Positions 1 through 64,000 of a stretch of DNA of 64,000 nt are shown one piece after another. Numbering within the stretch: position 1 is the stretch's first letter; each line of letters begins with the position of its first letter. A model generated the notes under the pieces. It did no database searches, had not been told where the DNA came from, and saw only the letters and a program-made list of their open reading frames with translations. The DNA is from Escherichia phage vB_EcoM_PHB13, in the sequence record MK573636; one strand, written 5' to 3'. Made by a program: the position numbers and the translations under genes.

Positions 1-9
1 CATGCTTAC

Positions 10-267
10 ATGGAAACAATTGATTGGTTAATTTCTAACGGGGTGTGTTTTGATAAAATCTTTATGAGAGGCCGTACCGATTCCCGTAAAGACTATCACA
101 TCAAATTAGAGGTAATTAAATCCTTTGATAAAGATGAAGTTGTCGGAGTCTTTGAGGATAACCCAGAAGTGATTAAAGTTTTGCGTGAAAATGGTTATCG
201 TGTCTTTGACGTAGGAAATCACAAAGATAAGACGCGAGCGGATATTGCAAATCACGGTCATGATTAA
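10..267 (+). CDS. hypothetical protein; reading frame is open back to position 1, so the gene may start upstream of the window
   Basis: ATG at 10, 85 codons, followed by a hairpin terminator; no motif recognised. Confidence 0.4.
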   Translation: METIDWLISNGVCFDKIFMRGRTDSRKDYHIKLEVIKSFDKDEVVGVFEDNPEVIKVLRENGYRVFDVGNHKDKTRADIANHGHD

Positions 268-277
268 TGTTTGTTCA

Positions 278-305
278 AAGTCGCCCATAGTGGCGACTTT
301 TTTTG
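278..305 (+). terminator. rho-independent terminator
   Basis: GTCGCCC-loop-GGCGAC hairpin followed by a run of seven T. Confidence 0.6.
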
Positions 306-315
306 TTATTGGGTG

Positions 316-344
316 TTGACAATCTGATCTTGCCATAGCATAAT
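316..344 (+). promoter_or_regulatory. sigma70-like early promoter, degenerate member of the cassette family
   Basis: TTGACA, 17-bp spacer, CATAAT, then leader CATCGAAACGGAGG and ATG at 369. Confidence 0.5.
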
Positions 345-368
345 ACGCACATCGAAACGGAGGAACAT

Positions 369-587
369 ATGGAAACAGAAGAACAAGTCATTGCATATTT
401 TCATCGTAAAAAGATGAAACTTAGAATCGAAAAGCAGTACATCAATCACTACATTGACCGAGTTCACTTAACAAGTACACCTTACCTATTCCGGTTGATA
501 AACCCTAGAAAACGGTGGGAGAAGTTGGATAGAAACACAAAAATAATTGATAAGCTCACCCAATGGTGGAATGAATACAACAAGTAA
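369..587 (+). CDS. hypothetical early protein
   Basis: 72-aa ORF directly downstream of promoter cassette with GGAGG ribosome-binding site. Confidence 0.5.
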   Translation: METEEQVIAYFHRKKMKLRIEKQYINHYIDRVHLTSTPYLFRLINPRKRWEKLDRNTKIIDKLTQWWNEYNK

Positions 588-601
588 AAAGTAAAAAGTA
601 G

Positions 602-629
602 TTGACACTGAATAACGGGGTAGTAAGAT
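602..629 (+). promoter_or_regulatory. sigma70-like early promoter cassette
   Basis: TTGACA, 16-bp spacer, TAAGAT; -10 lies inside inverted repeat GGGGTAGTA/TACTCCC; conserved AGGAGAATCAAA before ATG 661. Confidence 0.55.
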
Positions 630-660
630 ACTCCCATCAAGAAAACAAAGGAGAATCAAA

Positions 661-879
661 ATGAAATTTACTTGCACCGACTCTATCAACAAACACTTTG
701 TAGTGGGCGAAGTATACGAATCTACTACCATTCGCCAGCGTGACCTGATGGGTCGCCTTTACAATCAGCCAGTATTCATTATTGGTGAAGAATTGTTCTA
801 CATTGAAAACCGTCCGTGGGTTGCTTTCAATAAACGAGGACGCAAGGTAGCAAAATTCGAACTTGTCATTAAAAAGTAG
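661..879 (+). CDS. hypothetical early protein
   Basis: 72-aa ORF after cassette promoter and ribosome-binding site. Confidence 0.5.
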   Translation: MKFTCTDSINKHFVVGEVYESTTIRQRDLMGRLYNQPVFIIGEELFYIENRPWVAFNKRGRKVAKFELVIKK

Positions 880-908
880 TTGACAGCATGAAACGGGGGT
901 AGTAATAT
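880..908 (+). promoter_or_regulatory. sigma70-like early promoter cassette
   Basis: TTGACA, 17-bp spacer, TAATAT; perfect 7-bp inverted repeat GGGGGTA/TACCCCC around the -10; leader CATCGAAACGAAATACACTTTAAGGAGAATCAA. Confidence 0.55.
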
Positions 909-947
909 ACCCCCCATCGAAACGAAATACACTTTAAGGAGAATCAA

Positions 948-1097
948 ATGAACAACTTTGACGCGGTACTGAAAATGGCAATCGAAACTTACGCGGAGAT
1001 CTCCGGCGAGAAAGTAGAGGACATTATCAAAGAATGTCAGAACTTTGAAAGCCAGACAGCCAAGAATGTTCAAATGTTGATGTTTGCGGTTGCATAA
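948..1097 (+). CDS. small hypothetical protein, 49 aa, not in ORF track
   Basis: ATG 9 nt after the cassette GGAG site; translation MNNFDAVLKMAIETYAEISGEKVEDIIKECQNFESQTAKNVQMLMFAVA ends at TAA. Confidence 0.45.
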   Translation: MNNFDAVLKMAIETYAEISGEKVEDIIKECQNFESQTAKNVQMLMFAVA

Positions 1098-1105
1098 AAA
1101 AGCAG

Positions 1106-1134
1106 TTGACAGCATATCACGGGAGTAGTAAGAT
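1106..1134 (+). promoter_or_regulatory. sigma70-like early promoter cassette
   Basis: TTGACA, 17-bp spacer, TAAGAT; inverted repeat GGGAGTA/TACTCCC; AAGGAG before ATG 1168. Confidence 0.55.
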
Positions 1135-1167
1135 ACTCCCATACCAAAACAACTAAGGAGTATCAAG

Positions 1168-1566
1168 ATGATTAAATTTCAAACTCGCAAAGACGTTCTG
1201 GACTTCGTTAAAGTTTTCGGTTACGCTGCATTGCAACATGCAATGGACAAAATGACCATCTCCCCAGATCAGACTATGCTGATCCGTATGGTTAAAGCAA
1301 CCGCCTACAAAAACGACATTACCCTCTCAGAAATCAACGACGGTAATACTGTCCGCGAGGTAATTGTTTCTTTCGAATCACCGAAAATTGGCGGTTTTCA
1401 TACCACGATGTTAGGTGAAATCACTGTCACTGTATACGGGCAAGGTGGCGGAGTGTTTACCGTCAAAGAAGCAATGGAAAATGGAACGCTGAACAAAGAA
1501 AAACTGGAATTTGTCCTGAAAATCATCAAGGAGCGTAACGAAGCTCGCGATATTCTGGAAAGTTAA
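1168..1566 (+). CDS. hypothetical early protein
   Basis: 132-aa ORF after cassette; followed by terminator. Confidence 0.5.
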   Translation: MIKFQTRKDVLDFVKVFGYAALQHAMDKMTISPDQTMLIRMVKATAYKNDITLSEINDGNTVREVIVSFESPKIGGFHTTMLGEITVTVYGQGGGVFTVKEAMENGTLNKEKLEFVLKIIKERNEARDILES

Positions 1567-1574
1567 TAAGGTGG

Positions 1575-1597
1575 GCGGGAGAAATCCCGCCTTTGTT
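1575..1597 (+). terminator. rho-independent terminator
   Basis: GCGGGAGAAATCCCGC hairpin followed by CTTTGTTG. Confidence 0.55.
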
Positions 1598-1616
1598 GTG
1601 ACGTGAGGAAAGGATA

Positions 1617-2078
1617 ATGATTAATGAGCTAATAGAAAACTATGGATTCGTTAAATATTCATGTTTAGAGTGTAAAGATGGTGATGTGATTCTACCGCCT
1701 CAGAAGAACCGTTTAAATGTTCTTTATGCTATTGTGGTTGATGATGAACTGGTATACATTGGTCAGACTGTCAATCTCAGAAAGCGGATCAATTATTACC
1801 GGACTAGCATTAACAGACAAACACCAACAGCGGATACTCGCAAGAGTAAGAATATTCATAAGGCGCTAGAGGAAGGGAAGACAGTAACATTCTATTACCG
1901 CCAGTGCTTTGAGTTATATATTGAGAATCCAACGGGTAAAGATATTATAAGCACTGCCGATATCGAAGAACCTGTTTTGATCACCAAATTTAAACCAGAA
2001 TGGAACACAAATTATGTCAACAAAAGAAAACAACAAAAAAGTTTTAGCATTGTTCAAAAATCTGATGGCACTATGTGA
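1617..2078 (+). CDS. denA: GIY-YIG nuclease resembling T4 endonuclease II
   Basis: Motif VLYAIVVDDELVYIGQTVNLRKRINYYRT matches the GIY-YIG core as I recall it in T4 DenA; sits immediately upstream of rnlA as in T4. Confidence 0.6.
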   Translation: MINELIENYGFVKYSCLECKDGDVILPPQKNRLNVLYAIVVDDELVYIGQTVNLRKRINYYRTSINRQTPTADTRKSKNIHKALEEGKTVTFYYRQCFELYIENPTGKDIISTADIEEPVLITKFKPEWNTNYVNKRKQQKSFSIVQKSDGTM

Positions 2079-3183
2079 CGGATCTGATACGTTCTATTAC
2101 AAAGATGAAATTACGGCGATGCAAACCCGTATGCGCATTTTTAGCTATCTGTACTTGAGCAAACCGGAAATGTGGAATAAACCAGATGCGTTAGAGTGTC
2201 GCGGGATCATGTTTGAAATTGACGATAAAGGTCGTCCGGTCCGCATCGCATCTCGTCCTATGGAGAAGTTTTTTAATTTGGGTGAGAATGATCGCGCTCG
2301 CTTTAAGCCGGAAGATGTGGAAATGGTCATGGACAAAATGGACGGTAGTCTAGTAAGCACATACATTGATAACGGCTATGTTCAGTTGAAGTCTAAAGCG
2401 GCCTTGTACTCAAGCCAGGCAGAGAGAGCAAACGGTCTTCTGTATTCAGAGAAGTATGCGGATCTACGAGCTAAGATCGCTGATATTGGGTCTGATTATA
2501 CTTTCAACTTTGAATATACAGCACCCAGCAACCGAATTGTTGTAGAATATTCTGAACCGTCGCTAACACTTCTGAATGTACGCCATAACGTCACAGGAGA
2601 ATACGTACCGCATCAAATGCTATTTGCTGACGCAATCCTACGTTCTCATCTGGTAAATGCGTTACAGGTTGATTCAGCGCGTTTTAGTAATATTCTTGAT
2701 GAAGTTCGGACCGCAGAAGGTATCGAAGGAATTGTTGCACGCACTAAAGACGGTCAAATGTTCAAGGTGAAGAGTGAATGGTATATTGGTGTGCATAACA
2801 TTAAAAACACATCGATGTTTCCTAATAACCTGATCTACTATGTCGTAGAAAGCGAAACCGATGATTTGCGTGCTGCATATGAAGGCGAACCGGAAGCACT
2901 GGAACGAATCGAGCTATTCGAGGAAGCATTCAGGTCTATTCTTCGCAATGCCTTCACGACAGCAACAGAATTTTATAACGCACACGCGGGAGAAGACAGA
3001 AAGACATATGCATCCAATGCGACTATCGAATCACGTAAACATGGTGACGCACAAGCATATATTTTCATGTGTCTGATGATTGCATTTGATGGTCTTGATT
3101 ATGACCGTATTCTGGCTTCAATGAAAACCTACTATCTACGGAATTATAAGAAACTGATTCCGGCTGATAAGATTGATTGGTAA
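2014..3183 (+). CDS. rnlA: RNA ligase 1
   Basis: N-terminal region (RIFSYLYLS..PDALECRGIMFEIDDKGRPVRIASRPMEKFFNL) resembles T4 gp63; KMDGSL nucleotidyltransferase lysine motif. The 5' end overlaps denA by 65 nt, so the true start may be downstream. Confidence 0.75.
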   Translation: MSTKENNKKVLALFKNLMALCDGSDTFYYKDEITAMQTRMRIFSYLYLSKPEMWNKPDALECRGIMFEIDDKGRPVRIASRPMEKFFNLGENDRARFKPEDVEMVMDKMDGSLVSTYIDNGYVQLKSKAALYSSQAERANGLLYSEKYADLRAKIADIGSDYTFNFEYTAPSNRIVVEYSEPSLTLLNVRHNVTGEYVPHQMLFADAILRSHLVNALQVDSARFSNILDEVRTAEGIEGIVARTKDGQMFKVKSEWYIGVHNIKNTSMFPNNLIYYVVESETDDLRAAYEGEPEALERIELFEEAFRSILRNAFTTATEFYNAHAGEDRKTYASNATIESRKHGDAQAYIFMCLMIAFDGLDYDRILASMKTYYLRNYKKLIPADKIDW

Positions 3184-3189
3184 TAATAA

Positions 3190-3212
3190 GCGGGGCTTGC
3201 CCCGCCTTTTGT
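3190..3212 (+). terminator. rho-independent terminator
   Basis: GCGGGGCTTGCCCCGC hairpin followed by TTTTGT. Confidence 0.6.
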
Positions 3213-3225
3213 CGTTGGGGGTAAT

Positions 3226-3549
3226 ATGTCAAAACTGATATACATTGTTATCATATCTGTGTTGCTGGGGGTAGGTGGCAATATGTGGTGGGAAAATAAA
3301 AAGGAGGTAGATCGACTGAATCAGGAATTTACAGAGTATAAGAAAAAGACAGATGAGAAGATGAAGATTGTAGACTCACTACAAAAGGAGATGTACGGAA
3401 TAAGAACTAAGTTTGCAGAAGAACAAAACAAAGCAATGAAAGACGCTACACGAGGCTATGTAGTAGCACAAAAACCCAAGTTGGTAGAGAAACAGCTTAA
3501 TGATTCATTTAAGGAGTTTACCGAAGAATTAAAGGAGGCTACTAAATGA
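3226..3549 (+). CDS. membrane-anchored coiled-coil protein
   Basis: N-terminal hydrophobic helix IYIVIISVLLGVGG followed by charged heptad-like sequence. Confidence 0.45.
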   Translation: MSKLIYIVIISVLLGVGGNMWWENKKEVDRLNQEFTEYKKKTDEKMKIVDSLQKEMYGIRTKFAEEQNKAMKDATRGYVVAQKPKLVEKQLNDSFKEFTEELKEATK

Positions 3550-3998
3550 GCATAGAAATATTGCCTACACAAGAGCAGATAAGCAATTTTAATCTGGTTG
3601 ATTATCTGTGGATAGGTGCAAGCATTATTATCCTGATGGTGTTTTCAATTTTCGTGATACACTGGATGTTTAAGAAAGCACATAAGAATTTTCAGACCGC
3701 CATAATCCATGTCTTCGCTGTGCCTATTGTATTTGCTCTTTCTTCGTGTACAATGGACCATTATTCACAGGAACCGAAATTACATCCTCCACTACCAGCA
3801 CCAATAGAAAAAGTTGACATTGACCTGAATGTGGATACAATAGACGGTAAGCCTAGAGTTTCTATGTCGTGGGAGGACTCCCAAAAATTTAGAGTCTGGT
3901 TGGCTGATATTAAGAGATATACACTTGAAAGTAAGTTGATCCTGTGTTATTATCGCAAAGAACTCAATGAGGAACGGTGTAAACCGAAGGAGAAATAA
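3546..3998 (+). CDS. hypothetical membrane protein
   Basis: Two hydrophobic segments; start overlaps upstream stop, stop overlaps pseT start (TAATG). Confidence 0.45.
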   Translation: MSIEILPTQEQISNFNLVDYLWIGASIIILMVFSIFVIHWMFKKAHKNFQTAIIHVFAVPIVFALSSCTMDHYSQEPKLHPPLPAPIEKVDIDLNVDTIDGKPRVSMSWEDSQKFRVWLADIKRYTLESKLILCYYRKELNEERCKPKEK

Positions 3999-4876
3999 TG
4001 CCGAAATGTGAAGTGATTTTAACCGTTGGTTGTTCTGGGTCCGGTAAAACTACATGGGCTATGGAAACGTGTAAACGGTTTAGTAATTATCGTAATGTGA
4101 ATCGTGATGATCTTCGTCTTATGTTGTTTGGTGTTGACTCACCTTTGAAATACAAATATACTAAGGAAAAGGAAAAGCTGGTAGAGTCTATTCAGAGAAT
4201 GATTGCTCGCGAGACTCTATCACGCGGATTAAGTATCATTATCTCTGATACTAACCTGAAAGAAAAACATCGTGTATTCTACAAAGAACTTGCAAAAGAA
4301 TTTAACGCGGTGTATACTGAACAAGTGTTCAATGAATCATTTGAGACACTAAAGAAACGTAATTTCTATCGCGGCGAGAAAGCAATTCCACTTTCTCATT
4401 TGCGCAACCAATTTTATCTGATGCAGGAATATATGGGTCAAGAAGTATACAATCCGAATACCATGCTGCCGAAGGCAGTGATCTTTGATATTGATGGAAC
4501 ATTAGCGGATAAGGGCGGTCGTCATCCGTTTGACTGGACAAAGGTCAAAGAAGATAAACCACGTCCGCAAGTGATCGAAATGCTTAAACTGTATCGTGAT
4601 AATGGCTATCGTATCATTACATGCTCAGGGCGTGAGGATGTTTGCGAAGAAGATACTCTGCAATGGTTGCGTGAACAGGGTATTGAACCGAGTGATCACT
4701 TTCAACGTGAAACTAATGATCGTCGTCCTGATCATGAAGTGAAGAAAGAGATTTTCTTCTCTGAAATTGCACCGCGTTATCATGTTGTGTTGGCAGTAGA
4801 TGATCGTGATCAAGTGGTTGACATGTACCGCTCAATTGGTGTAGAATGTTTTCAGGTTAACTACGGAGACTTTTAA
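3998..4876 (+). CDS. pseT: polynucleotide 5'-kinase / 3'-phosphatase
   Basis: P-loop GCSGSGKTT, HAD phosphatase motif VIFDIDGTLAD, C-terminus VDDRDQVVDMYRSIGVECFQV closely resembles T4 Pnk. Confidence 0.85.
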   Translation: MPKCEVILTVGCSGSGKTTWAMETCKRFSNYRNVNRDDLRLMLFGVDSPLKYKYTKEKEKLVESIQRMIARETLSRGLSIIISDTNLKEKHRVFYKELAKEFNAVYTEQVFNESFETLKKRNFYRGEKAIPLSHLRNQFYLMQEYMGQEVYNPNTMLPKAVIFDIDGTLADKGGRHPFDWTKVKEDKPRPQVIEMLKLYRDNGYRIITCSGREDVCEEDTLQWLREQGIEPSDHFQRETNDRRPDHEVKKEIFFSEIAPRYHVVLAVDDRDQVVDMYRSIGVECFQVNYGDF

Positions 4877-5079
4877 TGTTTACCGATAAAATCAAGCAAT
4901 TAGGCGAAGCACTTGCTAAACGTGGTTTTAGTGTTGATATTGAACCAGCGCCAGTTATGCCGTTTAGCGATGAACGTCGTAGTTTATATGTCATCATGAG
5001 AAATAATCATGGTGTGAATACATTCAATGTAAAACAGTATAGCGACGGATCAGTAGAATACTTTCGCGTATACGGTTAA
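4876..5079 (+). CDS. hypothetical protein
   Basis: 67-aa ORF with start overlapping pseT stop (TAATG). Confidence 0.4.
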   Translation: MFTDKIKQLGEALAKRGFSVDIEPAPVMPFSDERRSLYVIMRNNHGVNTFNVKQYSDGSVEYFRVYG

Positions 5080-5100
5080 TTAATATGTGAGTATTATATT

Positions 5101-5607
5101 ATGTTGTCACAAACTTACATGCAGATCGCCTATCTAATCGCAAAGAACTCTAAATGCGTTTCGTGGAAGGTAGGCGCACTGATCGAAAAAGACGGGCGAA
5201 TCATTTCTACTGGATTTAACGGCACTCCAGCAGGGCAAGTAAATTGTATCTGTCATGCACATAAAAGCGGTTGGCTGGATGATGACGGCAAAATGATCTC
5301 AGAAAAACGACCAGAGCATAGTGCATGGTCACAGAAAAACGAGATCCACGCTGAATTAAATGCTATTTTGTTTGCTGCCCGTAGCGGTGTATCGATTGAA
5401 GGCGCTAGTATGTGGTGTACTGCTTCACCGTGTCCAGATTGCGCTAAAGCAATTGCAAACAGTGGAATTAAACATTTATACTATTGCGACACATATGATC
5501 GAAATGGTGGGCGTGATTGGGCTGATATTCTGAATAATGCAGATATTACGATCACGCGTATTCCAAAAGCATTATTGACTGATTTGAAGGGTATTGATAA
5601 TGACTGA
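5101..5607 (+). CDS. cd: dCMP deaminase
   Basis: Zinc-binding deaminase signature HAELNAI ... CTASPCPDCAKAI; position matches T4 cd. Confidence 0.8.
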   Translation: MLSQTYMQIAYLIAKNSKCVSWKVGALIEKDGRIISTGFNGTPAGQVNCICHAHKSGWLDDDGKMISEKRPEHSAWSQKNEIHAELNAILFAARSGVSIEGASMWCTASPCPDCAKAIANSGIKHLYYCDTYDRNGGRDWADILNNADITITRIPKALLTDLKGIDND

Positions 5608-5920
5608 ACAAGTTGATAATATCGCACTTCGTGAAGCACTAAAGAAAATGTTTTCGGTCGGTACTCACTCTTTGCAGTTTACTAAGAAAGATGGTACTGT
5701 CCGTGAGATGATCGCCACGCGAGATCCGGCACTGATGCCATTTGAAACATACGAAAAATGGTTAGTTCCTAATGTTGAAAAACCGCGTAAAGAATCAGAA
5801 ACATCTTTGCCAGTATATGAAATTGCAGTTGAAGGTTTCCGTAGTTTTGGGCTTGATAGTCTGATTAATGTAGACGGGCTGACTCCAGCGCAGATCGTCG
5901 AAATTTACGGTGGCAGTTGA
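5600..5920 (+). CDS. hypothetical protein
   Basis: ORF track start at 5594 is TTG; first ATG at 5600 overlaps cd stop. Confidence 0.4.
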   Translation: MTEQVDNIALREALKKMFSVGTHSLQFTKKDGTVREMIATRDPALMPFETYEKWLVPNVEKPRKESETSLPVYEIAVEGFRSFGLDSLINVDGLTPAQIVEIYGGS

Positions 5921-5922
5921 CA

Positions 5923-6534
5923 ATGGAAACAAAAGATGATAATATCGTATTACCAGCGCCGGAAGAATGGAGACAAGCTGTAGGTTATCCGTGGTATGAA
6001 ATCTCTAATTATGGTAGATTGAGATCTATTGACCGAAGTATCGAATTTTATAGAGAAGTTTCTCCCGGTAATATTAAGCTCGTAAAACAAAAACGTGCTG
6101 GTAAAATAATAAAACCAATTTTAGACCGATATGGATATTATTATTCAACATTGTCAAAACAAAAAGACAATGGTAAAATCTCAGTTAAAGCCGAAAAGAT
6201 ACATCGACTTGTAGCAAATGCATTTCTAGGAGACGTTACCGGACTTGAGGTTAATCACATCAATGGTGTAAAAACCTGCAATTATGTGTGGAATCTAGAA
6301 ATAGTAACCTTACTAGAAAATATGAGACATTCATTTAGAACTGGACTCAATAACAATGTCGGTGAAAACCACTCACGGGCAAAACTGACAAATGCGCAAG
6401 TCGAAGAAATAATGCGGCTTAAAGGAAAAGTTAAGAAGCAAATTATAGCTGATATGTTTAATGTTTCTTATTGTTGTATAGCGCAAATACATTCCGGTCT
6501 GCGGAGAAATCCAAAGGTCGCGAAATATAAATAA
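5923..6534 (+). CDS. HNH homing endonuclease, free-standing
   Basis: N-terminal WYEISNYGRLRSIDR (NUMOD4-like) and EVNHINGVKTCNYVWNLEIVTLLENMRH (HNH_3-like); ORF track start at 5917 is TTG, ATG at 5923. Confidence 0.7.
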   Translation: METKDDNIVLPAPEEWRQAVGYPWYEISNYGRLRSIDRSIEFYREVSPGNIKLVKQKRAGKIIKPILDRYGYYYSTLSKQKDNGKISVKAEKIHRLVANAFLGDVTGLEVNHINGVKTCNYVWNLEIVTLLENMRHSFRTGLNNNVGENHSRAKLTNAQVEEIMRLKGKVKKQIIADMFNVSYCCIAQIHSGLRRNPKVAKYK

Positions 6535-6570
6535 TTTACTATTGAGATGAATTGAAGAGGTAAGAAAATT

Positions 6571-6894
6571 ATGACCGTTAAAACTCCTAAAGCACTTGGT
6601 GACTATGTGATCATTGAAGCTAAAGCGGAAAGCGCAGGGACCGAAGTAAAGAGCGATTTTGGTATTATCATCGAGCAAAAACGAACTATGGGAGAGATTC
6701 CTTTAGTCGGTAAGATTATTGATATCGGTGATAACGTTGATAAAGAATTGCTGGGCAAGACTGTATTGCTTCCTCATGGGAAACTTAATAAAGTTCCTCA
6801 TCCAGACGTTATTAACGGCGTTAAGAAGGAAGAAGAGATCGACCTGAAATGGACTGTAACGCACAAACAGAATATTGTGGTAGTTTACGGTTAA
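6571..6894 (+). CDS. 31: co-chaperonin for GroEL (GroES analogue)
   Basis: 107 aa; LGDYVIIEAKAE and NKVPHPDVI resemble T4 gp31; position between cd and gene 30 as in T4. Confidence 0.7.
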   Translation: MTVKTPKALGDYVIIEAKAESAGTEVKSDFGIIIEQKRTMGEIPLVGKIIDIGDNVDKELLGKTVLLPHGKLNKVPHPDVINGVKKEEEIDLKWTVTHKQNIVVVYG

Positions 6895-6905
6895 TGATTT
6901 TAAAC

Positions 6906-6932
6906 GGCGGGAAATAATCCCGCCTATATTTT
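6906..6932 (+). terminator. rho-independent terminator
   Basis: GGCGGGAAATAATCCCGCC hairpin followed by TATATTTT. Confidence 0.55.
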
Positions 6933-6976
6933 GGCTATATGATTTTGTAAGTTATTGATTATTAAGGAATTTTATT

Positions 6977-7141
6977 ATGAAAACTATGAATGTAAACATC
7001 CACGAAATCCATACCGAAGTATTCACCGAAGAAGACCAGTTTGGTGTATGGGTAAATCCTCATTCGATTACTATCGATATTCCTAATGACGATTATGATC
7101 CGTTCTCTCTGATTAGCGAGATTAGTTTCAATGACTTCTGA
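6977..7141 (+). CDS. small hypothetical protein, about 54 aa, not in ORF track
   Basis: AAGGAA ribosome-binding site then ATG; stop overlaps the next gene start (ATGACTTCTGA). Confidence 0.35.
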   Translation: MKTMNVNIHEIHTEVFTEEDQFGVWVNPHSITIDIPNDDYDPFSLISEISFNDF

Positions 7142-7610
7142 AATTGATATCTATGCGGGTGGACCTTATCCATCGGGTGAATTGAGTAATTTCAATAAAA
7201 GACCATTCCGTCTATTTGGTTGCGATATTAACAGCACAGAAGGATTTTTACAGGGGCTAAGATTTAAGAACCCTCAGAGACAAAGAGAAATCTTTTTGAT
7301 GCATGGTGGCAAAGCAAAAAGAACCGGAAGAACTGAAAAGATTGAGAATCACATGTTATATTTTCAGGGTCGCCCGATTCATCGAATGAGTGAGCATTAT
7401 TACAAACTGGTACATCTGGCATTTGTTACGATGGCACGGAATAACCCAGAATTTTGTAAAGCATTACTCTCGACCGGAAATAAGAAATTACGTCATAGTA
7501 TAGGTGGAACTGATCCGTTAAAGACTATATTGACTGAATCGGAATTTTGTAGTATCCTCAATGATATTCGTGAACGTTTAACAAAACGAGGTGAAAATGT
7601 CAATTCTTAA
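7131..7610 (+). CDS. NADAR (YbiA-like) domain protein
   Basis: GELSNFNKRPFRLFGCDINSTEGFLQGLRF matches the NADAR signature (SNF ... PF ... S/T-E ... Q ... KF) as I recall it. Confidence 0.5.
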   Translation: MTSEIDIYAGGPYPSGELSNFNKRPFRLFGCDINSTEGFLQGLRFKNPQRQREIFLMHGGKAKRTGRTEKIENHMLYFQGRPIHRMSEHYYKLVHLAFVTMARNNPEFCKALLSTGNKKLRHSIGGTDPLKTILTESEFCSILNDIRERLTKRGENVNS

Positions 7611-9093
7611 TATCATTAATCAGCTTGCAGCAACAGACAAAACATCGCTGAAAGAAAAGATCCTGAAAGAATCTGCAAGCAATGAAACGCTGAAAGAATG
7701 CTTTTATCTGGCATATTGCAAACAGGTTACGTTTGGCGTAAAGAAATACGATAAACCATCGCGTTATTCGTCTGTATTGTCTTTATCCGGTGCATTACAG
7801 GTCTTTAAAAATAAACTTGCCACGCGTCAAGTAACTGGTAACGCAGCATTACAGCTAGTTACCGATACTCTGACTTGCTTGTCAGAAGATGATGCTAAAG
7901 TTGCAATGATGGTCCTGAATCGTGATCTGGAATGTGGTTGTTCCGCTACCACTGCAAACAAGGTATGGAAGAAACTGATCCCCCAGCAACCGTGTCACCT
8001 TGCATCGTCATGTTCTGATAAGACTATTGCTAATATCAAGTATCCGGCGTATGCACAACTTAAAAGCGATGGCGCTCGTGGTATGGCTGATATTGACGGG
8101 GAAACATTAGCAATCTATACCCGTTCAGGTAATACCTATCAGGGACTTGATGATTTGTTTGCGGTTTTAGAGCGTCTACGAGGCCGTGGAATTGTTCTAG
8201 ATGGCGAATTGGTATATATGCCTACCCTTTCGCAAACACCAGCGCAGAACTTCGTTGAGAGCATTTATGATGGTACTCTGTCATGGATATTTGAAGAAGA
8301 GGAAATGCCATTAACGCCAGTAGCGGAAGCAGTAAAAGAATCCGTTGTTGCAGATCGTCAGACCGGAAATGGTATCCTCAACAAATCACTGAAAGGAACT
8401 ATTCCAAAAGAAGAAGCCCAATGTATTGTTTACACTGTCTGGGATGTTATCGACCGTGATGTGTATTACGGAAACGAGAAAGCAACGAAGCAATATAAAG
8501 ATCGATTCGAAGAACTAAAACAGATTGTTGAAGAACTTAACGATCCTCGTGTTCAGATAATCGAAAACACTGTAGTTAACAATATAGATGAAGCTCGCGA
8601 AGTATATCATCGCTATGTAAACATGGGCTTAGAAGGTATTATCCTTAAAAATTTACATGGTGTATTTGAAGATCGTCGCAGTAAAGATCAGGTTAAATTT
8701 AAAGAAGTGATTGACTTCGACGCGGAAATTGTTGATGTATATCCGCATAGTAAAGACCCTAATAAGGTAGGCGGTTTTACTGTCCGTAGTGCGTGCGGAC
8801 GAATGATGACTAACACCGGATCGGGATTGACTGACACCACAACCGAAAAAGGTGATGATGGTATTGAACGTGTAATTCCGTTCGATCGTCGAAATGAACT
8901 CGACCGAGAAATGTTATGGGCTGACCGTCATAACCTGATTGGAAAAGTCATTGAGATGACATGCAACGGGTATATCCGCAGCAAATCACGTAAAGAAGAT
9001 GAACCGGAGTTCTCTTTATTTCTCCCGATCATCAAACGTATTCGCTACGACAAGACCACTGCAAATACAGTAAAAGAGGTATTCGATGTGTGA
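7597..9093 (+). CDS. 30: ATP-dependent DNA ligase
   Basis: Active-site motif KYPAYAQLKSDGARG (KxDG); about 498 aa; C-terminus FSLFLPIIKRIRYDKTTANTVKEVF resembles T4 ligase; ORF track start 7591 is GTG, ATG with GAGGTG site at 7597. Confidence 0.85.
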   Translation: MSILNIINQLAATDKTSLKEKILKESASNETLKECFYLAYCKQVTFGVKKYDKPSRYSSVLSLSGALQVFKNKLATRQVTGNAALQLVTDTLTCLSEDDAKVAMMVLNRDLECGCSATTANKVWKKLIPQQPCHLASSCSDKTIANIKYPAYAQLKSDGARGMADIDGETLAIYTRSGNTYQGLDDLFAVLERLRGRGIVLDGELVYMPTLSQTPAQNFVESIYDGTLSWIFEEEEMPLTPVAEAVKESVVADRQTGNGILNKSLKGTIPKEEAQCIVYTVWDVIDRDVYYGNEKATKQYKDRFEELKQIVEELNDPRVQIIENTVVNNIDEAREVYHRYVNMGLEGIILKNLHGVFEDRRSKDQVKFKEVIDFDAEIVDVYPHSKDPNKVGGFTVRSACGRMMTNTGSGLTDTTTEKGDDGIERVIPFDRRNELDREMLWADRHNLIGKVIEMTCNGYIRSKSRKEDEPEFSLFLPIIKRIRYDKTTANTVKEVFDV

Positions 9094-9559
9094 TAATGAA
9101 GGGGCGAAAGCCCCTAAACCTAAAAAATTGTCAAAGAAAGAGCAACGCCAGATCCTGAAAATGAAATATGGTGGACGTTGTGCCTATTGTGGCGAGGAAC
9201 TAGGGGATCGCTGGCACGCAGACCACATCAAACCAGTATTGCGACGCTCAAAGGTAGTCTATGATGAAAATGGACGAATTGCCCGTAATGATGATGGATC
9301 GTGGAAGTATAAGGTTGTAGGAATGCATAAACCGGAACATGATATACTTGATAACATGAATCCGGCGTGTGTGCAATGCAATCTTTATAAAAGCTGTATG
9401 GGCTTAGAATACTGGCGTAAGTTTATACGCGAGAACTTCCAGAAGTACATTCAGCGAAATATGGGGTTGCGAGCGGCTAAACGCTTTGGCTTGCTGTCAA
9501 TTCATGACCAGCCAGTAGAATTTTATTTCGAAAAGTACGAGCGCGAAAATAAGGAGTAA
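9086..9559 (+). CDS. HNH nuclease
   Basis: CAYCGEE...HADHIKPV...NMNPACVQCNLYK: CxxC, H-x-DH, N, CxxC-N-x-x-K HNH core. Confidence 0.65.
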   Translation: MCDNEGAKAPKPKKLSKKEQRQILKMKYGGRCAYCGEELGDRWHADHIKPVLRRSKVVYDENGRIARNDDGSWKYKVVGMHKPEHDILDNMNPACVQCNLYKSCMGLEYWRKFIRENFQKYIQRNMGLRAAKRFGLLSIHDQPVEFYFEKYERENKE

Positions 9560-9566
9560 CCATTAT

Positions 9567-9911
9567 ATGTTCTTTATGTTTATCTATATCCTTTTTGTTT
9601 TCCTGGTAGGCATGTACGCAAGCCGTTTAAACCGTAGCGTTATCGGTTATGTTCTCCTATCTTTGATCATTAGCCCGTTGATCACCTTTATCATTTTGTT
9701 GGTGTTGGGTCCAACTAAATCATATGAACAGGAACAAGCAGACAAGCTAAAAGCAGAGATGGTAGAGAAACAATTTGTTCAACTGTATCTAGAAAACCCA
9801 GAGTTTGAGGAAGTTTCCACCCTTAAGCGAATGTATGACGATCTAACACGATACCCTAACTATCGAAATGTGCTGGCTATGGAAGAAGCCATTAAGCTCA
9901 TGAAAAAATAA
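9567..9911 (+). CDS. hypothetical membrane protein
   Basis: AAGGAG site; two predicted transmembrane helices in first 50 residues. Confidence 0.5.
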   Translation: MFFMFIYILFVFLVGMYASRLNRSVIGYVLLSLIISPLITFIILLVLGPTKSYEQEQADKLKAEMVEKQFVQLYLENPEFEEVSTLKRMYDDLTRYPNYRNVLAMEEAIKLMKK

Positions 9912-9924
9912 TTCAAAAAAGTTG

Positions 9925-9953
9925 TTGACAGGGGATCACGTATCCCCTATACT
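9925..9953 (+). promoter_or_regulatory. sigma70-like early promoter cassette
   Basis: AAAAAGTTGTTGACA, spacer GGGGATCACGTATCCCC (inverted repeat), TATACT; ATG at 9997. Confidence 0.6.
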
Positions 9954-9996
9954 ACACACATCAAAACGAAACACACTTTCTTAAGGAGAATCAAAA

Positions 9997-10308
9997 ATGA
10001 AATACATCGTAACGCTGCCAATGATTGACTTCGACGGAACCATGAACACCCAGAAGACCATGAGCGCGGAGAACCAACTGAAAAACGCTACCCTGATTCG
10101 TGAAGTTCGCAAGGCACTGGCAAAAGAATTTAACACCAAAATTCATTCTGTAACTGGCGAACGTTTCGCGGATCATCTTGATATCAATATCAAACCAGTG
10201 CGCAACGGTGTTATCTCTGTAACAACCAACCGCCCACATGCTGACGCTGATAATCTGACCGCTCGCGCAGAAGATGTAATTATGACCGTTATCATGGAAA
10301 AACTTTAA
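9997..10308 (+). CDS. hypothetical early protein; paralog of 13313..13600
   Basis: 103 aa; shares REVRKALAKEFNTK / LVRDAVAKEFNFK block with 13313 ORF. Confidence 0.5.
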   Translation: MKYIVTLPMIDFDGTMNTQKTMSAENQLKNATLIREVRKALAKEFNTKIHSVTGERFADHLDINIKPVRNGVISVTTNRPHADADNLTARAEDVIMTVIMEKL

Positions 10309-10317
10309 AAAAAGTTG

Positions 10318-10347
10318 TTGACAGGGGAGGTTAAACTCCCCTATAAT
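10318..10347 (+). promoter_or_regulatory. sigma70-like early promoter cassette
   Basis: TTGACA, 18-bp spacer GGGGAGGTTAAACTCCCC, TATAAT. Confidence 0.6.
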
Positions 10348-10381
10348 ACACACATACCGAAACGAACTAGGAGAATCAATT

Positions 10382-10561
10382 ATGAACTTCAACGAAATCA
10401 TCGCTAAAATCCGCTACAACGAAGAAACCATTGAACTGATGCAAAACAATATCACCAATGGATATATGATTGCAGCGTCACAAGAAATCATTGATTTGAC
10501 GGTAGCAGAAAATGCTCAGTTGAAACATCAACTTTCAACGGCTGGCGTGATTGTTATGTAA
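10382..10561 (+). CDS. small hypothetical protein, 59 aa, not in ORF track
   Basis: ATG after cassette GGAGAATCAATT; translation MNFNEIIAKIRYNEETIELMQNN... Confidence 0.45.
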   Translation: MNFNEIIAKIRYNEETIELMQNNITNGYMIAASQEIIDLTVAENAQLKHQLSTAGVIVM

Positions 10562-10578
10562 TAAAGAGAGGTGACTAA

Positions 10579-10881
10579 ATGGCAAAAGTTCAGGTAGGTG
10601 AGGTCTTCAAAATGGAAGACCATACCGTGGAAGAGATGAAAGGCGCAGTATTGAAAGTAATTAATTCAATGTGGCGTAGTGTGCTTTACATCAACTTTAT
10701 CGACGGTGATGTGTGGTGGGCTAGCGATAGCGATAAATGGGATATCAAGTTCTACAAAGGTCATACTCACTGGTTAGGATCAGAGGATGTTGTAGAAGTT
10801 CTGGCGGTTGATGTTATGCCAGGAGAGATCGAGAATCTTAGCGGAACAGCAAAAGAAGCATTGACACGCCATTTTGCGTAA
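10579..10881 (+). CDS. HxHW-family small protein, copy 1 of 6
   Basis: 100 aa; GHTHW ... VLAVDVMPGE signature shared with five downstream paralogs. Confidence 0.55.
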   Translation: MAKVQVGEVFKMEDHTVEEMKGAVLKVINSMWRSVLYINFIDGDVWWASDSDKWDIKFYKGHTHWLGSEDVVEVLAVDVMPGEIENLSGTAKEALTRHFA

Positions 10882-10937
10882 TGTAGTATAACAATAATCG
10901 GGAGGGTAATACTCTCCCACAAATTGAGGATAATATT

Positions 10938-11129
10938 ATGTGTGGTCTTAAAATGGTTGCTGAATATAAGCGAACTGGTAATGTTATGATGTATCGACGC
11001 AATGCCAACGAAGAATGGAAACCTTCAAACCGCATTAAATCCATCCAGACGTTTATGAATAACATCAAAGAAAACCTTTTCGTTAAGCGTGCTGGTGCTG
11101 GACATTGGGAAGTTTACGAAGCTGTATAA
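10938..11129 (+). CDS. hypothetical protein
   Basis: 63 aa; preceded by degenerate cassette hairpin GGGAGGGTAATACTCTCCC and GAGGA site. Confidence 0.4.
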   Translation: MCGLKMVAEYKRTGNVMMYRRNANEEWKPSNRIKSIQTFMNNIKENLFVKRAGAGHWEVYEAV

Positions 11130-11145
11130 TTTTGAGGAAAATATT

Positions 11146-11454
11146 ATGGAACAAACTAAGCTATTTGTCGCGGAACCTTTTGTAAGAGACAATAAAAATC
11201 TGGCTAAAACAATCATTTTGTATTCGGATTGGATCTTTTATATCGATGGTAATTTAGACGTATATTGTCGCACAGCTCCAACTGATTCGTTTTATATCGA
11301 AGAAAACGACACTCATAATCATTGGTATGATGGAAACGACAAAACCGAACTAGCTGTTGTCCTAGCGTCAGACGTAGAACCTGAAAACGCGGACAAAGTA
11401 GCAGACAAATTTATGAAGTACGCATATAAAGATAAAAATGAAGATGAAGAATAA
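11146..11454 (+). CDS. HxHW-family small protein, copy 2 of 6
   Basis: THNHW ... LAVVLASDVEPENADKVADKF; ORF track start 11089 trimmed to ATG 11146. Confidence 0.5.
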   Translation: MEQTKLFVAEPFVRDNKNLAKTIILYSDWIFYIDGNLDVYCRTAPTDSFYIEENDTHNHWYDGNDKTELAVVLASDVEPENADKVADKFMKYAYKDKNEDEE

Positions 11455-11461
11455 AAAGTTG

Positions 11462-11490
11462 TTGACAGGGGATCACCGATCCCCTATAAT
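11462..11490 (+). promoter_or_regulatory. sigma70-like early promoter cassette
   Basis: TTGACA, spacer GGGGATCACCGATCCCC, TATAAT. Confidence 0.6.
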
Positions 11491-11524
11491 ACACACATAC
11501 CAACGAGATATAGGAGAATCAAAA

Positions 11525-11692
11525 ATGTTCCAGACTAAAGCAGAATGCGAAGCATACATTGTAGCAAACCACGGTGAAGACTACCTGAAATTCGATATCG
11601 TAGTAGCACAGAAGATCACCGGAATGGTTGCAAAATATCTGGGTGTTAAAGAAGGTTACTATCCTAGCAACGCACCAGAAATTAACAAATAA
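11525..11692 (+). CDS. small protein, 55 aa; near-identical paralog of 14783..14950
   Basis: MFQTKAECEAYIVANHGEDYLKFDIVVAQKITGMVAKYLGVKEGYYPSNAPEINK versus MFETKAACEAYIIETHGEDYLKFDIVVAQKIVGMVAKYLGVKEGYYPSNAPEINK; ORF track start 11438 lies inside the promoter. Confidence 0.55.
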   Translation: MFQTKAECEAYIVANHGEDYLKFDIVVAQKITGMVAKYLGVKEGYYPSNAPEINK

Positions 11693-11695
11693 TAG

Positions 11696-11724
11696 TTGAC
11701 AATGATTAAAGGGAGTAGTAAGAT
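11696..11724 (+). promoter_or_regulatory. sigma70-like early promoter cassette
   Basis: TTGACA, 17-bp spacer, TAAGAT; inverted repeat GGGAGTA/TACTCCC identical to the copy at 1121. Confidence 0.55.
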
Positions 11725-11756
11725 ACTCCCATCAAGACAACAAACGGAGAATCAAA

Positions 11757-11936
11757 ATGAAAGCTATCGAAGTTCAGAAGTACATGGAAATCATCGTTGA
11801 AAGTAAAGCACATTTAGTGTTGACTACTCACGTAGGATATGATAAAAATGTGCATATGCTGGTAGACAACATCGGCTGGATGAAGTTTAATCCTAACGAG
11901 AACGTACAAGCTCAAGAAATGACCATCCCTTTCTAA
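11757..11936 (+). CDS. small hypothetical protein, 59 aa, not in ORF track
   Basis: ATG after cassette GGAGAATCAAA; translation MKAIEVQKYMEIIVESKAHLVLTTHVGYDKNVHM... Confidence 0.45.
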   Translation: MKAIEVQKYMEIIVESKAHLVLTTHVGYDKNVHMLVDNIGWMKFNPNENVQAQEMTIPF

Positions 11937-11948
11937 GAGGAATATATT

Positions 11949-12227
11949 ATGATGCGAATTACTGCAACGCTGGATAAGACACACAAAGAAAGATTTTTCG
12001 GTATGATCTTAAAAACGCCGATTTTCGATAATTACCTTTATGTTGACTATAACGGTCACATTAGCTATAAATGTAAAAATGATATTCGTGATTCCTTTGG
12101 TGATAAATCACAAGCCGATATTCACGATCATTGGTGGAACCATGACGAACCTTTACGGGTTATCGCAGTTGATGTAAAAACAACAAAAGAAGCTGATAAG
12201 GTAGTGAATGATTATGAGCAAATTTAA
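11949..12227 (+). CDS. HxHW-family small protein, copy 3 of 6
   Basis: IHDHWWNHDEPLRVIAVDVKTTKEADKVV; AAGAGGA site. Confidence 0.55.
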   Translation: MMRITATLDKTHKERFFGMILKTPIFDNYLYVDYNGHISYKCKNDIRDSFGDKSQADIHDHWWNHDEPLRVIAVDVKTTKEADKVVNDYEQI

Positions 12228-12423
12228 AGATTATAAAGCATATCAACAGATCTTGCGAGTATACGAACCAGAGTTCGCCGAAAAGATGATGGAAGATGCA
12301 TCAAAATGCCCGTCCTTTTCTGGAAACAAAAACCATTATTCTACTGGTATTGTATCATGGAAAGAAACCGCATATACTCAACAATGGATAGATGTGTTTT
12401 CAAAAACTCTTGATTGGTGTTAA
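12208..12423 (+). CDS. small protein; tandem paralog A
   Basis: MSKFKDYKAY ... MMEDA ... W; paralogous to the next gene. Confidence 0.45.
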   Translation: MIMSKFKDYKAYQQILRVYEPEFAEKMMEDASKCPSFSGNKNHYSTGIVSWKETAYTQQWIDVFSKTLDWC

Positions 12424-12425
12424 TT

Positions 12426-12641
12426 ATGAGTAAATTTAAAGATTATCGAGCATATAAAGCGATCTGCGATATATTCGATGAAAAGACCGCTCATGCAATG
12501 ATGGAAGATGCAGAACAATATGAATCATTCGTCAATTCCAAAGATTGCACAGTAAACGAGGTTGTGTGCTGGAAAGATACAAAGTATGAAGAAAAATGGA
12601 TTACTGTGTATTACGGAGAACTAGAATATGAAATTAACTAA
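12426..12641 (+). CDS. small protein; tandem paralog B
   Basis: MSKFKDYRAY ... MMEDA ... W; ORF track start 12414 is TTG, ATG at 12426. Confidence 0.45.
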   Translation: MSKFKDYRAYKAICDIFDEKTAHAMMEDAEQYESFVNSKDCTVNEVVCWKDTKYEEKWITVYYGELEYEIN

Positions 12642-12948
12642 AAAGATTTTCCCAGAATTGCGTAACTGTCTGTTACTGGTTACTGAATATAAACCTTATA
12701 CGATCTACTTGTATGTTGATGAAAATCTGAAAATCCGTTACTATGATTATACGTCTCCAGTAATGAGATCATTTGCTCACGCGATAGCAAACAATTGTAT
12801 GAATCATAATCATTGGGTAAGTGATAATGATCATGATGCGTCAGAAGTTGTAGTGATCGCATGGAATCTATCACCAGCGGAAGCAGATCAAGCACGCATT
12901 AAGCATTATGCGAAAAACAATTGGTTTGACCTTATAAGTGAGGACTAA
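12628..12948 (+). CDS. HxHW-family small protein, copy 4 of 6
   Basis: MNHNHWVSDNDHDASEVVVIAWNLSPAEADQARIKHY. Confidence 0.5.
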   Translation: MKLTKKIFPELRNCLLLVTEYKPYTIYLYVDENLKIRYYDYTSPVMRSFAHAIANNCMNHNHWVSDNDHDASEVVVIAWNLSPAEADQARIKHYAKNNWFDLISED

Positions 12949-12952
12949 TATT

Positions 12953-13231
12953 ATGTTCAAAGTAGGTGATAAGTTTATTCTTAGTCGTGATATTCTCCCT
13001 AATCTGAAAGGTTGTATCATCAATCCTAGTAAAAATTCATGGTTTTATCTGTTTATCGACGACAAACTGAATGTACGCGCCGAATATAAAGAAGGTCTTC
13101 GTACTGGTCTAGGTTTCTTTCACGATCATGATCATAGCCATTGGCTAAACGGTGGATTCGAAGCAACGGTGCTAGCGGTTGATGTGACTTACACGAACAT
13201 CATAGAAAAATATCAAAAAATTATTTTATAA
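12953..13231 (+). CDS. HxHW-family small protein, copy 5 of 6
   Basis: FHDHDHSHWLNGGFEATVLAVDVTY; GAGGA site 9 nt upstream of ATG 12953. Confidence 0.5.
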   Translation: MFKVGDKFILSRDILPNLKGCIINPSKNSWFYLFIDDKLNVRAEYKEGLRTGLGFFHDHDHSHWLNGGFEATVLAVDVTYTNIIEKYQKIIL

Positions 13232-13237
13232 AAAGTG

Positions 13238-13266
13238 TTGACATAAGATCGGGTGTATAGCATAAT
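13238..13266 (+). promoter_or_regulatory. sigma70-like early promoter cassette
   Basis: TTGACA, 17-bp spacer, CATAAT inside perfect 8-bp inverted repeat GGGTGTAT/ATACACCC. Confidence 0.55.
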
Positions 13267-13312
13267 ACACCCATCGAAACGAGATACACTTTCTAACTAG
13301 GAGAATCAAATT

Positions 13313-13600
13313 ATGGCATACATCACTATCACTCTGAAAGTTAACAAATTTGCTCACGCTGCACACGAAACCGATAATGCAATCCGTAACAACAAGTTTG
13401 CACGTCTGGTACGCGATGCAGTAGCTAAAGAGTTCAACTTCAAATTTGCAGATGGTAAAGTTATCACTAAATGGACTCATGACGGCGAAACTAAAGTAGA
13501 ACTTGCTGACAACTTCGCAAATCAGGAATATGCACACCGCCGCATCAATGAAATCATCAGCGATGAACTCTACTACGGAGTACAGGAAGGTTTGTTTTAA
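13313..13600 (+). CDS. hypothetical early protein; paralog of 9997..10308
   Basis: 95 aa; shared AKEFN block. Confidence 0.5.
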   Translation: MAYITITLKVNKFAHAAHETDNAIRNNKFARLVRDAVAKEFNFKFADGKVITKWTHDGETKVELADNFANQEYAHRRINEIISDELYYGVQEGLF

Positions 13601-13604
13601 TATA

Positions 13605-13626
13605 GGGGGCGTTAAGCCCCTTTTAA
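13605..13626 (+). terminator. rho-independent terminator
   Basis: GGGGGCGTTAAGCCCC hairpin followed by TTTT. Confidence 0.55.
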
Positions 13627-13649
13627 TCTATCTGAATGAGGATATCACT

Positions 13650-13958
13650 ATGAAAAATCTTGTAGTTGAATTTACCCGCGAGAATTTACCACAATTTCGC
13701 AATTCTCTGCTTAAACTAGAGAACAGTAATTATGATGTATATTTTTACATCACCGAAGATCTAGAGATCCTTTACGCTGATTACCCAGGTCCGATCCGTA
13801 CCTTCGAAACCGCATCAAAATATAAAAATGTGCACGGTCATGAGCACTGGTTACGAGAAAACCCAGGTCGCAAGAAAGCACGCGTTAAAGTGTTGGCGAT
13901 TGACATAACACCAGCATACGCCGACCGGATTGCACAGAATGATTATTTGTCTAAATGA
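13650..13958 (+). CDS. HxHW-family small protein, copy 6 of 6
   Basis: VHGHEHWLRENPGRKKARVKVLAIDITPAYADRIAQNDY; ORF track start 13503 trimmed to ATG 13650 with GAGGA site. Confidence 0.5.
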   Translation: MKNLVVEFTRENLPQFRNSLLKLENSNYDVYFYITEDLEILYADYPGPIRTFETASKYKNVHGHEHWLRENPGRKKARVKVLAIDITPAYADRIAQNDYLSK

Positions 13959-13965
13959 TTTCATT

Positions 13966-13991
13966 AGCCGACCTTAGTGTCGGCTTTTTTA
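13966..13991 (+). terminator. rho-independent terminator
   Basis: GCCGAC-loop-GTCGGC hairpin followed by TTTTTT. Confidence 0.6.
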
Positions 13992-14016
13992 TTGCATAAA
14001 ATTTAAAAAAAAGGCA

Positions 14017-14045
14017 TTGACACCAGATCACGCCTATAGCATAAT
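14017..14045 (+). promoter_or_regulatory. sigma70-like early promoter cassette, one hairpin arm lost
   Basis: TTGACA, 17-bp spacer, CATAAT, ATACACCC arm only; conserved leader CATCGAAACGAGATACCACTTAGGAGAATCAAA. Confidence 0.5.
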
Positions 14046-14085
14046 ACACCCATCGAAACGAGATACCACTTAGGAGAATCAAACA

Positions 14086-14355
14086 ATGGCGCTGACTAAA
14101 ACCACTACCAACTTTGCAAAACGTCACGGCTTCGACCTTGAAATCAATAGCTTTAACGATTACACCCTTCTGTGTGTATATGAAATCGAAAATGATTGCG
14201 AGTGGATGTTCAGCTATCGCGTAAACGAAGACGGATCTTTCACTTGGAACGGAAATATCTATCTTGCACAGGAAGTAAAAGAAGAACTTCCGGCGACTAT
14301 CAAAGATGAGAAACATTTACGTCAAGTTTTAAAATTTATTTCTGAAAATATCTAA
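14086..14355 (+). CDS. hypothetical early protein
   Basis: 89-aa ORF after cassette. Confidence 0.5.
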   Translation: MALTKTTTNFAKRHGFDLEINSFNDYTLLCVYEIENDCEWMFSYRVNEDGSFTWNGNIYLAQEVKEELPATIKDEKHLRQVLKFISENI

Positions 14356-14362
14356 AAAGTTG

Positions 14363-14391
14363 TTGACACCAAAGTAAGAACATAGCATAAT
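14363..14391 (+). promoter_or_regulatory. sigma70-like early promoter cassette
   Basis: AAAAAGTTGTTGACA, 17-bp spacer, CATAAT. Confidence 0.5.
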
Positions 14392-14424
14392 ACACCCATA
14401 CCGAAACGAACTGGAGAATCAAAA

Positions 14425-14706
14425 ATGAAATTCATCAAAGCAACCGAAATCCTGAAAAACAAAGAAGCATACATCGGAAACATCGTTGGTATGAACATTC
14501 GCGGCGCTGGTAGCCAGTGGACCAAACTGGTTGATGTTAAAGCTAAAGGCGATAAAATTGAGTTCACTGTAAAAATGCTTACTCATAACGCACATATGGG
14601 TATCAAGACAAAAACGATGGCAGCAGATAAAAGCATCAACTATCAGGATCTGGGTGATTGGCTGAACTGGTGCAAAATGCACAACATCGAAACTAATCAC
14701 GAATAA
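14425..14706 (+). CDS. hypothetical early protein
   Basis: 93-aa ORF after cassette. Confidence 0.5.
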   Translation: MKFIKATEILKNKEAYIGNIVGMNIRGAGSQWTKLVDVKAKGDKIEFTVKMLTHNAHMGIKTKTMAADKSINYQDLGDWLNWCKMHNIETNHE

Positions 14707-14720
14707 TTTTAAAAAAGTTG

Positions 14721-14749
14721 TTGACGGGGATCGGGAGATCCCCTATAAT
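14721..14749 (+). promoter_or_regulatory. sigma70-like early promoter cassette
   Basis: TTGACG, spacer GGGGATCGGGAGATCCCC, TATAAT. Confidence 0.55.
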
Positions 14750-14782
14750 ACACACATACCGAAACGAAATAGGAGAATCAAA

Positions 14783-14950
14783 ATGTTCGAGACTAAAGCA
14801 GCATGTGAAGCATATATCATTGAAACCCACGGCGAAGATTATCTGAAATTTGACATTGTAGTAGCACAGAAGATTGTAGGGATGGTTGCGAAATACCTCG
14901 GAGTTAAAGAAGGTTACTATCCAAGCAACGCACCGGAAATTAACAAATAA
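14783..14950 (+). CDS. small protein, 55 aa; near-identical paralog of 11525..11692; not in ORF track
   Basis: See 11525 feature; ATG after AGGAGAATCAAA. Confidence 0.5.
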   Translation: MFETKAACEAYIIETHGEDYLKFDIVVAQKIVGMVAKYLGVKEGYYPSNAPEINK

Positions 14951-14965
14951 TTTTTATAAAAAGTG

Positions 14966-14994
14966 TTGACAGGGGAGACACCCTCCCCTATAAT
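14966..14994 (+). promoter_or_regulatory. sigma70-like early promoter cassette
   Basis: TTGACA, spacer GGGGAGACACCCTCCCC, TATAAT. Confidence 0.6.
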
Positions 14995-15034
14995 ACAACC
15001 ATCAAGACGAGATACCACTTAGGAGAATCAAACA

Positions 15035-15286
15035 ATGGCTAACATCGAAACCGCAAAGAAAATCGCTAAAGACCTGAACGTTAAAGGCTTCCGTAAACTG
15101 AAATTACAGCGTGTACGCTACACCATCGGCAAACAGTGCTCTTTCATGAGCGAAGAAGTTGCTAACAGCCTCATTGATAACCTGATTGCGGCTGGCTGGG
15201 AAGTTGCGGATCTGAAAACTTGCCGCGAACTGGCTAACAAAGGTCTTTTAGATTCTGTTACTATAAAACCAATGGGGGCAGCGTGA
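15035..15286 (+). CDS. hypothetical protein, first gene of a five-gene operon
   Basis: 83 aa; first 16 nt (ATGGCTAACATCGAAA) identical to the start of the 17164 gene. Confidence 0.5.
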   Translation: MANIETAKKIAKDLNVKGFRKLKLQRVRYTIGKQCSFMSEEVANSLIDNLIAAGWEVADLKTCRELANKGLLDSVTIKPMGAA

Positions 15287-15528
15287 AAAGAAAATTAATT
15301 AAACGAAATAAGGAATTTTTGAATAACTGCATTAAGGTTGCTAATGGTTGGCCTTTGTTCCTCTTCCTTTATGATTGGTATTCTAAACAATCGGTAGAGG
15401 AAACACGACACTATAAGAAGATCAGAAAAGAATCATATACAAAACAAGGCCGCATTAACGGACTTTACTTAATGTGGCACGGCAAAGAACCTTCTAAAAT
15501 CTGTGTTGGATTAAAGGGGCGTATATGA
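15283..15528 (+). CDS. basic hypothetical protein
   Basis: 81 aa; apparent GTG start overlapping upstream stop; no internal ATG until residue 64, so start is uncertain. Confidence 0.35.
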   Translation: MKRKLIKRNKEFLNNCIKVANGWPLFLFLYDWYSKQSVEETRHYKKIRKESYTKQGRINGLYLMWHGKEPSKICVGLKGRI

Positions 15529-16241
15529 AACAAAAATTAATATTCTGCAACTTTGACGGATCGGGGATAATGGGGCTAGAATGGGCTAAAGCAGGTCATA
15601 AGGTGATCTGCTTTAATGCAGATGATGCCGACCACGGCACATACAAAAAGTATAATACCCGATTTGAACATCCAAACATTACATATGTAAACACATGGAT
15701 TGATTTGGATTGGCTGGAAAGAGCAATGGACCTTGAATGGGGAAAACCAGATATTATCTTTGCATTCCCACCGTGCACCAATTTAGCTGTTAGTGGCGCT
15801 GCACACTTTGAACGAAAGAAACGAGAACAAGGACCATTAATTCAAGTTCATGATGTAAGGGCAGCTAAAATAACCGCTTATTTGGGCGAATGGTTAGAAG
15901 TTCCCTACATGATAGAGAATCCTGTAAGCGTTATCTCTAGCATGTGGCGTAAGCCTGATTACATGTTCCACCCGTGGGAATATGGCGGTTATTTGCCGGA
16001 ATATGATATACATCCTACGTTTCCTGAGTATATTGCCTCCCGTGATATGTACCCGAAAAAGACTTGCTTATGGACGGGACAAGGTTTTATAATGCCAGAA
16101 AAGAAACCTATACCGATTAATAAAGGGTACAGTAAACAGCATTCTAAGCTAGGCGGGAAAGGAACCAGAACAAAGACTATCAGGTCACTTACCCCGCGAG
16201 GATTCGCAAAGGCAGTATTTGAAGCCAATAAGGATCTATGA
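15525..16241 (+). CDS. cytosine-C5 methyltransferase-like protein (mini Dcm fold)
   Basis: Motif I-like LIFCNFDGSG, motif IV-like FAFPPCTNLAVSGAA (Pro-Cys), motif VI-like MIENPVS, C-terminal RSLTPRGFAKAV; only 238 aa with no room for a target-recognition domain. Confidence 0.45.
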   Translation: MKQKLIFCNFDGSGIMGLEWAKAGHKVICFNADDADHGTYKKYNTRFEHPNITYVNTWIDLDWLERAMDLEWGKPDIIFAFPPCTNLAVSGAAHFERKKREQGPLIQVHDVRAAKITAYLGEWLEVPYMIENPVSVISSMWRKPDYMFHPWEYGGYLPEYDIHPTFPEYIASRDMYPKKTCLWTGQGFIMPEKKPIPINKGYSKQHSKLGGKGTRTKTIRSLTPRGFAKAVFEANKDL

Positions 16242-16570
16242 TGGGATTGTTTAAGTATTCGCTAACGTCAAATTACGATAAACAAGGTCATTGCATCAGT
16301 TGCCCTGATTGTCGTAGCCATAACATCGAAAGCAAGATCACCGATCATATTGATGGACTTTGGTCGCCAGCAAGCGAGATAGAATACTATTGCGCTGATT
16401 GTGGAATTGTAGTAGCATATTGGGCATACGGATCATATGATCCTTACTTCCAGATGGGAGAGCGTTCAATCCCTGCTCTTATCTGGAGAATTAAGAACAA
16501 TATCCGCCATTCATGGGATGAGTTCTTAAAAGATATTGATTTACGTGATGATCCATTCAGGAGACTATAA
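16238..16570 (+). CDS. zinc-ribbon protein
   Basis: CISCPDC ... CADCG (two CxxC pairs); start overlaps upstream stop. Confidence 0.4.
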   Translation: MMGLFKYSLTSNYDKQGHCISCPDCRSHNIESKITDHIDGLWSPASEIEYYCADCGIVVAYWAYGSYDPYFQMGERSIPALIWRIKNNIRHSWDEFLKDIDLRDDPFRRL

Positions 16571-16571
16571 C

Positions 16572-17090
16572 ATGAACCGTTTGACGCCTAAACGCCGTTA
16601 CTATACCAATACTAAAAACTTTGTCATCTCTGTTTATGAGGCGTGGTTAGAAGATGGCTATATCAACATGAACCCAGATTACCAGCGTCCTTTGGTATGG
16701 GACACCGAAAACAAACGTATGTTTATCGAAAACCTGATTAATGATTTTCCGGTTGGTGCTATCGCAATGGCTAAGATTGATGATGGCTCTCGCTATGAGA
16801 TCGAAATCGTGGACGGTAAACAGCGTTTAAACGCAATATTCTCCTTTATGAAAGATGAGTTTAGCATTGCTGGTAATGATGATTCTATGTTGTATTACAG
16901 TGATTTTACGCCAGCAGAAAAGCGACGTTTTCGCAATCTCGGACTACCCGCGATCATGATGGAAGAGAGCACACGAGAAGATCGATTAGAATATTTCTAC
17001 AAAACAAACTTTTTCGGTGTGCCTCAATCAGAAGATCATCGCCAGCATGTGATTGCATTATTGCAAGATGAGCAATTAAAAAATAACTAA
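16572..17090 (+). CDS. DUF262 / ParB-like nuclease-superfamily domain protein
   Basis: NPDYQRPLVWD ... EIVDGKQRLNAI (YQR-W and DGxQR motifs); ORF track start 16536 trimmed to ATG 16572 with AGGAG site. Confidence 0.6.
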   Translation: MNRLTPKRRYYTNTKNFVISVYEAWLEDGYINMNPDYQRPLVWDTENKRMFIENLINDFPVGAIAMAKIDDGSRYEIEIVDGKQRLNAIFSFMKDEFSIAGNDDSMLYYSDFTPAEKRRFRNLGLPAIMMEESTREDRLEYFYKTNFFGVPQSEDHRQHVIALLQDEQLKNN

Positions 17091-17097
17091 AAAGTTG

Positions 17098-17127
17098 TTG
17101 ACAGGGGGATCGGTGATCCCCTATAAT
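17098..17127 (+). promoter_or_regulatory. sigma70-like early promoter cassette
   Basis: TTGACA, 18-bp spacer GGGGGATCGGTGATCCCC, TATAAT. Confidence 0.6.
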
Positions 17128-17163
17128 GCAAACATACCGAAACGAACTACTAAGGAGTATCAA

Positions 17164-17376
17164 ATGGCTAACATCGAAATCATCATTACCGACGTAACTT
17201 ATGACCGCATTAACGAAATCGGTACTGCTTTGCTAGAAGATGGAACAACTCGCACCATCAACTACGCAGAATACGTTGAAATGCGCGGTTGTATTAAACG
17301 AGTAGGAAAATATATCCTGATTGAAAAAGACTATTCAGGATACACATTAGAGCAATTGCTCGATGGTGCATTATAA
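17164..17376 (+). CDS. hypothetical protein
   Basis: 70 aa; ORF track start 17095 lies in the promoter; ATG at 17164 after AAGGAG. Confidence 0.5.
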   Translation: MANIEIIITDVTYDRINEIGTALLEDGTTRTINYAEYVEMRGCIKRVGKYILIEKDYSGYTLEQLLDGAL

Positions 17377-17382
17377 TAAATT

Positions 17383-17403
17383 GGGGCGTTAAGCCCCCTT
17401 TTC
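17383..17403 (+). terminator. rho-independent terminator
   Basis: GGGGCGTTAAGCCCC hairpin followed by CTTTTC. Confidence 0.5.
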
Positions 17404-17410
17404 ATAAATA
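17403..17410 (+). promoter_or_regulatory. possible T4-type late promoter variant for alt
   Basis: CATAAATA (7 of 8 match to TATAAATA) about 33 nt upstream of the alt ATG. Confidence 0.3.
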
Positions 17411-17443
17411 TAGGTTTATAGGTTATCAACTAGAGGATATAAA

Positions 17444-19495
17444 ATGTTTAACTTAGAAATCGACGATCTAATGATTGAATCTTTCGAGAAATGGCTGTTG
17501 ACGGAAGAGGAAGAAAACTTTGGCAGTATTGCTCCGGTACAGTGCTTAAAGCCTAAGCAGAATCCTAAACAGCTTTTTGCAGTACAGACACGCGATAAAG
17601 ATGTGATTGTCCGTCTTTGTAACTTCACCAACAAAACACCTAAAATCATTCGTATGGGTGACAAGACCGCACATGTTGTACTGTGCGAAATGAACAAAAG
17701 CGGTCGTATTGTACAGCTTAAAAATGGTCTAGGCGATAACCCGATTGCAGTTATGGCAAGTGCTTTTGATGTGGTTATGGAAACAGCCCGTAAAGCGCAA
17801 TTAGACGCTGTTATGTTCCGTTTTAACGTATCCCGCATGAAAGGTAAGACCGAACTGGTTAAGCGCGTTATAGAGCGTTTGGTGCGTCGTACACCGAAGT
17901 TTGAAGTATTCCAGCAGGAAGTAATGACCAGCAAAAAGATCGCTTTAGTTGTTGTCAAGCGTCGAGGTATGGCGATTGATAAGATTAAAGGGATTAAACT
18001 TGATGAATCCTTGTTCACTAAAGTAGAAAGTGATTTAGGTGATCGCTGGGTATCTAAAGCTACTGGCGAATCTCTGACTAAAGATGAAGCATATGCGGCT
18101 AGTCTTGTGTCAGAAGAAGAACGAAACGCGGAAGCAGAACAACGCGTAGCGGCTAAATCTCGTTTGACTAAAGAAGAAATGCTGAAAACTCAAGCGACCT
18201 ATAACAGCGACTATGTGAATCATCCAGAAAAAATTAATCTTAAACCGGAAGAAGATATCACCGAAGCAGAACCTAAGAAACAGTTTAATACTCTGATTGA
18301 CCGTCAAGCCTTAGAACGTTCAACCGCCCGTTCTCTGAATGACTGGACAAGTGATATTATCACTCGCTATGGTTTCATGCGTACTATTTTTGAAAGCGAA
18401 GCCGATGCAAAATACGCAGTAAGCGAACTGGTAAAAGTTCAGGACCAATATGATCCGTTGTCTGCGGAAGTTATCGCAGCATCAATCAAACGCTTAAAAG
18501 AAATCATGAGCGAGGAAGTATTCGAAAACAAGATCACTGCGTTGGCAATGGATCGAGTAGACCAGTCTATGCCAGCAGATGTAAAAGCTGAAATGCTGCG
18601 TAGTCATATCACACAGATTAAAACCGATGCCCTTCGTAATGTTGCCTCCGGTATGTTTGAAGCAATTGCAAGTAACATGGGTGAAATGATGGCAGATATT
18701 GATCTTGACCTACCAGGCGCGGAAGGTTTTGTGTTGAGCGAATATGCGGATGCAGCATACATCAATATGAACAACTTCCTAACCGATCGTAAGCTGGATG
18801 AGTTCGAAGGGATCGCTGACCCAGAAGAATTGGTCAAGATGTGCGACGCACTGGATAATGCCTTCGCTAACTATGGCGTTAAACTTGATCCGGGTACTAT
18901 TCTGTATCGTGGTATGGACTTCCGGTCTCAAATGTGGGAAACTGCACGTAAGCAAAAAGCGTTTTACTTTAAAAACTATGTGAGCACTTCCCTTGCACCT
19001 AACATTTTTGGCGGCTGGAATGCAAACGTGGCTAGTGCCGTTGCTGGTGTTGATTCTATGGCTGGCTCTCGCGGTGAAGGTGGCGCGAATGTTGCTTTCT
19101 CCATTGCTGGCGCGGAAAACATCCCTGTATTGCCAGTAGGTAACAAAGCATTTGCTTACAAAGAATGCGAGATTTTACTTCCTCGCGGTGTTGTGTTATC
19201 CTTTGATACGGTAACTCGTGCTACGGCATCGACGGATTCACAAGAAACATATTACATTGAGGCACATATTATGAACAAAAGTGAACTGGCAGCATTACAA
19301 GAATCTGGCGAAATGATCGCGGATGGTGATGCATTCATCCGTGAAGGTGTTGTTAAACCTGCTTCTGACCTGTCTTTCTCCAGATTCATTACAGAAGCTA
19401 AAACCGAACGTAAGAAAGCAGATAAGGCAACTCTACGTCAGCTTATCGCTGATCTGGTGTCTGTAGACGCAATGCCAGATAAATTTAAAATGTAA
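17444..19495 (+). CDS. alt: ADP-ribosyltransferase Alt
   Basis: 683 aa (T4 Alt is about 682); C-terminal ART triad LYRGM / YVSTSL / ECEILLPRG; position between gene 30 region and gene 54 as in T4. Confidence 0.75.
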   Translation: MFNLEIDDLMIESFEKWLLTEEEENFGSIAPVQCLKPKQNPKQLFAVQTRDKDVIVRLCNFTNKTPKIIRMGDKTAHVVLCEMNKSGRIVQLKNGLGDNPIAVMASAFDVVMETARKAQLDAVMFRFNVSRMKGKTELVKRVIERLVRRTPKFEVFQQEVMTSKKIALVVVKRRGMAIDKIKGIKLDESLFTKVESDLGDRWVSKATGESLTKDEAYAASLVSEEERNAEAEQRVAAKSRLTKEEMLKTQATYNSDYVNHPEKINLKPEEDITEAEPKKQFNTLIDRQALERSTARSLNDWTSDIITRYGFMRTIFESEADAKYAVSELVKVQDQYDPLSAEVIAASIKRLKEIMSEEVFENKITALAMDRVDQSMPADVKAEMLRSHITQIKTDALRNVASGMFEAIASNMGEMMADIDLDLPGAEGFVLSEYADAAYINMNNFLTDRKLDEFEGIADPEELVKMCDALDNAFANYGVKLDPGTILYRGMDFRSQMWETARKQKAFYFKNYVSTSLAPNIFGGWNANVASAVAGVDSMAGSRGEGGANVAFSIAGAENIPVLPVGNKAFAYKECEILLPRGVVLSFDTVTRATASTDSQETYYIEAHIMNKSELAALQESGEMIADGDAFIREGVVKPASDLSFSRFITEAKTERKKADKATLRQLIADLVSVDAMPDKFKM

Positions 19496-19512
19496 TTTTT
19501 AAGAAATAATGG

Positions 19513-19550
19513 TTGACTCAAACGGGGACTAGTTTTATACTAGCCCCGTT
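19513..19550 (+). promoter_or_regulatory. sigma70-like promoter overlapping a terminator-like hairpin
   Basis: TTGACT, 17-bp spacer, TATACT embedded in ACGGGGACTAG / CTAGCCCCGT hairpin followed by TTTTCTGTT. Confidence 0.45.
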
Positions 19551-19573
19551 TTCTGTTATATGGGAGGTTTAAA

Positions 19574-20398
19574 ATGTTCAAGAAATTACAGGATTTTCGT
19601 CTTTCAGAAGAATCACGCGAATCAATGATGGAACGTATGGATAATTACATCGAAACATATGACATTGAGGGGATTAATGGTTACATGATCACTGAGATGA
19701 TCAGCGATCAGATTAACTTTGATGATTATGTGAAGGTTATCCGCTTCCTTGAGCGTGAGACACAAGATTATGGATTTGTCAAGAAAATCATTAATGTGAT
19801 GTATGAAGTACACTCCGAAGACTTTGGAGATAATGTATTCAAACATTACAAACATAACAACATAACCCCAGCAGAATATAATGCAATCTGTGATTATGTG
19901 TCTGAACAATACGAATGGGTAAATGGTGCTCTCTTAGGGGAAGAAGACATGACCGATGAGATATCAGAGATTGTTGATTTGATGGATTGCGCCATGGATA
20001 AAACCGAAAAGTTAAACGGTACTCTTTATCGCGGTCAACATCTTGACATTCAGACAATAGAGCGTATTATTGAAGATAAGGAATTTACCTTTAAAAACTT
20101 TGTGTCAACCAGCATGACACCGATCATCTTTGGAGGCTGGCTATCAAACAGCACTAGCCTTTATTGTGAGAATCGATATGAATCCATGACCGGAAAGATG
20201 CAACATTCTTGTAATGTATCGTGGGTAATTGACGTAAAAGATCATAAAGGTTTTGTTGTTGGGTCAATTGCATGGAATCCTTGCGAATGTGAAGTAATTT
20301 TACCGCGCGGGACTTGCGTCAAGGTAAACGACGTAGTAGAATCTTTCGGTGATGAGAATCGTAGACAATTTACAATTTTCGGTGAGGTGACTAAATGA
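19574..20398 (+). CDS. ADP-ribosyltransferase, short Alt paralog
   Basis: 274 aa; LYRGQ / FVSTSMTPIIFGGW / CECEVILPRG parallel the Alt catalytic motifs. Confidence 0.6.
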   Translation: MFKKLQDFRLSEESRESMMERMDNYIETYDIEGINGYMITEMISDQINFDDYVKVIRFLERETQDYGFVKKIINVMYEVHSEDFGDNVFKHYKHNNITPAEYNAICDYVSEQYEWVNGALLGEEDMTDEISEIVDLMDCAMDKTEKLNGTLYRGQHLDIQTIERIIEDKEFTFKNFVSTSMTPIIFGGWLSNSTSLYCENRYESMTGKMQHSCNVSWVIDVKDHKGFVVGSIAWNPCECEVILPRGTCVKVNDVVESFGDENRRQFTIFGEVTK

Positions 20399-20907
20399 AA
20401 ATGATTAAACTGATTGGTCTTGCGGCTTTAGTGGCTATGCTTAATGGGTGCGCTGTGCATGATCTGGCACTTGCATCTAAGAATACACACGAGTTTGTAC
20501 GGTCATGTGAACGATGGCAGAAAGAGTCACGTTTTCCATTTAATAGCGTTGAAGATTGCGTGATTGACTACCTTGAAAAGAAAGACGCCTCATTACAGCG
20601 TTTAGGTCGTCAACCGGAATCAGCAGAACAGATCGCAAAGATTAAGGCAGATAAAGAAGCAGAGAAGAAACGCATTTACGAATATTATTATGGTCATGAA
20701 AATTCAATTGAAGAAATGAATCGCAAAGCAATGGAAGATGCCGACCGTCGTAGAAAATTTGGAGTATGTGTAATCGGGACGGAAGCAGCATATCAAGATG
20801 ATCTTTCGGCTGCATATGAGGAAGGGGATTATGAAAAACTTCAATTGCTACAATCAAAACAGTATCGCTATAAACTACGCAAACAATGTGATGATTTAAT
20901 CAAATAA
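20395..20907 (+). CDS. predicted lipoprotein
   Basis: Signal peptide MKMIKLIGLAALVAMLNG followed by lipobox Cys (LNGC). Confidence 0.55.
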   Translation: MKMIKLIGLAALVAMLNGCAVHDLALASKNTHEFVRSCERWQKESRFPFNSVEDCVIDYLEKKDASLQRLGRQPESAEQIAKIKADKEAEKKRIYEYYYGHENSIEEMNRKAMEDADRRRKFGVCVIGTEAAYQDDLSAAYEEGDYEKLQLLQSKQYRYKLRKQCDDLIK

Positions 20908-20909
20908 AA

Positions 20910-20935
20910 GGCGGGGATTATCCCCGCCTTTCGCT
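20910..20935. terminator. bidirectional rho-independent terminator
   Basis: GGCGGGGATTATCCCCGCC hairpin with T-runs on both strands; lies between convergent lipoprotein gene and gene 54. Confidence 0.6.
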
Positions 20936-20937
20936 TA

Positions 20938-21870
20938 TCAGAACCAGTTAGTGACAGTATTCACCACACGCCCACCAACGCCATTTAGACGCGATAAAGC
21001 ATTACCAGCAGCAGATAACCCACTATCAAGTAAATTATTGCCGAACGTGTTTGTTATTGCGTTTATTGCCTTATCCTCAATCCATTCTCGCGCGGCTTGC
21101 TCTCCTACAGCACCAGTTTGCATAGAACGATATGCGAAAGTAACATCGAATGTTGTGATTTCGTTGTTGTTTTCATAGTTTAATTCCGGTGCACTCACAC
21201 CAACAGGAACACAACCATTAAACATCATGATCGTGTGAGGAACTCCCATTCGGTTATGTAAGTTGACCTGAATATCTGCTTCAACGTCAACAGGAAGCGC
21301 ACGAAGCCCTGTAACGGGGTCTTCTACTGAGTTAACCCAATCCTGCATTGCTCGATAGTTTGATGCGCTAGAGTCCATTCTAAAGCTCAATACAAGCGGA
21401 TCGAAATCACGTCCGGTAATTCGAATGTTTGGCGCATTGTGGTTACGGTCCATTTCATAATTCAATCTGTTTTCTGGAACCTTAACAGCATACACCAGAA
21501 GACCGCTTGTCTTATATGCCATATTGAACCAGTCAAGCGCATATGTACCAACATCAAATTGCCCCAGAAGAGATTGAACTACGCGGGATGACATTGCACC
21601 TAAAAGATACTTTTTGACACCAGATGAATCAACAGCACGCCTAACACCCTGTACAGCAAGATTTGTTAATGCGTCAGTATAATCACCACGAGTAATCCCG
21701 AAATAGTCATTTAATGCATTTGGTATAATATCATATACCGCACCGCCCATACTTTCTAGGATCGCTTGTGTCTTATTACTTGGAGTGGTGGCAAATGCCA
21801 CGCTGAATAAGTTAGATCGCTGAAAGTCAAGGTTAGCGGCTTGTTCGTTAAAGTCATTTAAATCAAACAT
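20938..21870 (-). CDS. 54: baseplate tail-tube initiator
   Basis: 310 aa (T4 gp54 about 320); synteny alt - 54 - 48 - 29. Confidence 0.6.
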   Translation of the reverse strand: MFDLNDFNEQAANLDFQRSNLFSVAFATTPSNKTQAILESMGGAVYDIIPNALNDYFGITRGDYTDALTNLAVQGVRRAVDSSGVKKYLLGAMSSRVVQSLLGQFDVGTYALDWFNMAYKTSGLLVYAVKVPENRLNYEMDRNHNAPNIRITGRDFDPLVLSFRMDSSASNYRAMQDWVNSVEDPVTGLRALPVDVEADIQVNLHNRMGVPHTIMMFNGCVPVGVSAPELNYENNNEITTFDVTFAYRSMQTGAVGEQAAREWIEDKAINAITNTFGNNLLDSGLSAAGNALSRLNGVGGRVVNTVTNWF

Positions 21871-22928
21871 TATGCCGCACTCCCAAATATAGTACCACGG
21901 GAAAGTGTCAAGATCTCTCTAAATGATACTTCCAGAACAAAGGTACTCGGCAAGTTAGGAGAAATAGCAAGGCCATTAAACTTACCATCAGGCGACTTGT
22001 CCAGACGTACACTTGAGATCTGAGCGGGACCAAATGCATCGCTACGCCCTTCAAACGATGTACGCTTACCGAAGTTAGAGATCATCCATATTGTCGGGTT
22101 AGATACAGTAATTGCGTTTGATAGAAAATCGGTGATCCCTTCAAACAGAGTATCATTTCTCTTCGCTTCCTCTGGGGTGGATTTTCTCAATAGTGTATTT
22201 TTATACCACGCATCAACTTCCGCTTTTAGTTCTTTTGCGGTGCTTGAAATACCACTAGATCCATAAGACAATTCTAAAAACGTTTCGTATATGATCAGAA
22301 TATTGCGAAGGTCTTCAATACTACGTGGGGTTAAATGCCATACATAGTTTTTAGTTCGTGCGTCAGCACCCGCATACATGCTTCGTGCAGTATTATAAAT
22401 CTGTTCACCGTGATCGGCAAGGTATCCACCAGTAATACTTTCGATACCACCAAAAACGGCAGTAGATGCCATATTAGAAAGAGCACCGCCTAAAGTACCA
22501 CCGCCGCGAGAAATGACAGATTCACCAACATCATTAAACTTATGGCTAGCAGCGTCAACGTCAGATTGACTACGAGGAAGAAGAATATTAGCAATTGCCT
22601 CTCGGTCAAATGCAGCATTTCTCCCACCCAAATTTAAATCAAAACCAGCGATATTAACGCTACCACCAAAACCACTAGCAACATTTTTCTTTTTCCTGAA
22701 ATCACGCAACGATCCGGTAGTACGAGATGTATAATCGTATGCAGTGAATAACAGACCATTATTATATAAGTCGTTGATATAATAACCGCTAGCATCATTA
22801 CCGCTAGCACGTTCAGCGGGGAATTGAGCGGTTAATGTTTTCCCTTTATTTTTTGAGGTAAAACCAGCGGAGGTTTTAACCCCCGCTTTAAAGCTATCAA
22901 CGGCATCATTGATAACACTAATTTTCAT
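21870..22928 (-). CDS. 48: baseplate tail-tube cap
   Basis: 352 aa (T4 gp48 about 364); synteny. Confidence 0.6.
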   Translation of the reverse strand: MKISVINDAVDSFKAGVKTSAGFTSKNKGKTLTAQFPAERASGNDASGYYINDLYNNGLLFTAYDYTSRTTGSLRDFRKKKNVASGFGGSVNIAGFDLNLGGRNAAFDREAIANILLPRSQSDVDAASHKFNDVGESVISRGGGTLGGALSNMASTAVFGGIESITGGYLADHGEQIYNTARSMYAGADARTKNYVWHLTPRSIEDLRNILIIYETFLELSYGSSGISSTAKELKAEVDAWYKNTLLRKSTPEEAKRNDTLFEGITDFLSNAITVSNPTIWMISNFGKRTSFEGRSDAFGPAQISSVRLDKSPDGKFNGLAISPNLPSTFVLEVSFREILTLSRGTIFGSAA

Positions 22929-24655
22929 TAAAAGTTCCCCATATTAATTGTACCGGGGGCATCAATTCTAGTTGTTGGTGCACCCTGTTTAATAGTTCTA
23001 TTGTTTGTTACAATTTGTGTATTATTTACGTTTGAGGTCTGATTTGTCGTTTGTTGCTGGATTGCAGCTTGTTTCTGCATTTGTTCAGTACGTTCCGCTT
23101 GTTTTGCTGTTTCCGTTTCAGTTGCAGGAACAGGATTAGTTGGAACCACACCATTAGTTTTATCAGCATACATCTCATCAAATTTTTCAATAAGACGCTC
23201 TAACTGAGAACGATCACTTTCAACTAATGTAGGATCTTGAACTTGCTCACGGTAAACATCAATATCCTTTTTCAACTCTACCATTCTTTCTTTGTCATAG
23301 TCACCGCTCAAATTCTCCATAACTTCATTAATATTATTGATCGCACCCTCGCTTTTAATTCTAAGTTTACGACTAGCAGATCGTTGTTCAGCAGAAACAG
23401 ACTTGTATTCCCCTCGTTTTAATTCTTCTTGTCGTTTCTCTGCGTCAACATCCTTTTGATCTCTCCAGCCCAGACTAACAAGACCTTCATTAAATTTATC
23501 TTTAATAGATTCGCCTATGGCCTCGCCAATATCACGGGCTTTTCCTGTCCATCCTGTGCGCTCTCCATATTTGTCTTCTTCGTGTTCAGACTCGACCTTA
23601 TCCATTAATTCGAGTTCTCTGTCATTTGGCTTATAGCCTTTAGCAACAGCAGACTTTAAAGCACCGTATTCTAAATTATCGGCATAATCACCCATACCAG
23701 GGATCATGCGAAGAATTTTAGCAATACCAGTAGTGATAATTCGATCAAGTTGGATAAAGGTTTTATAGAATGCATCACCAATACCCATAACCAGCGATTT
23801 AATTAATTCTTTATATTCTCCTTTAGACCAATAATCTCGAACCTGACGAACAGTAGTTAAAATATCGCTAATAGGACCAGCCCATCCTCCGGCCTTATCC
23901 ATAAATTCATTGAATTTTGTTTCGAATAAATCACTCCAATATCTGAAATGAACCATCAGGGTATCAATAACAAAAACAATACCCAGCAAAATAGCACCCC
24001 ATTTTGCGGCTTCTGCCATTGCGGTTAAGGTGATCTTAAATAACATCCCTAAGACCTTATTAGAGATTCCTATGGTTTCTTTAAATCCACCACGAACAAC
24101 TTTAATAAGATTTTCCATAGAGTCTTTATCTAACTCTTTCCTTTTCTTCTTTTTGTCTTCCTGTTCAGGTTTCCTCTTAGGGAGATTCTGATAATTGTCG
24201 TTGTTAGGTTGTTCAGGGACAGTAGGCAAAACTGGCTGAGGTGATGGCATTGTTTGCGGTTGTTCCGGTTTTTTCAGTGCTTCTTCAATCGCACCAATAC
24301 CGCTAGCCATTTTACTGACAACACCAAATCTACGTTCCATCATAACACCAAAACCACGTAATTTCTCATTCATCTGAGAAGAGAAATTATTGAGTTTTTG
24401 CAATTCTTCATAAGTTTTTTGGGTATTGCCAGCGGTAGATTGTGTATTTTCTGCCGTCAATTCATTGGCTGCGGTGTTATCCTCTACCGCACCAACAACT
24501 TCATTAGATTTTTGTTCCACTGTCTCCGCCACCAATTCGGTAGCGGCTTGCAAATTATCAATAGAATCAAGTTTATCTAATTTGTTAAGTTTATCAATCG
24601 GGTTTTCTTCCGCTTCCTTGCGCATCCCGCGAAATGATGTTAATGCGTCATTCAT
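22928..24655 (-). CDS. 29: tail length determinator / baseplate hub protein
   Basis: 575 aa (T4 gp29 about 590); synteny. Confidence 0.6.
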   Translation of the reverse strand: MNDALTSFRGMRKEAEENPIDKLNKLDKLDSIDNLQAATELVAETVEQKSNEVVGAVEDNTAANELTAENTQSTAGNTQKTYEELQKLNNFSSQMNEKLRGFGVMMERRFGVVSKMASGIGAIEEALKKPEQPQTMPSPQPVLPTVPEQPNNDNYQNLPKRKPEQEDKKKKRKELDKDSMENLIKVVRGGFKETIGISNKVLGMLFKITLTAMAEAAKWGAILLGIVFVIDTLMVHFRYWSDLFETKFNEFMDKAGGWAGPISDILTTVRQVRDYWSKGEYKELIKSLVMGIGDAFYKTFIQLDRIITTGIAKILRMIPGMGDYADNLEYGALKSAVAKGYKPNDRELELMDKVESEHEEDKYGERTGWTGKARDIGEAIGESIKDKFNEGLVSLGWRDQKDVDAEKRQEELKRGEYKSVSAEQRSASRKLRIKSEGAINNINEVMENLSGDYDKERMVELKKDIDVYREQVQDPTLVESDRSQLERLIEKFDEMYADKTNGVVPTNPVPATETETAKQAERTEQMQKQAAIQQQTTNQTSNVNNTQIVTNNRTIKQGAPTTRIDAPGTINMGNF

Positions 24656-25170
24656 GATAGGCGATCCAATATGTTAATTCCACCATAGATAGTACCTTCC
24701 GGTGTATCCAGTGCAATAGTTTTTCTTAATCCTGTAGCCCAATCCATAATAAAAGCTGGGAAATCATGGAAGTCTACGCTAGGATCGTGATAATGATGAC
24801 TCAAGAAATCAGCGTCATCGATAATGGGGTCAGAAGTATACATTGGATTTTTAAATTTAAAGACTTTACCATTTAAAGTAAATTCAGTCTCTGTACAAAT
24901 ATACACATCAGACAGCTTAAGACCATCTTTTTCTTCCAGACACTTACCATTAAACGCACAAAGGTTAAGCATAACCAATTCAGACTCGGCAGCGTTTAAC
25001 CCAGGACAGATTGAATCAAGAAGAATCTTTAATGTTTCATCACAGCTACGAACATCTTTTAATAATCGATGTTGCTTAATCCCCATTTTTGGGATCTTAA
25101 TATGTTTCCCGTTTATCTCTAATTTTTTTACAGGAACAACAAATTTTAACATAGGTTTAGTTTCTGTCAT
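24652..25170 (-). CDS. 28: baseplate hub distal subunit
   Basis: 172 aa (T4 gp28 about 177); synteny. Confidence 0.55.
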   Translation of the reverse strand: MTETKPMLKFVVPVKKLEINGKHIKIPKMGIKQHRLLKDVRSCDETLKILLDSICPGLNAAESELVMLNLCAFNGKCLEEKDGLKLSDVYICTETEFTLNGKVFKFKNPMYTSDPIIDDADFLSHHYHDPSVDFHDFPAFIMDWATGLRKTIALDTPEGTIYGGINILDRLS

Positions 25171-26279
25171 TATATCTTACCTTCAAATTTGACTTCCTGT
25201 AATTCTTCGCTGTTACCGATCATATACAGGTGAGTTAATGATTGCTCTCGGCTAATTTCATGCACAACTTCGTCAACAATAAAATCATTGCGTGCTTGTT
25301 GCTTCTCATCAAAGAATCGAATAACCATACCGGGGCGCAACGAAAAATTACCGTGACACACGGCGGTAGCATATGAATCATATTGTTCTATTGTGGCAAG
25401 TTTAGAACCTTCCAAAAACGCATTCTTATAAGTTAAATCGCCATAAGCGCCACCATGAGCAAAGTGTGCAATATTATCCCCATTACCAACAATAATTTTA
25501 TTATACTGCTTAGTAACAAAATCAATAGTTGTGTATGTCACATTGCTAAACGAATTTTTAACTTTAGCATTGCTCTTAGTCTGCCATTCGAAATTAAAAA
25601 CCATCAGATTAGGCGACATATCAATAAATTGCCCCATGAGTCTAGGCTCACAGATTATAGCTGGTATTGGCTCATTTTTTAGTATTGTATCGTGTCCAGC
25701 GATCGTTATACCATCAAAATCTTCCCAGCAATACACGAAAGACTCTGTTTCTACGCTTTGCCCGTATGCCCTCACAAAATCCATATAGTCATTTATGGTA
25801 CTAACCCACGGACAACGAGGAATAACAACGTTATCACCCTTTATAGTAGGTTTCCATAAAGGAACTTCCTTATAGATGGCATCAATCATGCTAGTTACGT
25901 TATTAACCGCGTTATTTGTCAATGAGCGAGAAAATTTAAGGTTTAATGTTTCGTGATAGCTCTTTAACTGGAATGTTAAAATATTGTCGGATTTTTGGTC
26001 AATTGTTACATTACTATGAGAGATCCCATAGATTCGGTTAAACACTTCATCTGTATTAGCAGTGGATAGCGAAATCTGAATGATCTCTCTCCCGTTTAAT
26101 TTTGTATGCATCGCCTTATTATCATAGAATTGCAACAATCCTTCATTCACCCCACGAATCGAATCACGCAGAGTCATTGTAACAAAGGTAGCACCCAACT
26201 CTATAAAGCGATGATTTAGAAATGCCTCATAATCCTGATAAAGTTTTATTGAGACATTAGGAAACCCCGTTCTTTGCAT
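25170..26279 (-). CDS. 27: baseplate hub subunit
   Basis: 369 aa (T4 gp27 about 391); synteny. Confidence 0.6.
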   Translation of the reverse strand: MQRTGFPNVSIKLYQDYEAFLNHRFIELGATFVTMTLRDSIRGVNEGLLQFYDNKAMHTKLNGREIIQISLSTANTDEVFNRIYGISHSNVTIDQKSDNILTFQLKSYHETLNLKFSRSLTNNAVNNVTSMIDAIYKEVPLWKPTIKGDNVVIPRCPWVSTINDYMDFVRAYGQSVETESFVYCWEDFDGITIAGHDTILKNEPIPAIICEPRLMGQFIDMSPNLMVFNFEWQTKSNAKVKNSFSNVTYTTIDFVTKQYNKIIVGNGDNIAHFAHGGAYGDLTYKNAFLEGSKLATIEQYDSYATAVCHGNFSLRPGMVIRFFDEKQQARNDFIVDEVVHEISREQSLTHLYMIGNSEELQEVKFEGKI

Positions 26280-27027
26280 TATTTGCCTCTTTTACGTCTT
26301 TCTCGACCAGTGTCAGCGCAATGTTTCTCTCAATCGGTAACATATCCATAAGATCACTGATAGAATAATTTGATTTTGCCAATAGATGGTTTATTCGATA
26401 AAAGATGAATAACTCATCTGGATTCAACAACAATTTGAATAATGGAAGAAGACCTATGTATTTCAGGTCATGACTTTCACAACAAGATATCTTTTGTTCG
26501 ATCTTGATTGTGTGCATCTGCTTAACAACTTCTTCAAATTCAGCAAATGAGATTGAATCGATAACCTGTTCTCTAACTTCTTCCGGTAATTCAGTCCATA
26601 GATAATCATTAATACCATCAGATACACGCTCTATCGCATCCAGAAACGTTTTTGCATAGTCGGTTGATGGTTTAACATACCGGAAAGTTATTTTAAGCCC
26701 TGCGGCCTCTAGAACGATTGGTTTTAGTGCTTCAATCTGTAAGTTAAGCAACATTTTTCTTTCTTTGTTGCAAGTCGGGCAAGTAAAGCAAAGCGGTATC
26801 TTTGTTTTACCTATTGAGCTAGTAAAAACGTTCAGGAAAATATATTCACGAAATGCAGGGTCTACGTCTGGATATATTTCTTCTAGTAGCTCATCCAGGA
26901 TAGTTTGTTCTTCTTCTGGATTCATCTTAATTTCAGTTGACACCAGAAGGAAATCTCTGTAATCTTTAACAGTGAAAGGTTTAAATCGCTGTACACCTTC
27001 CGGTAGTTTTATTCGGATAATATTCAT
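26257..27027 (-). CDS. 51: baseplate hub assembly protein
   Basis: 256 aa (T4 gp51 about 249); synteny; divergent from gene 26. Confidence 0.55.
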   Translation of the reverse strand: MNIIRIKLPEGVQRFKPFTVKDYRDFLLVSTEIKMNPEEEQTILDELLEEIYPDVDPAFREYIFLNVFTSSIGKTKIPLCFTCPTCNKERKMLLNLQIEALKPIVLEAAGLKITFRYVKPSTDYAKTFLDAIERVSDGINDYLWTELPEEVREQVIDSISFAEFEEVVKQMHTIKIEQKISCCESHDLKYIGLLPLFKLLLNPDELFIFYRINHLLAKSNYSISDLMDMLPIERNIALTLVEKDVKEANNAKNGVS

Positions 27028-27047
27028 GGTATAATCCCCCTTTCGGG

Positions 27048-27055
27048 TATTTATA
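27048..27055 (-). promoter_or_regulatory. T4-type late promoter
   Basis: Exact TATAAATA on minus strand about 21 nt upstream of gene 51 ATG. Confidence 0.55.
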
Positions 27056-27097
27056 AAATACTAAATAATTCTATGTGTTTATAAAGGGTGTTTTATT

Positions 27098-27727
27098 ATG
27101 CAATACTTTTTCAAGATCCAATTAGGCGAAAAGTTGATACACGCCCGTGCTTTCACCTTCGGCGAATTTCAAAAACTGGTAGCAGCAAAAGAGACTGGCA
27201 AGCTGTCAGAGGTTGTTATAGAGATCATACATGAATGTACGGGGATCAATGCATTAGAGCTAGAGAAATGCGAAGCAGAATATATTTTTCTTCTCTTATG
27301 GTGTCACAGCCTCAATAAGATGAAAATTGATGCTACTTGGGTATGTGGTGTATGCAATAAAGAGAAAGTATATTCTCTTGATGTTTCACGCACACAGATA
27401 CCAGAAGTTGAACCGTATATTCTGGACTTAGGTCAAATAAAAATTAAATTTCGTCAACCTAAGTTTACAGAAGATGTTGATATTATGCAGATGGTAATTG
27501 CATGTATCGAATATATCGTGATCGGCGATCAGCAATTCAATATAGACGACCTGAACGCACAGGACTTTGACCGTGTGCTGGATATGCTTACCACGGATAA
27601 AGTGGAAGAAGTGATCGACGAGCTAACAAGAAATCAAATCACGCTGGCAGTACCGATCAAATGCGAATGCGGGGAATCTGGTGTATATTCATTATCAGGT
27701 CTATCCAGTTTCCTTAAAATTCTTTGA
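27098..27727 (+). CDS. 26: baseplate hub subunit
   Basis: 209 aa (T4 gp26 about 208); divergent from 51 and upstream of 25 as in T4. Confidence 0.55.
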   Translation: MQYFFKIQLGEKLIHARAFTFGEFQKLVAAKETGKLSEVVIEIIHECTGINALELEKCEAEYIFLLLWCHSLNKMKIDATWVCGVCNKEKVYSLDVSRTQIPEVEPYILDLGQIKIKFRQPKFTEDVDIMQMVIACIEYIVIGDQQFNIDDLNAQDFDRVLDMLTTDKVEEVIDELTRNQITLAVPIKCECGESGVYSLSGLSSFLKIL

Positions 27728-27735
27728 GGTATAAC

Positions 27736-28122
27736 ATGGCAACTATTAATCAGATGTATACTGATTTGGATCTCAATATATCCAGATCGTGGAATAACGA
27801 CGTTAAAAAGAACATAGGGATTAAAGCGGTTAAGGATTCTATTCTACTGATCGTAACTACTCGCAAAGGATCTCGTCCATTTGATCCACTGTTTGGATGC
27901 GATCTCAATAAATCACTGTTTGAGAACATGAACCCACTGACAGTGGATACCTTATCAAAAAACATTAATGAGGCGATCCGAAACTATGAACCACGGGTCC
28001 GAAACCTGACAGTAGAAGTAACTCCGCAGTACGACGATAACTCAATCATAGTATCAATCTACTTTTCAGTAATAGATAACCCGGATGATCTTGAACAACT
28101 ACGCATAAGACTTGCAAAGTGA
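27736..28122 (+). CDS. 25: baseplate wedge subunit gp25
   Basis: TTRKGSRPFDP.FGCDL...LFENM.PLT.DT...NI..A.RNYEPR ... FSVIDNPDD.EQ matches T4 gp25 nearly residue for residue; ORF track start 27724 is TTG, ATG at 27736. Confidence 0.9.
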   Translation: MATINQMYTDLDLNISRSWNNDVKKNIGIKAVKDSILLIVTTRKGSRPFDPLFGCDLNKSLFENMNPLTVDTLSKNINEAIRNYEPRVRNLTVEVTPQYDDNSIIVSIYFSVIDNPDDLEQLRIRLAK

Positions 28123-28169
28123 TTTTGTGTGTGATATGATATAGGTCTTAGTGTGAATAAGGGGATATT

Positions 28170-28577
28170 ATGGACCTAAACGATTTGAAAGAACAATTAG
28201 AAGCTGACATGAAGATCGATGCGACTAAGTTGCAATGGGAGGCGCTGAATAATCCGGTAGTATACTCAAAGTGGTTAAGGATTTACAGCGAGGCAAAGCG
28301 AGAGACGATTGCACTTGAGGCTAAAAAGAAAAAGGCTATGAAAAATCGTCTTGATTTTTATACTAACCGTAGTGATGACTGGTGTCGCGCAGAGTACGAG
28401 AAATCAGAATTGAAAGTTGTCATGGCAGCAGATGACGAGATCTTGCCACTTGATACGAAAATTGCATATTACCAGATGGTAATGGATTTCGCTGGTCGCG
28501 CACTTGATATCGTTAAATCTCGTGGATTTGCGATCAAGAATGCTATAGAATTGCGTATGCTGGAATCTGGTCGCTAA
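28170..28577 (+). CDS. uvsY: recombination mediator UvsY
   Basis: 135 aa; KLQWEALNNPVVYSKWL and ALDIVKSRGFAIKNAIELRM resemble T4 UvsY. Confidence 0.8.
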   Translation: MDLNDLKEQLEADMKIDATKLQWEALNNPVVYSKWLRIYSEAKRETIALEAKKKKAMKNRLDFYTNRSDDWCRAEYEKSELKVVMAADDEILPLDTKIAYYQMVMDFAGRALDIVKSRGFAIKNAIELRMLESGR

Positions 28578-28597
28578 ATACATACAGGAGGAATTTT

Positions 28598-28774
28598 ATG
28601 AAAATCTGTATTTGTTGTAAACAACCTGTCGAGGATGCGTTAGCCGTCCAGACAGAAAACGGCGTTGTTCACACTGGCTACTGCTTACAGCTAGTAACAG
28701 AACGTTCGATTAGTGAAGATGCGAACGGCGAAGAACAAGAACAACTCGTAGAGCAAACAATGCTGTTAATGTAA
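28598..28774 (+). CDS. small cysteine-rich protein, 58 aa, not in ORF track
   Basis: AGGAGG site then ATG; MKICICCKQP...GYCLQ. Confidence 0.4.
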   Translation: MKICICCKQPVEDALAVQTENGVVHTGYCLQLVTERSISEDANGEEQEQLVEQTMLLM

Positions 28775-28807
28775 TTTGTTGATAACCGATTTTAATTGGT
28801 TTATTTT

Positions 28808-28832
28808 GCCCCATCATTGATGGGGCTTTTTT
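28808..28832 (+). terminator. rho-independent terminator
   Basis: GCCCCATCATTGATGGGGC hairpin followed by TTTTTT. Confidence 0.65.
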
Positions 28833-28837
28833 ATATC

Positions 28838-29074
28838 TTAAAAATCCTCTTCTGGCTCCTCTTCTGGCTCGTTGTCGGCCTCCAATTGCTTACGGCGTCC
28901 AGCGATGGCATCACGGATCGAAATATCATCAGCAGGTTTCAATTCTGTTTCTTTCTTGCGCTTCTCATAATATGCCTCAAGTTCATTTAATCCCTCGATA
29001 GTATTACAAGAATAAATCTTACTCATGAAACCGTCAATAGCGGCCTCAACCAAAAAACGTTTAAAGCTAATCAT
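28838..29074 (-). CDS. uvsW.1: UvsW.1 small helicase-associated protein
   Basis: 78 aa; FKRFLVEAAIDGF...KIYSCNT resembles T4 UvsW.1; immediately downstream of uvsW. Confidence 0.65.
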   Translation of the reverse strand: MISFKRFLVEAAIDGFMSKIYSCNTIEGLNELEAYYEKRKKETELKPADDISIRDAIAGRRKQLEADNEPEEEPEEDF

Positions 29075-29117
29075 TTTTAATCTCCGTAGAATAAAGGGGC
29101 ATTAAAGCCCCTATTTA

Positions 29118-30620
29118 TTAAATCTCGATGGTTTTCGTGACATATTCGAATCGATCGGTGTTGTAAATTTTTATTCTTTCAAGGGCATGTTTAAGAGCAT
29201 AATTAAGGTGACTAAACTGTTTCTTAGCATTCTTGCTCTTTGTCTTCACCGCCAGATGATCTATAAGATCCCAGACCGTTGCAATATCCTTAGAACCATG
29301 TTTACGCAATGCACGACCGATACTCTGACGAACGATAGTTGATTCCTTCACTGGATGACCGAAAATAACATGGTGCAAATTCTTAATTGAAACACCAGTA
29401 GAGAACACACCATAGGATGCAACACAAATGATCCCGGTGTCACCCTCCGCCATTTTCTTAAATTCATCACGTTCTTCTGTCTTAACTCCACCGTCAATAT
29501 AATAAACCTTGTCGTGTACCTTCTGTAACGCGTCATACATAAGTTTTCCGTGCTTAGTATTGCGGAACATCAGGAATACGTTTTCTCCCTTCTTAGCGAG
29601 TTTTAGCGCCAAATTGCAAGCAAACTTATTACGTCGTGGGTTAGATGTAATATACTTGATCTCTTCCGCATATTCTCTCCCCTTAACCGCGCTACATTCC
29701 TCATCGGTATAACGAAGGAAAAGACAGTTAATTTTCAGTTTTGTCACTTGCCCTTCTTCCATCAGGCGGTCAATACTCACGATCTTAGAAATATCACCGA
29801 AAAGCCCGACATACTGCATCATGTTAGCTTTCCCGTCACGAGGGGAACCAGTCATACCGATCTTAAATTGGCAATGATCCATATCAGTAACGATGTTTAG
29901 CAGGTTTTTAGCAGTGGCTTTGTGACATTCGTCAACAATAACCATCCCAAATTGCTGGAACCACTCACGAGGTTGTTTACATGCAGATTGCCACGTACTA
30001 ACAACGATCAGGCGATCACCTACGTGTTTACTAGTACCGCTCATGATAGTATGAATTGCTTCATAAGGAAACTGGCGATAATCAACAAAGTCATCACGCA
30101 TTTGCAGCACTAGCGACGTGGTAGGAACGATGATCAACACTTTCCCTTCGTAGTTCTCTAAGTACCAACGAGACAACATACAAGCAATCGCAGATTTACC
30201 AGCGGACGTAGGCAAAACTAACATACGGCGTTTATGATGAATACCTTCAAAGACGGCCTTTGATTGATACCAATGAGGGGTGATCCTGTTATCACCGGAA
30301 TATAATTCTAAGTCATTACACCATTTTGTAATTTCTTCTTCTGTAACTTGTTCTTTTTCGAATAAGCGAGGATCTACCCATACGCTATAGCCCATATTTT
30401 TAGCGAAGATTCCCACGGTTTTAGTTAGGCCGATTGGCAGCTTTCCGTTGTAATCTAAAAGACGAATACGCCCATCCCATCCACCATACTTAAATCTTTT
30501 TTGAAACCGCGCTCCCTCGACTTCAAAACTAAAATAATCTCGCATTTCTAATAAAATTGAATCGCTACATTCAATTTGAACATGGGAGTAGTTCAGAAAG
30601 TGAATTTTAATATCTTGCAT
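29118..30620 (-). CDS. uvsW: SF2 DNA helicase UvsW
   Basis: Walker A LVLPTSAGKS, DExH-box VIVDECH, helicase motif VI; N-terminus MQDIKIHF parallels T4 UvsW; ORF track start 30635 is GTG. Confidence 0.85.
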   Translation of the reverse strand: MQDIKIHFLNYSHVQIECSDSILLEMRDYFSFEVEGARFQKRFKYGGWDGRIRLLDYNGKLPIGLTKTVGIFAKNMGYSVWVDPRLFEKEQVTEEEITKWCNDLELYSGDNRITPHWYQSKAVFEGIHHKRRMLVLPTSAGKSAIACMLSRWYLENYEGKVLIIVPTTSLVLQMRDDFVDYRQFPYEAIHTIMSGTSKHVGDRLIVVSTWQSACKQPREWFQQFGMVIVDECHKATAKNLLNIVTDMDHCQFKIGMTGSPRDGKANMMQYVGLFGDISKIVSIDRLMEEGQVTKLKINCLFLRYTDEECSAVKGREYAEEIKYITSNPRRNKFACNLALKLAKKGENVFLMFRNTKHGKLMYDALQKVHDKVYYIDGGVKTEERDEFKKMAEGDTGIICVASYGVFSTGVSIKNLHHVIFGHPVKESTIVRQSIGRALRKHGSKDIATVWDLIDHLAVKTKSKNAKKQFSHLNYALKHALERIKIYNTDRFEYVTKTIEI

Positions 30621-30656
30621 AGCGAATAGCCTCACTCAATAAATACAGTATACAAA

Positions 30657-30664
30657 TATTTATA
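30657..30664 (-). promoter_or_regulatory. T4-type late promoter
   Basis: Exact TATAAATA on minus strand about 37 nt upstream of uvsW ATG. Confidence 0.55.
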
Positions 30665-30690
30665 CAAACACCCCCAATCAGGAGAATAAC

Positions 30691-31416
30691 ATGTTTGATA
30701 AAGAATATTTCGAAGAACTCCGCGCTATTGCGGCGTCCGACGACAAAGAAGCACAGAAAACCGCTAAAACAGAATTAGCGGACTACGCGAAACAATTTGA
30801 TATTAAGGTCAAAAAGACGTTCTCACTAGAGAACATGATCGAGTTCGTAGAAACCGAATTAACTAAACTGGCTTCCGAAATGGAAGAAGAAACTCCGGCA
30901 GAAGGAACCAGTATTAACGATCTTATTCTGGCAGCAGACACCGCAGATGATAAAGTGGTATTCGACGAAGTTGATCCGTCTCTGGTTGAAGCAATGAAAG
31001 AACCTGAGATCGTCATTGAAGAAACAAAAGAAGAATCTCCAGCAGTTGAACCAGTGGTCGAAGAAGTTAAGTCAGATGTTGAAGAAGCACCGGAAGTTAA
31101 AGTGGAATCTCCGGTAGCCAACATTTTCTCTAACGAAGCAGAGCATCGTTCCCCAGCACATGACACTGATTCATTTTGCGATCTTACCGGCTTCCGTCCG
31201 ACCATTTGCTTGATCGGTGGCGGTCGTGGTTACTACTCCTGCCCGTGGTGGATTTTCGACTGGATCGTTAATACTCCAGATTGGAAGAAGTATCCAGAGC
31301 GTTTCCCGCACGCGTATGTACACGACACCCTCAAGTCACTGATCTATTATATCAAACGCGATGGGTCTGTCAAGGTGCGAGAGACTAAACATAGCCAATT
31401 CCACACACTCAAGTAA
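30691..31416 (+). CDS. acidic protein with Hoc-like C-terminal domain (possibly Inh-like)
   Basis: C-terminal CPWWIFDWIVN ... YYIKRDG parallels the Hoc C-terminal GWWVFDEIVKF block; sits at the T4 inh position. Confidence 0.45.
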   Translation: MFDKEYFEELRAIAASDDKEAQKTAKTELADYAKQFDIKVKKTFSLENMIEFVETELTKLASEMEEETPAEGTSINDLILAADTADDKVVFDEVDPSLVEAMKEPEIVIEETKEESPAVEPVVEEVKSDVEEAPEVKVESPVANIFSNEAEHRSPAHDTDSFCDLTGFRPTICLIGGGRGYYSCPWWIFDWIVNTPDWKKYPERFPHAYVHDTLKSLIYYIKRDGSVKVRETKHSQFHTLK

Positions 31417-31681
31417 TTTTTGGGTGATAAAAGTTGTGAAATATTTGTTATACTTTTAATTGTAGTTCCGTTATGCAATTAAAAAGAGGATACTACATGT
31501 CTAACAAAATCAATGTATTACATCAAACAGAACAAATACCCAGACGAGATCGATACTATTTCGGCCTCGTTGCATCACTATTCTAATACTCATGTATTGG
31601 AATCTCGCAATGGTTATCTGGTTGATGACAATCAACTATTTCAATTAATTAAATTCGGATTTTCGATGGGAGTGGCTTTAT

Positions 31682-32896
31682 ATGGCTTTCACAGTATCAA
31701 TACAATCTAACAAAAGATGTTTTCTTGCTGGAGATGGTTTCACCTTAACGGCGACTGTAGCGGGTGACGAACCATTACCCAGCAATTTGACATATACATG
31801 GACAAAAGACGACCAACCGCATGAAAATAGCACAGCTACGCTAACTGTAGCAGACGCAACAAGTGAAAATGCGGGTAGCTATAAAGTAACGGTACAAGAT
31901 ACCGATACGACGGAATCAGTAGAATCTGAAGTTTTCCTCATGGAAGAAGCTGAATTAATCGTAAATATCACCGAACCGCAGCATTTCTACGTATCATCAC
32001 AAAAAGACGTAGAATTACATGCAACAGTAAATTTTTCTGGTGGGAAGACCCCAGCAGACAACTATGAACTACATTATAGTTGGAGTAAGGGCGAAGACGT
32101 TATAGACACAAAACAGGATATTACAATCCAAGAATTTACAGCAGATAAAAACGGCGTGTATACTGTAAAAGTGTGGGGTGAGTCGGAAGATTCAGCCGCT
32201 AGCGCATCGACTAAAATCATGCTGGCAACAATGAACGTAGATCAGGATGTGGTGGAATCAAAGACCGTGGCACTAGGTAATGAGATCTTACTTAATTATG
32301 TTGTGTCAGAGGACATTGTAGGCGATTCTAGCGGTATGCCTAATTTGACGATCAAATATAACTGGTATTTGCAGCGCGAAGGGCAACCGTCACCGACTCT
32401 AATCGGTAGTGAGGTCGGCGAAGCACTGGAAGGATTTTCTATCATGCCAGACGGTCATCTGTTCAAAGAGAGTGCTACTTACGATGACACAGCCAAATTC
32501 TGGTGTGTTGCTAAACTATATCAACAGATCGAAGATGAAACAGTAGAAGTTGCAGCAAGTACAAGCCGAAAATGTTCAATGGAAGTTGTTAAAATGTTTC
32601 GTTACGTACACCCGATCCCGTGGCGCAAAACTTCATTTATCTACATTGGATGGTGGGTATTTGACGAGATTGTTAAATTCAATGAGGCTGGGTTAGAGTG
32701 GCGTGATCGAGAAGTTTATTCAACCAGCAAGTACGCCAAAGATCTGGAGACAATCGCGGCAGCGGAAGAAAAATATAGTGATTGCACTTGCATGGAATCT
32801 CGCAATGGTTTCATGTATCATTCCAAAGAGTTACATAAACTGGACCGAGATACGTTAGAGCGAGTTCTACGCATTCGTGAAACGCATCCTGCTTAA
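31682..32896 (+). CDS. hoc: highly immunogenic outer capsid protein Hoc
   Basis: Ig-like repeats (TATVAGDEPL...TYTWTKDDQP...SYKVTV) plus C-terminal YVHPIPWRKTSFIYIGWWVFDEI ... ESRNG matching T4 Hoc capsid-binding domain as recalled. Confidence 0.75.
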   Translation: MAFTVSIQSNKRCFLAGDGFTLTATVAGDEPLPSNLTYTWTKDDQPHENSTATLTVADATSENAGSYKVTVQDTDTTESVESEVFLMEEAELIVNITEPQHFYVSSQKDVELHATVNFSGGKTPADNYELHYSWSKGEDVIDTKQDITIQEFTADKNGVYTVKVWGESEDSAASASTKIMLATMNVDQDVVESKTVALGNEILLNYVVSEDIVGDSSGMPNLTIKYNWYLQREGQPSPTLIGSEVGEALEGFSIMPDGHLFKESATYDDTAKFWCVAKLYQQIEDETVEVAASTSRKCSMEVVKMFRYVHPIPWRKTSFIYIGWWVFDEIVKFNEAGLEWRDREVYSTSKYAKDLETIAAAEEKYSDCTCMESRNGFMYHSKELHKLDRDTLERVLRIRETHPA

Positions 32897-32907
32897 TGAA
32901 ATCTATC

Positions 32908-32938
32908 AGCCATCCTTCGGGGTGGCTTTTTTGTTTTT
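32908..32938 (+). terminator. rho-independent terminator
   Basis: AGCCATCCTTCGGGGTGGCT hairpin followed by TTTTTTGTTTTT. Confidence 0.7.
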
Positions 32939-32943
32939 AGTGC

Positions 32944-32971
32944 TTGACAGAGCGATTTAGATGCCTATAAT
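32944..32971 (+). promoter_or_regulatory. sigma70-like promoter
   Basis: TTGACA, 16-bp spacer, TATAAT. Confidence 0.55.
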
Positions 32972-33097
32972 GGCACGCATCGACATGCTACTGTCATAGT
33001 GAGGCGAAGAAAATATTATGAATATGGGGTTGAAAATGGCTTTAATAACTGTTACTGTCCTATTCGTTGTTGTGTTTATGAATGTATGAGGTGAAGT

Positions 33098-33295
33098 ATG
33101 AATGAGATTGTACGATTGATCAAAGAAGCACCAATCGAGATGTATTTTCTGGCTTTGGTTGCAACAATGGTCTATCAGCTAGTCGCATGTCATGTGTGGA
33201 AGTCGGAAAATGCGTTTATCCGGTTTTTTGGTACTGTCATGATCCAGTTTCCGGTACTGATCACTATCCTGTTAATCGTCAATGGGGCGAAGTGA
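33098..33295 (+). CDS. small membrane protein
   Basis: 65 aa with two hydrophobic helices; GAGGTG site. Confidence 0.45.
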   Translation: MNEIVRLIKEAPIEMYFLALVATMVYQLVACHVWKSENAFIRFFGTVMIQFPVLITILLIVNGAK

Positions 33296-33570
33296 TGGAC
33301 AAGAAAACAGCGTTAATGGTTTACATGCTACGCGAAGACCACGGTCTTAATTTTGTTGATATTGCTAAAAAGATTGGCGGGATCAGCGGACAAGATGCGG
33401 CTAAGGCATGGTTGATGGTAAAAGATGCACGCGAGGCTTACGCCAGCCGTGAAAAGGTTGTTTATCGTAAACACCACATCAACAAAAAATTTAAAAATAA
33501 AGTTCAAAAACGTGTTGACAAGCCAAATAACACTGTTATAATGGACGCATTCAAACGGGCAATGTCCTGA
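33295..33570 (+). CDS. hypothetical protein, possible helix-turn-helix
   Basis: ATG overlaps upstream TGA (GTGATGG); ORF track start 33187 rejected because it overlaps the 33098 gene. Confidence 0.4.
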   Translation: MDKKTALMVYMLREDHGLNFVDIAKKIGGISGQDAAKAWLMVKDAREAYASREKVVYRKHHINKKFKNKVQKRVDKPNNTVIMDAFKRAMS

Positions 33571-33616
33571 TTTGTAATTAATATTCTGAATAACTAATCA
33601 ATAGAGGTGACTAATT

Positions 33617-34054
33617 ATGAAATTCCGTAAAAACCACGTAGCAATGAAAAAGGCAATGTTCGAAGCATTCAAAGCAGTTGATCAGGGCGGTGTTACTCTG
33701 ATTGAGCAAATTAATGTTGATGTTTGGCAATCTCCGGCGATCACCTGCTCCCGTCTTGCTACGGCTGGACTTCTGAAAGTTCACAGCTCTACCGCATACG
33801 ACGAAGCATTGCAAGTTATTAAGGCTTTTTCTGGAGACGTTACCAGCAAGTTGGTCTATGAGAATAAAGGTGAAATTGCGGTTGCTCACGTAGGCAACAA
33901 TATCCAGATGGAGATCAAGATTAAGGAAGGGTCTAAACGCAATCAGATGCTTGTTCGCTTCCAACCATACAAAACTAACGTAGTGCCGGATGATCTGATC
34001 ATCTCTAAGAGTAATGTTACCATTCGCCGAAATCAGATCGTTATCAACAAATAA
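33617..34054 (+). CDS. hypothetical protein
   Basis: 145 aa; GAGGTG site; followed by a strong terminator. Confidence 0.5.
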   Translation: MKFRKNHVAMKKAMFEAFKAVDQGGVTLIEQINVDVWQSPAITCSRLATAGLLKVHSSTAYDEALQVIKAFSGDVTSKLVYENKGEIAVAHVGNNIQMEIKIKEGSKRNQMLVRFQPYKTNVVPDDLIISKSNVTIRRNQIVINK

Positions 34055-34062
34055 TTAACATT

Positions 34063-34088
34063 AGCCGTCCTTCTGGGCGGCTTTTTTG
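34063..34088 (+). terminator. rho-independent terminator
   Basis: AGCCGTCCTTCTGGGCGGCT hairpin followed by TTTTTTG. Confidence 0.7.
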
Positions 34089-34111
34089 TATCTGTTATCA
34101 ACATAATTTTA

Positions 34112-34325
34112 GTTTACATGTGCACAATATTAATACTGTTTGATTAAATTGTGACCAAAACGAAGAAAGATCTTTAGAACATAGAAAATGTATCTTTGGT
34201 TAATTATTAATCACTACATATTGTAACACAAATGTTATACTCCGTAGGAGTTCGCGAAGCGATATCCTTTTGTGTAGTTTTTACATATATGATTAAATTA
34301 TGAACAAAACGAAGACTTATCTTAT
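34112..34325. repeat. imperfect direct repeat pair in AT-rich intergenic region
   Basis: GATTAAATTGTGACCAAAACGAAGAAAGATCTT (about 34142) and GATTAAATTATGAACAAAACGAAGACTTATCTT (about 34291), each preceded by TTTACAT. Confidence 0.5.
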
Positions 34326-34467
34326 AGAATAATAAAAATTTGTTTCGAACATTTATTAATCAATTACTGGAAGTGTTTTAATGCTCGCTGTGCTCGCTTC
34401 CGCTACGCGGATACTTGTATTTGTTATTAACTTGTAGTATGATATTGCTTTCTATGGAGGAAATATT

Positions 34468-35055
34468 ATGTTTGACCAGTTACAAGATCTATTTGGAGTA
34501 AAACCACTTCGTAGATGTGCTCTTATAGGCTCTAGAAAAGCGCCTAACGACATTTTGATAATGGCTAGTACCATTGGGAGGGTATTGTCAGAAAATCGCG
34601 TTGTAGCGCATTCTGGAGGGGCTTACGGTATGGACAATGCTTTCATGAAGTATTACGACCCAGATTATAGAAAAATTTTCATTCCAAATTGGAAGTTTTA
34701 CGATCATAAGCATAATGGTCGTGATGTGATTGCGTGGCAGACTCTAGAGCAAAAGAATCTGGCGATGGATGAATTAGAACACGTTTATGATAATCCTCGT
34801 TCTATACCGTTATACATGCAAAATCTGTTTTCTAGAAATGTTGCTCAAGTCTTAGGTGAGACACTTGATGATCCTGTAGATTGTGTGTTATTTTGGGCGA
34901 AAGAAGTTAATGGAATCGTTTCGGGAGGAACTCGAATTGCTGTCTATATTGCTCGTAGACATGGGATACCATGTTTTAACTTATATCATCAAGAAAATAG
35001 ATCCGCCGTCGAAAAAATATTGGGCGGATCTGACTTGTCTTGGTTAGATATTTAG
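34468..35055 (+). CDS. SLOG / DprA-like Rossmann-fold protein
   Basis: ALIGSRKAPND ... VVAHSGGAYGMDNAF resembles the DprA/Smf GxR and SG-x-GxD blocks; occupies the T4 rnlB position next to gene 24. Confidence 0.45.
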   Translation: MFDQLQDLFGVKPLRRCALIGSRKAPNDILIMASTIGRVLSENRVVAHSGGAYGMDNAFMKYYDPDYRKIFIPNWKFYDHKHNGRDVIAWQTLEQKNLAMDELEHVYDNPRSIPLYMQNLFSRNVAQVLGETLDDPVDCVLFWAKEVNGIVSGGTRIAVYIARRHGIPCFNLYHQENRSAVEKILGGSDLSWLDI

Positions 35056-36297
35056 TTAAGCGTTGTCAATCTCAAGCGGTGGCAGTTCGATTCCTAAAAT
35101 GTAGGACATTTCTGAACGTCCAGCCATTTTACCCCAATCGTCACCCTTGATGACCTGGTGTTCTTCCTGATCAACTTTTGATGTGTATGGGTTGACAGAG
35201 AGTGAATAACGATTCATAATAGCTACATGATGCTGGAAGCTATTAGGGTCAATTACGCTCTTATACGCGCCAGCGCCGTCGGCTTCTGTATATGGGGAGT
35301 AGAACAGAGAACCTACACTCTCCATATCACCGATCATGTGCTTACAACCAACGAGCATATAATCGAAAGGTGTTGTCGTGTCTGCGTACACTTCCAGACC
35401 GCAACGTAGACGACCTTCGCTTAGAGCATTGTCGGTTTCTTCCATCCAACCGGTAGATTGCAGGAGGCCAACCACGCGAGAAGACGCCAAAACGTATGTA
35501 CCAGCAAAGGAGGAAGTCCGCAACATTTGATTGCTCATCTCGCAAGCATAGCGGTAAAGTTCACGCGCTTGTGTTGGTGCATCCTGAACGCTAACGAGAG
35601 AAAGTACGCCATCAGGGGTGATCCCTTTAATTTTATAGCGAGATGATACAGTGATCAACTTCTGAATAATATCTTTGTTGATCTCTTCGGAAGCAACAGT
35701 AGCCAGAAGATCAATTACAGAGTTTTCAGAGTTGATTTGGCTTGCCTCAAGATCCTGCATTAATTCAGTGGTGAACGAGGTTTTCAGTTTACGAGAACCT
35801 ACATTAACTTGCCACTTGTCAAACTGCATAGAGGTAGACGCAATTTCGGTGTTTTTATCTTCAAAGTATTCTACCGATGCACAATCGCTATAGAAACGAA
35901 TTTTGTTTGTCATTACGCCTTTAAAGATCGCAGCTTCTGGAGTTGCGGCATCTTCACCGACTGTACCAGCGGTCACAACTTCGTATACAACATCGCCTGA
36001 TTTGAATAGTGCGCCTTCGTCATAAGATTTTTCTTTTGAAAACTCTTCAATCTCTGTGCGATCACCAACCGCTCCACCGTAGGTTGCAGCAGTTCGGAAA
36101 GTCATCTGACCATCATGATTAAGATAACGTAGGCCGTACAATGCAGATACTGGTTGATCCGTTGGTTGGATTGCTACCAGATCAGAGAAAATCAGGTTGT
36201 TTACCGCGCGAGTTAATGATAATAGTTGCGGTCGCGCTGTCTGGTTAGCTACTGAGGAAGTAGATTCCCGCAACAGTTCAGTAAAAATATGAGTCAT
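35056..36297 (-). CDS. 24: capsid vertex protein gp24
   Basis: MTHIFTELLRESTSS ... parallels T4 gp24 N-terminus; ORF track start 36345 trimmed to ATG 36297, which then lies 38 nt below the late promoter. Confidence 0.8.
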   Translation of the reverse strand: MTHIFTELLRESTSSVANQTARPQLLSLTRAVNNLIFSDLVAIQPTDQPVSALYGLRYLNHDGQMTFRTAATYGGAVGDRTEIEEFSKEKSYDEGALFKSGDVVYEVVTAGTVGEDAATPEAAIFKGVMTNKIRFYSDCASVEYFEDKNTEIASTSMQFDKWQVNVGSRKLKTSFTTELMQDLEASQINSENSVIDLLATVASEEINKDIIQKLITVSSRYKIKGITPDGVLSLVSVQDAPTQARELYRYACEMSNQMLRTSSFAGTYVLASSRVVGLLQSTGWMEETDNALSEGRLRCGLEVYADTTTPFDYMLVGCKHMIGDMESVGSLFYSPYTEADGAGAYKSVIDPNSFQHHVAIMNRYSLSVNPYTSKVDQEEHQVIKGDDWGKMAGRSEMSYILGIELPPLEIDNA

Positions 36298-36334
36298 GTT
36301 TATGAATCCTGTATTTGCCTTAATGGATATATCA

Positions 36335-36342
36335 TATTTATA
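36335..36342 (-). promoter_or_regulatory. T4-type late promoter
   Basis: Exact TATAAATA on minus strand upstream of gene 24. Confidence 0.6.
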
Positions 36343-36381
36343 CAAAAAGAAAAAGGAATCCGAAGGATTCCAAAAATAAAC

Positions 36382-36534
36382 TTACTTCTTCCTAGAAACA
36401 TTATCAACGCTACGGTTAACTTTGTTTACCATATTAATTGCATGATCAGAACGAATAATTGCATAAGCTAATGCTAACATCAATTCGTTGTATTCCTTAC
36501 GAGTCATAACATAGCTGTTTTCTTTCTTACTCAT
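36382..36534 (-). CDS. small hypothetical protein, 50 aa, between genes 23 and 24
   Basis: AAGGAGGA site then ATG; MSKKENSYVMTRKEYNELMLALAYAIIRSDHAINMVNKVNRSVDNVSRKK. Confidence 0.35.
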   Translation of the reverse strand: MSKKENSYVMTRKEYNELMLALAYAIIRSDHAINMVNKVNRSVDNVSRKK

Positions 36535-36566
36535 GCATTCCTCCTTATGGAGAATTTTGGGTTAAT

Positions 36567-36704
36567 TCAGGGAACAGCGTACCAAAACCAAAAATTATCG
36601 CTAGCGTCACGCTGGAATGCCATAACAAGGTCGACATACACCAGATCTGTATATCTACCAAATCTATCCGACCCAATATCAACATGAACGCTCATTTCAT
36701 TCAT
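36567..36704 (-). CDS. small hypothetical protein, 45 aa, between genes 23 and 24
   Basis: ORF MNEMSVHVDIGSDRFGRYTDLVYVDLVMAFQRDASDNFWFWYAVP downstream of a late promoter. Confidence 0.3.
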   Translation of the reverse strand: MNEMSVHVDIGSDRFGRYTDLVYVDLVMAFQRDASDNFWFWYAVP

Positions 36705-36896
36705 TGGTCCTTTGCCATGCAGTTACTACGAAAATTGGTGAAATTGTTTGTTGTGTTTTAATAAATCCAGCATCAAAAGCAATTACACATATCATAGCCA
36801 CCGGATTTAGGCTCGCGACCCCCGATGTTCTGCATCTTCCTGTCTTTGTTGTGTGTATCTATTTTTCGCTCCCAATAGAATATAGGCTTGCAACCT

Positions 36897-36904
36897 TATT
36901 TATA
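36897..36904 (-). promoter_or_regulatory. T4-type late promoter
   Basis: Exact TATAAATA on minus strand just downstream of the gene 23 terminator. Confidence 0.45.
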
Positions 36905-36917
36905 ACGGGATATAATA

Positions 36918-36949
36918 CGCAAAAAGGGAAGACCCTTTCGAGTCTTCCC
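36918..36949 (-). terminator. rho-independent terminator after gene 23
   Basis: GGGAAGAC-loop-GTCTTCCC hairpin followed on minus strand by TTTTTGCG. Confidence 0.65.
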
Positions 36950-37034
36950 TTTGGAATTAACACTTTACACTGTCATAAGGTTTATGATAAGTCGGGTATT
37001 GCACCCGACCGGAGTTTTTCAGGAATGGCTTATA

Positions 37035-38621
37035 TTAGCAACCTTTAACCCATACACGACGGAAGTATGCGTTTTTACCTACGCTGTCTTTGCTCAACAT
37101 ACCGGAGGTGATGCGAGCGGACGGTGCTTGGGATTTGCTGTCTGCAAACGGGTTAATGCCGATGCCATAGCGAGTCTTGAAGCCCAGAACCGGGTGGAAA
37201 GACTGCGGGTCAGTTGCACGCAGCGGAGTCAGAGCAACATACGGAGCATAGTAGATACCAGCATCCATTTCGTTGTCGCCTTTGTAACCTACGGTGAAGT
37301 AGTCTTGACGAGCATACTGGTCGATGAACACTTTGTACTTACCAGCCAGAACACCAGCGAAAACAGCTTTAGTGGTGTCGGTATTCAGACCTTTTGCAGC
37401 ACCCTGCATAGCAAGACTGATACCCTGATCAGCAGAAGCCAGAATGTTTACAACGTTACGGGAAGCGATAACAAAGTTACCCGCACCGCGACCAGTCTGA
37501 CGAGCGATTTCAGCAGCTTCTTTGTCGATCTGGTAGATCAGAGATTTGAAGGATTCACCAGCCCAACGAGCACCGCGAGTATCGATCGGGTCTTGCAGGT
37601 CAAATACACCAGCTTTAGAACCAACGGTCTGAGTCATGCCAGTCTTACCAACCTGAGCGGTAAAGTTGATGACGTCAACGATTTCACGGTTGATTTCAAG
37701 CAGAACTTCGTTAGCCAGGATAGCATTCAGTTCAGCGTCAGCATCCATACCGTGTACAGCACGCAGATCCTGCGCAACTTCGATAGAGTAACGGGCTTTC
37801 AGTTGGCGAGATTTCGCTTCAACAACCTGTTTGTCAATACGCATTGACATTTCAGCCCACGGGTTATTGCTGGAACCGTTAAAGCCTTCCTGAATTTCGG
37901 CAATGGAAGTAGCCATACCGAAAGCGATTTCAGCAAGTTTACCTTCTTCCATCAGCTTCATGACAACTTCATCATCTGACTCGCTGCCAGCTTTGGTCGG
38001 GGTTACTGCGCCAGCGGTAACGTTTTGCAGATATGCAATGCCAGTTTCTGCGAAGGTGTGGTGTACAATATCACCTGCTTCAATCTGAGTATTGATAGTT
38101 AGTTTAGCAAACGGAGTCCCGGTCGGAGAACCTACAGCTGCACCTTTAGCAGCAAGAGAGCTATGGAACGCATCAGGTGCATACATCGGATGGAATGCTT
38201 CTTTAGCCTGAGACGCCAGCGGATCAGCACCATATACAGAACGGATTGCAAAGATCTGGCTAGTCGGAGTGCTCATCGGCTGAACGCCACAAATATCAAA
38301 TGCGATCAGGTTAGGGATAGCACGGCGAACCATACCGATAACAGCCGGACCTACGTTGGTGATTGCACCGGTAGTCTGACCAGCCGCGATGTGAGATGCA
38401 TCATAACCGTGGTCGCCAGCAACTTCGGCTTCTGCGATAAAGCCACCGAATGCTTCAACAACTTTTTCATCCTTATAGATCGGGTCTACAGCAAAATCCG
38501 CTTCCTGAGATTCCAGAATTTTAGCAACCAGTTTCTGCTTAGACGCAGTTGCGATTTCCGGCAGTTTTTCGTTCTCCAGCAGCGGGGACCATTTTTCCAT
38601 CAGTTCTTTGGTAGTTTTCAT
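37035..38621 (-). CDS. 23: major capsid protein gp23
   Basis: 528 aa; GMVRRAIPNLIAFDICGVQPM, NPWAEM, YFTVGYKG and C-terminal AYFRRVWVKG match T4 gp23. Confidence 0.92.
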   Translation of the reverse strand: MKTTKELMEKWSPLLENEKLPEIATASKQKLVAKILESQEADFAVDPIYKDEKVVEAFGGFIAEAEVAGDHGYDASHIAAGQTTGAITNVGPAVIGMVRRAIPNLIAFDICGVQPMSTPTSQIFAIRSVYGADPLASQAKEAFHPMYAPDAFHSSLAAKGAAVGSPTGTPFAKLTINTQIEAGDIVHHTFAETGIAYLQNVTAGAVTPTKAGSESDDEVVMKLMEEGKLAEIAFGMATSIAEIQEGFNGSSNNPWAEMSMRIDKQVVEAKSRQLKARYSIEVAQDLRAVHGMDADAELNAILANEVLLEINREIVDVINFTAQVGKTGMTQTVGSKAGVFDLQDPIDTRGARWAGESFKSLIYQIDKEAAEIARQTGRGAGNFVIASRNVVNILASADQGISLAMQGAAKGLNTDTTKAVFAGVLAGKYKVFIDQYARQDYFTVGYKGDNEMDAGIYYAPYVALTPLRATDPQSFHPVLGFKTRYGIGINPFADSKSQAPSARITSGMLSKDSVGKNAYFRRVWVKGC

Positions 38622-38654
38622 GTTCTTTAAACCTTGTTTGTTGTTAACCTAAAG

Positions 38655-38662
38655 TATTTATA
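38655..38662 (-). promoter_or_regulatory. T4-type late promoter
   Basis: Exact TATAAATA about 34 nt upstream of gene 23 ATG. Confidence 0.65.
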
Positions 38663-38680
38663 AAGTAGATTTGAATTACA

Positions 38681-39475
38681 TTAGATGAAATTCAGGTAGC
38701 GGGATACGCCGGAATCTACAGTTGCCTTTTTATCTGATTTTTCGACATTTTCTGCAATAACATTCAGCTTGTCGGCATCAGTATTTAGTGATTCTTCAAT
38801 CTTCGCTTGTTTGTCTTCTTTCTTAGCAACCATTTCGACAATTGCAGTTAATTTCTTATCGAAAGTTTCGCTATATTCCAGACCTTCAATCAGCGCGGTT
38901 ACTTTTTCTTTCTGAGTATCGGAAAGATCACGAGTGCTTTCATTGATCGCTTGTTCGCGCTTCATGCCACGAATTTCGCTTTCAAGTTGCAGTTTGGCAT
39001 CAAAGAGTTCAGAGGTTTTTTCTTTTTCTTCTTTGAGTGCTTCGTCAAGTTCAGCAACAACGTCTACAGATTCTTCCGGTACTACAACATTGTGAGTAAC
39101 GAAAACATCTTTCAGAGAACCAATCAGGGATTCACACAGATCCGCTTTAATATTACGGGTGACGGCTTCTTTATTTTCTGCCAGCCATTTAGCGCCTAAG
39201 TGATTCAGGAATTTATCTGCATCTTCGTACAGTTTGGTTTCAATCTCGGTGCGTGCTTCTTCGACCTTTGATTCTACCAGTTCATCGGCTTTAGCGGCGA
39301 TTTTTTCAATGTGGCTTTCTGCCAGTGCAGCAGCATTAGCTTTTACCGCCTGAGCGTAGATAGTACCAAAATTTTCTTTTACTTCCGGCGACAGTTCGAC
39401 GGATTCAAACAGGTCATCGAGAGCAACGTCTACGGTGATCTGTTTTGCTTCTTCGAGCAGCATTTCTTTAAGCAT
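38681..39475 (-). CDS. 22: prohead scaffold core protein
   Basis: 264 aa, highly charged coiled-coil-like (T4 gp22 about 269); synteny 21 - 22 - 23. Confidence 0.7.
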   Translation of the reverse strand: MLKEMLLEEAKQITVDVALDDLFESVELSPEVKENFGTIYAQAVKANAAALAESHIEKIAAKADELVESKVEEARTEIETKLYEDADKFLNHLGAKWLAENKEAVTRNIKADLCESLIGSLKDVFVTHNVVVPEESVDVVAELDEALKEEKEKTSELFDAKLQLESEIRGMKREQAINESTRDLSDTQKEKVTALIEGLEYSETFDKKLTAIVEMVAKKEDKQAKIEESLNTDADKLNVIAENVEKSDKKATVDSGVSRYLNFI

Positions 39476-39506
39476 GGTTATAACCTTCTTGTTGATAACG
39501 ACGTTA

Positions 39507-40202
39507 TTATTTATAGCGTTTAGATAACGCTTCTGCGAGCGCCATAAACGCGCTATTATTCGATTCTACGATGTTTTGTTGTGAGGCTGTAGGGTTAGTC
39601 ACTTTTTCGGTTTTATCGCTTTCTGGTGCGTCTGACGCGCTAGAATCGCTATCCGTTGACTCAACCACCGGAGTTACCCACGCATCTGGTGCGCTCGGAC
39701 CCCAAACAACATCAACACCAACCGTCAACACAAAACCTTCCTGTACAATATTGTATCCGCGACCAGAGTCTTTCAACCGACCCAACCCACGGGAGGAAAC
39801 GCCAGGAATCCAGCCAGCGCGAATCAGTGCAGCAAGTTTATCACCTGCGCCTTTATCCCCTTCAATAACACGGGCTTTACCCATCACGTTATTACCTTCC
39901 CACCATAATTTTTCAATTATGATGCAAGCATTAGATGGATCTGGCATTGCTCTTGCTGGGTGATTAAGTTCGCCTAGAGCTTGATGTGTCTCAACTTGTT
40001 CATGTATGTATTTAGTAACCGCATTTTCTAGAACACTGCGAGGATACCAGCGTTTATTGCGGTTTACCGTTTCGGCTTGCAGGAAAATCCCTTGAATATA
40101 GAGATTTCCTGTAGCCTTATCATCAAATGATTCAAGCAATGACGAACTACCGCGAGCACAAGGAACGCCCCATTGTTCGATCAGTAATTCGTTCTTTTCC
40201 AT
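39507..40202 (-). CDS. 21: prohead core protease
   Basis: ALGELNHPARA ... IRAGWIPGVSSRGLG ... VWGPSAPDAWVTP match T4 gp21. Confidence 0.85.
   Translation of the reverse strand: MEKNELLIEQWGVPCARGSSSLLESFDDKATGNLYIQGIFLQAETVNRNKRWYPRSVLENAVTKYIHEQVETHQALGELNHPARAMPDPSNACIIIEKLWWEGNNVMGKARVIEGDKGAGDKLAALIRAGWIPGVSSRGLGRLKDSGRGYNIVQEGFVLTVGVDVVWGPSAPDAWVTPVVESTDSDSSASDAPESDKTEKVTNPTASQQNIVESNNSAFMALAEALSKRYK
39508..39515 (-). promoter_or_regulatory. T4-type late promoter
   Basis: Exact TATAAATA about 33 nt upstream of gene 22 ATG. Confidence 0.6.
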
Positions 40203-40213
40203 GTTGTTTCCTG

Positions 40214-40621
40214 TTATAATCCTAACGCCTTACGTTTACGCATTGCTTTTTTGCGCTTACGTTCCGCATGACGTTCGATAGATGGATTTGCACGTTTGGT
40301 TTTTGCAGCACGACGGGCAATTTGACGGCGTTTAGCTTTGCTTAGGCCAGTAGTCATGTAAGCATTACGCTCACGGGTTTTGCGATCTTTCTTACGTGCA
40401 ACTTCCCCGCGTGCGTTTACATGTTTAACCATTGCTTCATTTACAGTAATTCCGTCGATGATAGACAGCATTGCTACCGCCAGTTCAGGCTCATCCTCGG
40501 AGATACCTTCAACGATTTTCAATAGTTCTTCTGACTCAAACATAGCCAACATGTCCAATTTTTCCTGTGCTTCCGGCAGAAAAGTTTCTAAGTCAGCTTT
40601 AGGAGTAAAATCTTTAATCAT
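40214..40621 (-). CDS. 68: prohead core protein
   Basis: 135 aa with basic C-terminus (T4 gp68 about 141); synteny. Confidence 0.55.
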   Translation of the reverse strand: MIKDFTPKADLETFLPEAQEKLDMLAMFESEELLKIVEGISEDEPELAVAMLSIIDGITVNEAMVKHVNARGEVARKKDRKTRERNAYMTTGLSKAKRRQIARRAAKTKRANPSIERHAERKRKKAMRKRKALGL

Positions 40622-40633
40622 GTTGGCTTCCTA

Positions 40634-40873
40634 TTATTCGTCGTCTTCTTTATCTTTTTTATCGTCTTTGCGATCTTCGTCTTCGTCGTCCTCATAATCC
40701 ATATCTTCATCATCGCGGTCTTTTTCTTCTTCACCTTCGATCATGATACTGGATGCGATTTCGACACGCTGAGATTCGATGATCTGGGCTTTTTTAGCCT
40801 CCATGATCTTATCAAATTCTTTTTCGATCAGCGTTAGATCGCGAGTTTTAATTGCTTCGATAAATTGTTTCAT
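40634..40873 (-). CDS. 67: prohead core protein, acidic
   Basis: 79 aa with poly-acidic C-terminus (T4 gp67 about 80); synteny. Confidence 0.6.
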   Translation of the reverse strand: MKQFIEAIKTRDLTLIEKEFDKIMEAKKAQIIESQRVEIASSIMIEGEEEKDRDDEDMDYEDDEDEDRKDDKKDKEDDE

Positions 40874-42439
40874 TTAAAAATCCTCTATTTCATCGGGAGT
40901 TTGTTTAAAGCGCGGATCGTTCGCTTCTTCTTCGATCTGTTTCTTCTCGGTGTCCATCTGGTCATCGGTATATTTCAGAATGTCACGCATCACTGTCTGG
41001 TTAGAGAAATATTTACCAATGTAAGGTGTAATACGTTCGATTAGACCGATTCGACGTTCTAAAATTTCCGCGTCTTTAACTTCTGTATAGTAAGAGTCCC
41101 GATGGAAAACCACCTTGATATTATTTATTTCACGATCCCAATCGTCTTCCGTAATTACATTTTTGAGAATCAGATTATATTTCAGAGGATCGCGCAATAC
41201 TTCCGAAAACTGTGATTGCAGAGTTCTAATGAATTTCGAAAATTCCAACTCATCGCGAGTAATTTCTGAACCGTCACCACCGATCACCATATTAGCATCG
41301 GAGAGATTGCTGCGTGACAATGGCACACGCAACGCTTCATACAATTTACGGTTAAAGTAGCGAATATCATCGATATCACTCATACCGGATGCACCGGGTA
41401 AAGTAGTAACGTCGGTGATTGCTTTACCATCTCGACGCTGTAACCAGTAGTCCTCTGTCATTGATAGATTTGCTTGCTGGTTTTTAAGTTTACCAGTCGA
41501 TGCATCATAAACAACGCGGTTTTTAAAAGACTGTGCCACTGAGTTCATGTGCTGTGCAGCCTTGCGGTTGTTCATGTTTCCGGTATCAATAAAGAACACT
41601 CGGCGTTCCGGTGCACGCGTGATACGATAAACGACCATTGCGTCTTCCAACAATTTAAGCTGGTTTGCTGGCTTAACAGCCCGATGCAAATAACCAATGA
41701 TATATTTATCATCACAATCCATCAAGCCGCTGTGAGCGTATGTAATAGCACTACGAGGGATTTTAACGCGACTGTTAGGAGAGAATACTTGACCACCTGC
41801 GCAATAAGAGCTATTGCCTACAGTGTAAATGAAATATTCTTTCGTTGCTTTATAAATTTTACCTTCCGGTGTGTCTTCTGTAATGATCTCGCGAACATAT
41901 TCAAGATTACGTGGGTCAAGCTGGCGCAATTCTACGATACCATCTTTTGGATTTTTGCCGATGATTTTATGGAAGAAAATACGCGAATCGACATACCAGC
42001 GACGGAACATATCCTGACCGCGCCTATCAAACTGGATAGTGTTTAAAAGATCTTTAAATTCTTCATGAATGCGCTCTTTTACAGATTCACTAAAGCCAGT
42101 CGCCTCAAGATTTAATGAAACAACTTCATGGCCTTCTTCAAATACAATCGCATCGTTAACGATATTTTGTACAGCGTTTTCGACTTCATGGTTATTCATC
42201 AAACCGCGATATGTGTTAACTAATTGCTTAGTTGTGCTGATTTTCTGGTCGGTGCTGTAAAATTGCTGGGTAAGAGAGTTCCACGCGCTAGCAGGTAAAT
42301 TATCATTAATTTCTACTTCCGTAGCACCATCATTGTTTTTAGGTGCGGCGATAGACTCTGCTTTATCTTTAATTTGTTCTTCGTATTTGTCGTTGTCAAA
42401 ATCAGCCCAACGCGCAAGCATTTTTAATCTACTAAACAT
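40874..42439 (-). CDS. 20: portal vertex protein
   Basis: 521 aa; N-terminal LARWADFD ... TYRGLMNNHEVENAV parallels T4 gp20. Confidence 0.85.
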   Translation of the reverse strand: MFSRLKMLARWADFDNDKYEEQIKDKAESIAAPKNNDGATEVEINDNLPASAWNSLTQQFYSTDQKISTTKQLVNTYRGLMNNHEVENAVQNIVNDAIVFEEGHEVVSLNLEATGFSESVKERIHEEFKDLLNTIQFDRRGQDMFRRWYVDSRIFFHKIIGKNPKDGIVELRQLDPRNLEYVREIITEDTPEGKIYKATKEYFIYTVGNSSYCAGGQVFSPNSRVKIPRSAITYAHSGLMDCDDKYIIGYLHRAVKPANQLKLLEDAMVVYRITRAPERRVFFIDTGNMNNRKAAQHMNSVAQSFKNRVVYDASTGKLKNQQANLSMTEDYWLQRRDGKAITDVTTLPGASGMSDIDDIRYFNRKLYEALRVPLSRSNLSDANMVIGGDGSEITRDELEFSKFIRTLQSQFSEVLRDPLKYNLILKNVITEDDWDREINNIKVVFHRDSYYTEVKDAEILERRIGLIERITPYIGKYFSNQTVMRDILKYTDDQMDTEKKQIEEEANDPRFKQTPDEIEDF

Positions 42440-42497
42440 TATTCACCTCGAATTGGGAGAAATTAGGCGGGGAACTTCTCCCCGCATGATAATATAT

Positions 42498-42992
42498 TTA
42501 TTCTACCCAATCGATAGCAAAAGTAACTTCAAACGTTTCAACTTCGTTGTTTTGTTCCCAATCGAGGGTTACTTCACCAACGTTGGTCGGGAAAATACCG
42601 TACAATGTTTTTTCGCTAGTTGATTCGGTGTTACGGTTAAGTTGACGAACAATAGCTTGTTTCTTATATTGTGCAGGAGTTGCACCAGTGATCGCCGAAC
42701 CAGTGCCGTGTGTCTGATCGCTCCATGCAACGATAGCATCACGGATCTTGTGTGCGTCATCGTTGAATACAGTGATGGTCCAGTCGTCATATACACGGTC
42801 GCCAGCGATGTTAATTTTACGGTTTTGATAGCCTATAGCAATTTTTTCTACGGTAGCAGCCGGGACAGTCGCAGCCTTACACATCAGCTTAAAGTTTTGC
42901 CCCAGATACGGGATCTCAACTTCAAACAGGTTAGGACGAGCAAAATCGCCAGACTCGAAACCGCGTGTAATATCATTCAAATCGAGTGCCAT
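42498..42992 (-). CDS. 19: tail tube protein
   Basis: 164 aa; FESGDFARPNLFEVEI.YLGQNF ... KINIAGDR ... DDWT.TV.NDDAH ... NNEVETFEVTFA match T4 gp19. Confidence 0.9.
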   Translation of the reverse strand: MALDLNDITRGFESGDFARPNLFEVEIPYLGQNFKLMCKAATVPAATVEKIAIGYQNRKINIAGDRVYDDWTITVFNDDAHKIRDAIVAWSDQTHGTGSAITGATPAQYKKQAIVRQLNRNTESTSEKTLYGIFPTNVGEVTLDWEQNNEVETFEVTFAIDWVE

Positions 42993-43065
42993 AATTGATA
43001 TTCCTTAATAGAGCGGGGATTTTCTCCCCGCTTGATTTAACTTTTAATCTATGCTAATTTACTGA

Positions 43066-45066
43066 TTATGCCTGGTTAGCTGGACCGATAATTTCGTCAA
43101 AGTCAGCACCAGTTGCAACAGCAGTGAAATTGAGCATGATATAGTTGATCGATTTTGCTGGTTTGATGAACATACTAGCAACAAATTCATTACGATCAAT
43201 TACATCCGGCGTGTTATTCGTGGTGTCGCATTGTACTCGGAAGTCATAAATGCCACCCAGAGAGCGAATCGTGCTGAGATATTGCGAAACCTCCATACGG
43301 AAGGAAGCGCGAGTAAAGTTATCGTTGTTTTCAAACAGTTTGTATTTGCTTGAATCGCCGATATTCTTTTTCAGCATGTTAAACAGACGACGAACGTTAA
43401 TTCGGTCAAACGGGCTAGGAACAGTCGTAGCGGTTTTATCACCCATCAGGATAAACCCTTCACCACCAGCACCGATTACCGGGTTAATTGCGGCCTGATA
43501 CAGACGATCGCGGTGCGCCTTGCGAGGCTCAATTGCCAGTTTAACCACGTTCATGATCTGACCACGGTTATAACCTGCCGGACTCATCCACGGCTGGGAT
43601 ACAGCATCAGTACGAGCGCACAGACCAGCAATATCGGCAGCCAACGGAACCCAACGGTTTACGTCGTTGTATTTGTCATACTGATATTTGTAGTTACCAT
43701 CAATAACCGCGTAAGTGGTATTAATGTTCATGTTGTTTTCATTATAGTTTCCTGAACCTTCGCGCCATGCAATCAGGTTATCAATTGCAGTAGTCACCGG
43801 AATATTAACAACAGTGCTACGCGGCGGAGAAACCATTACTAAGCAATCCTGACGCTCATCACCGATGGAAACAGCATGTTTCTGTACGGTAGAGAACGCA
43901 TCGCCTTCGCCAGCACATGCACCAGCGATCAACAGGTTTACGTGAATAGATTCTCGTTCAGCAAACAGATCCCAACCTTGCATCATCGCACCGATGAACG
44001 GATCAGCACCAACACCAGCAGTCGTTGCTTCGTTAGCAGAAACACCACCAGCAAGAGAGATAATACCACTGAAACCATCTACCCACCCTTGAGCGGTTGC
44101 ATAGATGTACTGGCTAGAACCACGAGCAAAGAAGTCGTCCATGTAGATAGAATTGCCGTATACGTCTTTATCCCCTTTCAGAGTAGACAGTACATAGGAT
44201 TCTACCACAACACCATCGCGACGAACAATAAATGCATATTGATTATCATTCTGCGGTGCATATGGAATCAGGTTGCGTGCTGCGGTGCGCTCGCCACCAT
44301 AAGGATACATGGTCAGATCCGGTGCAGTGTTCTTAAACGCACTACGTGCCAGAATTTCCACTTCCAGCGAGTTGCCAATCTCACCAGCATAGATCGCGCT
44401 TACCGCTGGCATATCATACTTCTGGAGTTTAGTCAAGAAAGTTTGATTTGTGATATTGGCGCGGGAAGTTTCCAGATCCGTTAAGAGAAGACCGGAATCA
44501 GTGACAATTTTAGTTACTGACAGCGCCGCACTACCGTTACCTGACGAAGAAGTGAACTCTGCCGTCCAACCTCCATCAAGTTCTGGATATACACCGATTG
44601 CTTTAGCGTGAGCGATAATTTTACCAGTTGGGATAAATACGCCCTTAACTTTACCATCACCATCAACTTTAGTTACTTTACCTGCCGTTTCAATATCTTG
44701 ACGGTTATGTTTAATCTTGATGGTATCGCCTACTTCATAGTTTGAACCTTCGTTTGTGATTTCAAACTCTACGTTACCAGCTAGGGCAGTTGCGTTTTTT
44801 GCTTTTTCTTTATTGAGTACACGAACAACACGCAGGTCATTGCCATACTGGAGGAAGTTAGCCCCGCTCATGAAATAGTCTGCGGTGTTATTATCCGGCT
44901 GACCAAATTTATTAACTAATTCAACTTCATTAGTTACTTGAATAATCTGGAAAGCTGGACCCCATTGGAATTTACCTACCAGTGCCGCGCGACCAGTCGC
45001 AGATTGCACAATGGTAGTGGAGAGAGTAGTTTCTTTCGTTTCGAAACCCGGTGATAATAGAGTCAT
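43066..45066 (-). CDS. 18: tail sheath protein
   Basis: 666 aa (T4 gp18 about 659); synteny 17 - 18 - 19. Confidence 0.8.
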   Translation of the reverse strand: MTLLSPGFETKETTLSTTIVQSATGRAALVGKFQWGPAFQIIQVTNEVELVNKFGQPDNNTADYFMSGANFLQYGNDLRVVRVLNKEKAKNATALAGNVEFEITNEGSNYEVGDTIKIKHNRQDIETAGKVTKVDGDGKVKGVFIPTGKIIAHAKAIGVYPELDGGWTAEFTSSSGNGSAALSVTKIVTDSGLLLTDLETSRANITNQTFLTKLQKYDMPAVSAIYAGEIGNSLEVEILARSAFKNTAPDLTMYPYGGERTAARNLIPYAPQNDNQYAFIVRRDGVVVESYVLSTLKGDKDVYGNSIYMDDFFARGSSQYIYATAQGWVDGFSGIISLAGGVSANEATTAGVGADPFIGAMMQGWDLFAERESIHVNLLIAGACAGEGDAFSTVQKHAVSIGDERQDCLVMVSPPRSTVVNIPVTTAIDNLIAWREGSGNYNENNMNINTTYAVIDGNYKYQYDKYNDVNRWVPLAADIAGLCARTDAVSQPWMSPAGYNRGQIMNVVKLAIEPRKAHRDRLYQAAINPVIGAGGEGFILMGDKTATTVPSPFDRINVRRLFNMLKKNIGDSSKYKLFENNDNFTRASFRMEVSQYLSTIRSLGGIYDFRVQCDTTNNTPDVIDRNEFVASMFIKPAKSINYIMLNFTAVATGADFDEIIGPANQA

Positions 45067-45097
45067 TAGAATTTCCTCATCTTTTTATGCATTATCG

Positions 45098-47418
<2,321 letters not shown>

Positions 47419-47431
47419 AATAAATTACCTC

Positions 47432-48265
47432 TTAAAACTCTCTTACAATACGTGGACCCGGTGGAGTTGGCGCAACTGGTATTGGAATATCACTAGAATA
47501 TGATTCTTTGACAGTTCCGTCCCATTCTTCTTGCTCAACATCACGTTTAACGACCTCATGATCCACTGATTCAAAATTACCGCTAGGATTTAATTCACGA
47601 GAATTAGCATGAAAATCAAGATAAATCGTTCTGATTTCCCCCTTAACGTCGGTGGCTGGAGGATAGATAAACCCGATGAACTCAAACATAATGGTCCACT
47701 CAAGACGACGACGAGAAAACTTATCTTCGCCTACCTGTTCATCTGGAGTGATAGAACTAATTGTGACCTGAATATCTCGATCAATCCATACATCATTACC
47801 GTGTAGTTCTTTAATCTTACAGTTAAAATGAGGCTGGAAGTAAGGAAGAATCTGTTCAATTATCTGAAACATATCATCTTCGCTACGCGTATAAATCCCT
47901 AACTCGAAAGTAAACTTATATGGTACAGGATTATATTGTGTTACGCTCCTGATTCCATCCGCTGTATATTTTGGTACTGTCTTATTTGCAATATTGGTTT
48001 TAAAGTTCTGGGCGTATGTCATATCAATCAAAGAAAGACACATACGCGGTAAAATAGTTTCTACCTTTGCTACGTCTTCCTCACTTGAGATATTGTTATA
48101 TTTGTCCAGACTCATCATGAATTTTTCTTTCTTTGCGTAGGTAATTGGAACTTTAATATAACGCTCACCGTCACTACGCACCCTTTTAATTTGTACGCCG
48201 GAGAATAAATTACCCAGCAATACAATATACCGTCTAATTGACGAATTATAGTGCCAACCGAACAT
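47432..48265 (-). CDS. 15: tail sheath stabiliser / tail completion protein
   Basis: MFGWHYNSSIRRY ... RVPITYAKKEKFMM parallels T4 gp15 N-terminus; ORF track start 48295 is TTG. Confidence 0.75.
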   Translation of the reverse strand: MFGWHYNSSIRRYIVLLGNLFSGVQIKRVRSDGERYIKVPITYAKKEKFMMSLDKYNNISSEEDVAKVETILPRMCLSLIDMTYAQNFKTNIANKTVPKYTADGIRSVTQYNPVPYKFTFELGIYTRSEDDMFQIIEQILPYFQPHFNCKIKELHGNDVWIDRDIQVTISSITPDEQVGEDKFSRRRLEWTIMFEFIGFIYPPATDVKGEIRTIYLDFHANSRELNPSGNFESVDHEVVKRDVEQEEWDGTVKESYSSDIPIPVAPTPPGPRIVREF

Positions 48266-48291
48266 TTGACCCCCTTGTTTATGAGTATTTA

Positions 48292-49032
48292 TCAAAAATT
48301 AGCAAAAGGTGAACCAGTGCCATTAATTGGATCAAATGGGTCAATAAAATCTTGTCCTTCGCTTCTGAATTGCTTATCTTCTTTGTACTGATCTAAGTTG
48401 ATATCTGTTAACCCGTCCAGATTAGTGATCGGTGCAAGATCCAGATCCGCGAACTCATCAACGTTGATTCCCTCGTTGCGTTGTAATTCTGGTCGCAATT
48501 CCTCACCGCTATACACGAATTTCTCTGCAATGATTTTACGCATGGCATTTTTGCCAGCCTGAAAAAACGGCTGATATGGCTCGACGTAATTGATTTCAAA
48601 TAAATCATTACTCATTGGAATATAAATCAAGTCACCTGATTTTGGCTCTTGATCATCTACTTGATGTTTGAATAGGTTAGGATTAACCGTAAAAGTTAGT
48701 TCATCATTGGCTTGATAACCGAAACTAGAGAAGAAATTACCCGCGCCTTCATACCCATCAAATGAGTTAATATAAGCAGCAAATTTCCATGCTTTAGTAA
48801 ATTTGCTTTGAACATCCTCGCCAAAGATCATGTCTGGTTTGACAAATTCACGAGGGATGTAATATAATTCTACACCTCGCATCTGAATAGCTTCGGCGAC
48901 CATAACGTCGGCTAACGTCTGAGTATTTGTATATTTGTGAAAGTTCACATAAGGATTAAGAATCTCTGATTGTCGTGTATTCTCATAATCCTTTTGCGAT
49001 TCAAGGCGAGCAAAAAGAGTGTTGTTAAACAT
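48292..49032 (-). CDS. 14: neck protein
   Basis: 246 aa (T4 gp14 about 256); synteny. Confidence 0.6.
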
Positions 49033-49937
49033 ATGTTACTCCAAATGGGGGAATACTCCCCCAATTTATTAATCTACGAAGAAATAATTTTTGTTTTTAT
49101 CGGTATTTGATTTAAGTCTTCCGACAATCAATCCTCGCTTAACGTTTAATTTTATAACAGCTTCTCCTATGCTATTGTATATCACTCCGTTGATGCTTAT
49201 TCTTCTTGATCTAGTGCTAGTTATTCCGAGTCTAGATTTGCTAATTCTTTCTCTCCATTCTTTAGTAAAAACACGTCCGGTGTGTTTTTGTCTTATTTTA
49301 TCTTTCACCTCATCGGATAACGATAGCCCCTTATGTGAATCAGACATTTTTCTTCTCGTTTCTTCTGTATGTCTTTTTCCTAAATTAATCATCCTTAACT
49401 TTTCTTTTGTCTCCTCTGCAATAACTTTTCCTAAGTTATTTTGTCTCATCTTTTCTTTTGTTTCTTCCGTGTGCTTCCTTCCCTTTTGAGATGCGGACAT
49501 CTTTTGTCTTGCATCTTTAGTATGTTTCCTTCCGGTATTTTTCTCTGAGATCTTTTTTCTCATTTCTTCTATCTTTGCTTCATCAGAAACCTTCCACATA
49601 CAAACAGTGCCACCGCCTTCTGCTATATTATATGTGTCTTCTCTCCTGACAAAATCAACCGTAACAATCCTTGCCTCTTCTTTATCCGCATCTTCTCTGC
49701 TATCAAATTTTGACAATATCTCTTTAGTGAAATTTTCTAATCCGTGATGCTTAATAGCTTGTTTTATTATTTTTCCACTTCCCATGTATTTTGTATCGTC
49801 TTCTGCCAATCCATCACAAGACCGAACACCTACGTAAATCTTATCGTTTATTTTGTTGGTTATTTTGTATACATAATGTTCCATTTAGTATCTCCGATAT
49901 AACATAGGGTATATGATAACATATACCCATATTTATT
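49033..49937 (-). mobile_element. free-standing homing endonuclease insertion between genes 13 and 14
   Basis: GIY-YIG endonuclease gene flanked by hairpins; T4 has genes 13 and 14 adjacent. Confidence 0.45.
49069..49884 (-). CDS. GIY-YIG homing endonuclease (Seg-like)
   Basis: N-terminal YVYKITNKINDKIYVGV ... GSGK; repeated NUMOD3-like units EETKEKMRQNNLGK, EETKEKLRMINLGKRHTEETRRKMSDSHKG. Confidence 0.7.
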   Translation of the reverse strand: MEHYVYKITNKINDKIYVGVRSCDGLAEDDTKYMGSGKIIKQAIKHHGLENFTKEILSKFDSREDADKEEARIVTVDFVRREDTYNIAEGGGTVCMWKVSDEAKIEEMRKKISEKNTGRKHTKDARQKMSASQKGRKHTEETKEKMRQNNLGKVIAEETKEKLRMINLGKRHTEETRRKMSDSHKGLSLSDEVKDKIRQKHTGRVFTKEWRERISKSRLGITSTRSRRISINGVIYNSIGEAVIKLNVKRGLIVGRLKSNTDKNKNYFFVD

Positions 49938-50870
49938 TTATATCATTAGTATACCAAATGGTGGATCTAAGTCAAGTAATTCTTGTCGTAATTTCTCAAT
50001 ATCCGCGCGTGCTTCTTCGATGATTCTGACACCATCAACTGTTACACCACCTGGTAATTGCAACCCTTGATGTTTAGCTAAGATCTGCCCCCATAGCTCA
50101 CGAGTAAACGCGGTCGCGCAGTCTTTAACCCAGCGGTTATTATATGCGCCCTGCTTGTTCTCACTGATCGGTCCCATGCCAGCAACAATCCCGCTTAAAC
50201 CAGCAGTTGGATTATCATAAACGGCGCTAATCCCGCCAGCGGTAGAACATCCTCCAGCATGAGCATAACCAGCAACCGCGCCGATCATATCAGGAACGTC
50301 TACATAGCTTTTAACATATAATTCAACAACAATGAGATCACCTTCTCGGAAGTTTCCTGTAATCTTAAGTTGTCCGTTTGCGCTATTATACCAATAGTCT
50401 GGCAGTGGATTAAGCATATTTTGCATAGTGGCTCGATAGCTCATAAGCTGTTCGAAATATCCTAGATCACCGCCCATTGCATTTGGACCATAAAATTTAC
50501 TACATCCAGATCCTAAACCGCCATTTACACCAGCTAAACCCAACAGAAAGTCAGTAAACCACGGATAAACGGCAGTGCCATCCATCGTAGCCGCGCTACC
50601 TACGTTTGTTCTAATTATTTTAGTTACTGCGAATACCCCAGAATCGCTTAAATCAAATACCCCGTGTTGCGCTTGCTCTGCACTAACACGAAATACTTTA
50701 TATCCTTTATTCACACCATCGAAATGATATTCCCCATAGAGTTCTAATGCTCTCTGAATACAATCGTAAATCTGGTCTTCTGTTACTTCTACGTTAATTA
50801 CTGGTGCGCCTAAACGACGCAGAATAGCGTCTTTTAATTCTCTTGGGTTATTTGTTACATATCCTGACAT
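49938..50870 (-). CDS. 13: neck protein
   Basis: 310 aa (T4 gp13 about 309); synteny wac - 13 - 14. Confidence 0.65.
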
Positions 50871-50879
50871 AATATCACC

Positions 50880-50908
50880 TATAAACGAAAAAGGGGCTTA
50901 ACGCCCCT
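50880..50908 (-). terminator. rho-independent terminator after wac
   Basis: AGGGGCTTAACGCCCCT hairpin followed on minus strand by TTTTTCGTTTAT. Confidence 0.6.
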
Positions 50909-50916
50909 TTAATTTC

Positions 50917-52686
50917 TTATACCGGAGAAATTCCAAAGAGGAACTCTTTAATTTGTAGCTGTTGCGCTAATGCTTCTTCGGATACGCCCTTAATGCGAAT
51001 ATCGATCCGGTCGCCCTTTTCAATATTTAGGAAAGCACTGGTAGAATAGCTAATTAAATCATCAGCTCCATAATGACCATTTCGTACCTCATGTACAATC
51101 AGACCATTTTTAGCAATACCGACTACGAAAGTAGCGTTATGTGCCGCATTTACAGAACAACGGAAATCACAACGGAATAAGCCTTTGTCGTTAACCGTAA
51201 CAAGAGATTCGCTCTTAACCATTCCACGCGCAGGAACTTCTTCGGTCATATCGTTTAGCGGAATCGGTTTATAAACATCCTGTTCGTCAAGTTCAACCGT
51301 AATATCTGCGGTATTTTTAAATGCTCCAGCAGCATATGCAACTTGCACCCATTCGCCGTGCTTACGCAGATAATGAAAACCGTCATCAGGTACATCATCT
51401 ACTTTGTTTCCGTTAGATGTTTGTAGCTCTTTGACGATTTTAATCACGCCTTTCTGAGTAAATGGATCTTCTGAACCATCATCGCCATAGATATCACTTG
51501 ATAGTTTAATAACGCCAGCGGTCAAACCTGATTCGCGATCACCTACAAGCTGTTCCATGTCCTGTACGCTTGCTTCTAACCGACCCTGAGTGTTTTCTAC
51601 AACTTTAATACGTCCGGCTAGAGTATGTCGATCGCTGTCAGTGCCAATCTCATTGGAAAGTCGAACAACTTCACCGCGCAAACCGTCAGCACCGCTTACA
51701 CCAACAACCTGTTTAAGATCTAAAAATTCTCGCTCTGTGTTGGTTAATCGATAATCAATGCTTCCAGCCGATTGAGGCGTTCCGATCTTATTCTCGACAG
51801 CCAGAAGACGAGGACGAATACCGGAATCTACACCATTAACATCATTGTTTAGACGTTCATAATTAGTTCCCAGCGTAGTGACTTTAGTCCCGATATCAGG
51901 GATTGAATCAAACAAAATTGCTTTCTTGACTTCTAGAACTTCGTTTGATAAGTTAGCAATGTTTCTTGCGTTGGTGCGGAGACGAACATACACATTTTCT
52001 TGTGTTGCAAGAGACGTGTCGCCGATCTCACTGCGCATTTTGTTAACTTGTCTTGTTAACTCGCCTACGTCAGAATCTTGCCAGTCGTTTTCAAGCTGAA
52101 CGATTCGGCGACCGTGGTCATTTAATGCTGCGGTATTCTGAATAACTCGGTATTTGATGCCAGAACCGGAACTGCCAGCATCAGGGGAACCATTGATATT
52201 AAAGTTAGGATAAGAACCCATTTCTTGTTTGATGAAAGAAATGTCATCATAGATTGTTCTTGTGCTAGGATCGGCAGCGGGGCGATCACCAATCTTGATG
52301 TTAAGTTCTGATACAGCGTCTACCGTTGTTTGCAGAGTTCTTGCTGTTTCTCCTAAGTTCTCTTCGACGGATTCAACTTTTGCGACAGTCTGGTTAACCA
52401 CATCAATGATACTTCCGTCAGAAATTACCCCTAAAGTTGTTTTAATATCGTTAACCGCCGTTACAACCTCGTTAACTTTAGCGACGGTTGATTTTGCGTT
52501 TTCGTTTACGCGTGCAACGTTTTCTTGAATTGCAACAGGGGCGCGGTTAAGCGTCCCGTCATTGCCAGTCTGTGTCGTTGCTGCGCTTAAACATTCGCCA
52601 TTCTTGATCCAGTTAATACGGTGCTGTCCTTCGCTTGGTACACCGTCAACATGTGGGATCTCGTGGATGTTTAATTGTTCAATCAT
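50917..52686 (-). CDS. wac: fibritin (whisker) with C-terminal extension
   Basis: N-terminal HVDGVPSEGQHRINWIKNGE parallels T4 Wac; foldon-like HYLRKHGEWVQV followed by about 110 extra residues. Confidence 0.75.
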   Translation of the reverse strand: MIEQLNIHEIPHVDGVPSEGQHRINWIKNGECLSAATTQTGNDGTLNRAPVAIQENVARVNENAKSTVAKVNEVVTAVNDIKTTLGVISDGSIIDVVNQTVAKVESVEENLGETARTLQTTVDAVSELNIKIGDRPAADPSTRTIYDDISFIKQEMGSYPNFNINGSPDAGSSGSGIKYRVIQNTAALNDHGRRIVQLENDWQDSDVGELTRQVNKMRSEIGDTSLATQENVYVRLRTNARNIANLSNEVLEVKKAILFDSIPDIGTKVTTLGTNYERLNNDVNGVDSGIRPRLLAVENKIGTPQSAGSIDYRLTNTEREFLDLKQVVGVSGADGLRGEVVRLSNEIGTDSDRHTLAGRIKVVENTQGRLEASVQDMEQLVGDRESGLTAGVIKLSSDIYGDDGSEDPFTQKGVIKIVKELQTSNGNKVDDVPDDGFHYLRKHGEWVQVAYAAGAFKNTADITVELDEQDVYKPIPLNDMTEEVPARGMVKSESLVTVNDKGLFRCDFRCSVNAAHNATFVVGIAKNGLIVHEVRNGHYGADDLISYSTSAFLNIEKGDRIDIRIKGVSEEALAQQLQIKEFLFGISPV

Positions 52687-54086
52687 TAGCGCACCCTTAT
52701 GATATAGTTTAATGCCAGACTCTTGACGCGAGTCTCGTTAGCCGTTCTTACGGATCTTCCTGAGTCAAAGTTAACAGTAGTACCCCAATCATCACCACCA
52801 CCGTTTTTATAGTTCGTGCTCCATTGACCGCGCTGTGCAGTAAATGCTCCACCATACCAACCGCGCCAGCGGTCAGCTACAGGGAATTTACCAGTAATTC
52901 TCTGCATTGCGTCTTCTTGATAAGAACCAAATCGACGACCTGGATCAAGGTTTCTTCCATGATCGCAACCACGAGCAACTAAACCGCGCATATCAGGAAT
53001 GTTAAAATTGTCACCTGAACCACCAAAGGTATAACCAATCGCAGAAAATAATTGCGGATATTGATTTTTATTCAGCGAACGACCATTACAGATCAGAAAG
53101 TCACCTCGATCGGCATTGAATCCAGAAAGGATAATACCACCAATTGGCATTGCGTGATTCGCTAATTCATTTTTAGTAACAAACTGGTTGCCGTCTGAGT
53201 TTGAACCTTTATAGACGTTTCCGCTTACCGTACCGCCAGTGCTAGGAAGAACCTTAGCATTTGCTGATAGTGCAGCGTTAGCCTCACTTCCCACGGTGTC
53301 TCGTAGTTTAACAATACCGTATTGAGACGTTGTTGCCTTAGTGCTTGCAAACTTCTTAGCAGAAACAACTACAGTATCATCTGAACCAGCATTCATCTGT
53401 GACTGACTGGCGATCTTAACAGTACCCGCCTGATTCTCATTGGCGCGAGCATTTGCAAATGCATAAGGACTAATTGCAAAACCTTCTCGAATCTGGCCTT
53501 GTAAAACTTGCGCATTGGTTGCTAACTGAACTAAACCCTGTGCGCTTTCGGTTGCTGTGTTTTGATCTGGAATTAATCCAGGTACAATCTGTGCAATGGC
53601 AGTGTGCATCTTTTTCGGTGTTACTGCCATTGTGTCATCACTGCCAATCTTTGCCGCCTCAAGAGAACATATCTTAATAGTCCCCTGAACGCTCTCTGAC
53701 GCCTTTTTAGTGGTGAAGTAATGGTTTAGTGTGTCTGGACCGATTGCTATGTTCTCGTTGCTCTCTTGCAGCGATTCTTCCATCGTGGCAAATCGGGTAA
53801 TGCCTTTTACTTCTTTTGTGGCATCTGGACGTGACATTTTAACAGCCAGTGTTTTTGGAGTCACGATCTTATTGTCTACTGTCCCGTCGTTTACTTCTTC
53901 CTGAGTTGCGATTGCAGCGATCCCGGCTGTATCTTCCGTAGCGTCCGGTAATCCATTTACGGCAAAGCCATTAATAGCGGCTAAAGCCGCTTGTACGTTG
54001 GTAATGCTTTGAGGCCAATCATTTACAGGGTTAAACTTGACGTATTGAGCATCGTCTTTTACATGGTTAATAGTATTGTTTGCCAT
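52686..54086 (-). CDS. 12: short tail fibre
   Basis: N-terminal MANNTINHV..DAQYVKFNP ... QAALAAI ... GLPDA and C-terminal SLALNYIIRVR match T4 gp12. Confidence 0.85.
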   Translation of the reverse strand: MANNTINHVKDDAQYVKFNPVNDWPQSITNVQAALAAINGFAVNGLPDATEDTAGIAAIATQEEVNDGTVDNKIVTPKTLAVKMSRPDATKEVKGITRFATMEESLQESNENIAIGPDTLNHYFTTKKASESVQGTIKICSLEAAKIGSDDTMAVTPKKMHTAIAQIVPGLIPDQNTATESAQGLVQLATNAQVLQGQIREGFAISPYAFANARANENQAGTVKIASQSQMNAGSDDTVVVSAKKFASTKATTSQYGIVKLRDTVGSEANAALSANAKVLPSTGGTVSGNVYKGSNSDGNQFVTKNELANHAMPIGGIILSGFNADRGDFLICNGRSLNKNQYPQLFSAIGYTFGGSGDNFNIPDMRGLVARGCDHGRNLDPGRRFGSYQEDAMQRITGKFPVADRWRGWYGGAFTAQRGQWSTNYKNGGGDDWGTTVNFDSGRSVRTANETRVKSLALNYIIRVR

Positions 54087-54097
54087 TATACATCACC

Positions 54098-54742
54098 TTA
54101 TGCAATACGTTTGAAATAATATAGGGTAGTTCCAAATTTCTCTTCTGTACCCATTCGAGACCATGAACCATAACCAACACGAGCAGGAGAATCAACATTT
54201 CCTGTGATTGTAATTCCGTACTTGTTAATATCGGTTGGTGGATGTTCAAGAGAATCGATATAATGAATTTCTAATTGGTCGTTGCTACTTCCTTTTCTTT
54301 TTACTTCTTTGAACATAATGTTTTTATTCATTAGTTCGGTAAATTTTTCCGTTACTTTCTCACATAGAGAAACGCCGGAAGACCCAACATCAACAATAAA
54401 TGGATAACCCAAAACATCAATTAATACTTTGTTTGCGTCTGGATTATGCTGATTGTTAACAGAACCAGAAAATGACAGAGTTTCAATCTGTCCTGCGGCT
54501 TGTGGTGGAGTTGAGTTGGTTGTAACCAACACATCACCAATTCGGATCATTGACAATGAATAAAGGTCATCAATTGCAGATTGAACGTTGCTTACATAGG
54601 AACCTTTTCTTGATTGATCGACATTAACACCACCGATAGGACGAGAACCACCGATAACAGGATCTTTCGATCCTGGATCGTATGAAATAAACGCCGCATC
54701 GCTGGAAAATACACTAGCTTTTGAACGTGTTTTCGAAATCAT
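54098..54742 (-). CDS. 11: baseplate wedge / short-fibre attachment protein
   Basis: 214 aa (T4 gp11 about 219); synteny. Confidence 0.65.
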   Translation of the reverse strand: MISKTRSKASVFSSDAAFISYDPGSKDPVIGGSRPIGGVNVDQSRKGSYVSNVQSAIDDLYSLSMIRIGDVLVTTNSTPPQAAGQIETLSFSGSVNNQHNPDANKVLIDVLGYPFIVDVGSSGVSLCEKVTEKFTELMNKNIMFKEVKRKGSSNDQLEIHYIDSLEHPPTDINKYGITITGNVDSPARVGYGSWSRMGTEEKFGTTLYYFKRIA

Positions 54743-54743
54743 A

Positions 54744-56546
54744 TTAACCTACCCTTAGCCAACGATAGACAGTTCTGTATGGAGGAAGAATACCAATCAT
54801 TGACGGGTCGGTATTTCCCTGATTAACTTTAACATTATCTTCGCGATATTTGGTAAACGCTGGACCTACTGCATCAGGATCTACCTGACAACCACCGATA
54901 ATAATATTTCCGTTATCATCTTTTACAAGAACTCGATCGTCGCTCTGTAATTCAGGAATCATATTTTTCTTGATCTGGTATGCAACATCACCACCGTTAC
55001 CCCCTGCGGTGTGTGTAGGTTGACCATGTGTATCAAGATCGTTGTTGTTTAGTGCGAAGTTTTGATCGCTTGCGTCAGAAGACCAACCAACTAAAAATTC
55101 TTTTTCTGCATAACGTACCCATGTACCAAATCCCATATATGTCGCTGGGTTAGCTGGGTTATGCGCATTTTCATAAATTGTGCCTATAGGATAGAAAATA
55201 TCGAATATGGAATAGATATCCATCACACGACCTGTATAATCTTCCATTGGGCGTTTAGTTGCTTGGCTTGGATTCTGGAAATCGGTATATTCAATTCGAT
55301 TTGTCAGAGTAACTTCATCTTCGTTATTAAGATAGATTTTATCTGCTTTTTCTTTAATACCGCCTACACCGTCCCATTCCATTAATGTTCCGATATCATT
55401 ATTAAACCAGCGAATTGTGATAGTATCTCGGTTATCTAGTGCTTTAGATAATTTAATACCAGTCACCACGCTGTTTTCGTCGAACATCAATGAATAATCT
55501 TCCCCAGATTCCACCCATTGACCGCCAGCAAGTACGCAGGTTTCTTCCGTTTCACCGTCAGCGCCTTCACAAATAAAGGAAGGTAAATCCGCATCACCCG
55601 CTTTAATCATTTGTGTGCCGTTGATCAGCAATTCAAATGAATTTGGATTAATAAGATCTCGCTTACTTACGCCTAATTCAACATTAGTAAATTCTTTCTT
55701 ATTAGCTAGTTCACCAACCCAAACTTCACCAGGGATGGATTCCAAAGTGGTCATTCCTGTTTCATAAACGCGGATTGTATGAGTAATATAGCTTGACCGG
55801 AAGGATGCGATACCGTCCATATAAGTTATGATTTGAATGGTATCACCCGCCGAACAAGGGAAGCGTAATTTAATGCTTTTACCGTCCAGCGGAACAATAT
55901 CACCGTTTTCACCGATTGATCCATAGTTAGAATCATCGGTTAAATCCTTGCCATAATAAAGCAAGTTACCGCGATAATACACTTCAACATTTCGAATATT
56001 GTAAGTATTGGAACCAAACACATTAGGGAAGTCTGTTTGTCCTTCGGTTGCAATATAAACTTCTTTGGCAACTGTGCTTAAATCGGAAGTGGTGATAGTA
56101 TCTACTCGTTTATTTTCGACATATTCCCAACGTCCAGGCGCACAATAAACCAATTCAACATCCATGAAATCTTTATACAACTCACGGTCGATTGGAGATC
56201 CCTTAATGGTATCACCTTGTGCTGGCTTCAACGTTACGTTATGTGCAGCCCATGAGCGCCAAACATCACGAAGTTTAATTGTTTTATTATAATCACTCGC
56301 GCTTCCTTTAGGCAATTCAACAGAAACAGCGTTGTTCGTTGTATTAATCGCCCATGCATCACCAAAATTTGGTTTTAATACTGGTTGTGTGTGAGTTTTC
56401 CACGCGCCGGATGCATGAGGGATATCACCATCCCCCAGCTTATTATAAAGTTCAGAAAAGTTGTCATTAATCTTTTGACCACCTTTTCTTAGATAATCAC
56501 CTGTACCGTCATCAACAACGTTACCGATATTAATTAATTGTTTCAT
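54744..56546 (-). CDS. 10: baseplate wedge subunit and tail pin
   Basis: 600 aa (T4 gp10 about 602); synteny. Confidence 0.7.
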   Translation of the reverse strand: MKQLINIGNVVDDGTGDYLRKGGQKINDNFSELYNKLGDGDIPHASGAWKTHTQPVLKPNFGDAWAINTTNNAVSVELPKGSASDYNKTIKLRDVWRSWAAHNVTLKPAQGDTIKGSPIDRELYKDFMDVELVYCAPGRWEYVENKRVDTITTSDLSTVAKEVYIATEGQTDFPNVFGSNTYNIRNVEVYYRGNLLYYGKDLTDDSNYGSIGENGDIVPLDGKSIKLRFPCSAGDTIQIITYMDGIASFRSSYITHTIRVYETGMTTLESIPGEVWVGELANKKEFTNVELGVSKRDLINPNSFELLINGTQMIKAGDADLPSFICEGADGETEETCVLAGGQWVESGEDYSLMFDENSVVTGIKLSKALDNRDTITIRWFNNDIGTLMEWDGVGGIKEKADKIYLNNEDEVTLTNRIEYTDFQNPSQATKRPMEDYTGRVMDIYSIFDIFYPIGTIYENAHNPANPATYMGFGTWVRYAEKEFLVGWSSDASDQNFALNNNDLDTHGQPTHTAGGNGGDVAYQIKKNMIPELQSDDRVLVKDDNGNIIIGGCQVDPDAVGPAFTKYREDNVKVNQGNTDPSMIGILPPYRTVYRWLRVG

Positions 56547-57397
56547 GTAGCAACCCCGATTTTAATAGTGTCTACGGCTTTAACTGCTAAACGAATATTT
56601 TCGCCAGTAGCCTTATACTCTGCATATACTTTATCGCCGGAACCGATGAAATAACGAACCGTGTATAGTTCATCTTCTGTCTTCTGCAAAACTGCATATT
56701 CCGTCGCATAAACTTTTCCGGCTTTAGAATCAATCATCAGTAGCGTTTCACTTGAACGCATTTTTGAACCGGATGTATTGCTAGCGGTAGTTAATAATTT
56801 GATGGAAACGTATTCTGTTTTTGCGGCAATAGCAACGTTTGTTGCTACTCCAGTTACGTTAACTGTTTTATCTAATGGCGTTGTTGTATCGGTAAACATA
56901 CTTTCGATACCCAATCTCCACGTTACGCGACTACCTTCAACGGCAGTACACCAAACAGTGACTTTTGAAAATGGTTGTGTTATTGTAGCATCACCGGAAT
57001 AACCGCTAATAGAATCACCTGCTTGAGTTCGAATATTGAGCGGTGTCGTCGTTGAAAGGCTACCGTTACTATTTATGAATACAACACCCTCGCCGACCTT
57101 TGCTTTAGGTAGAATAGCAATAAGTGCGCCTTGAGTTGTATCGATATCGTGTAGACTCCCAATCTCAACAGCGGAACCAGCGTAGCTTTGACGTGGATGT
57201 TTCTGATAGTATCCGGTTGCATGAATAACCATTCTTCCCACGCCGTGGTCTACGTCTTTAAACCGTTGATCAGCGAATGCGTCATAGATTGAATCAAAGT
57301 TATCGTTAATTTTATTACCGCCATCATATAAGATATCGCCAGTCGATGGATTGCCGACAGTACCTGTGTCTATTCTTTTCTTTGGAACTTGTGCCAT
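56543..57397 (-). CDS. 9: baseplate wedge protein, long-fibre socket
   Basis: 284 aa (T4 gp9 about 288); synteny. Confidence 0.65.
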   Translation of the reverse strand: MAQVPKKRIDTGTVGNPSTGDILYDGGNKINDNFDSIYDAFADQRFKDVDHGVGRMVIHATGYYQKHPRQSYAGSAVEIGSLHDIDTTQGALIAILPKAKVGEGVVFINSNGSLSTTTPLNIRTQAGDSISGYSGDATITQPFSKVTVWCTAVEGSRVTWRLGIESMFTDTTTPLDKTVNVTGVATNVAIAAKTEYVSIKLLTTASNTSGSKMRSSETLLMIDSKAGKVYATEYAVLQKTEDELYTVRYFIGSGDKVYAEYKATGENIRLAVKAVDTIKIGVAT

Positions 57398-57424
57398 TGT
57401 TTAATTCCTCATGTTATGATGTAT

Positions 57425-57432
57425 TATTTATA
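57425..57432 (-). promoter_or_regulatory. T4-type late promoter
   Basis: Exact TATAAATA about 28 nt upstream of gene 9 ATG. Confidence 0.6.
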
Positions 57433-57467
57433 AAATACATACAAAAAAGCCGCCCACAAGGACGGCT
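57433..57467 (-). terminator. rho-independent terminator after methyltransferase gene
   Basis: AGCCGTCC-loop-GGGCGGCT hairpin followed on minus strand by TTTTTTGTATGTATTTT. Confidence 0.6.
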
Positions 57468-57472
57468 TATAA

Positions 57473-58312
57473 TTAAATGTCAAACAAATCTGAGAGCGTC
57501 CCAGACTCGCTTTCCTGTTTCGGTAAGATAATCTCCTTACTTTCTTCTATTTGTTCGTTAGGACGTGATTTAGGAGCTTCTACGGCTTCTTTCTCGTAAT
57601 ACCGAACCTCAACCACTTCTGTTAAAACGTTGGTACTATGCCATTCATCGCGATAGATTGATGTATCGATCCCACATCCGGCATAAGTCACCAAACCAGT
57701 TTGTTTGCTCCATTTTAGATATTTATTAGACTTCATGGTCCCGTCATAATAAGGTCTACCAGAATAGGCAAAACCAGCGGAACCAACAGGAACAATAAAA
57801 TAACCTACATCTGCAAACTTCTGGCCTAATGTCATAACCTTAAATTCAAATTCTCCGCCAGTGTACTCAAATACATCCTTTGTGTCGGTTGTATTGATTT
57901 TCCCGAAAGGTGGATTGCTGATCACCACATCGAATTTTTCGTTTGACTCAAATTCGAATACATCGCTGGTGATCCATTCTGCTTCCGGTAATAGTCGCTT
58001 GCCAATCCGCGCAAATTCTGGATTGAGTTCGACGCATACGATCTTTTCTGGCTTACAACGATGTAACATACAAAAAGATAAGCGACCGATCCCAGCACAA
58101 AGATCTAATACTTTTCCTGTGCAATGTGCATCGATGGTAAAATCCCATGCAAGCCCTTCTGGGGTAAAGAATGCACCGGAACCACCTAGCCCATCGCCAT
58201 GATAGTTATTATAGCAAAATTCTTTTTCTTCATATGTCAATGGGCGATCTGAATTAATCAACTCCATTGCTCGGTCGTGTAATTTTTGTTCTTGTTTAGA
58301 AAGTCGTGCCAT
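57473..58312 (-). CDS. N6-adenine methyltransferase, gamma-class motif order
   Basis: FFTP (motif X), VLDLCAGIGRLS (motif I), ISNPPFGK (motif IV NPPF) in that order. Confidence 0.6.
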   Translation of the reverse strand: MARLSKQEQKLHDRAMELINSDRPLTYEEKEFCYNNYHGDGLGGSGAFFTPEGLAWDFTIDAHCTGKVLDLCAGIGRLSFCMLHRCKPEKIVCVELNPEFARIGKRLLPEAEWITSDVFEFESNEKFDVVISNPPFGKINTTDTKDVFEYTGGEFEFKVMTLGQKFADVGYFIVPVGSAGFAYSGRPYYDGTMKSNKYLKWSKQTGLVTYAGCGIDTSIYRDEWHSTNVLTEVVEVRYYEKEAVEAPKSRPNEQIEESKEIILPKQESESGTLSDLFDI

Positions 58313-58644
58313 TATTTAACCTTTGCTGTGACGGTAACGCTATGCCCCAAATAAACATGAGACATAAAGAACACAAAGTTTTTAAATTGCGGATTCTTAC
58401 GAATCCATCGTTTCAATTTTCGAATGCAAGTTATACGATGGTCATAATTAGAATAACTAAATTCAATACCCTGTTTCATCATCTCGTGCATTTCTTCGTA
58501 TGTGTGCCATTGGTTATCATGTTTACAAAACCAATGAGTACCATAGAGTTTAGGATCTTGTGCACGTAGACCATAGTAATGCTTTTGCATTGGGAACTTA
58601 GCTTTATTCATTGTGTAATGCAATTTAATATTTACGCGTGCCAT
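58312..58644 (-). CDS. hypothetical protein
   Basis: 110 aa; translationally coupled to the methyltransferase gene (stop/start overlap). Confidence 0.4.
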   Translation of the reverse strand: MARVNIKLHYTMNKAKFPMQKHYYGLRAQDPKLYGTHWFCKHDNQWHTYEEMHEMMKQGIEFSYSNYDHRITCIRKLKRWIRKNPQFKNFVFFMSHVYLGHSVTVTAKVK

Positions 58645-58655
58645 TTTCTAGTTCC

Positions 58656-58889
58656 TCACATACCGAAAGTTGGATTATACACAAAATAGATAGCTTCGTC
58701 GATAGTCTTGAATCGTTTAGTGTCATTCATGAAGTTGATACCCTCCCATAGTTCATCGGTGTAATCGGCTAATGATGAATGAGTATGATCGATGATCTCT
58801 CCGATCTTTTCACCGTTCGCGATCACATCCCAACCGCAAGGGGATACCTGAATTGCTTCACAATTATCTGTAAATTTACGACGTGCCAT
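58656..58889 (-). CDS. hypothetical protein
   Basis: 77 aa; GGAGGA site; first gene after the cassette promoter. Confidence 0.45.
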   Translation of the reverse strand: MARRKFTDNCEAIQVSPCGWDVIANGEKIGEIIDHTHSSLADYTDELWEGINFMNDTKRFKTIDEAIYFVYNPTFGM

Positions 58890-58918
58890 AATTTATCCTC
58901 CGTTGTTTAGATGTGAGC

Positions 58919-58947
58919 ATTATACCTTTACCAGACAAGATTGTCAA
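58919..58947 (-). promoter_or_regulatory. sigma70-like promoter on minus strand
   Basis: TTGACA, 17-bp spacer, TATAAT, about 25 nt upstream of the GGAGGA site of the 58889 gene. Confidence 0.6.
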
Positions 58948-58952
58948 CACCA

Positions 58953-58988
58953 AAAACAGAAAAAGCCAACTCTCTCGAATTGGCTTTT
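58953..58988 (-). terminator. rho-independent terminator after gene 8
   Basis: AGCCAA-CTCTCTCGAA-TTGGCT hairpin followed on minus strand by TTTTTCTGTTTTT. Confidence 0.6.
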
Positions 58989-58999
58989 AAATCATACAC

Positions 59000-59995
59000 T
59001 TAGAACTCAAACAATACAGAAACAAGTTCTGTTTGATCTAATGACCGAACGATAGGTTGTCGGTTTTCCATGTAGATCATTTCTCCTGAGTGTGGCTCTA
59101 AGTCTTGCGGACGGTACTGATCTTTAACCGCTTTAACGTCTGGATCGCTAGGGCGTGCTTTCTTTTCCAATGGGTTAAGGATAATGCTTAACTGACGGAA
59201 ACCAGTATTACCCACTAACGCGGTAGTTGGGAATTGCGCAGAGTCCATATAAGCCTGAAAACGCAAAGTTACTACTTTCAGCCGATAAAGCAGATTATAG
59301 TCATTATACCAGGTGATCACATTGTCATAGCCCCAACGCGCCGGATCTTGTCGCAGTTCATCGGGGAACGGTACAACAATATGTTCATTGGTGCAACGGT
59401 TGATCGCCGCATCAGGTGGAATTGTGTACAAATATTCCCAACGATATCCGTCACCCATATCAATAGAATCGCCTTTCCCTACTGGTGGCGCGATTGATTC
59501 ATGCGTAGGGGTCCATTTTCCACCCAATTTCAAACACTCTACTTTTGCGTCAATGCTTGAAATAGAACAATAACCGCGATCAGGAACATCTGTCACTCGA
59601 TACACCATCCAACCGCTACCAACATCTGTACGGTTATATGGTGCTGAGTTTACAACAACAACGTCATTGATAAAGAACGTGCGCGGATTATCCTGTCCGG
59701 TATCACCCCAATCTTTACGAGGGATAACCGCATCAAGAAGTGATTTGTTAATCTTAACCGCCCCCATCATATGGGTCCACATATCAACAACGCCAGCCGT
59801 TGAATCGGTCGGATAAGGTGGGGCAAAGCCAACCTCTTTTTCGTTTTCTGACCACGGCTCCGAACGTCCAAACGTTCCATAAATTGTAATTTGATTTGCC
59901 TCATCGCCTACAGAATTATAGAAATTCAGAAGTTTTTCCGTTCTAAATTTACTAGTAATTATTGAGCGATAGATCACACTATTTTCATTAGCCAT
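59000..59995 (-). CDS. 8: baseplate wedge protein gp8
   Basis: 331 aa; SVIYR.I.TSKFRTEK.LNFYNS ... FGRSEPWS.NE.EVGFAPPYPTDS ... HSGEMIYMENR match T4 gp8. Confidence 0.9.
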   Translation of the reverse strand: MANENSVIYRSIITSKFRTEKLLNFYNSVGDEANQITIYGTFGRSEPWSENEKEVGFAPPYPTDSTAGVVDMWTHMMGAVKINKSLLDAVIPRKDWGDTGQDNPRTFFINDVVVVNSAPYNRTDVGSGWMVYRVTDVPDRGYCSISSIDAKVECLKLGGKWTPTHESIAPPVGKGDSIDMGDGYRWEYLYTIPPDAAINRCTNEHIVVPFPDELRQDPARWGYDNVITWYNDYNLLYRLKVVTLRFQAYMDSAQFPTTALVGNTGFRQLSIILNPLEKKARPSDPDVKAVKDQYRPQDLEPHSGEMIYMENRQPIVRSLDQTELVSVLFEF

Positions 59996-62900
59996 TAATT
60001 TTCCTCTGTGTCGGATTCTTCGGATCTCGTGGATTCCCTATATTATCCTTCAACCGTTTATCTACAAGTTCACGGAACATAGAGAATGTTACCGCCGATT
60101 GGTCAAACAGTGGACTCATTGCAAATCTTCGTTCGCTTGCTTTAAGTCCGTGGAACAATTCGCTGTTCTCCTGATCATATTCAGGAGGAACGGGGAACTC
60201 TTCGCCCATTGTCGGTGACGTTAAGTATAATGCTTTTCCGGTAAGCGGGTCTTTCTTAATGTTTCCGTCAACGTCAAGGTCTGCCACCCGATCAGGATAC
60301 ACGCTAGGCAATCCGCTGTCAAACTTATAATTTTTTAGAGATTGAATTATCGTCTCTGTGTGTTTCATGCTTAACCCGCTGTTAATGAACATCGTAAGCA
60401 GGGTAACACCGATAAACCCAAAGCCGACAGGATGAACGAATCGCATTACATCATTTGCATAGCGAGAAACTGGCAATGCACTTTTAATCTTCATGGTGTA
60501 TTGGCTTCGTGAGCGGTTGATATAGTCGATTGAACTACTCAACAACTCTTTACCACGTACACCAACAAGGATCATCCCTTCAAACGCTGTTTTCTCTGAT
60601 TTGATCACTTGACCTTCTTCGAACCGCCCGATCAGGTTATGAATGGTTACTCGCCAGCGTAGGCGACCACCTTCATATTCCCTTTCAAGATACGTCACGT
60701 TAGCCCGTCCGGTTTGAGTATAGATCGTGCGACCTACGATATCCTCGTCAATGTTCGTTGAACTAACGACAATATCATACTCTAGTCCGGCTTGCGATTC
60801 AACCTCAATTTCCACATCTTCATTATACAGTAACTTAAACAGGAACTTATAAGAAGCCTCCACGCCCTTAGTGGAATAAAAATCTGATTTGCGGGATTCA
60901 AAGAATCTTACTACCGCATCTCGCTTGTTTTTGTCTGCATAGATGTTTCGTTTGTTCATTTCTGACCAAAGATACTCATATGCATCTTGCTCGCGTGGAT
61001 ATTTGTTTTTAATCAGATTTTTTAGTTTATTATAATATGTTCCTGAACCATCACTTAAGAATTGCAGATAATATTCAGAGAATTTTCTGAAATTTTCGTT
61101 CTCAAGTAAAAAGCTATCCGGTGTCATCTTATTCAGTAAAGGTCGCAAATCTGGATCTTGCTCTCGATCGTAGTGAACCGGAACCCAGGGAACCTCTCGA
61201 ACCTGATTTTGCAATTCAGCAACAAGTGCTACATTTGTTGGCTTCCAGTATACACCAACTTGATCACGAACACGGTAATTAAATTGATAGAATCCTATGA
61301 TCTCTCCCGTGTTTTTATGGAACATTACACCGGATGCATATTGTTTGAATCCTTCAAATTTAACATTGTTCAGATAACAGGTCACGGTCCCCTTATCATA
61401 AACTTCTCGGTTGACCCTATTTTGATCAAGAATGCCGGACGTATCAACTTCTTGAGTATAGATAACCTCTGGATAAACAACCAACGGGCGATTATCATTT
61501 GTGATCCACACACGGACACCGTTTCGACGCATCCATGTATAATCAGCCTCATTATAATACGCTTGCGGTCCTAACTCCCAAATACGCAAATCATCATAAC
61601 TTGCTCTGAAAGTAGTTTGATGTATTTTCTTATCAGTTAGATAAGTTGGCTCCTGAGAATATTTCACAGCTTCGCCTAATTCATATTTCGCGGCAGTTTC
61701 TGGATCAGGTAAAATGCTTTCGAAGTGATGATTATAATGGCTTATGAACACCTCATAACCATTGGTTGACATATTACTGAACCCATGCTGAATATATTCC
61801 CTTTCCTGCGGAGTGTTGCCAAATACTCTCTGAAAAGACAGACCATCACTCCCTATTAAGTATACACCCGCATCATCTGACGGAACAACGTTTTCTGGTT
61901 TAGTTGGATCTTGATAACGCTGTTTAACTTCACCCGTAACAAATACAAGCAATTTACCGTCGATCACATCCATTTTCTGAATGACAGCTTTATCATTTCC
62001 TGTTACTCGGATAACATCAGGATCGAATATTTTTTCTCCAAACGTAGGCGAACCCTGTACGGTATCGACCGGAGTATTCTTAAGGCGAATCCGGCGAATA
62101 ACATCTTTAGCACCAACCCACAAATAGTCATCACTGCACGCCATAGCTTCGGCGTATTTTGTGGTGTCCCCTGTTAATCTGGAAAATACACCAAAGACCT
62201 CAACATCAAACCCTAAGTCGTTTTCGTCACCAACCTTTGCAAAAGTGATCGTATCATCACTAAATCGAACATCGTCCGCGCTCCATCGAGTATCGCTAGC
62301 TTGTCGTCCGTAAAAGATTCGGTCATATCCTAAAACGTAAGTAGTGGTTTTAGACTGATAAACGCATGTGCGGGAAACCGGATTGCCTACACGATCATTA
62401 AAAGCCTTGTATGCTTTCCATGATTGACCTTTATCATTTGACACTTTCACGATCGGCTGGAACCGTTCGAAAAGGTACAAAACACCGTTCATTTCCGCTA
62501 ACATAGTGCGGTTTATATCAATACAAACTTTTTCTATGTGATCCTGTATTTCATGAAAGTTCTCATCAACTACAATGTAGTTTGAGATATTTGTCATGTT
62601 TGCGTATTCAGGACTAAAGACAAAATCTTCCTTCATCAATGATGCTTGAATCAGGTCAGTATTAAACTTGACATACTCTCGATTATCGTATGTAAATTTT
62701 TCCTTTATAAACTCATTTGCAAGGTTGAACTCGCGCATCATAGAAAAATTATATGCGTTTGTTTTAAATGTCTGAAACTCTTCTGTTTCAATCCATTTAC
62801 TTTGTTCAAATCCTTCTGCGGCTACTGCTACACGAAACTTGTAATAAAATTCTGGAAAAAGGTTTTTATCCTCAAACCAGTTTTGGTCGGCAGTATATCC

Positions 62901-63074
62901 CAGGTTTACCCAGCTTAACTCATCGACGGGGATGATCTCCCCGTCTCGTGTTCTGGTTTCGGCTAACTCCACAAAATAAAAGAAGTTTTCGCCTACGTCA
63001 TCCCATGTGATATACGCCTGATTAGCAGACAATTTTTCTATTGTCAAACTAGTTACACTAGGCGCTTTAATCAT
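59988..63074 (-). CDS. 7: baseplate wedge initiator gp7
   Basis: 1028 aa (T4 gp7 about 1032); synteny 6 - 7 - 8. Confidence 0.75.
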   Translation of the reverse strand: MIKAPSVTSLTIEKLSANQAYITWDDVGENFFYFVELAETRTRDGEIIPVDELSWVNLGYTADQNWFEDKNLFPEFYYKFRVAVAAEGFEQSKWIETEEFQTFKTNAYNFSMMREFNLANEFIKEKFTYDNREYVKFNTDLIQASLMKEDFVFSPEYANMTNISNYIVVDENFHEIQDHIEKVCIDINRTMLAEMNGVLYLFERFQPIVKVSNDKGQSWKAYKAFNDRVGNPVSRTCVYQSKTTTYVLGYDRIFYGRQASDTRWSADDVRFSDDTITFAKVGDENDLGFDVEVFGVFSRLTGDTTKYAEAMACSDDYLWVGAKDVIRRIRLKNTPVDTVQGSPTFGEKIFDPDVIRVTGNDKAVIQKMDVIDGKLLVFVTGEVKQRYQDPTKPENVVPSDDAGVYLIGSDGLSFQRVFGNTPQEREYIQHGFSNMSTNGYEVFISHYNHHFESILPDPETAAKYELGEAVKYSQEPTYLTDKKIHQTTFRASYDDLRIWELGPQAYYNEADYTWMRRNGVRVWITNDNRPLVVYPEVIYTQEVDTSGILDQNRVNREVYDKGTVTCYLNNVKFEGFKQYASGVMFHKNTGEIIGFYQFNYRVRDQVGVYWKPTNVALVAELQNQVREVPWVPVHYDREQDPDLRPLLNKMTPDSFLLENENFRKFSEYYLQFLSDGSGTYYNKLKNLIKNKYPREQDAYEYLWSEMNKRNIYADKNKRDAVVRFFESRKSDFYSTKGVEASYKFLFKLLYNEDVEIEVESQAGLEYDIVVSSTNIDEDIVGRTIYTQTGRANVTYLEREYEGGRLRWRVTIHNLIGRFEEGQVIKSEKTAFEGMILVGVRGKELLSSSIDYINRSRSQYTMKIKSALPVSRYANDVMRFVHPVGFGFIGVTLLTMFINSGLSMKHTETIIQSLKNYKFDSGLPSVYPDRVADLDVDGNIKKDPLTGKALYLTSPTMGEEFPVPPEYDQENSELFHGLKASERRFAMSPLFDQSAVTFSMFRELVDKRLKDNIGNPRDPKNPTQRKING

Positions 63075-64000
63075 TGAGCAATTGCCTCCAGACTAATAGT
63101 TGTGTACTGAGGACGGAGATCGTTTTCGAACACGATCAGAGATCCGTCTTTAGTAAAGATGTTATCAGCAATCGGTTTAGCTGTCAACTCAATATATGAA
63201 CCAGTAAAGCGATCGCTATTGATATTCAGTTTACCCAGATCCCATGAAATAAGGTCGTCATAATGCTTAACCTCTCCAACCTCAAAGTATAGGTCCGCAC
63301 CGTCGATAACCTCTTTATCAAAATCAGTGCCGGAATAGTGCGGTAAAGCGATTGTAGAATCAACAGGGAAAGGTCCAACCAGCAATTTAGCTAAACCGGA
63401 TTCTTTGTTCATTTCTGTACTTACATAATGGATCGGATATTGCTTGTCGTCCTTTTCGAAGTTGAATGAACTAGACTTGATTCCGCTCTTATACTGGTTT
63501 AAAAACTTGATTCCAGCCATCGGTGCTTTATAGAAGTTGTCGATCTCTCGCACCATCTCGATTTCTGCACTAGAACCTATCACAGATACATCAGCTTTGT
63601 CAATACGCGCAAGCATTTTAGACTTACTAAAGGTCTGGTTAAAAATTTCCACTTCGTCGTTATAATATGCATCAATCTGATCAATAACCGCACCGCGCAA
63701 CCACTGCTCTGATTCTGACAAGTCATTGATTGAATAGGAAACTTTAATATTCTGTTTAATATACAGATAGTTAGGGTCAATGATGCTCGGTGTGATAGGG
63801 GCAAGGTTATATTTTGCCAGATAATCCCGCATATCTTCTTTTTGAACAGTTGTCAAGCGCAAGCCAGATTTAGGCTTAACAGCAACAAAAGCATAACCCG
63901 GTTTTTCTCGGTCGGTGAAACATTGTACCGCCTGAACAATACTACCAAAACGGCTAGACACAAAAGCCTCATAGTCGGAAGCAGTAACACAACGACGCTG
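63071..64000 (-). CDS. 6: baseplate wedge protein gp6, C-terminal part; 5' end beyond window
   Basis: Open frame continues to window edge; directly upstream of gene 7 as in T4. Confidence 0.6.
   Translation of the reverse strand, partial: QRRCVTASDYEAFVSSRFGSIVQAVQCFTDREKPGYAFVAVKPKSGLRLTTVQKEDMRDYLAKYNLAPITPSIIDPNYLYIKQNIKVSYSINDLSESEQWLRGAVIDQIDAYYNDEVEIFNQTFSKSKMLARIDKADVSVIGSSAEIEMVREIDNFYKAPMAGIKFLNQYKSGIKSSSFNFEKDDKQYPIHYVSTEMNKESGLAKLLVGPFPVDSTIALPHYSGTDFDKEVIDGADLYFEVGEVKHYDDLISWDLGKLNINSDRFTGSYIELTAKPIADNIFTKDGSLIVFENDLRPQYTTISLEAIAQ

Follow-up and report, generated by a model that had tools for sequence, protein, structure and literature searches.

Introduction

Split cytosine-C5 DNA methyltransferases such as M.AquI and M.EcoHK31I have their function spread across two polypeptides, the second of which carries motifs IX-X or completes the fold. 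A large annotated family of small C5 methyltransferases, which are self-sufficient, is also already known. One of these, the Dcm-like methyltransferase of K42/KarlJaspers (Bas06), is the trigger of retron Ec86, and the K42 enzyme expressed alone from pBAD in E. coli raised 5mC on Ec86 msDNA as measured by LC–MS, while this rise was lost in a C82A/E128A/K175A/K176A quadruple mutant (bioRxiv 10.1101/2023.08.16.553469). CCWGG as the specificity of the K42 enzyme is an assumption of the same paper (bioRxiv 10.1101/2023.08.16.553469).

Here we describe a five-gene operon within a 64,000-nucleotide stretch of Escherichia phage vB_EcoM_PHB13 (record MK573636; hereafter the window), which encodes a member of this family alongside a zinc-ribbon protein and a stand-alone DUF262 protein. 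The first-pass annotation had proposed that these represent a split module in which specificity is supplied in trans. Our analysis instead indicates that the operon most probably combines an autonomous, minimal C5 methyltransferase with independent accessory genes.

Five genes form a single early transcription unit

The window derives from a Krischvirus with 97% identity to RB49, and the region of interest contains five tightly packed plus-strand open reading frames situated between two perfect sigma-70 "PeSL" cassettes (Table 1). PeSL elements are a class known from RB49 and phi1, where these cassettes function as early promoters and shuffling sites and are repeated in hyperplastic regions (PMC2839356). 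Five plus-strand copies occur in the window, two of which bracket the operon. Both flanking promoters score 12/12 against the sigma-70 consensus and feature a G/C stem-loop between the hexamers, and the interval that separates them contains no promoter of comparable strength. The five genes are one early transcription unit, situated in a PeSL-flanked hyperplastic part of an RB49-like genome, and this unit would combine five accessory genes that are independently distributed.

Five genes with overlapping stops and starts had been proposed to follow one cassette promoter. The single promoter stands, as do three 4-nt overlaps (GTGA, ATGA and ATGA), but the fourth junction (16570/16572) is separated, with TAA, one base and ATG, and GGAG located 8 nt upstream. 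Each of the five open reading frames matches a PHROG family strongly (E 1e-32 to 1e-90), which places the features of the operon far beyond chance. The same five-gene order is found in 56/56 Krischvirus-like records, and every gene of the operon is under purifying selection. The product of gene 1 is 100% identical to its RB49 counterpart at the amino-acid level and has a weak PADLOC match (E 2.6e-5) to the C-terminal part of RT_UG35. Gene 1 and the gene beyond the next cassette share the same first five codons (MANIE).

Table 1. Features of the operon and its flanking cassettes (window coordinates).
Feature	Position	Strand	Description	Homolog or family match
PeSL early-promoter cassette, upstream	14943–15034	+	Aligns with four other window cassettes; G/C stem-loop GGGGAGACACCCTCCCC between the hexamers	
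Promoter of upstream cassette	14966–14994		−35 TTGACA (14966–14971); −10 TATAAT (14989–14994)	
Shine-Dalgarno of upstream cassette	15021–15025		AGGAG	
Gene 1	15035–15286	+	83 aa	RB49p190; phrog_14908, E 5e-59
Gene 2	15283–15528	+	81 aa, GTG start	RB49p189.1 (annotated in RB49); phrog_7065, E 7e-38
Predicted compact orphan DNA cytosine-C5 methyltransferase	15525–16241	+	238 aa	RB49p189; phrog_757, E 1.6e-90 (residues 1–237)
Zinc-ribbon protein	16238–16570	+	110 aa	RB49p188; phrog_2993, E 2e-32
DUF262 (ParB/Srx-fold, GmrSD_N) protein	16572–17090	+	172 aa	RB49p187
Next PeSL cassette	17075–17164	+	Promoter 17098–17127; transcription unit ends here	

The 238-aa product is a predicted DNA cytosine-C5 methyltransferase

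The C5-methyltransferase motifs originally reported for the 238-aa product (motif I, the Pro-Cys of motif IV and an ENV-like motif) are all present. Motif I (F10-D-G-S-G14) matches the family consensus FDGSG, and G12, S13 and G14 are each shared by at least 90% of close homologs. The motif IV nucleophile lies in P82-P83-C84, where C84 is invariant across 43 close and 33 distant homologs, and motif VI is E131-N132-P133, an ENP variant of the ENV type that is invariant in homologs. K178 and K179 are conserved, a motif IX-like stretch (R220SLTPRG226) is found near the C-terminus, and C84, ENP and K178 are unchanged among relatives with identities of 31–55%. An alternative GeneMark start at Met16, given in the RB49 record, was rejected because it would remove motif I, which is conserved family-wide.

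Profile searches upheld the methyltransferase reading through PF00145 matches that were recurrent, though weak. The window protein scores 14.0 bits against a gathering cutoff of 22 (E 0.034, residues 10–100 only), while 19 of 43 homologs match at E ≤ 0.1 (best 1.3e-6), and this is the sole recurrent Pfam match. NCBIfam contained no matching model for either the methyltransferase or the DUF262 protein. PDB sequence searches with the 238-aa protein and with the family profile yielded no useful relative, so the link to known C5 methyltransferase structures was made by fold comparison alone. This comparison indicated a class I methyltransferase fold that is nearest to known C5 DNA methyltransferases, with enzymes that act on DNA rather than RNA as the top structural matches. 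In comparison with the catalytic domains of DNMT3A and DNMT3B and the classical bacterial enzymes M.HhaI and M.HaeIII (PF00145), the window protein is 50–90 residues shorter, features ENP in place of ENV and has short variable loops only, in place of a large target-recognition domain. Its sequence similarity to these enzymes is too low to reach the Pfam threshold or to give any PDB sequence match.

The wider family comprises 7,183 homologs, essentially all of which are 225–250 aa among those listed, and is found in 1,519 phage records, where it is commonly labelled Dcm-like; RB49 p189 itself is annotated as a 'DNA methyltransferase'. The KarlJaspers protein (bas06_0055, 236 aa) is 55% identical to the window protein from end to end (BLASTP E 5e-89), and its C82, E128, K175 and K176 align with C84, E131, K178 and K179, respectively. 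Both are orphan genes without a cognate nuclease. KarlJaspers differs in being a Drexlerviridae siphovirus in which the methyltransferase gene has unrelated neighbours, with zinc-ribbon and DUF262 genes absent nearby. The motifs, the weak but recurrent PF00145 matches, the fold and the published active homolog together support the assignment of the 238-aa product as a C5-methyltransferase-type enzyme.

We propose that this protein functions as an autonomous, minimal, DNMT3-like DNA cytosine-C5 methyltransferase. In this model, the FDGSG Rossmann site would accommodate S-adenosylmethionine (SAM), and a flipped-out cytosine would be attacked at C6 by Cys84 from the PPC motif and protonated at N3 by Glu131 from the ENP motif.

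Target recognition and the CCWGG motif

The first-pass annotation considered 238 aa too short to accommodate target recognition. This view is not supported, as the whole family has the same length and the K42 homolog is active alone. A large domain is missing between motifs VIII and IX; there are instead two variable loops (residues ∼157–172 and 192–216), which flank an invariant K178-x-T180..W183 element and precede the R220SLTPRG segment. The position of these loops is the one expected for a small built-in recognition element, and they are candidates for such a role. If the target is read by these two short loops together with the KLGGK...TK.IRSLTPRG segment, a separate recognition subunit would be unnecessary. 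The window enzyme also differs from M.AquI and M.EcoHK31I in that motifs I, IV and VI and the motif IX-like C-terminus are all in one chain. Its operon neighbours feature no methyltransferase motifs, and their matches are limited to zinc-ribbon and GmrSD_N models.

The KarlJaspers genome does not avoid CCWGG (observed/expected 1.03), nor do the pooled loci of other carriers (1.00), whereas the motif is strongly depleted in the window (0.28, about 22 sites per 64 kb). This depletion would be odd if the enzyme protects CCWGG there.

An alternative is that the Krischvirus copy does not work as a 5mC methyltransferase during infection, due to a drifted specificity, another substrate such as RNA or single-stranded DNA or a non-catalytic role, such that phage DNA is effectively unmodified. 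In phage TB34, a close relative, HPLC-MS detected no modified nucleosides, and HpaII and NheI cut RB49 DNA, which excludes CCGG or general methylation. The TB34 result is not decisive, since site-specific 5mC at only ∼22 CCWGG sites per 64 kb could go unnoticed; rare site-specific 5mC would escape both bulk HPLC and the two enzymes tested. The window protein does feature Asn86 where over 90% of close relatives have Asp (D86N), but this position is variable among distant family members and all invariant catalytic residues are kept. In addition, a dN/dS of 0.09–0.15 for the methyltransferase argues for maintained function, while the proximity to DNA rather than RNA enzymes in the structural comparison argues against an RNA substrate. 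We therefore regard a non-working copy as improbable. A working, autonomous enzyme would probably serve as an orphan methyltransferase that protects phage DNA from type II restriction. In relatives, retron Ec86 senses this activity, which is a known side effect.

The zinc-ribbon and DUF262 proteins

The CxxC...CxxC zinc ribbon reported previously is present in the 110-aa protein, where it takes the form CxxCxxC...CxxC (C19-x2-C22-x2-C25 and C52-x2-C55) and precedes a conserved (Y/F)WAYGx(Y/F)(D/E/Q)P motif. All Pfam zinc-ribbon matches are sub-threshold. Matches to the TFIIB zinc ribbon (E 0.0045), to ECs_2282 (E 0.018) and to Lar restriction-alleviation (E 0.66) fall far below cutoffs, and no function was assigned on this basis. 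A PDB sequence search with this protein returned noise only. Homologs are encoded in Nonagvirus, Felixounavirus and SSBI34, where methyltransferase and DUF262 neighbours are absent.

The DUF262 assignment was confirmed for the 172-aa protein, which contains the expected YQR-x3-W and DGKQR motifs (Y37QR within YQRPLVW and D81GKQR85) as well as N146FxGVPQS, and matches Pfam GmrSD_N well above threshold (73 bits versus a cutoff of 33, E 4e-20). It stops straight after the DUF262 core and the next element is the promoter cassette. The nuclease partner is missing, as had been reported: no nuclease family (DUF1524/HNH included), fused or adjacent, was matched by any of the five operon proteins. The protein resembles BrxU, Eco94GmrSD and SspE in its DUF262 NTPase-type domain with QR/DGxQR/NxxG motifs, and is structurally near BrxU and SspE, but it is phage-encoded and wholly lacks the DUF1524/HNH half. 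A word-indexed homolog search identified only two proteins, so a phage-homolog profile was needed, and this placed the window protein in a separate clade of stand-alone proteins of about 170 aa. Such proteins are widespread among phages and prophages. Matches to sliding clamps in a PDB sequence search were spurious. The DUF262 protein may bind NTPs and associate with DNA, and it could function in anti-defence.

Do the neighbouring genes serve the methyltransferase?

Searches by tblastn and HMM found no zinc-ribbon or DUF262 relatives within 4 kb of the methyltransferase at 79 non-Krischvirus loci (0/79). Conversely, where other phages and prophages encode short DUF262 or zinc-ribbon homologs, this methyltransferase is absent from the locus. 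Among ten longer methyltransferase relatives there were no Rosetta-stone fusions to a zinc ribbon or DUF262; the fusions seen were one HNH_2 and one winged-helix-like tail. Two apparent linkages were rejected on inspection. A 'putative DNA methyltransferase' of Klebsiella phage DP, encoded 1 kb upstream of a short DUF262 gene, is an unrelated NPPY-type (N6A/N4C) enzyme, and a 234–246-aa open reading frame beside short DUF262 genes in plasmid-like contigs is not homologous to the methyltransferase.

The proposal of a split module with specificity in trans is therefore unsupported: a 55%-identical homolog forms 5mC when expressed alone, none of the 79 loci is linked, and the neighbours are found independently. 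The zinc-ribbon and DUF262 genes are quite likely to be unrelated accessory genes and not missing parts of the enzyme. They would have separate functions, connected to the methyltransferase by nothing more than a common promoter and translational coupling.

A weaker form of partnership would be a Krischvirus-specific module, in which the methyltransferase is able to act alone but the DUF262/ParB-fold protein and/or the zinc ribbon activate, time or target methylation. The single promoter, the stop/start overlaps and the gene order shared by all 56 Krischvirus-like records are in keeping with this, as is purifying selection on all three genes. In BrxU and SspE, the structural neighbours of the 172-aa protein, the DUF262 domain acts as an NTP-dependent regulator. 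There is also a precedent for a ParB-fold activator in the 5mYOX-ParB thymine dioxygenases, where a phage post-replicative DNA-modifying enzyme that is encoded beside a small ParB-fold protein without an obvious DNA-binding domain needs this partner on double-stranded DNA (PMC13229309). However, those pairs co-localise across many phages, their dependence was shown experimentally and the partner belongs to PF02195 (PMC13229309), while the Krischvirus partner is a DUF262 protein and the pairing is confined to one genus. The module is further opposed by the lack of co-occurrence outside the genus, by the existence of both partner families without this methyltransferase, by the lack of fusions and by the K42 homolog that is active alone. 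Moreover, small early genes of T4-like hyperplastic regions are usually translationally coupled even when unrelated (PMC2839356). We consider such a module unlikely. Some functional link would fit the tight coupling and the gene order that is strictly conserved in the genus.

The Krischvirus isolate SAP was reported to contain 5hmC and glucosyl-5hmC, in contrast to plain cytosine in its 99.96%-identical sibling TB34. The operon was rejected as a simple cause of this difference because its coding sequence is identical in SAP and TB34. The nearest difference between them lies directly after the DUF262 stop codon, where SAP has the promoter cassette duplicated in tandem (79 bp). It is conceivable, but very unlikely, that the methyltransferase, zinc ribbon and DUF262 protein form a regulated or targeted Krischvirus unit with a ParB-fold activator that could even feed the 5hmC pathway of SAP.

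Biological significance

An autonomous enzyme accompanied by independent accessory genes removes the tempting reading of an incomplete methyltransferase that needs partners. The Krischvirus protein belongs to the known family of small, self-sufficient C5 methyltransferases. At ∼230 aa, this class of working C5 DNA methyltransferases may be the smallest, and it is extremely common in enterobacterial phages. These mini-methyltransferases would be able to blunt restriction systems, while being sensed by retron Ec86, and their minimal recognition loops may provide an attractive model for the least protein needed to read a DNA motif.

Operon layout and promoter cassettes

Sigma-70 promoters with 12/12 consensus matches and a G/C stem-loop between the hexamers flank five ORFs, and no comparable promoter lies between them (see the table below). 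These promoters are PeSL cassettes, a type known from the hyperplastic regions of RB49 and phi1, where it is described as an early promoter and a recombination site (PMC2839356). The first-pass annotation described overlapping stops and starts; all of the motifs that it quoted were found, but overlaps, of 4 nt each, occur at just three of the junctions (GTGA, ATGA and ATGA), while the fourth consists of TAA, one base and ATG, with GGAG upstream. The flanking cassettes have in common a promoter, stem-loop, RBS and the first five codons of the gene that follows (ATGGCTAACATCGAA, MANIE), so the mobile cassette apparently continues into the coding region of that gene. The gene after the downstream cassette differs from its RB49 and TB34 equivalent (6125-6304 and 2426-2605 of the respective loci), which encodes a 59-aa product beginning MKHLTIES. 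This resembles a gene replacement mediated by a PeSL cassette.

Features of the operon region and its flanks, in window coordinates
Feature	Coordinates	Product or character	RB49 counterpart
Upstream PeSL promoter	14966-14994	sigma-70, stem-loop	
Five codons common to both cassettes	15035-15049; 17165-17179	MANIE	
Gene 1	15035-15286	83 aa	RB49p190
Gene 2	15283-15528		p189.1
Methyltransferase	15525-16241	238 aa	p189, 'DNA methyltransferase'
Zinc ribbon	16238-16570	110 aa	p188
DUF262 protein	16572-17090	172 aa	p187
Region corresponding to SAP duplication	~17078-17160		
Downstream PeSL promoter	17098-17127	sigma-70, stem-loop	
Gene after downstream cassette	17165-17376	70 aa from Met at 17165, MANIEIIITD...	
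Alt-like RNA polymerase ADP-ribosyltransferase	17444-19495	683 aa, just downstream of the operon	same in RB49

Conservation within Krischvirus

Over the 2,056-bp operon region, identity to RB49 and to 55 further Krischvirus-like records is 96.5-97.2%. A search with 24 kb of core sequence from the window likewise gave 56 near-full-length relatives, and the operon is therefore present in every related genome in the collection. In phages kaaroe and FL04 the operon match falls into two pieces with a span ~177 bp longer than the query, which points to a small insertion within it. Within the genus, the last three genes are under purifying selection, with dN/dS values of 0.09-0.15 (methyltransferase), 0.18-0.31 (zinc ribbon) and 0.02-0.05 (DUF262); that the Krischvirus methyltransferase copy is inactive or has been re-purposed is considered improbable.

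Genes 1 and 2 belong to PHROG families without assigned function. Residues 12-75 of the gene 1 product match positions 722-785 of the PADLOC model RT_UG35 (E 2.6e-5), a defence-associated reverse transcriptase, and the two proteins may have a small domain in common.

Assignment of the methyltransferase

Taken singly, the 238-aa protein scored 14 bits against PF00145 (threshold 22; residues 10-100 covered) in Pfam, matched no NCBIfam model and, used as a single sequence or as a family profile, found no matches in PDB sequence searches. As a family, it matches phrog_757 ('DNA methyltransferase', E 1.6e-90), has 7,183 homologs in a large protein collection, nearly all of 225-250 aa among the matches listed, and matches 1,519 phage records, often annotated as Dcm-like, with carriers including Drexlerviridae, Dhillonvirus-like siphoviruses, Vequintavirinae and Klebsiella Webervirus. 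PF00145 was the sole recurring Pfam family among 43 close homologs (19 matches, best E 1.3e-6). Judged from sequence, the single-protein evidence for methyltransferase identity is thin and the family evidence strong. In an alignment extending to 31% identity, C84, G91, K99, E131-N132-P133, P150, Y176, K178, T180, W183, P191 and G226 are invariant, and segments ~157-172 and ~192-216, variable in both length and sequence, may constitute a small built-in recognition element.

A homolog has been studied experimentally in work on retron Ec86 with phage K42, which shares 95% identity with KarlJaspers (Bas06); every mutation in the K42 escape mutants disrupted a 711-bp 'Dcm' gene (bioRxiv 10.1101/2023.08.16.553469). 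Expressed alone from pBAD, K42 Dcm showed toxicity that depended on the retron, and it increased msDNA 5mC as measured by LC-MS, an increase not seen with C82A/E128A/K175A/K176A; its CCWGG specificity was carried over from E. coli Dcm rather than mapped, the sole support being mutation of both cytosines in the msDNA site (bioRxiv 10.1101/2023.08.16.553469). The KarlJaspers gene bas06_0055 is exactly 711 bp, and its product shares 55% identity with the window methyltransferase over the full length (E 5e-89), with C82, E128, K175 and K176 aligning with C84, E131, K178 and K179. Formation of 5mC by a member of the family, K42 Dcm, therefore needs no partner.

Site avoidance and DNA modification

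The whole window shows strong restriction-site avoidance. CCWGG is strongly depleted (22 sites in 64 kb, observed/expected 0.28), as are GGCC (0.37) and CCSGG (0.46), and many 6-bp palindromes are absent, including GAATTC (36 expected) and AAGCTT (25 expected); GATC (1.08) and CCGG (0.94) are not avoided. In contrast, CCWGG stands at 1.03 in KarlJaspers, which carries the tested Dcm (CCSGG 0.17), and at 1.00 in the pooled loci of other carriers (644 kb), where 6-mer palindromes overall reach 0.69. Accordingly, the site protected by the Krischvirus enzyme may be a different one, its protection may be weak, or the CCWGG depletion may predate the gene.

Bulk HPLC-MS of TB34 detected no modified nucleosides, and both HpaII and NheI cut RB49 DNA. 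These results leave room for rare site-specific 5mC, whereas methylation of CCGG or general methylation would not fit them. Krischvirus SAP is reported to contain 5hmC and glucosyl-5hmC by an unexplained route and TB34 DNA to be unmodified, yet their operons are identical. The nearest difference between them lies directly after the DUF262 stop codon, where SAP has the PeSL cassette duplicated in tandem, a gain of 79 bp (2344-2425 of its locus).

Distribution of the neighbouring genes

The 110-aa protein, in which a zinc ribbon of four to five cysteines precedes a conserved (Y/F)WAYGx(Y/F)(D/E/Q)P motif, matched no family above threshold. Relatives of it and of the DUF262 protein were sought by tblastn and with HMMs built from each family within 4 kb on each side of the methyltransferase homolog in 80 viral loci. 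They occurred in one, the single Krischvirus locus, and also in the RB49 locus, which was examined separately; neither was detected in the remaining 79, and ten longer methyltransferase relatives showed no fusion to either. The reverse search agreed. Neither partner lies close to the zinc-ribbon homologs of Nonagvirus JenK1, Felixounavirus VpaE1 and Salmonella phage SSBI34, and stand-alone DUF262 homologs in RB16 and Klebsiella phages Miro and DP (35-38% identity, 170-177 aa) have different neighbours. In bacteria, the stand-alone DUF262 gene lies between recT and xis/int of lambdoid prophages or on ~85-kb plasmid-like contigs, and this methyltransferase was not found beside it. Given the agreement of both tests, the three genes are independently distributed and combined only in Krischvirus.

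The DP locus (a Mydovirus) is a second case of a methyltransferase near a stand-alone DUF262 gene (803-1486 and 2480-3013, 1 kb apart, methyltransferase upstream); the enzyme is of a different, NPPY-type class and was rejected as a family member. These bacterial DUF262 proteins are of 171 aa; in the prophages, which are from Salmonella, they are encoded in the early-left accessory region (5001-5516 in L093-L096), and the contigs are Citrobacter phage-plasmid-like elements (L097-L100), one of which (L098) has a Lar_restr_allev-domain gene ~4 kb downstream. The DUF262 protein may have an NTP-binding, DNA-associated or anti-defence role.

Cooperation of the methyltransferase with its operon neighbours specifically in Krischvirus would fit the strictly conserved gene order, and ParB-fold proteins were recently shown to act as activators of certain phage thymine dioxygenases (PMC13229309), but the genes did not co-occur in the loci examined outside the genus and the homolog is autonomous, so we regard such cooperation as unlikely. 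The first-pass annotation was right to place the protein among C5 methyltransferases; its proposal of a split enzyme, too short for target recognition and given specificity in trans by its neighbours, finds no support in the 79 non-Krischvirus loci with neither neighbour or in the K42 homolog, which makes 5mC alone. The methyltransferase adds a member to a family of minimal orphan C5 methyltransferases that is already known and partly characterised, and the operon is a mosaic of accessory genes, specific to the genus, rather than a split enzyme.

Follow-up and report, generated by a model that had tools for sequence, protein, structure and literature searches.

A short ADP-ribosyltransferase (ART) gene and an overlapping lipoprotein gene, situated between alt and gene 54 in a Krischvirus (an RB49-like relative of T4), are preceded by a conserved promoter-hairpin element that lies between them and alt. 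The best explanation of the locus as a whole, which we hold with slightly better than even confidence, is that it comprises two differently timed units, in which the short ART would be made early and the lipoprotein would act in conflict at the envelope. The window, meaning the entire 64,000-nucleotide stretch of DNA analysed, shares ~98% identity with both E26 and RB49. The coordinates and lengths of the three open reading frames described in an earlier reading of the DNA without database searches (the sequence-only reading) were borne out and are given with the other features in Table 1. The arrangement of ART and lipoprotein is already known, as both genes are annotated in public genomes. 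RB49p183 carries the RefSeq annotation of an ADP-ribosyltransferase 'similar to C-terminal part of T4 Alt', and the third gene is already termed a lipoprotein in the W115 and KFS-EC annotations. Paralogues of alt named in 2006 include RB49ORF183c, T4 alt.-1/alt.-2 and 44RR ORF187c/188c (Nolan 2006, PMC1524935). Literature searches found no expression, proteomic or enzymatic data for any Krischvirus copy.

Table 1. Features of the alt locus, and the spanin pair, in the window.
Feature	Position	Strand	Description
Spanin pair	3226-3549; 3546-3998		phrog_739 (2e-26); phrog_812 (4e-32); relaxed lipobox scan and PHROG matches
Terminator-like GC hairpin and T-run upstream of alt	17383..17397	+	terminator scan
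Late-promoter-like motif CATAAATA	17403..17410	+	7/8 match to T4 consensus TATAAATA
alt	17444..19495	+	full-length Alt-like ADP-ribosyltransferase, 683 aa
Predicted sigma-70-type early promoter	19513..19541	+	TTGACT 19513-19518, 17-nt spacer, TATACT 19536-19541; 10/12 match
PeSL stem-loop over the -10 box, then TTTTCTGTT	19520..19551	+	RNA fold
Short Alt-paralogue ADP-ribosyltransferase	19574..20398	+	274 aa; RB49p183, PHROG 15144
Lipoprotein	20395..20907	+	170 aa; positional homologue of RB49p182, PHROG 16112
Bidirectional intrinsic terminator, common to convergent gene 54	20906..20932	.	12-pair stem (terminator scan)

Alt matches phrog_802 over its full length (3.3e-179) and scores 36.1 bits with Pfam PF03496 (ADPrib_exo_Tox), above the cut-off of 23.4. 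It is 98.8% identical to RB49 Alt and, over the full length, 27% identical to T4 Alt, and the gene has a dN/dS of 0.03-0.11. Six classic PeSLs are located just upstream of alt on the same strand. The terminator-like hairpin ahead of alt (RNA fold -10.7 kcal/mol, z = -2.5) would insulate the gene from these early cassettes; a terminator is annotated at the equivalent site of GEC-3S, and L006, representing a second lineage, also has a hairpin upstream of alt. The late-promoter-like motif lies 34 nt upstream of the alt start. L006 (AATAAATA) and a third lineage, L009 (TCTAAATA), keep its TAAATA core and the leader GGTTATCAAC equally far from the start codon. The match is 7/8 in every lineage and never canonical, which speaks against a late promoter; the motif may nevertheless act as one. 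By analogy with T4, alt would be synthesised late, packaged in the head and injected.

The 274-aa product matches PF03496 more strongly than Alt does (62.8 bits against the same cut-off, residues 82-266), matches PHROG 15144 over its full length and is 37% identical to Alt over 109 residues (E = 1e-16). The PF03496 matches, the mutual alignment and the invariant catalytic residues place the kinship of the two proteins far beyond chance. An N-terminal helical region (residues 12-142) is followed by an R-S-ExE ART core (146-272), in which the motifs quoted by the sequence-only reading were found: LYRGQ at 151-155, FVSTSMTPIIFGGW at 176-189 and CECEVILPRG at 237-246. R153, S178-T179-S180 and E238-C-E240 are invariant in the family alignment. 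When the protein is aligned with T4 Alt, ModA and ModB, a check that the same reading had proposed, the R / STS / ExE residues fall in register and the catalytic glutamate is kept. With R, S-T-S and E-x-E all present, the second ART is predicted to be catalytically intact, as had been claimed.

An AlphaFold2 model of the short ART (pLDDT 84.6, pTM 0.83) returned 141 Foldseek matches in the PDB at E <= 0.001. The top matches were all C2/C3-like ARTs, with CDTa, Certhrax, C3bot, Vis and Iota-Ia at E ~1e-10, and the model has the C3-like mixed alpha/beta ART fold. A weak match to phrog_595, 'head maturation protease' (2.1e-5), reflects existing protease-ART fusions. The dN/dS of the short ART, 0.017-0.042, is below that of alt and indicates very strong purifying selection. 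From its catalytic residues, modelled fold and dN/dS, the short ART looks functional. It is predicted to be a cytoplasmic mono-ADP-ribosyltransferase that, once synthesised de novo early in infection, would modify arginines of one or more host proteins. The additional host target that had been proposed for a second ART may exist.

The short ART had been described as having a different N-terminal region from Alt. This holds for the first ~65 residues, which have no detectable Alt counterpart; residues 66-273, however, align with Alt 396-610 (HH probability 99.9%). Alt residues 1-395 have no equivalent in the short ART, and PF26846, which covers the N-terminal region of Alt in relatives, is recorded on the full-length neighbours only. 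Also missing is the conserved C-terminal tail (...MPDKFKM); this extension (...MP.KF..) is present in Alt and in two further Alt-type proteins, P0007 and P0008, and absent from 6/6 members of the short-ART clade. Judged by these features, the short ART looks unlike packaged Alt with regard to delivery. A tandem duplication of alt would have given rise to the short ART, which would combine the catalytic half with a clade-specific N-terminal extension of ~65 residues.

The 78-nt gap between alt and the short ART contains the features of a PeSL: an intergenic -35 and -10 with a spacer within 16-18 nt, a G/C stem-loop, a Shine-Dalgarno sequence (GGGAGG, 19562-19567) and the start codon. The stem-loop has a folding energy of -18.9 kcal/mol (z = -5.9), and 0/200 shuffles folded as well. 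The GEC-3S annotators mark a promoter at this site. The same promoter layout is seen in L006 (TTGACA-17-TATACT) and L009 (TTGACA-17-TAGAAT), and a hairpin occupies the same place in both, with compensatory changes in L006 (z = -4.9) and an unrelated stem sequence in L009 (z = -5.0). The element is kept in these two lineages although their ARTs are only 44% and 31% identical. A sigma-70 promoter precedes the short ART in 3/4 lineages. The exception is L011, a divergent lineage whose alt-ART gap of just 26 nt has room for a Shine-Dalgarno sequence but holds no usable -10; its ART probably rides on the alt transcript. A search of the 78-nt gap for the ATAAATA motif found none, whereas such a motif does precede alt. 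As a class, sigma-70-like matches show no enrichment in the region (23 vs 18.9 +/- 4.9 in shuffles), so that it is conservation and the precedent of the PeSLs that support the promoter call. The -10 box, TATACT, is off consensus. Other PeSLs of RB49 and phi1 have shown promoter and terminator activity in reporter fusions (PMC2839356). Like the PeSLs described from these phages (PMC2839356, PMC4122927), the alt-ART element has a sigma-70 promoter, an AT-rich upstream region and a G/C-tract stem-loop over the -10, followed by a Shine-Dalgarno sequence and start codon, and it fits the subclass 'SLS overlapping the -10'. It differs in that -35 and -10 (TTGACT / TATACT) are slightly off consensus and the stem runs downstream into a T-run.

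The layout of the gap suggests that the short ART is probably expressed separately and early. The PeSL-type element would end alt transcripts and start an early, host-sigma-70-dependent bicistronic mRNA for the ART and the lipoprotein. Downstream lies the terminator shared with gene 54, which folds at -19.6 kcal/mol (z = -4.4), is marked on both strands by the GEC-3S annotators and is 100% conserved between the window and RB49. Within the pair, the short ART stop codon and the lipoprotein start codon overlap as ATGA, with a GAGGTG Shine-Dalgarno upstream, which agrees with the translational coupling claimed previously. Overlapping stop and start codons also occur elsewhere in the same genome, for example in the spanin pair.

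Substrates of signal peptidase II have a positively charged n-region, a hydrophobic h-region and a lipobox, [LVI][ASTVI][GAS]C, within ~25 residues. The product of the third gene has a predicted signal peptide, MKMIKLIGLAALVAMLNGC, with K2 and K5, an 11-residue h-region and then L-N-G-C, which makes up a putative signal peptidase II lipoprotein signal. The gene was therefore correctly called a lipoprotein gene as far as the signal can tell, but the lipobox, previously termed canonical, is near-canonical in the window, with an atypical Asn at -2; most other alleles do have L-T-G-C. An outer-membrane destination is predicted because the residue at +2 is Ala rather than Asp. The lipobox cysteine (C19) and four further cysteines (C38, C55, C125 and C165) are present in all 45 homologues and in 10 representatives. 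The mature protein is modelled as all-helical (pLDDT 84.5), with ~150 residues of helix and a variable charged linker. The protein would be exported by the Sec/Lol route as a helical, disulfide-stapled domain, and would not be part of the lysis machinery. No Pfam family, including known receptor-blocking lipoproteins, was matched at E <= 1. The family is small and clade-restricted, and it adjoins the short ART in every context examined.

The lipoprotein is exchanged as an allelic cassette among otherwise near-identical phages. Alleles that are 28-33% identical are found within genomes that are ~98% identical, and the boundaries of the swap are sharp, at nt ~31 of the lipoprotein ORF and at the terminator. 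E26, G37-3 and PHB13 carry the very allele that is present in the window. The dS of the lipoprotein is 3x that of its flanks, with a dN/dS of ~0.22, and the host strains differ among allele carriers. Across lipoprotein alleles of only ~30% identity, the short ART is 99-100% identical. Some phages carry frameshift-truncated copies of the lipoprotein, which indicates that it is dispensable at least in culture.

The short ART could instead be a second injected effector that is made late and packaged in the virion like Alt. Its position between alt and baseplate/tail-tube genes would fit, since Alt/VIP2-family phage ARTs near morphogenesis genes are often head-packaged (PMC9503650); the short gap in L011, which leaves no room for a separate promoter, and the weak phrog_595 match point the same way. 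This is nevertheless rather unlikely: the short ART has neither Alt 1-395 nor the C-terminal tail common to all full-length and truncated Alt-type proteins, a strong hairpin and T-run part it from alt, a sigma-70 promoter is present in 3/4 lineages and the gap holds no late motif. It is improbable that the short ART and the lipoprotein work as a functional pair, whether as toxin and antidote or chaperone, or as an exported ART system. In all lineages found the two genes do meet or overlap, the junction being ATGA, TAATG or a 1-nt gap, and their constant adjacency holds down to ~25% lipoprotein and 31% ART identity. However, the ART lacks a signal peptide and only the lipoprotein is predicted to be exported, which should place the two in different compartments, and the near-invariance of the ART beside such divergent lipoprotein alleles argues against co-evolution of an interface. 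The overlap of stop and start codons is not peculiar to this pair, and vertical synteny explains the linkage because conserved core genes enclose the pair. A functionless, decaying remnant of an alt duplication, for which there is a model in T4, where alt pieces duplicated at the same position decayed into small ORFs, is very improbable for the short ART. No lineage has a broken reading frame or has lost a catalytic residue, the gene has its own Shine-Dalgarno and predicted promoter, and the dN/dS, lower than that of alt, effectively refutes it.

With respect to the lipoprotein, the most likely role would be that of an early envelope-acting conflict factor, which would exclude competing phages or mask an envelope component. 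Superinfection exclusion, as suggested in the sequence-only reading, may be one such activity. The protein could also act on the host envelope for the benefit of its own phage rather than against others, for example by masking OmpA or LPS on debris and so protecting progeny (as with T5 Llp), by tuning lysis inhibition or by blocking an envelope-associated host defence, in which case its variability would follow the diversity of the hosts. The predicted early expression, the hypervariability of the lipoprotein under moderate constraint and the different host strains of the allele carriers are in keeping with this, and OmpA and O antigens are receptors of RB49-like phages (PMC9569957). Yet a check on receptor masking was negative, in that the lipoprotein alleles do not co-vary with those of the gp38 adhesin, and the protein bears no Pfam similarity to a known receptor-blocking lipoprotein family. 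Lipoprotein alleles of ~30% identity are also a poor fit with the conserved periplasmic face of OmpA. Service to the phage's own infection is unlikely, though it is the strongest of the alternatives. The least probable of all is that the lipoprotein is an o-spanin (Rz1-like) or has some other part in lysis. In favour of this, the phage-encoded lipoprotein has cysteines in the periplasm and was the only one detected by a strict lipobox scan, but a real spanin pair (Table 1) lies elsewhere, in the T4-syntenic position adjoining pseT, and this identity was rejected. Moreover, the 170-aa protein has an ART gene upstream and no adjacent i-spanin, is not proline-rich, consists largely of helix, follows an early-type promoter and did not match PHROG spanin families.

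The preferred reading, in which an early ART and an envelope conflict lipoprotein follow a late alt, can be compared with several known systems. The closest is RB49 (NC_005066), where RB49p183 is 99.6% identical to the short ART and occupies the same position with the same flanks, alt and gene 54; RB49p182 differs from the window lipoprotein in being another allele (33% identity, 161 vs 170 aa). The lipoprotein resembles T5 Llp, phi80/N15 Cor, F TraT and T4 Sp/Imm in kind only, in its candidate role as a small exported early envelope protein of a lytic phage; it resembles none of them in sequence or structure. When a composite Krischvirus genome was searched by tblastn with T4 Sp and Imm, nothing matched at E < 0.05, and the best match lay inside gene 41. 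The short ART shares its fold and active-site architecture with the C2/C3-like toxins (CDTa, Iota-Ia, C3bot, Vis, Certhrax and Plx2a) and the T6SS effector Tre1, with a TM-score to target of 0.6-0.7 for single-domain toxins and weak sequence matches to Tre1 and Vis. It differs from them in sequence (13-20% identity), in its phage-specific N-terminal helical extension and in having no delivery or binding component.

Among T4 enzymes, the packaged arginine-specific Alt (Alt/VIP2 family, R-S-E clade) is similar in its catalytic half, with 32% identity over 181 aa to T4 Alt 413-593 and the same R / STS / ExE; the short ART is unlike it in the loss of the N-terminal ~395 residues and the C-terminal tail, and in the replacement of a late context by a sigma-70-type promoter. 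ModA and ModB are small stand-alone R-S-ExE enzymes, early and with host-type promoters (ModB also RNAylates), and by this analogy the short ART would be a functional counterpart of the early Mod enzymes of T4. It did not match ModA or ModB by BLAST with E < 1, lies at another genomic location and stems from alt, not mod. In RB49 it is RB49p014, adjoining srd, that is the genuine Mod homologue. RB49, like Krischviruses in general, has one Mod homologue against two in T4, so the ART total is three in both phages. The neighbours of alt in T4, alt.-1 and alt.-2, had been described as small ORFs of unknown function; small they are, but they represent a decayed duplication of the alt N-terminus, being 56-62% identical to Alt residues 1-117. 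They too lie between alt and gene 54 and come from an alt duplication. T4 has retained the non-catalytic N-terminal part, in decayed form, whereas the Krischvirus copy has retained the catalytic C-terminal part, intact and under selection.

Three adjacent, co-directional genes were found in the ORF list where the sequence-only reading had placed alt, a second ADP-ribosyltransferase (ART) gene and a lipoprotein gene; the tail-tube and baseplate genes 54, 48 and 29 lie downstream in convergent orientation. The window was assigned to the genus Krischvirus by megablast, with all 58 matching phage records 95–99% identical across 17000-21000 and E26, 011D4, G37-3 and RB49 as the best matches. The RB49 counterpart of the second, short ART (RB49p183, 99.6% identical) is described in RefSeq as ‘ADP-ribosyltransferase; similar to C-terminal part of T4 Alt’, and the paralogous alt duplications described by Nolan et al. 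2006 include RB49ORF183c, 44RRORF188c and T4 alt.-1/alt.-2 (PMC1524935). The third gene is already named ‘putative lipoprotein’ in W115 and, for the KFS-EC copy, ‘Lipoprotein’ in UniProt. The observation of a short ART followed by a lipoprotein is confirmed as a correct reading, far beyond chance, of genes already annotated publicly. Added here are an ART that is intact, constrained and devoid of the packaged-Alt regions, its probable early transcription unit, and a lipoprotein that is clade-restricted, cassette-swapped and not a spanin. Literature searches on Krischvirus virion proteomics, transcriptomics and ART biochemistry returned nothing specific, and no experimental study of the short ART or the lipoprotein was found.

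Features of the alt region and of the spanin locus in the window
Feature	Position	Strand	Details
i-spanin	3226-3549		phrog_739; N-terminal TM segment
o-spanin	3546-3998		phrog_812; ALSSC lipobox, Pro-rich segment
Six classic PeSLs (array in 9925-17127)	9925, 10318, 11462, 14721, 14966, 17098	+	GTTGACAGGGG...CCCCTATAAT
DNA methyltransferase	15525-16241		RB49p189
DUF262-domain protein	16536-17090		W115_155
Small ORF	17164-17376		phrog_10679
Hairpin and T-run	17383-17397		upstream of alt
Late-promoter-like motif	17403-17410		CATAAATA; upstream of alt
alt	17444-19495	+	683 aa
Sigma-70-type promoter	19513-19541		TTGACT-17 nt-TATACT; 78-nt gap between alt and short ART
Hairpin over -10 box	19520-19551		followed by TTTTCTGTT, then GGGAGG Shine-Dalgarno; -18.9 kcal/mol, z = -5.9
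Short ART	19574-20398	+	274 aa
Sigma-70 match within short ART gene	20043-20070	+	11/12; TTGACA-16-TATTAT
Lipoprotein	20395-20907	+	170 aa

Both ARTs pass PF03496 in Pfam. Each matches a PHROG over its full length, Alt the Alt PHROG and the short ART PHROG 15144, ‘ADP-ribosyltransferase’ (1e-197), and their catalytic cores are 37% identical. The catalytic glutamate is retained on careful alignment, and the second ART is predicted to be catalytically competent, as had been proposed. An AlphaFold2 model of the short ART (pLDDT 84.6, pTM 0.83) consists of an N-terminal helical region (12-142) and an ART core (146-272), and is closest in a Foldseek search of the PDB to C2/C3-like toxins (CDTa, Certhrax, C3bot, Vis, Iota-Ia and Plx2a; E ~1e-10). 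A sequence search of the PDB returned no solved Alt or Mod structure, only weak matches to Tre1, Vis and SpvB.

Profile-profile comparison aligned residues 66-273 of the short ART to Alt 396-610 with a probability of 99.9%. The N-terminal region, described in the sequence-only reading as different from that of Alt, is therefore so for the first ~65 residues, which are unmatched in Alt; the claim fails beyond them. These ~65 residues are conserved across the short-ART clade, with D45, Y52, I56 and E60 invariant. The clade is missing the N-terminal ~395 residues of Alt, the same part that in T4 is duplicated as alt.-1/alt.-2 (56–62% identity). The C-terminal tail ...MPDKFKM, common to Alt and other truncated Alt-type proteins, is absent too. 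As judged from these alignments, the short ART is without the regions that set packaged Alt apart. Its gene is intact, and between Krischviruses its dN/dS (0.017–0.042) is below that of alt (0.03–0.11); it is thus under strong constraint and functional, not a remnant.

The intergenic region that separates alt from the short ART has the architecture of the promoter-early stem-loop (PeSL) elements of RB49 and phi1, for which promoter and terminator activities have been demonstrated on copies other than the one at this site (PMC2839356). The GEC-3S annotation has a promoter at the corresponding position and a terminator ahead of alt. In two divergent metagenomic lineages, L006 and L009, whose short ARTs are 44% and 31% identical, respectively, a promoter (TTGACA-17-TATACT or TAGAAT) and a significantly stable hairpin (z = -4.9 and -5.0) are kept; the stems carry compensatory changes in L006 and are of unrelated sequence in L009. 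The TAAATA core and the leader upstream of alt are also conserved in both. Taken as a class, sigma-70-like matches show no enrichment in the region. These signals suggest that alt would be a late gene and that the short ART and lipoprotein would form an insulated early operon; the short ART probably lies in a separate early transcription unit set by the conserved PeSL-type element. In a fourth lineage, L011, the gap is just 26 nt, and there the short ART is probably co-transcribed with alt, to go by this spacing. The sigma-70 match within the short ART gene, located 325 nt before the start of the lipoprotein ORF, could be an internal lipoprotein promoter or due to chance.

Each of the six classic PeSLs is followed by a small ORF belonging to the hyperplastic region that lies upstream of alt. 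The methyltransferase and DUF262 genes stand among these early cassettes, just upstream of the alt region. Window positions 17090-17444 were compared with L002 (1591-2190) and L001 (3091-3692), two related sequences. One small ORF separates the DUF262 gene from alt in the window and two do so in RB49, W115, GEC-3S and E26; a ~250-bp cassette corresponding to RB49p186 is thus missing from the window. The shorter form is also found in G37-3 and PTE-Eco09. The difference is consistent with PeSL-mediated gain or loss.

The lipoprotein signal peptide, MKMIKLIGLAALVAMLNGC, closes with an L-N-G-C lipobox, which is L-T-G-C in most alleles. Under the E. coli Lol sorting rule, Ala at +2 predicts the outer membrane, and the window protein is predicted to reside there because it carries this residue. 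The model of the mature domain is all-helical (pLDDT 84.5), with the relative arrangement of the helices uncertain because of a pTM of 0.54. Searching 5.8 billion proteins with a profile gave 45 homologues, and an exhaustive profile search of 1.84 billion representatives gave only 10. All genomic contexts examined are within the same phage clade and have the order Alt, short ART, lipoprotein (overlapping or abutting) and gene 54. The lipobox is kept in every distant member, as are C38, C55, C125 and C165 around a variable charged linker. PADLOC, NCBIfam and Pfam returned nothing useful for the lipoprotein, and structure and family searches gave no functional lead.

Alt is 98.8% identical to that of RB49, but the lipoprotein is only 33% identical. 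DNA identity is ~100% as far as nt ~31 of the lipoprotein ORF, collapses over the mature domain, and recovers in the final ~12 nt and in the shared terminator. Among the 58 phages, five or more allele types occur (at least 99%, 91%, 48%, 46% and 28–33% identity to the window), exchanged as cassettes between ~98%-identical genomes. Gene-wide positive selection is rejected as the source of this variability, since dN/dS in the 91% pair is ~0.22 and not >1. Import of old alleles is the better explanation because dS in this pair (0.225) is three times the value in the flanking genes (alt and the ART, ~0.08), which suggests older alleles brought in by recombination under moderate constraint. P0051, P0052 and P0053, from Krischvirus-like contigs, are frameshift-truncated lipoproteins of 96–107 aa, alike over their first ~85 residues and divergent thereafter; in some natural or laboratory lineages, therefore, the gene has been inactivated. 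Beyond the lipoprotein, gp54 and gp48 of AV108 (L015 4742-6729) and Whisky (L016 4740-6715), compared with window 20938-22928, are strongly divergent (87% and 75–78% aa identity, dS 0.6–1.6), and those of RB49 and W115 are >99% identical to the window. The lipoprotein allele groups do not follow this mosaic block. Gene 29 of Whisky is apparently split into two ORFs.

Several roles for the lipoprotein were weighed. A lipobox protein could be an o-spanin, but this was ruled out by a genuine Rz/Rz1-like pair adjoining pseT. That pair sits between RNA ligase and pseT, the T4-syntenic position, and its o-spanin ORF is probably called too long, with an internal Met as the likely start. The constant gene order might indicate a toxin-antidote pair with the short ART; the latter is unchanged whichever lipoprotein allele is present, which argues against physical partnership, and this lack of co-evolution disfavours the pairing. 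OmpA and O antigen serve RB49-like phages as receptors (PMC9569957), and receptor masking matched to the adhesin was also considered. Lipoprotein and gp38 allele groups do not co-vary: the ~83% gp38 type is common to E26 and 011D4, with the window-type lipoprotein, and to GEC-3S and Sf20, with the RB49-type, and AV108 and PTE-Eco09 combine the 91% allele with an RB49-type gp38. For this compact, strongly polymorphic and predicted envelope protein, probably made early, the best guess at a role is exclusion or envelope masking. No homologue of T4 Sp or Imm was detectable in a composite Krischvirus genome.

It is conceivable, though unlikely, that the two genes make up a conserved early Krischvirus ‘conflict module’ of polymorphic lipoprotein exclusion or masking and an early alt-derived, Mod-like ART. 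Each allele type would then confer a separate specificity of envelope exclusion or masking among co-circulating phages, replacing the missing Sp/Imm, and the ART would have a Mod-like role with its own target set or RNAylation activity. If true, this would be an independent evolutionary route to T4’s ‘one injected plus two early ARTs’. Krischvirus-type phages are in therapeutic use, and a lipoprotein governing exclusion or receptor masking would affect mutual interference of cocktail phages.

The three ARTs of T4 are a textbook case of a virus reprogramming its host via protein modification, and protein RNAylation was recently revealed by ModB. Next to srd, T4 has the modA-modB pair, whereas RB49 has a single, shorter Mod-type gene, RB49p014 (8917-9420 in L005; 167 aa), whose product is 33% identical to T4 ModB and 23% to ModA. 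RB49 thus has three ARTs, as does T4, but reaches that number with another composition: Alt, a probably early alt-derived enzyme and a single Mod. RB49 and T4 offer a natural comparison for sorting essential targets from dispensable ones and for seeing how timing and delivery are encoded.

Follow-up and report, generated by a model that had tools for sequence, protein, structure and literature searches.

In T4, the slot beside the capsid vertex gene 24 is occupied by rnlB, the gene for RNA ligase 2 (Rnl2), which is convergent with gene 24 at a distance of 29 bp and lies downstream of hoc, 24.3 and 24.2. In the window analyzed here, a 64,000-nucleotide stretch from Escherichia phage vB_EcoM_PHB13 (MK573636), the same slot and orientation are taken by a gene for a 195-aa protein, preceded by a long AT-rich non-coding spacer. 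Two questions arise from this arrangement: what kind of protein has come to stand next to gene 24, and whether the spacer before it has a role.

The window belongs to a Krischvirus, an RB49-like T4-type coliphage (97-98% identical), and 58 Krischvirus genomes match the locus at 95-99% over 1.5 kb. The features of the locus are collected in Table 1. The product of the upstream gene matches PHROG 15652 (E 9e-100), and this gene is predicted to form an early transcription unit of its own. The 195-aa protein gene and gene 24 are convergent and their stop codons abut. The product of gene 24 belongs to the Gp23 family of Pfam (E 7.5e-88). The start annotated for gene 24 in relatives gives 1242 nt, so that translation probably begins at the ATG located 48 nt into this ORF.

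Table 1 Annotated features between the upstream gene and gene 24 (positions in the window)
Feature	Position	Strand	Description	Basis
Upstream gene, phi1 ORF165 homolog	33617..34054	+	145 aa	ORF list; phi1 annotation
Intrinsic terminator of the upstream unit (predicted)	34063..34087	+	AGCCGTCC-TTCT-GGGCGGCT then TTTTTTG	
Module A	34140..34214	+	~75-bp imperfect palindrome, first repeat copy	Repeat finder, nhmmer, fold z
Module A tail	34239..34262	+	Hairpin ACTCC-GTA-GGAGT, mini-hairpin TCGC-GAA-GCGA (contains GCGAAGC), T-rich run	
Module B	34290..34362	+	Second palindromic copy	Repeat finder, promoter scan, nhmmer
Module B tail	34383..34411	+	Hexamer repeat GCTCGC-TGT-GCTCGC (34383-34397), then hairpin TCCGC-TAC-GCGGA (34399-34411)	
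P3, proximal promoter of the DprA-like gene (predicted)	34415..34443	+	TTGTAT, 17-nt spacer, TATGAT	
Shine-Dalgarno (SD) sequence	34456..34460	+	GGAGG, 7 nt upstream of the ATG	Conserved among aligned relatives
DprA-like gene (phi1 ORF164; GEC-3S YP_009118850.1)	34468..35055	+	195 aa, single SLOG domain	
Gene 24	35056..36345	-	Capsid vertex protein	Pfam and annotation in GEC-3S and phi1

A single-domain SLOG protein related to DprA

The initial annotation had compared the protein with the SLOG/DprA fold on account of the blocks GSRKAP and HSGGAYGMDNA. Both blocks are present in the product of the ORF at 34468-35055 on the plus strand, at residues 21-26 and 48-58, and profile and structure searches bear out the proposed fold. 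The protein matches PHROG 768, named "DprA-like DNA recombination-mediator", with an E-value of 2.7e-60 over residues 15-187. The AlphaFold2 model has a pLDDT of 95.6 and a pTM of 0.91, and its Rossmann-like three-layer fold superposes on solved SLOG proteins. A Foldseek search of the PDB returned chains of Helicobacter pylori DprA (HpDprA) as its top nine matches. Judging by the model, we assign the product with high confidence to the SLOG Rossmann domain, with DprA proteins as the closest solved structures. A profile search of the PDB sequences also reached HpDprA (E 7e-5), with GSR opposite the G-T-R of HpDprA; single-sequence phmmer against the same sequences gave no meaningful match.

The glycine-rich loops of SLOG proteins, which follow strands 1, 2 and 4, are represented by G21, S49-G50, G54 and G153-G154-T155, all invariant in 93 family sequences, and G51 is nearly so. 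Two signatures of ssDNA binding have been proposed for DprA, G-S/T/A-R and F/L/Y-x-x-R-N/D (Wang et al. 2014, PMC3950713). The first is present as G21-S22-R23, and a motif of the second type is found at L120-x-x-R123-N124; the former and the key residues of the latter are invariant or nearly invariant among the 93 members. In a Smith-Waterman local alignment, the C-terminal half scored no better than shuffled sequences. Therefore the equivalence of the second motif rests on inspection and structural superposition.

At the sequence level, only residues 15-60 resemble genuine DprA. The Pfam model PF02481 scores 22.5 bits there, below its cut-off of 29.6, TIGR00732 scores 14.5 bits against a cut-off of 191, and the hhalign match of the family to E. 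coli Smf extends over no more than the first 66 columns, at a probability of 12%. Because the DprA cut-offs of Pfam and TIGRFAM are not reached, the protein belongs to a phage-specific DprA-like clade and is not a DprA orthologue. While cellular DprA/Smf carries SAM and winged-helix domains, the phage protein has neither and consists of a single domain. Compared with the solved DprA structures (H. pylori, S. pneumoniae, R. palustris), it has an insertion of ~45 residues (about residues 74-118) that does not superpose, and therefore only about 130 residues align. Unlike bacterial DprA, it is encoded by a lytic phage possessing its own recombinase loader. The protein has no Pfam match to YspA/DUF2493 (PF10686), and YspA proteins in BFVD superpose with TM scores of 0.41-0.46, as against 0.75-0.80 for viral models of its own family. 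Its pI is 6.6, compared with a family median of 8.7.

Family distribution and the possible ligand

Orthologues in GEC-3S, ECD7 and Phi1 are already named DprA-like in RefSeq, and the protein is a full-length member of PHROG 768 that shows no differences from it, the name of that family having been given by homology. Our literature search returned annotation mentions only, with no functional study of any member of the phage DprA-like family. The family occurs in 1417 of 50,697 phage records (about 3%), spread over many unrelated lineages.

This spread, together with a gene that appears early and accessory, is what might be expected if the protein served in counter-defence, a reading that we regard as unlikely. 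The free SLOG domain would then sequester, like a sponge, or cleave a nucleotide of immune signaling, for example a cyclic ADP-ribose isomer, or it would mimic the DprA-like antitoxins of Shosta/PsyrTA. The SLOG fold binds nucleotides in general, 3'cADPR is the ligand of the SLOG domain in the Thoeris effector ThsA, and the conserved residues of the phage family all lie in the canonical ligand loops. ThsA-type and LOG-type SLOG domains nevertheless score below DprA, and the first DprA-specific motif for ssDNA contact and a putative second one are kept in the family. Many metagenomic phages carry the domain as one part of giant multi-domain proteins, 1400-2800 aa in length. Such proteins are similar to the "polyvalent" conflict proteins, which are injected multi-domain proteins (PMC5512222), but those giant proteins that can be annotated bear SF1 DNA helicase modules, which argues for DNA work and not for signal degradation. 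In one family member the domain is joined to DUF4326, which has been connected with NAD/ADP-ribose systems (PMC7824862). PADLOC matches are limited to two DprA-like antitoxins, PsyrA (E 3e-5) and ShosA (E 3e-4). However, the similarity to both covers only the shared N-terminal 45 residues or so, and ShosA has an extra SAM domain and a phosphoribosyltransferase toxin as partner, whereas the phage protein has no such partner. No sponge or hydrolase of the DprA-like phage family was found to be reported in the literature that we searched.

An enzyme of the LOG type, a nucleotide 5'-monophosphate N-glycosidase (phosphoribohydrolase) that would reshape the nucleotide pool for phage DNA synthesis, is very improbable, as the motif PGGxGTxxE is missing (the equivalent loop, V-S-G-G-T-R-I-A-V, has no P and lacks the catalytic E), the protein has no Pfam match to PF03641, LOG-related Pfam models are touched by only 9 of the 93 family members and weakly at that, and the neighbor in T4-like phages is an RNA ligase and not nucleotide metabolism.

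The DprA-like gene and rnlB

T4 Rnl2 and the DprA-like protein are unrelated in sequence and fold, and T4 has no DprA-like gene at this locus. The description of the gene as a replacement of rnlB is nevertheless misleading. In T4-like phages of other genera, it (proteins 35-46% identical) lies directly downstream of rnlB and on the same strand in 19/19 loci, whether or not gene 24 is nearby; phages with the pair include RB43, X20 and KP15. Both ORFs were called in 11 of these 19 loci, and there the genes either overlap, by 1 or 11 nt, or are separated by 9 nt. Therefore the usual state is rnlB plus the DprA-like gene. Judging from the sequence, the RB49-like phages are without rnlB altogether, since a tblastn search of the whole RB49 genome for Rnl2 found none (best E 0.6). 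RB49 keeps the DprA-like gene without Rnl2, and the association of the two is thus not a necessary one. No paper joining RNA ligase 2 and DprA was found in our literature search.

Layout of the spacer

The AT-rich non-coding stretch noted before the gene is real but longer than the about 380 bp first given: it measures 413 bp from the stop at 34054 to the ATG at 34468. With a G+C content of 27-32%, compared with 40-46% in the flanks, it is the most AT-rich stretch of the neighborhood. Small ORFs within it (at most 28 aa) were rejected as their sequence is unconserved in relatives. An Rfam search of positions 33900-34600 with E up to 10 yielded terminator-driven noise and no family, ruling out a tRNA or other known structured RNA.

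The spacer opens with the predicted terminator of the upstream unit. In the terminator scan its stem has 8 pairs, 6 of them G-C, and a terminator is annotated at the same place in GEC-3S and TB34; the relative L007 has an equivalent hairpin of different sequence. Behind it lies the pair of direct repeats that the initial annotation had counted as 27 of 33 identical. The count is corrected here to 29/34, between 34141-34174 and 34290-34323 at a spacing of 149. A 26-mer degenerate consensus of the repeat has 2 sites in the 64-kb window against 0 expected in shuffles, and a profile search lengthens the two copies to the ~75-bp modules A and B (nhmmer E 1.4e-10 and 2.9e-8).

Module A has outer arms TGATTAA/TTAATCA and inner arms ACCAAA/TTTGGT and a fold z-score of -2.55, while that of module B is only -1.33. 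Each palindrome encloses the -10 element of a sigma-70-like site with an 18-nt spacer. In module A this site is weak (GTGACC, 34151-34156; TAGAAC, 34175-34180), and in module B it reaches 9/12 matches (TGAACA, 34301-34306; TAGAAT, 34325-34330). Both modules are followed by tails of small GC-rich elements. The GCTCGCT-rich island was rightly noticed and is the tail of module B, in which the hexamer repeat is followed by the hairpin TCCGCTACGCGGA.

The modules belong to a small repeat family. RB49 has four copies, the two further ones each oriented toward the next downstream gene, and the sequence TCGCGAAGCGA, with at most one mismatch, is found in RB49 solely behind three module copies. A degenerate 16-base module pattern gave at least 120 matches in IMG/VR, evidently by chance and in unrelated contigs, and was discarded. 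The two further RB49 copies precede late structural (tail) genes, an unexpected place for an early promoter. The same hairpin pair separates these copies from the late tail genes, and one of them is separated also by a late-type TATAAATA box.

Conservation of the spacer

Among seven genomes, 18/413 spacer sites are variable compared with 104/772 third codon positions in the flanks (odds ratio 0.29, Fisher p = 2e-7), a variation about three times lower. The relatives L007 and L009, whose proteins are 58% and 50% identical, keep the terminator, two modules with hairpin tails, the proximal -10-like box and the SD sequence, and in L007 the proximal -35 is also clear. L010 (59% identical), on a shorter contig, has one full and one cut-off module as well as P3. 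Homologous copies of module A are present in L007, L009 and L010. The promoter-like sites of the relatives are better than those of the window at these places, the module copies of L009 reading TTGAAC-17-TATAAT and ATGATC-17-TATAAT. The palindromes of the relatives fold far better than shuffles (z -4.7 and -5.5), and their arms vary between phages yet stay complementary. The tail hairpins, likewise, have the same place and form but a different sequence. The tail of module B is kept as GCTCRC-N3-GYTCGC plus a differing hairpin in L007, L010 and L013, whereas L009 has an inverted repeat, GCAAGC-TTT-GCTTGC, plus a hairpin instead.

The constraint and the retained layout indicate that the spacer is probably a regulatory region, one of the roles first suggested for it. 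Another suggestion, a recombination scar, does not agree with them: a neutral leftover of an rnlB deletion with chance repeats, to which the lack of rnlB exactly here relative to T4 and other genera and the deletions mediated by promoter-early stem-loops (PeSLs) that are documented in these phages (PMC2839356) might point, is hardly credible and already largely refuted by the conservation data, given a layout retained at 50-60% protein identity, a variability below that of neighboring third codon positions, a repeat that belongs to the four-copy family of RB49 and the finding of no Rnl2 coding remnant.

Promoter-like elements and comparison with PeSLs

The promoter-like hexamers of the locus are weak: the -10 of module A, TAGAAC, is poor, and P3 scores 8/12, below the threshold of the promoter scan. 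The 2.5-kb region contains 8 promoter-like sites compared with 7.6 in shuffles, which is no excess. T4-type early promoters at two GTTT(T)TACA boxes upstream of the modules were rejected because neither has a -10 element at a workable distance. The position of P3 and its 17-nt spacing are shared by L007 (TTGATT/TATAGT), L010 (TTGTGT/TATAAT) and L013 (TTGTTT/TATGAT).

PeSLs combine a sigma-70-like promoter with a stem-loop, number ~50 per genome, and are known from RB49 and phi1, where they have also been assayed; the hoc region was named as PeSL-associated (Arbiol et al. 2010, PMC2839356). They occur in the same phages and, like the spacer, they are intergenic and AT-rich (PMC2839356; Comeau et al. 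2014, PMC4122927). In both, an SD sequence and an ATG follow a sigma-70-like promoter, putative in the case of the spacer, with a stem-loop overlapping or preceding it. P3 lies directly behind the GC hairpin at 34399-34411 and so has the PeSL-type arrangement, and in modules A and B a palindrome surrounds the -10. Both PeSLs and the spacer modules are repeated in the genome and stand beside variable accessory genes. However, PeSLs have consensus promoters with polyG/polyC stems, whereas each of the two modules consists of a long AT-rich palindrome whose promoter matches are moderate. Unlike PeSLs, the modules stand in tandem without a gene between them and have a conserved tail (triloop hairpin plus GCGAAGC).

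Alternatively, modules A and B may have another role than that of promoters for the DprA-like gene, or a further one. Each would drive a structured early RNA of ~60-90 nt ending at the GC hairpins, with the function of a small regulatory RNA or of an origin primer; we hold this to be rather improbable. In T4, oriE and oriF use a transcript in an AT-rich unwinding region to start DNA synthesis, and the spacer is both locally the most AT-rich stretch and under purifying selection. No gene follows module A, only hairpins and a T-run and then module B, and the transcript predicted for 34186-34282 folds better than shuffles (z -2.7), but the one predicted for module B shows no more structure than expected (z +0.43) and no Rfam family matches. 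As the two RB49 copies before late tail genes are cut off by the hairpin pair (once together with the late-type box), transcription from an early promoter at these sites would stop after a short RNA; on the other hand, the poor -10 of module A speaks against such a transcript. In T4, a distance of only some 6.7 kb separates oriF from gene 24; the promoter type on which this origin relies is reported to be lacking in RB49. Against an origin, neither iterons nor a marked change in GC skew were seen in the spacer, and known PeSL-type cassettes combine promoter and terminator without an origin role (PMC2839356).

Proposed function of the locus

Taken jointly, an early DprA-like protein that binds single-stranded nucleic acid and a spacer built from stacked regulatory cassettes of the PeSL kind form the explanation that we favor, although its chances of being right or wrong are about equal. 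Expression of the protein would begin early after infection, driven by a sigma-70-type promoter of its own. Single-stranded nucleic acid would be bound in a pocket formed by G21-S22-R23, S49-G-G-A-x-G-x-D56, L120-x-x-R123-N124 and G153-G-T155, in the manner of the HpDprA domain, which grips one base and its phosphate. In favor of such binding, the related defence antitoxin ShosA, likewise a DprA-like protein, has been shown to bind ssDNA (PMC11961720). As an accessory factor, the protein may protect or hand over ssDNA or ssRNA during recombination or repair. A recombination mediator, UvsY, is already present in T4-like phages, which counts against this proposal, as does the pI below the family median.

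In most other T4-like genera, the gene would be co-transcribed and often translationally coupled with that of RNA ligase 2, and such coupling suggests that the two proteins share broken or nicked nucleic acids as their substrates. To our knowledge, the natural substrate and in vivo role of RNA ligase 2 have not been established. The RB49-like phages would have lost the ligase and kept the DprA-like protein, which should therefore be able to work alone too. In the spacer, the putative order of control would be the terminator of the upstream unit, then two anciently duplicated ~75-bp palindromic promoter-like modules with GC-rich hairpins and, directly before the gene, a hairpin, a promoter and the ribosome-binding site.

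A bolder combination, which seems to us quite improbable, would make rnlB and the DprA-like gene an undescribed two-protein module of repair or counter-defence, and the four-copy element of RB49-like phages, composed of palindrome, triloop hairpin and GCGAAGC, a source of short early RNAs. If it were true, the DprA-like protein would recognize single-stranded or broken RNA or DNA ends for RNA ligase 2 or, alternatively, a defence of the Shosta/PsyrTA type or one based on nucleotide signaling would be neutralized for the ligase. The RNAs would be replication primers or regulators, and RB49-like phages, which lack MotA, would be supplied with replication origins.

Under the favored explanation, the existing annotation is mainly confirmed and a new kind of system is not involved. 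The gene encodes a catalogued phage DprA-like protein, and the spacer fits the PeSL cassettes already described in this phage group. The strict linkage of the DprA-like gene with rnlB across several T4-like genera provides RNA ligase 2 with a definite candidate partner. The spacer shows that strong constraint can act on a non-coding stretch lying between gene blocks of the T4 type, and its repeat family is small and well defined and is directly testable as promoter, terminator, small RNA or origin.

Genomic context of the DprA-like gene

Over 1.5 kb around the locus, the sequence is 95–99% identical to 58 phage genomes, all of them RB49-like coliphages of the genus Krischvirus, including RB49, Phi1, GEC-3S and ECD7. 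The genes run hoc, two small ORFs, 24.3 (DUF2774), the ORF165 homologue, a long spacer and the ORF164 homologue, after which genes 24 and 23 occupy the opposite strand. The T4 order is hoc, 24.3, 24.2, rnlB and convergent gene 24, the last two separated by 29 bp. Comparison of the two orders confirms where the initial annotation had placed the locus.

A perfect sigma-70 consensus promoter (33515–33542, plus strand; TTGACA, 16 nt, TATAAT, with TG ahead of the -10 box) lies within the 3' end of the 24.3/DUF2774 gene. The ORF165 homologue starts 75 nt further on and so looks like an early unit of its own, limited by the terminator that follows it. At 35053–35058 the stop codons of the DprA-like gene (TAG, plus strand) and gene 24 (TAA, minus strand) abut, with zero bases and no terminator between these convergent genes, so transcription from a plus-strand promoter would enter late gene 24 antisense. 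The mechanically called gene 24 ORF begins at TTG and encodes 429 aa, its extra 5' part occupying 36298–36345 (minus strand). Since relatives annotate the gene as 1242 nt (413 aa), the true start is probably an internal ATG (MTHIFTELL...).

Fold and family of the protein

The ORF at 34468–35055 encodes 195 aa and carries the blocks described previously, GSRKAP at residues 21–26 and HSGGAYGMDNA at residues 48–58. Pfam returned only a sub-threshold DprA match (PF02481, residues 15–60; 22.5 bits, cut-off 29.6), and the NCBI dprA equivalog model scored 14.5 bits against a cut-off of 191. The whole protein matched phrog_768, "DprA-like DNA recombination-mediator protein" (E 2.7e-60), a name that its RefSeq orthologues already bear. 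An AlphaFold2 model built from 93 homologues was very confident (pLDDT 95.6, pTM 0.91). Nine H. pylori DprA chains took the top places in Foldseek; of the 195 residues, some 130 can be superposed, with an insertion at roughly residues 74–118. Among predicted viral structures, the TM score was 0.75–0.80 to its own phage family and just 0.41–0.46 to YspA/DUF2493, the other common phage SLOG family. The SLOG/DprA fold first assigned from the sequence is right. We conclude that the protein, rather than being a DprA orthologue, is a phage-specific, single-domain SLOG superfamily member of DprA type.

Distribution and pairing with rnlB

Relatives of the protein were found by tblastn in 1417 of 50,697 phage records, with hosts including Klebsiella, Pseudomonas, Escherichia, Vibrio, Aeromonas and Acinetobacter. 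The initial annotation held that the DprA-like gene replaces rnlB. This was not borne out, because at all 19 loci of non-Krischvirus T4-like phages whose protein is 35–46% identical to the query, rnlB is encoded just upstream of the gene, in the same orientation. The pair occurs in Serratia X20 and PS2, Morganella MP1, Klebsiella Slopekvirus and the IMG/VR loci L014–L028 and L057. Translational coupling is suggested by 11 of the 19 loci with both ORFs called (L004, L006, L015, L018–L025), where the two genes share 1 or 11 nt or are separated by 9 nt; the remaining loci have one to three small ORFs between them. The pairing holds both in the 9 loci where gene 24 follows and in the 10 where the pair is elsewhere. 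RB43/RB16-sized and Slopekvirus-type genomes have the pair away from gene 24; in Slopekvirus a gene for nicotinamide phosphoribosyltransferase is a few genes distant.

No rnlB is present at the locus in the Krischvirus-like clade (the window, L001–L002 and L007–L013), including relatives with a 50–60% identical protein, and the whole RB49 genome contains no Rnl2 homologue (best tblastn E 0.6). T4 has rnlB but no DprA-like gene at this locus. The pair is the common state, and separate lineages lost one or the other. The database also contains a 299-aa chimeric protein (P0065) made up of truncated Rnl2 plus the DprA-like protein's C-terminal half, probably from a deletion across the pair. Another database protein (P0090, 318 aa) is a DUF4326 and DprA-like fusion.

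In about 33 of 58 IMG/VR loci the DprA-like domain lies within giant ORFs of 1400–2800 or more aa, mostly without Pfam match elsewhere. Two of these also bear an SF1 helicase (AAA_30/PIF1-like) C-terminal to the DprA-like domain. DprA/SLOG is not among the modules given in a 2017 survey of polyvalent proteins (PMC5512222), and our literature searches found no experimental study of any phage family member.

Proposed function

In H. pylori DprA, one ssDNA base is held in a pocket of R52, F140, R143 and N144, with G164 also contacting the base; G-S/T/A-R and F/L/Y-x-x-R-N/D are the proposed domain signatures (Wang et al., PMC3950713). The phage family carries G21-S22-R23, L120-F-S-R123-N124 and G153-G154-T155, the key residues being invariant or nearly so in 93 sequences. 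The first motif aligned to H. pylori DprA in the profile alignment; the second, reached by no sequence alignment, is collinear by eye with NFPRRN of E. coli Smf.

We propose that the protein would act on single-stranded or broken nucleic acid. This is, with moderate confidence, the best explanation, because a predicted DprA-type pocket is combined with genetic linkage to an RNA ligase that seals nicks and with fusions to DNA helicases, and because ShosA, a relative of stand-alone type, supports DNA repair through its binding to ssDNA (PMC11961720). A small-nucleotide role is the main rival: the protein might sequester or hydrolyse an immune signal, or imitate the DprA-like antitoxins found in Shosta/PsyrTA. 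PsyrA and ShosA are the sole defence-database matches of the protein, and in Thoeris cADPR is bound by SLOG domains. The protein is unlikely to be a LOG-like glycosidase, since PGGxGTxxE, the catalytic motif that marks LOG enzymes (PMC3950713), is missing from the 93 family sequences.

A constrained spacer upstream of the gene

The long AT-rich non-coding stretch, the imperfect direct repeat of about 33 bp and the GCTCGCT-rich island of the initial annotation are all present. The spacer (34055–34467) measures 413 bp, with 27–32% G+C against 40–46% in its surroundings and no ORF above 28 aa. The repeats (34141–34174 and 34290–34323) are identical at 29 of 34 positions and unique within the window, with a chance expectation of 0 matches; they form the left part of two longer modules, A and B. 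The island consists of GCTCGC-TGT-GCTCGC (34383–34397) and the hairpin TCCGCTACGCGGA (34399–34411).

Features of the spacer, module copies in RB49 and giant ORFs containing the DprA-like domain
Feature	Position	Strand	Remarks
Strong intrinsic terminator (predicted)	34063-34087		Ends ORF165 unit
Module A	34140-34214		
Triloop hairpin ACTCC-GTA-GGAGT and mini-hairpin TCGC-GAA-GCGA	34239-34262		Followed by T-run
Module B	34290-34362		
GCTCGC-TGT-GCTCGC and hairpin TCCGC-TAC-GCGGA	34383-34411		
P3, putative promoter	34415-34443		TTGTAT-17 nt-TATGAT
SD GGAGG	34456-34460		ATG at 34468
RB49 module copy	63270-63342 (with tail 63270-63367)	+	Before tail-fibre gene (phrog_16472)
RB49 module copy	140515-140453 (with tail 140418-140515)	-	Before tail-tube-family gene (phrog_45), divergent intergenic region
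Giant-ORF loci	L032-L049, L055-L065		Examples L045:8-8491, L037:47-7606, L033:53-6475

A comparison of seven close genomes showed variation at 18 of the spacer's 413 sites; for third codon positions of ORF165, gene 24 and the DprA-like gene taken together, the count was 104 of 772 (Fisher p = 2e-7; odds ratio 0.29). Since its sites vary less than third codon positions, the spacer is not a neutral junction. Two metagenomic relatives with 58% and 50% protein identity (L007 and L009) have spacers of 326–404 bp with a similar order of elements; a third (L010, 59%) is on a shorter contig reaching just 351 bp upstream of the gene. Of the readings offered initially, a recombination scar is not supported, given this constraint and a layout kept in relatives with 50–60% protein identity. 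A regulatory region is the best reading, to which the constraint and the similar element order in L007 and L009 point at the sequence level. The position and 17-nt spacing of P3, the proximal promoter-like site, are kept in L007, L010 and L013. L013, whose protein is 86% identical, has about 190 bp extra between this site and the gene start (L013:2270-2461); its upstream module differs in sequence and retains the GCGAAGC and GCTCGC-N3-GCTCGC tails.

Modules A and B belong to a small repeat family

Both modules are imperfect palindromes of about 75 bp with outer arms TGATTAA/TTAATCA, inner arms ACCAAA/TTTGGT (A) or AACAAA/TTTGTT (B), and a -10-like box in the AT-rich centre. The palindromes are much stronger in L007 (z-score -4.7) and L009 (-5.5), whose arms differ in sequence (TCAAACGTCAT/ATGACGTTTGA and TACGTTTTCTCTATA/TATAGAAAAAACGTA, respectively). 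With TTGAAC-17-TATAAT and ATGATC-17-TATAAT in L009, a putative promoter function is clearer in the relatives than in the window. GC hairpins at equivalent positions differ in sequence per lineage and always have 5–7 bp stems and 3–4-nt loops (CTCC/GGAG, GTGCC/GGCAC, ATGCC/GGCAT, AATCC/GGATT, TCCGC/GCGGA, CCCGC/GCGGG, GCAGC/GCTGC, TCGGC/GCCGA, ACCGC/GCGGT); chosen by eye at homologous places, they are suggestive and not a formal covariation test. Among seven Krischvirus genomes, the window phage alone has TGATCA (containing GATC, a Dam/BclI site) altered in both modules, to TGACCA in A and TGAACA in B (positions 34151, 34155 and 34304), the same base of the -35-like hexamer being changed in each.

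A module profile search of the RB49 genome (OZ035808.1) gave four copies, two in the spacer and two elsewhere (L070 and L071), each oriented toward its downstream gene. The two extra copies share the module A tail, a triloop hairpin followed by TCGC(G/A)AAGCGA, an 11-mer found nowhere else in RB49 at up to one mismatch. These two early-promoter-like elements precede late genes, and a late-type box, TATAAATA, lies between the 63270 element and the tail-fibre gene. The module is absent from the compared loci of other T4-like genera, and no Rfam family matched the spacer elements.

RB49 and phi1 each contain about 50 PeSLs, intergenic AT-rich cassettes (Arbiol et al., PMC2839356; also PMC4122927) in which a sigma-70-like early promoter is joined to a stem-loop, with SD and ATG coming after. 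The stem-loop may precede the -35 and -10 boxes, separate them or overlap them. Promoter and terminator activity was demonstrated for some, and they are tied to modular shuffling, the hoc region being among the named places (PMC2839356). As read from the sequence, the unit of hairpin, P3 and SD fits this description well, whereas the likeness of modules A and B is looser: their promoter boxes are weaker, their palindromes are long and AT-rich, and module A has no gene behind it. By analogy with T4 oriE/oriF, modules A and B and the two copies before late genes may instead make short structured early RNAs serving as regulators or replication primers. The predicted module A transcript folds better than shuffles (z -2.7), but that of module B does not (z +0.43).

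As the protein and the spacer both belong to already catalogued kinds, the novelty of each is low. The most useful new leads are the conserved pairing of rnlB with the DprA-like gene and the repeat family, which is small and under strong constraint.
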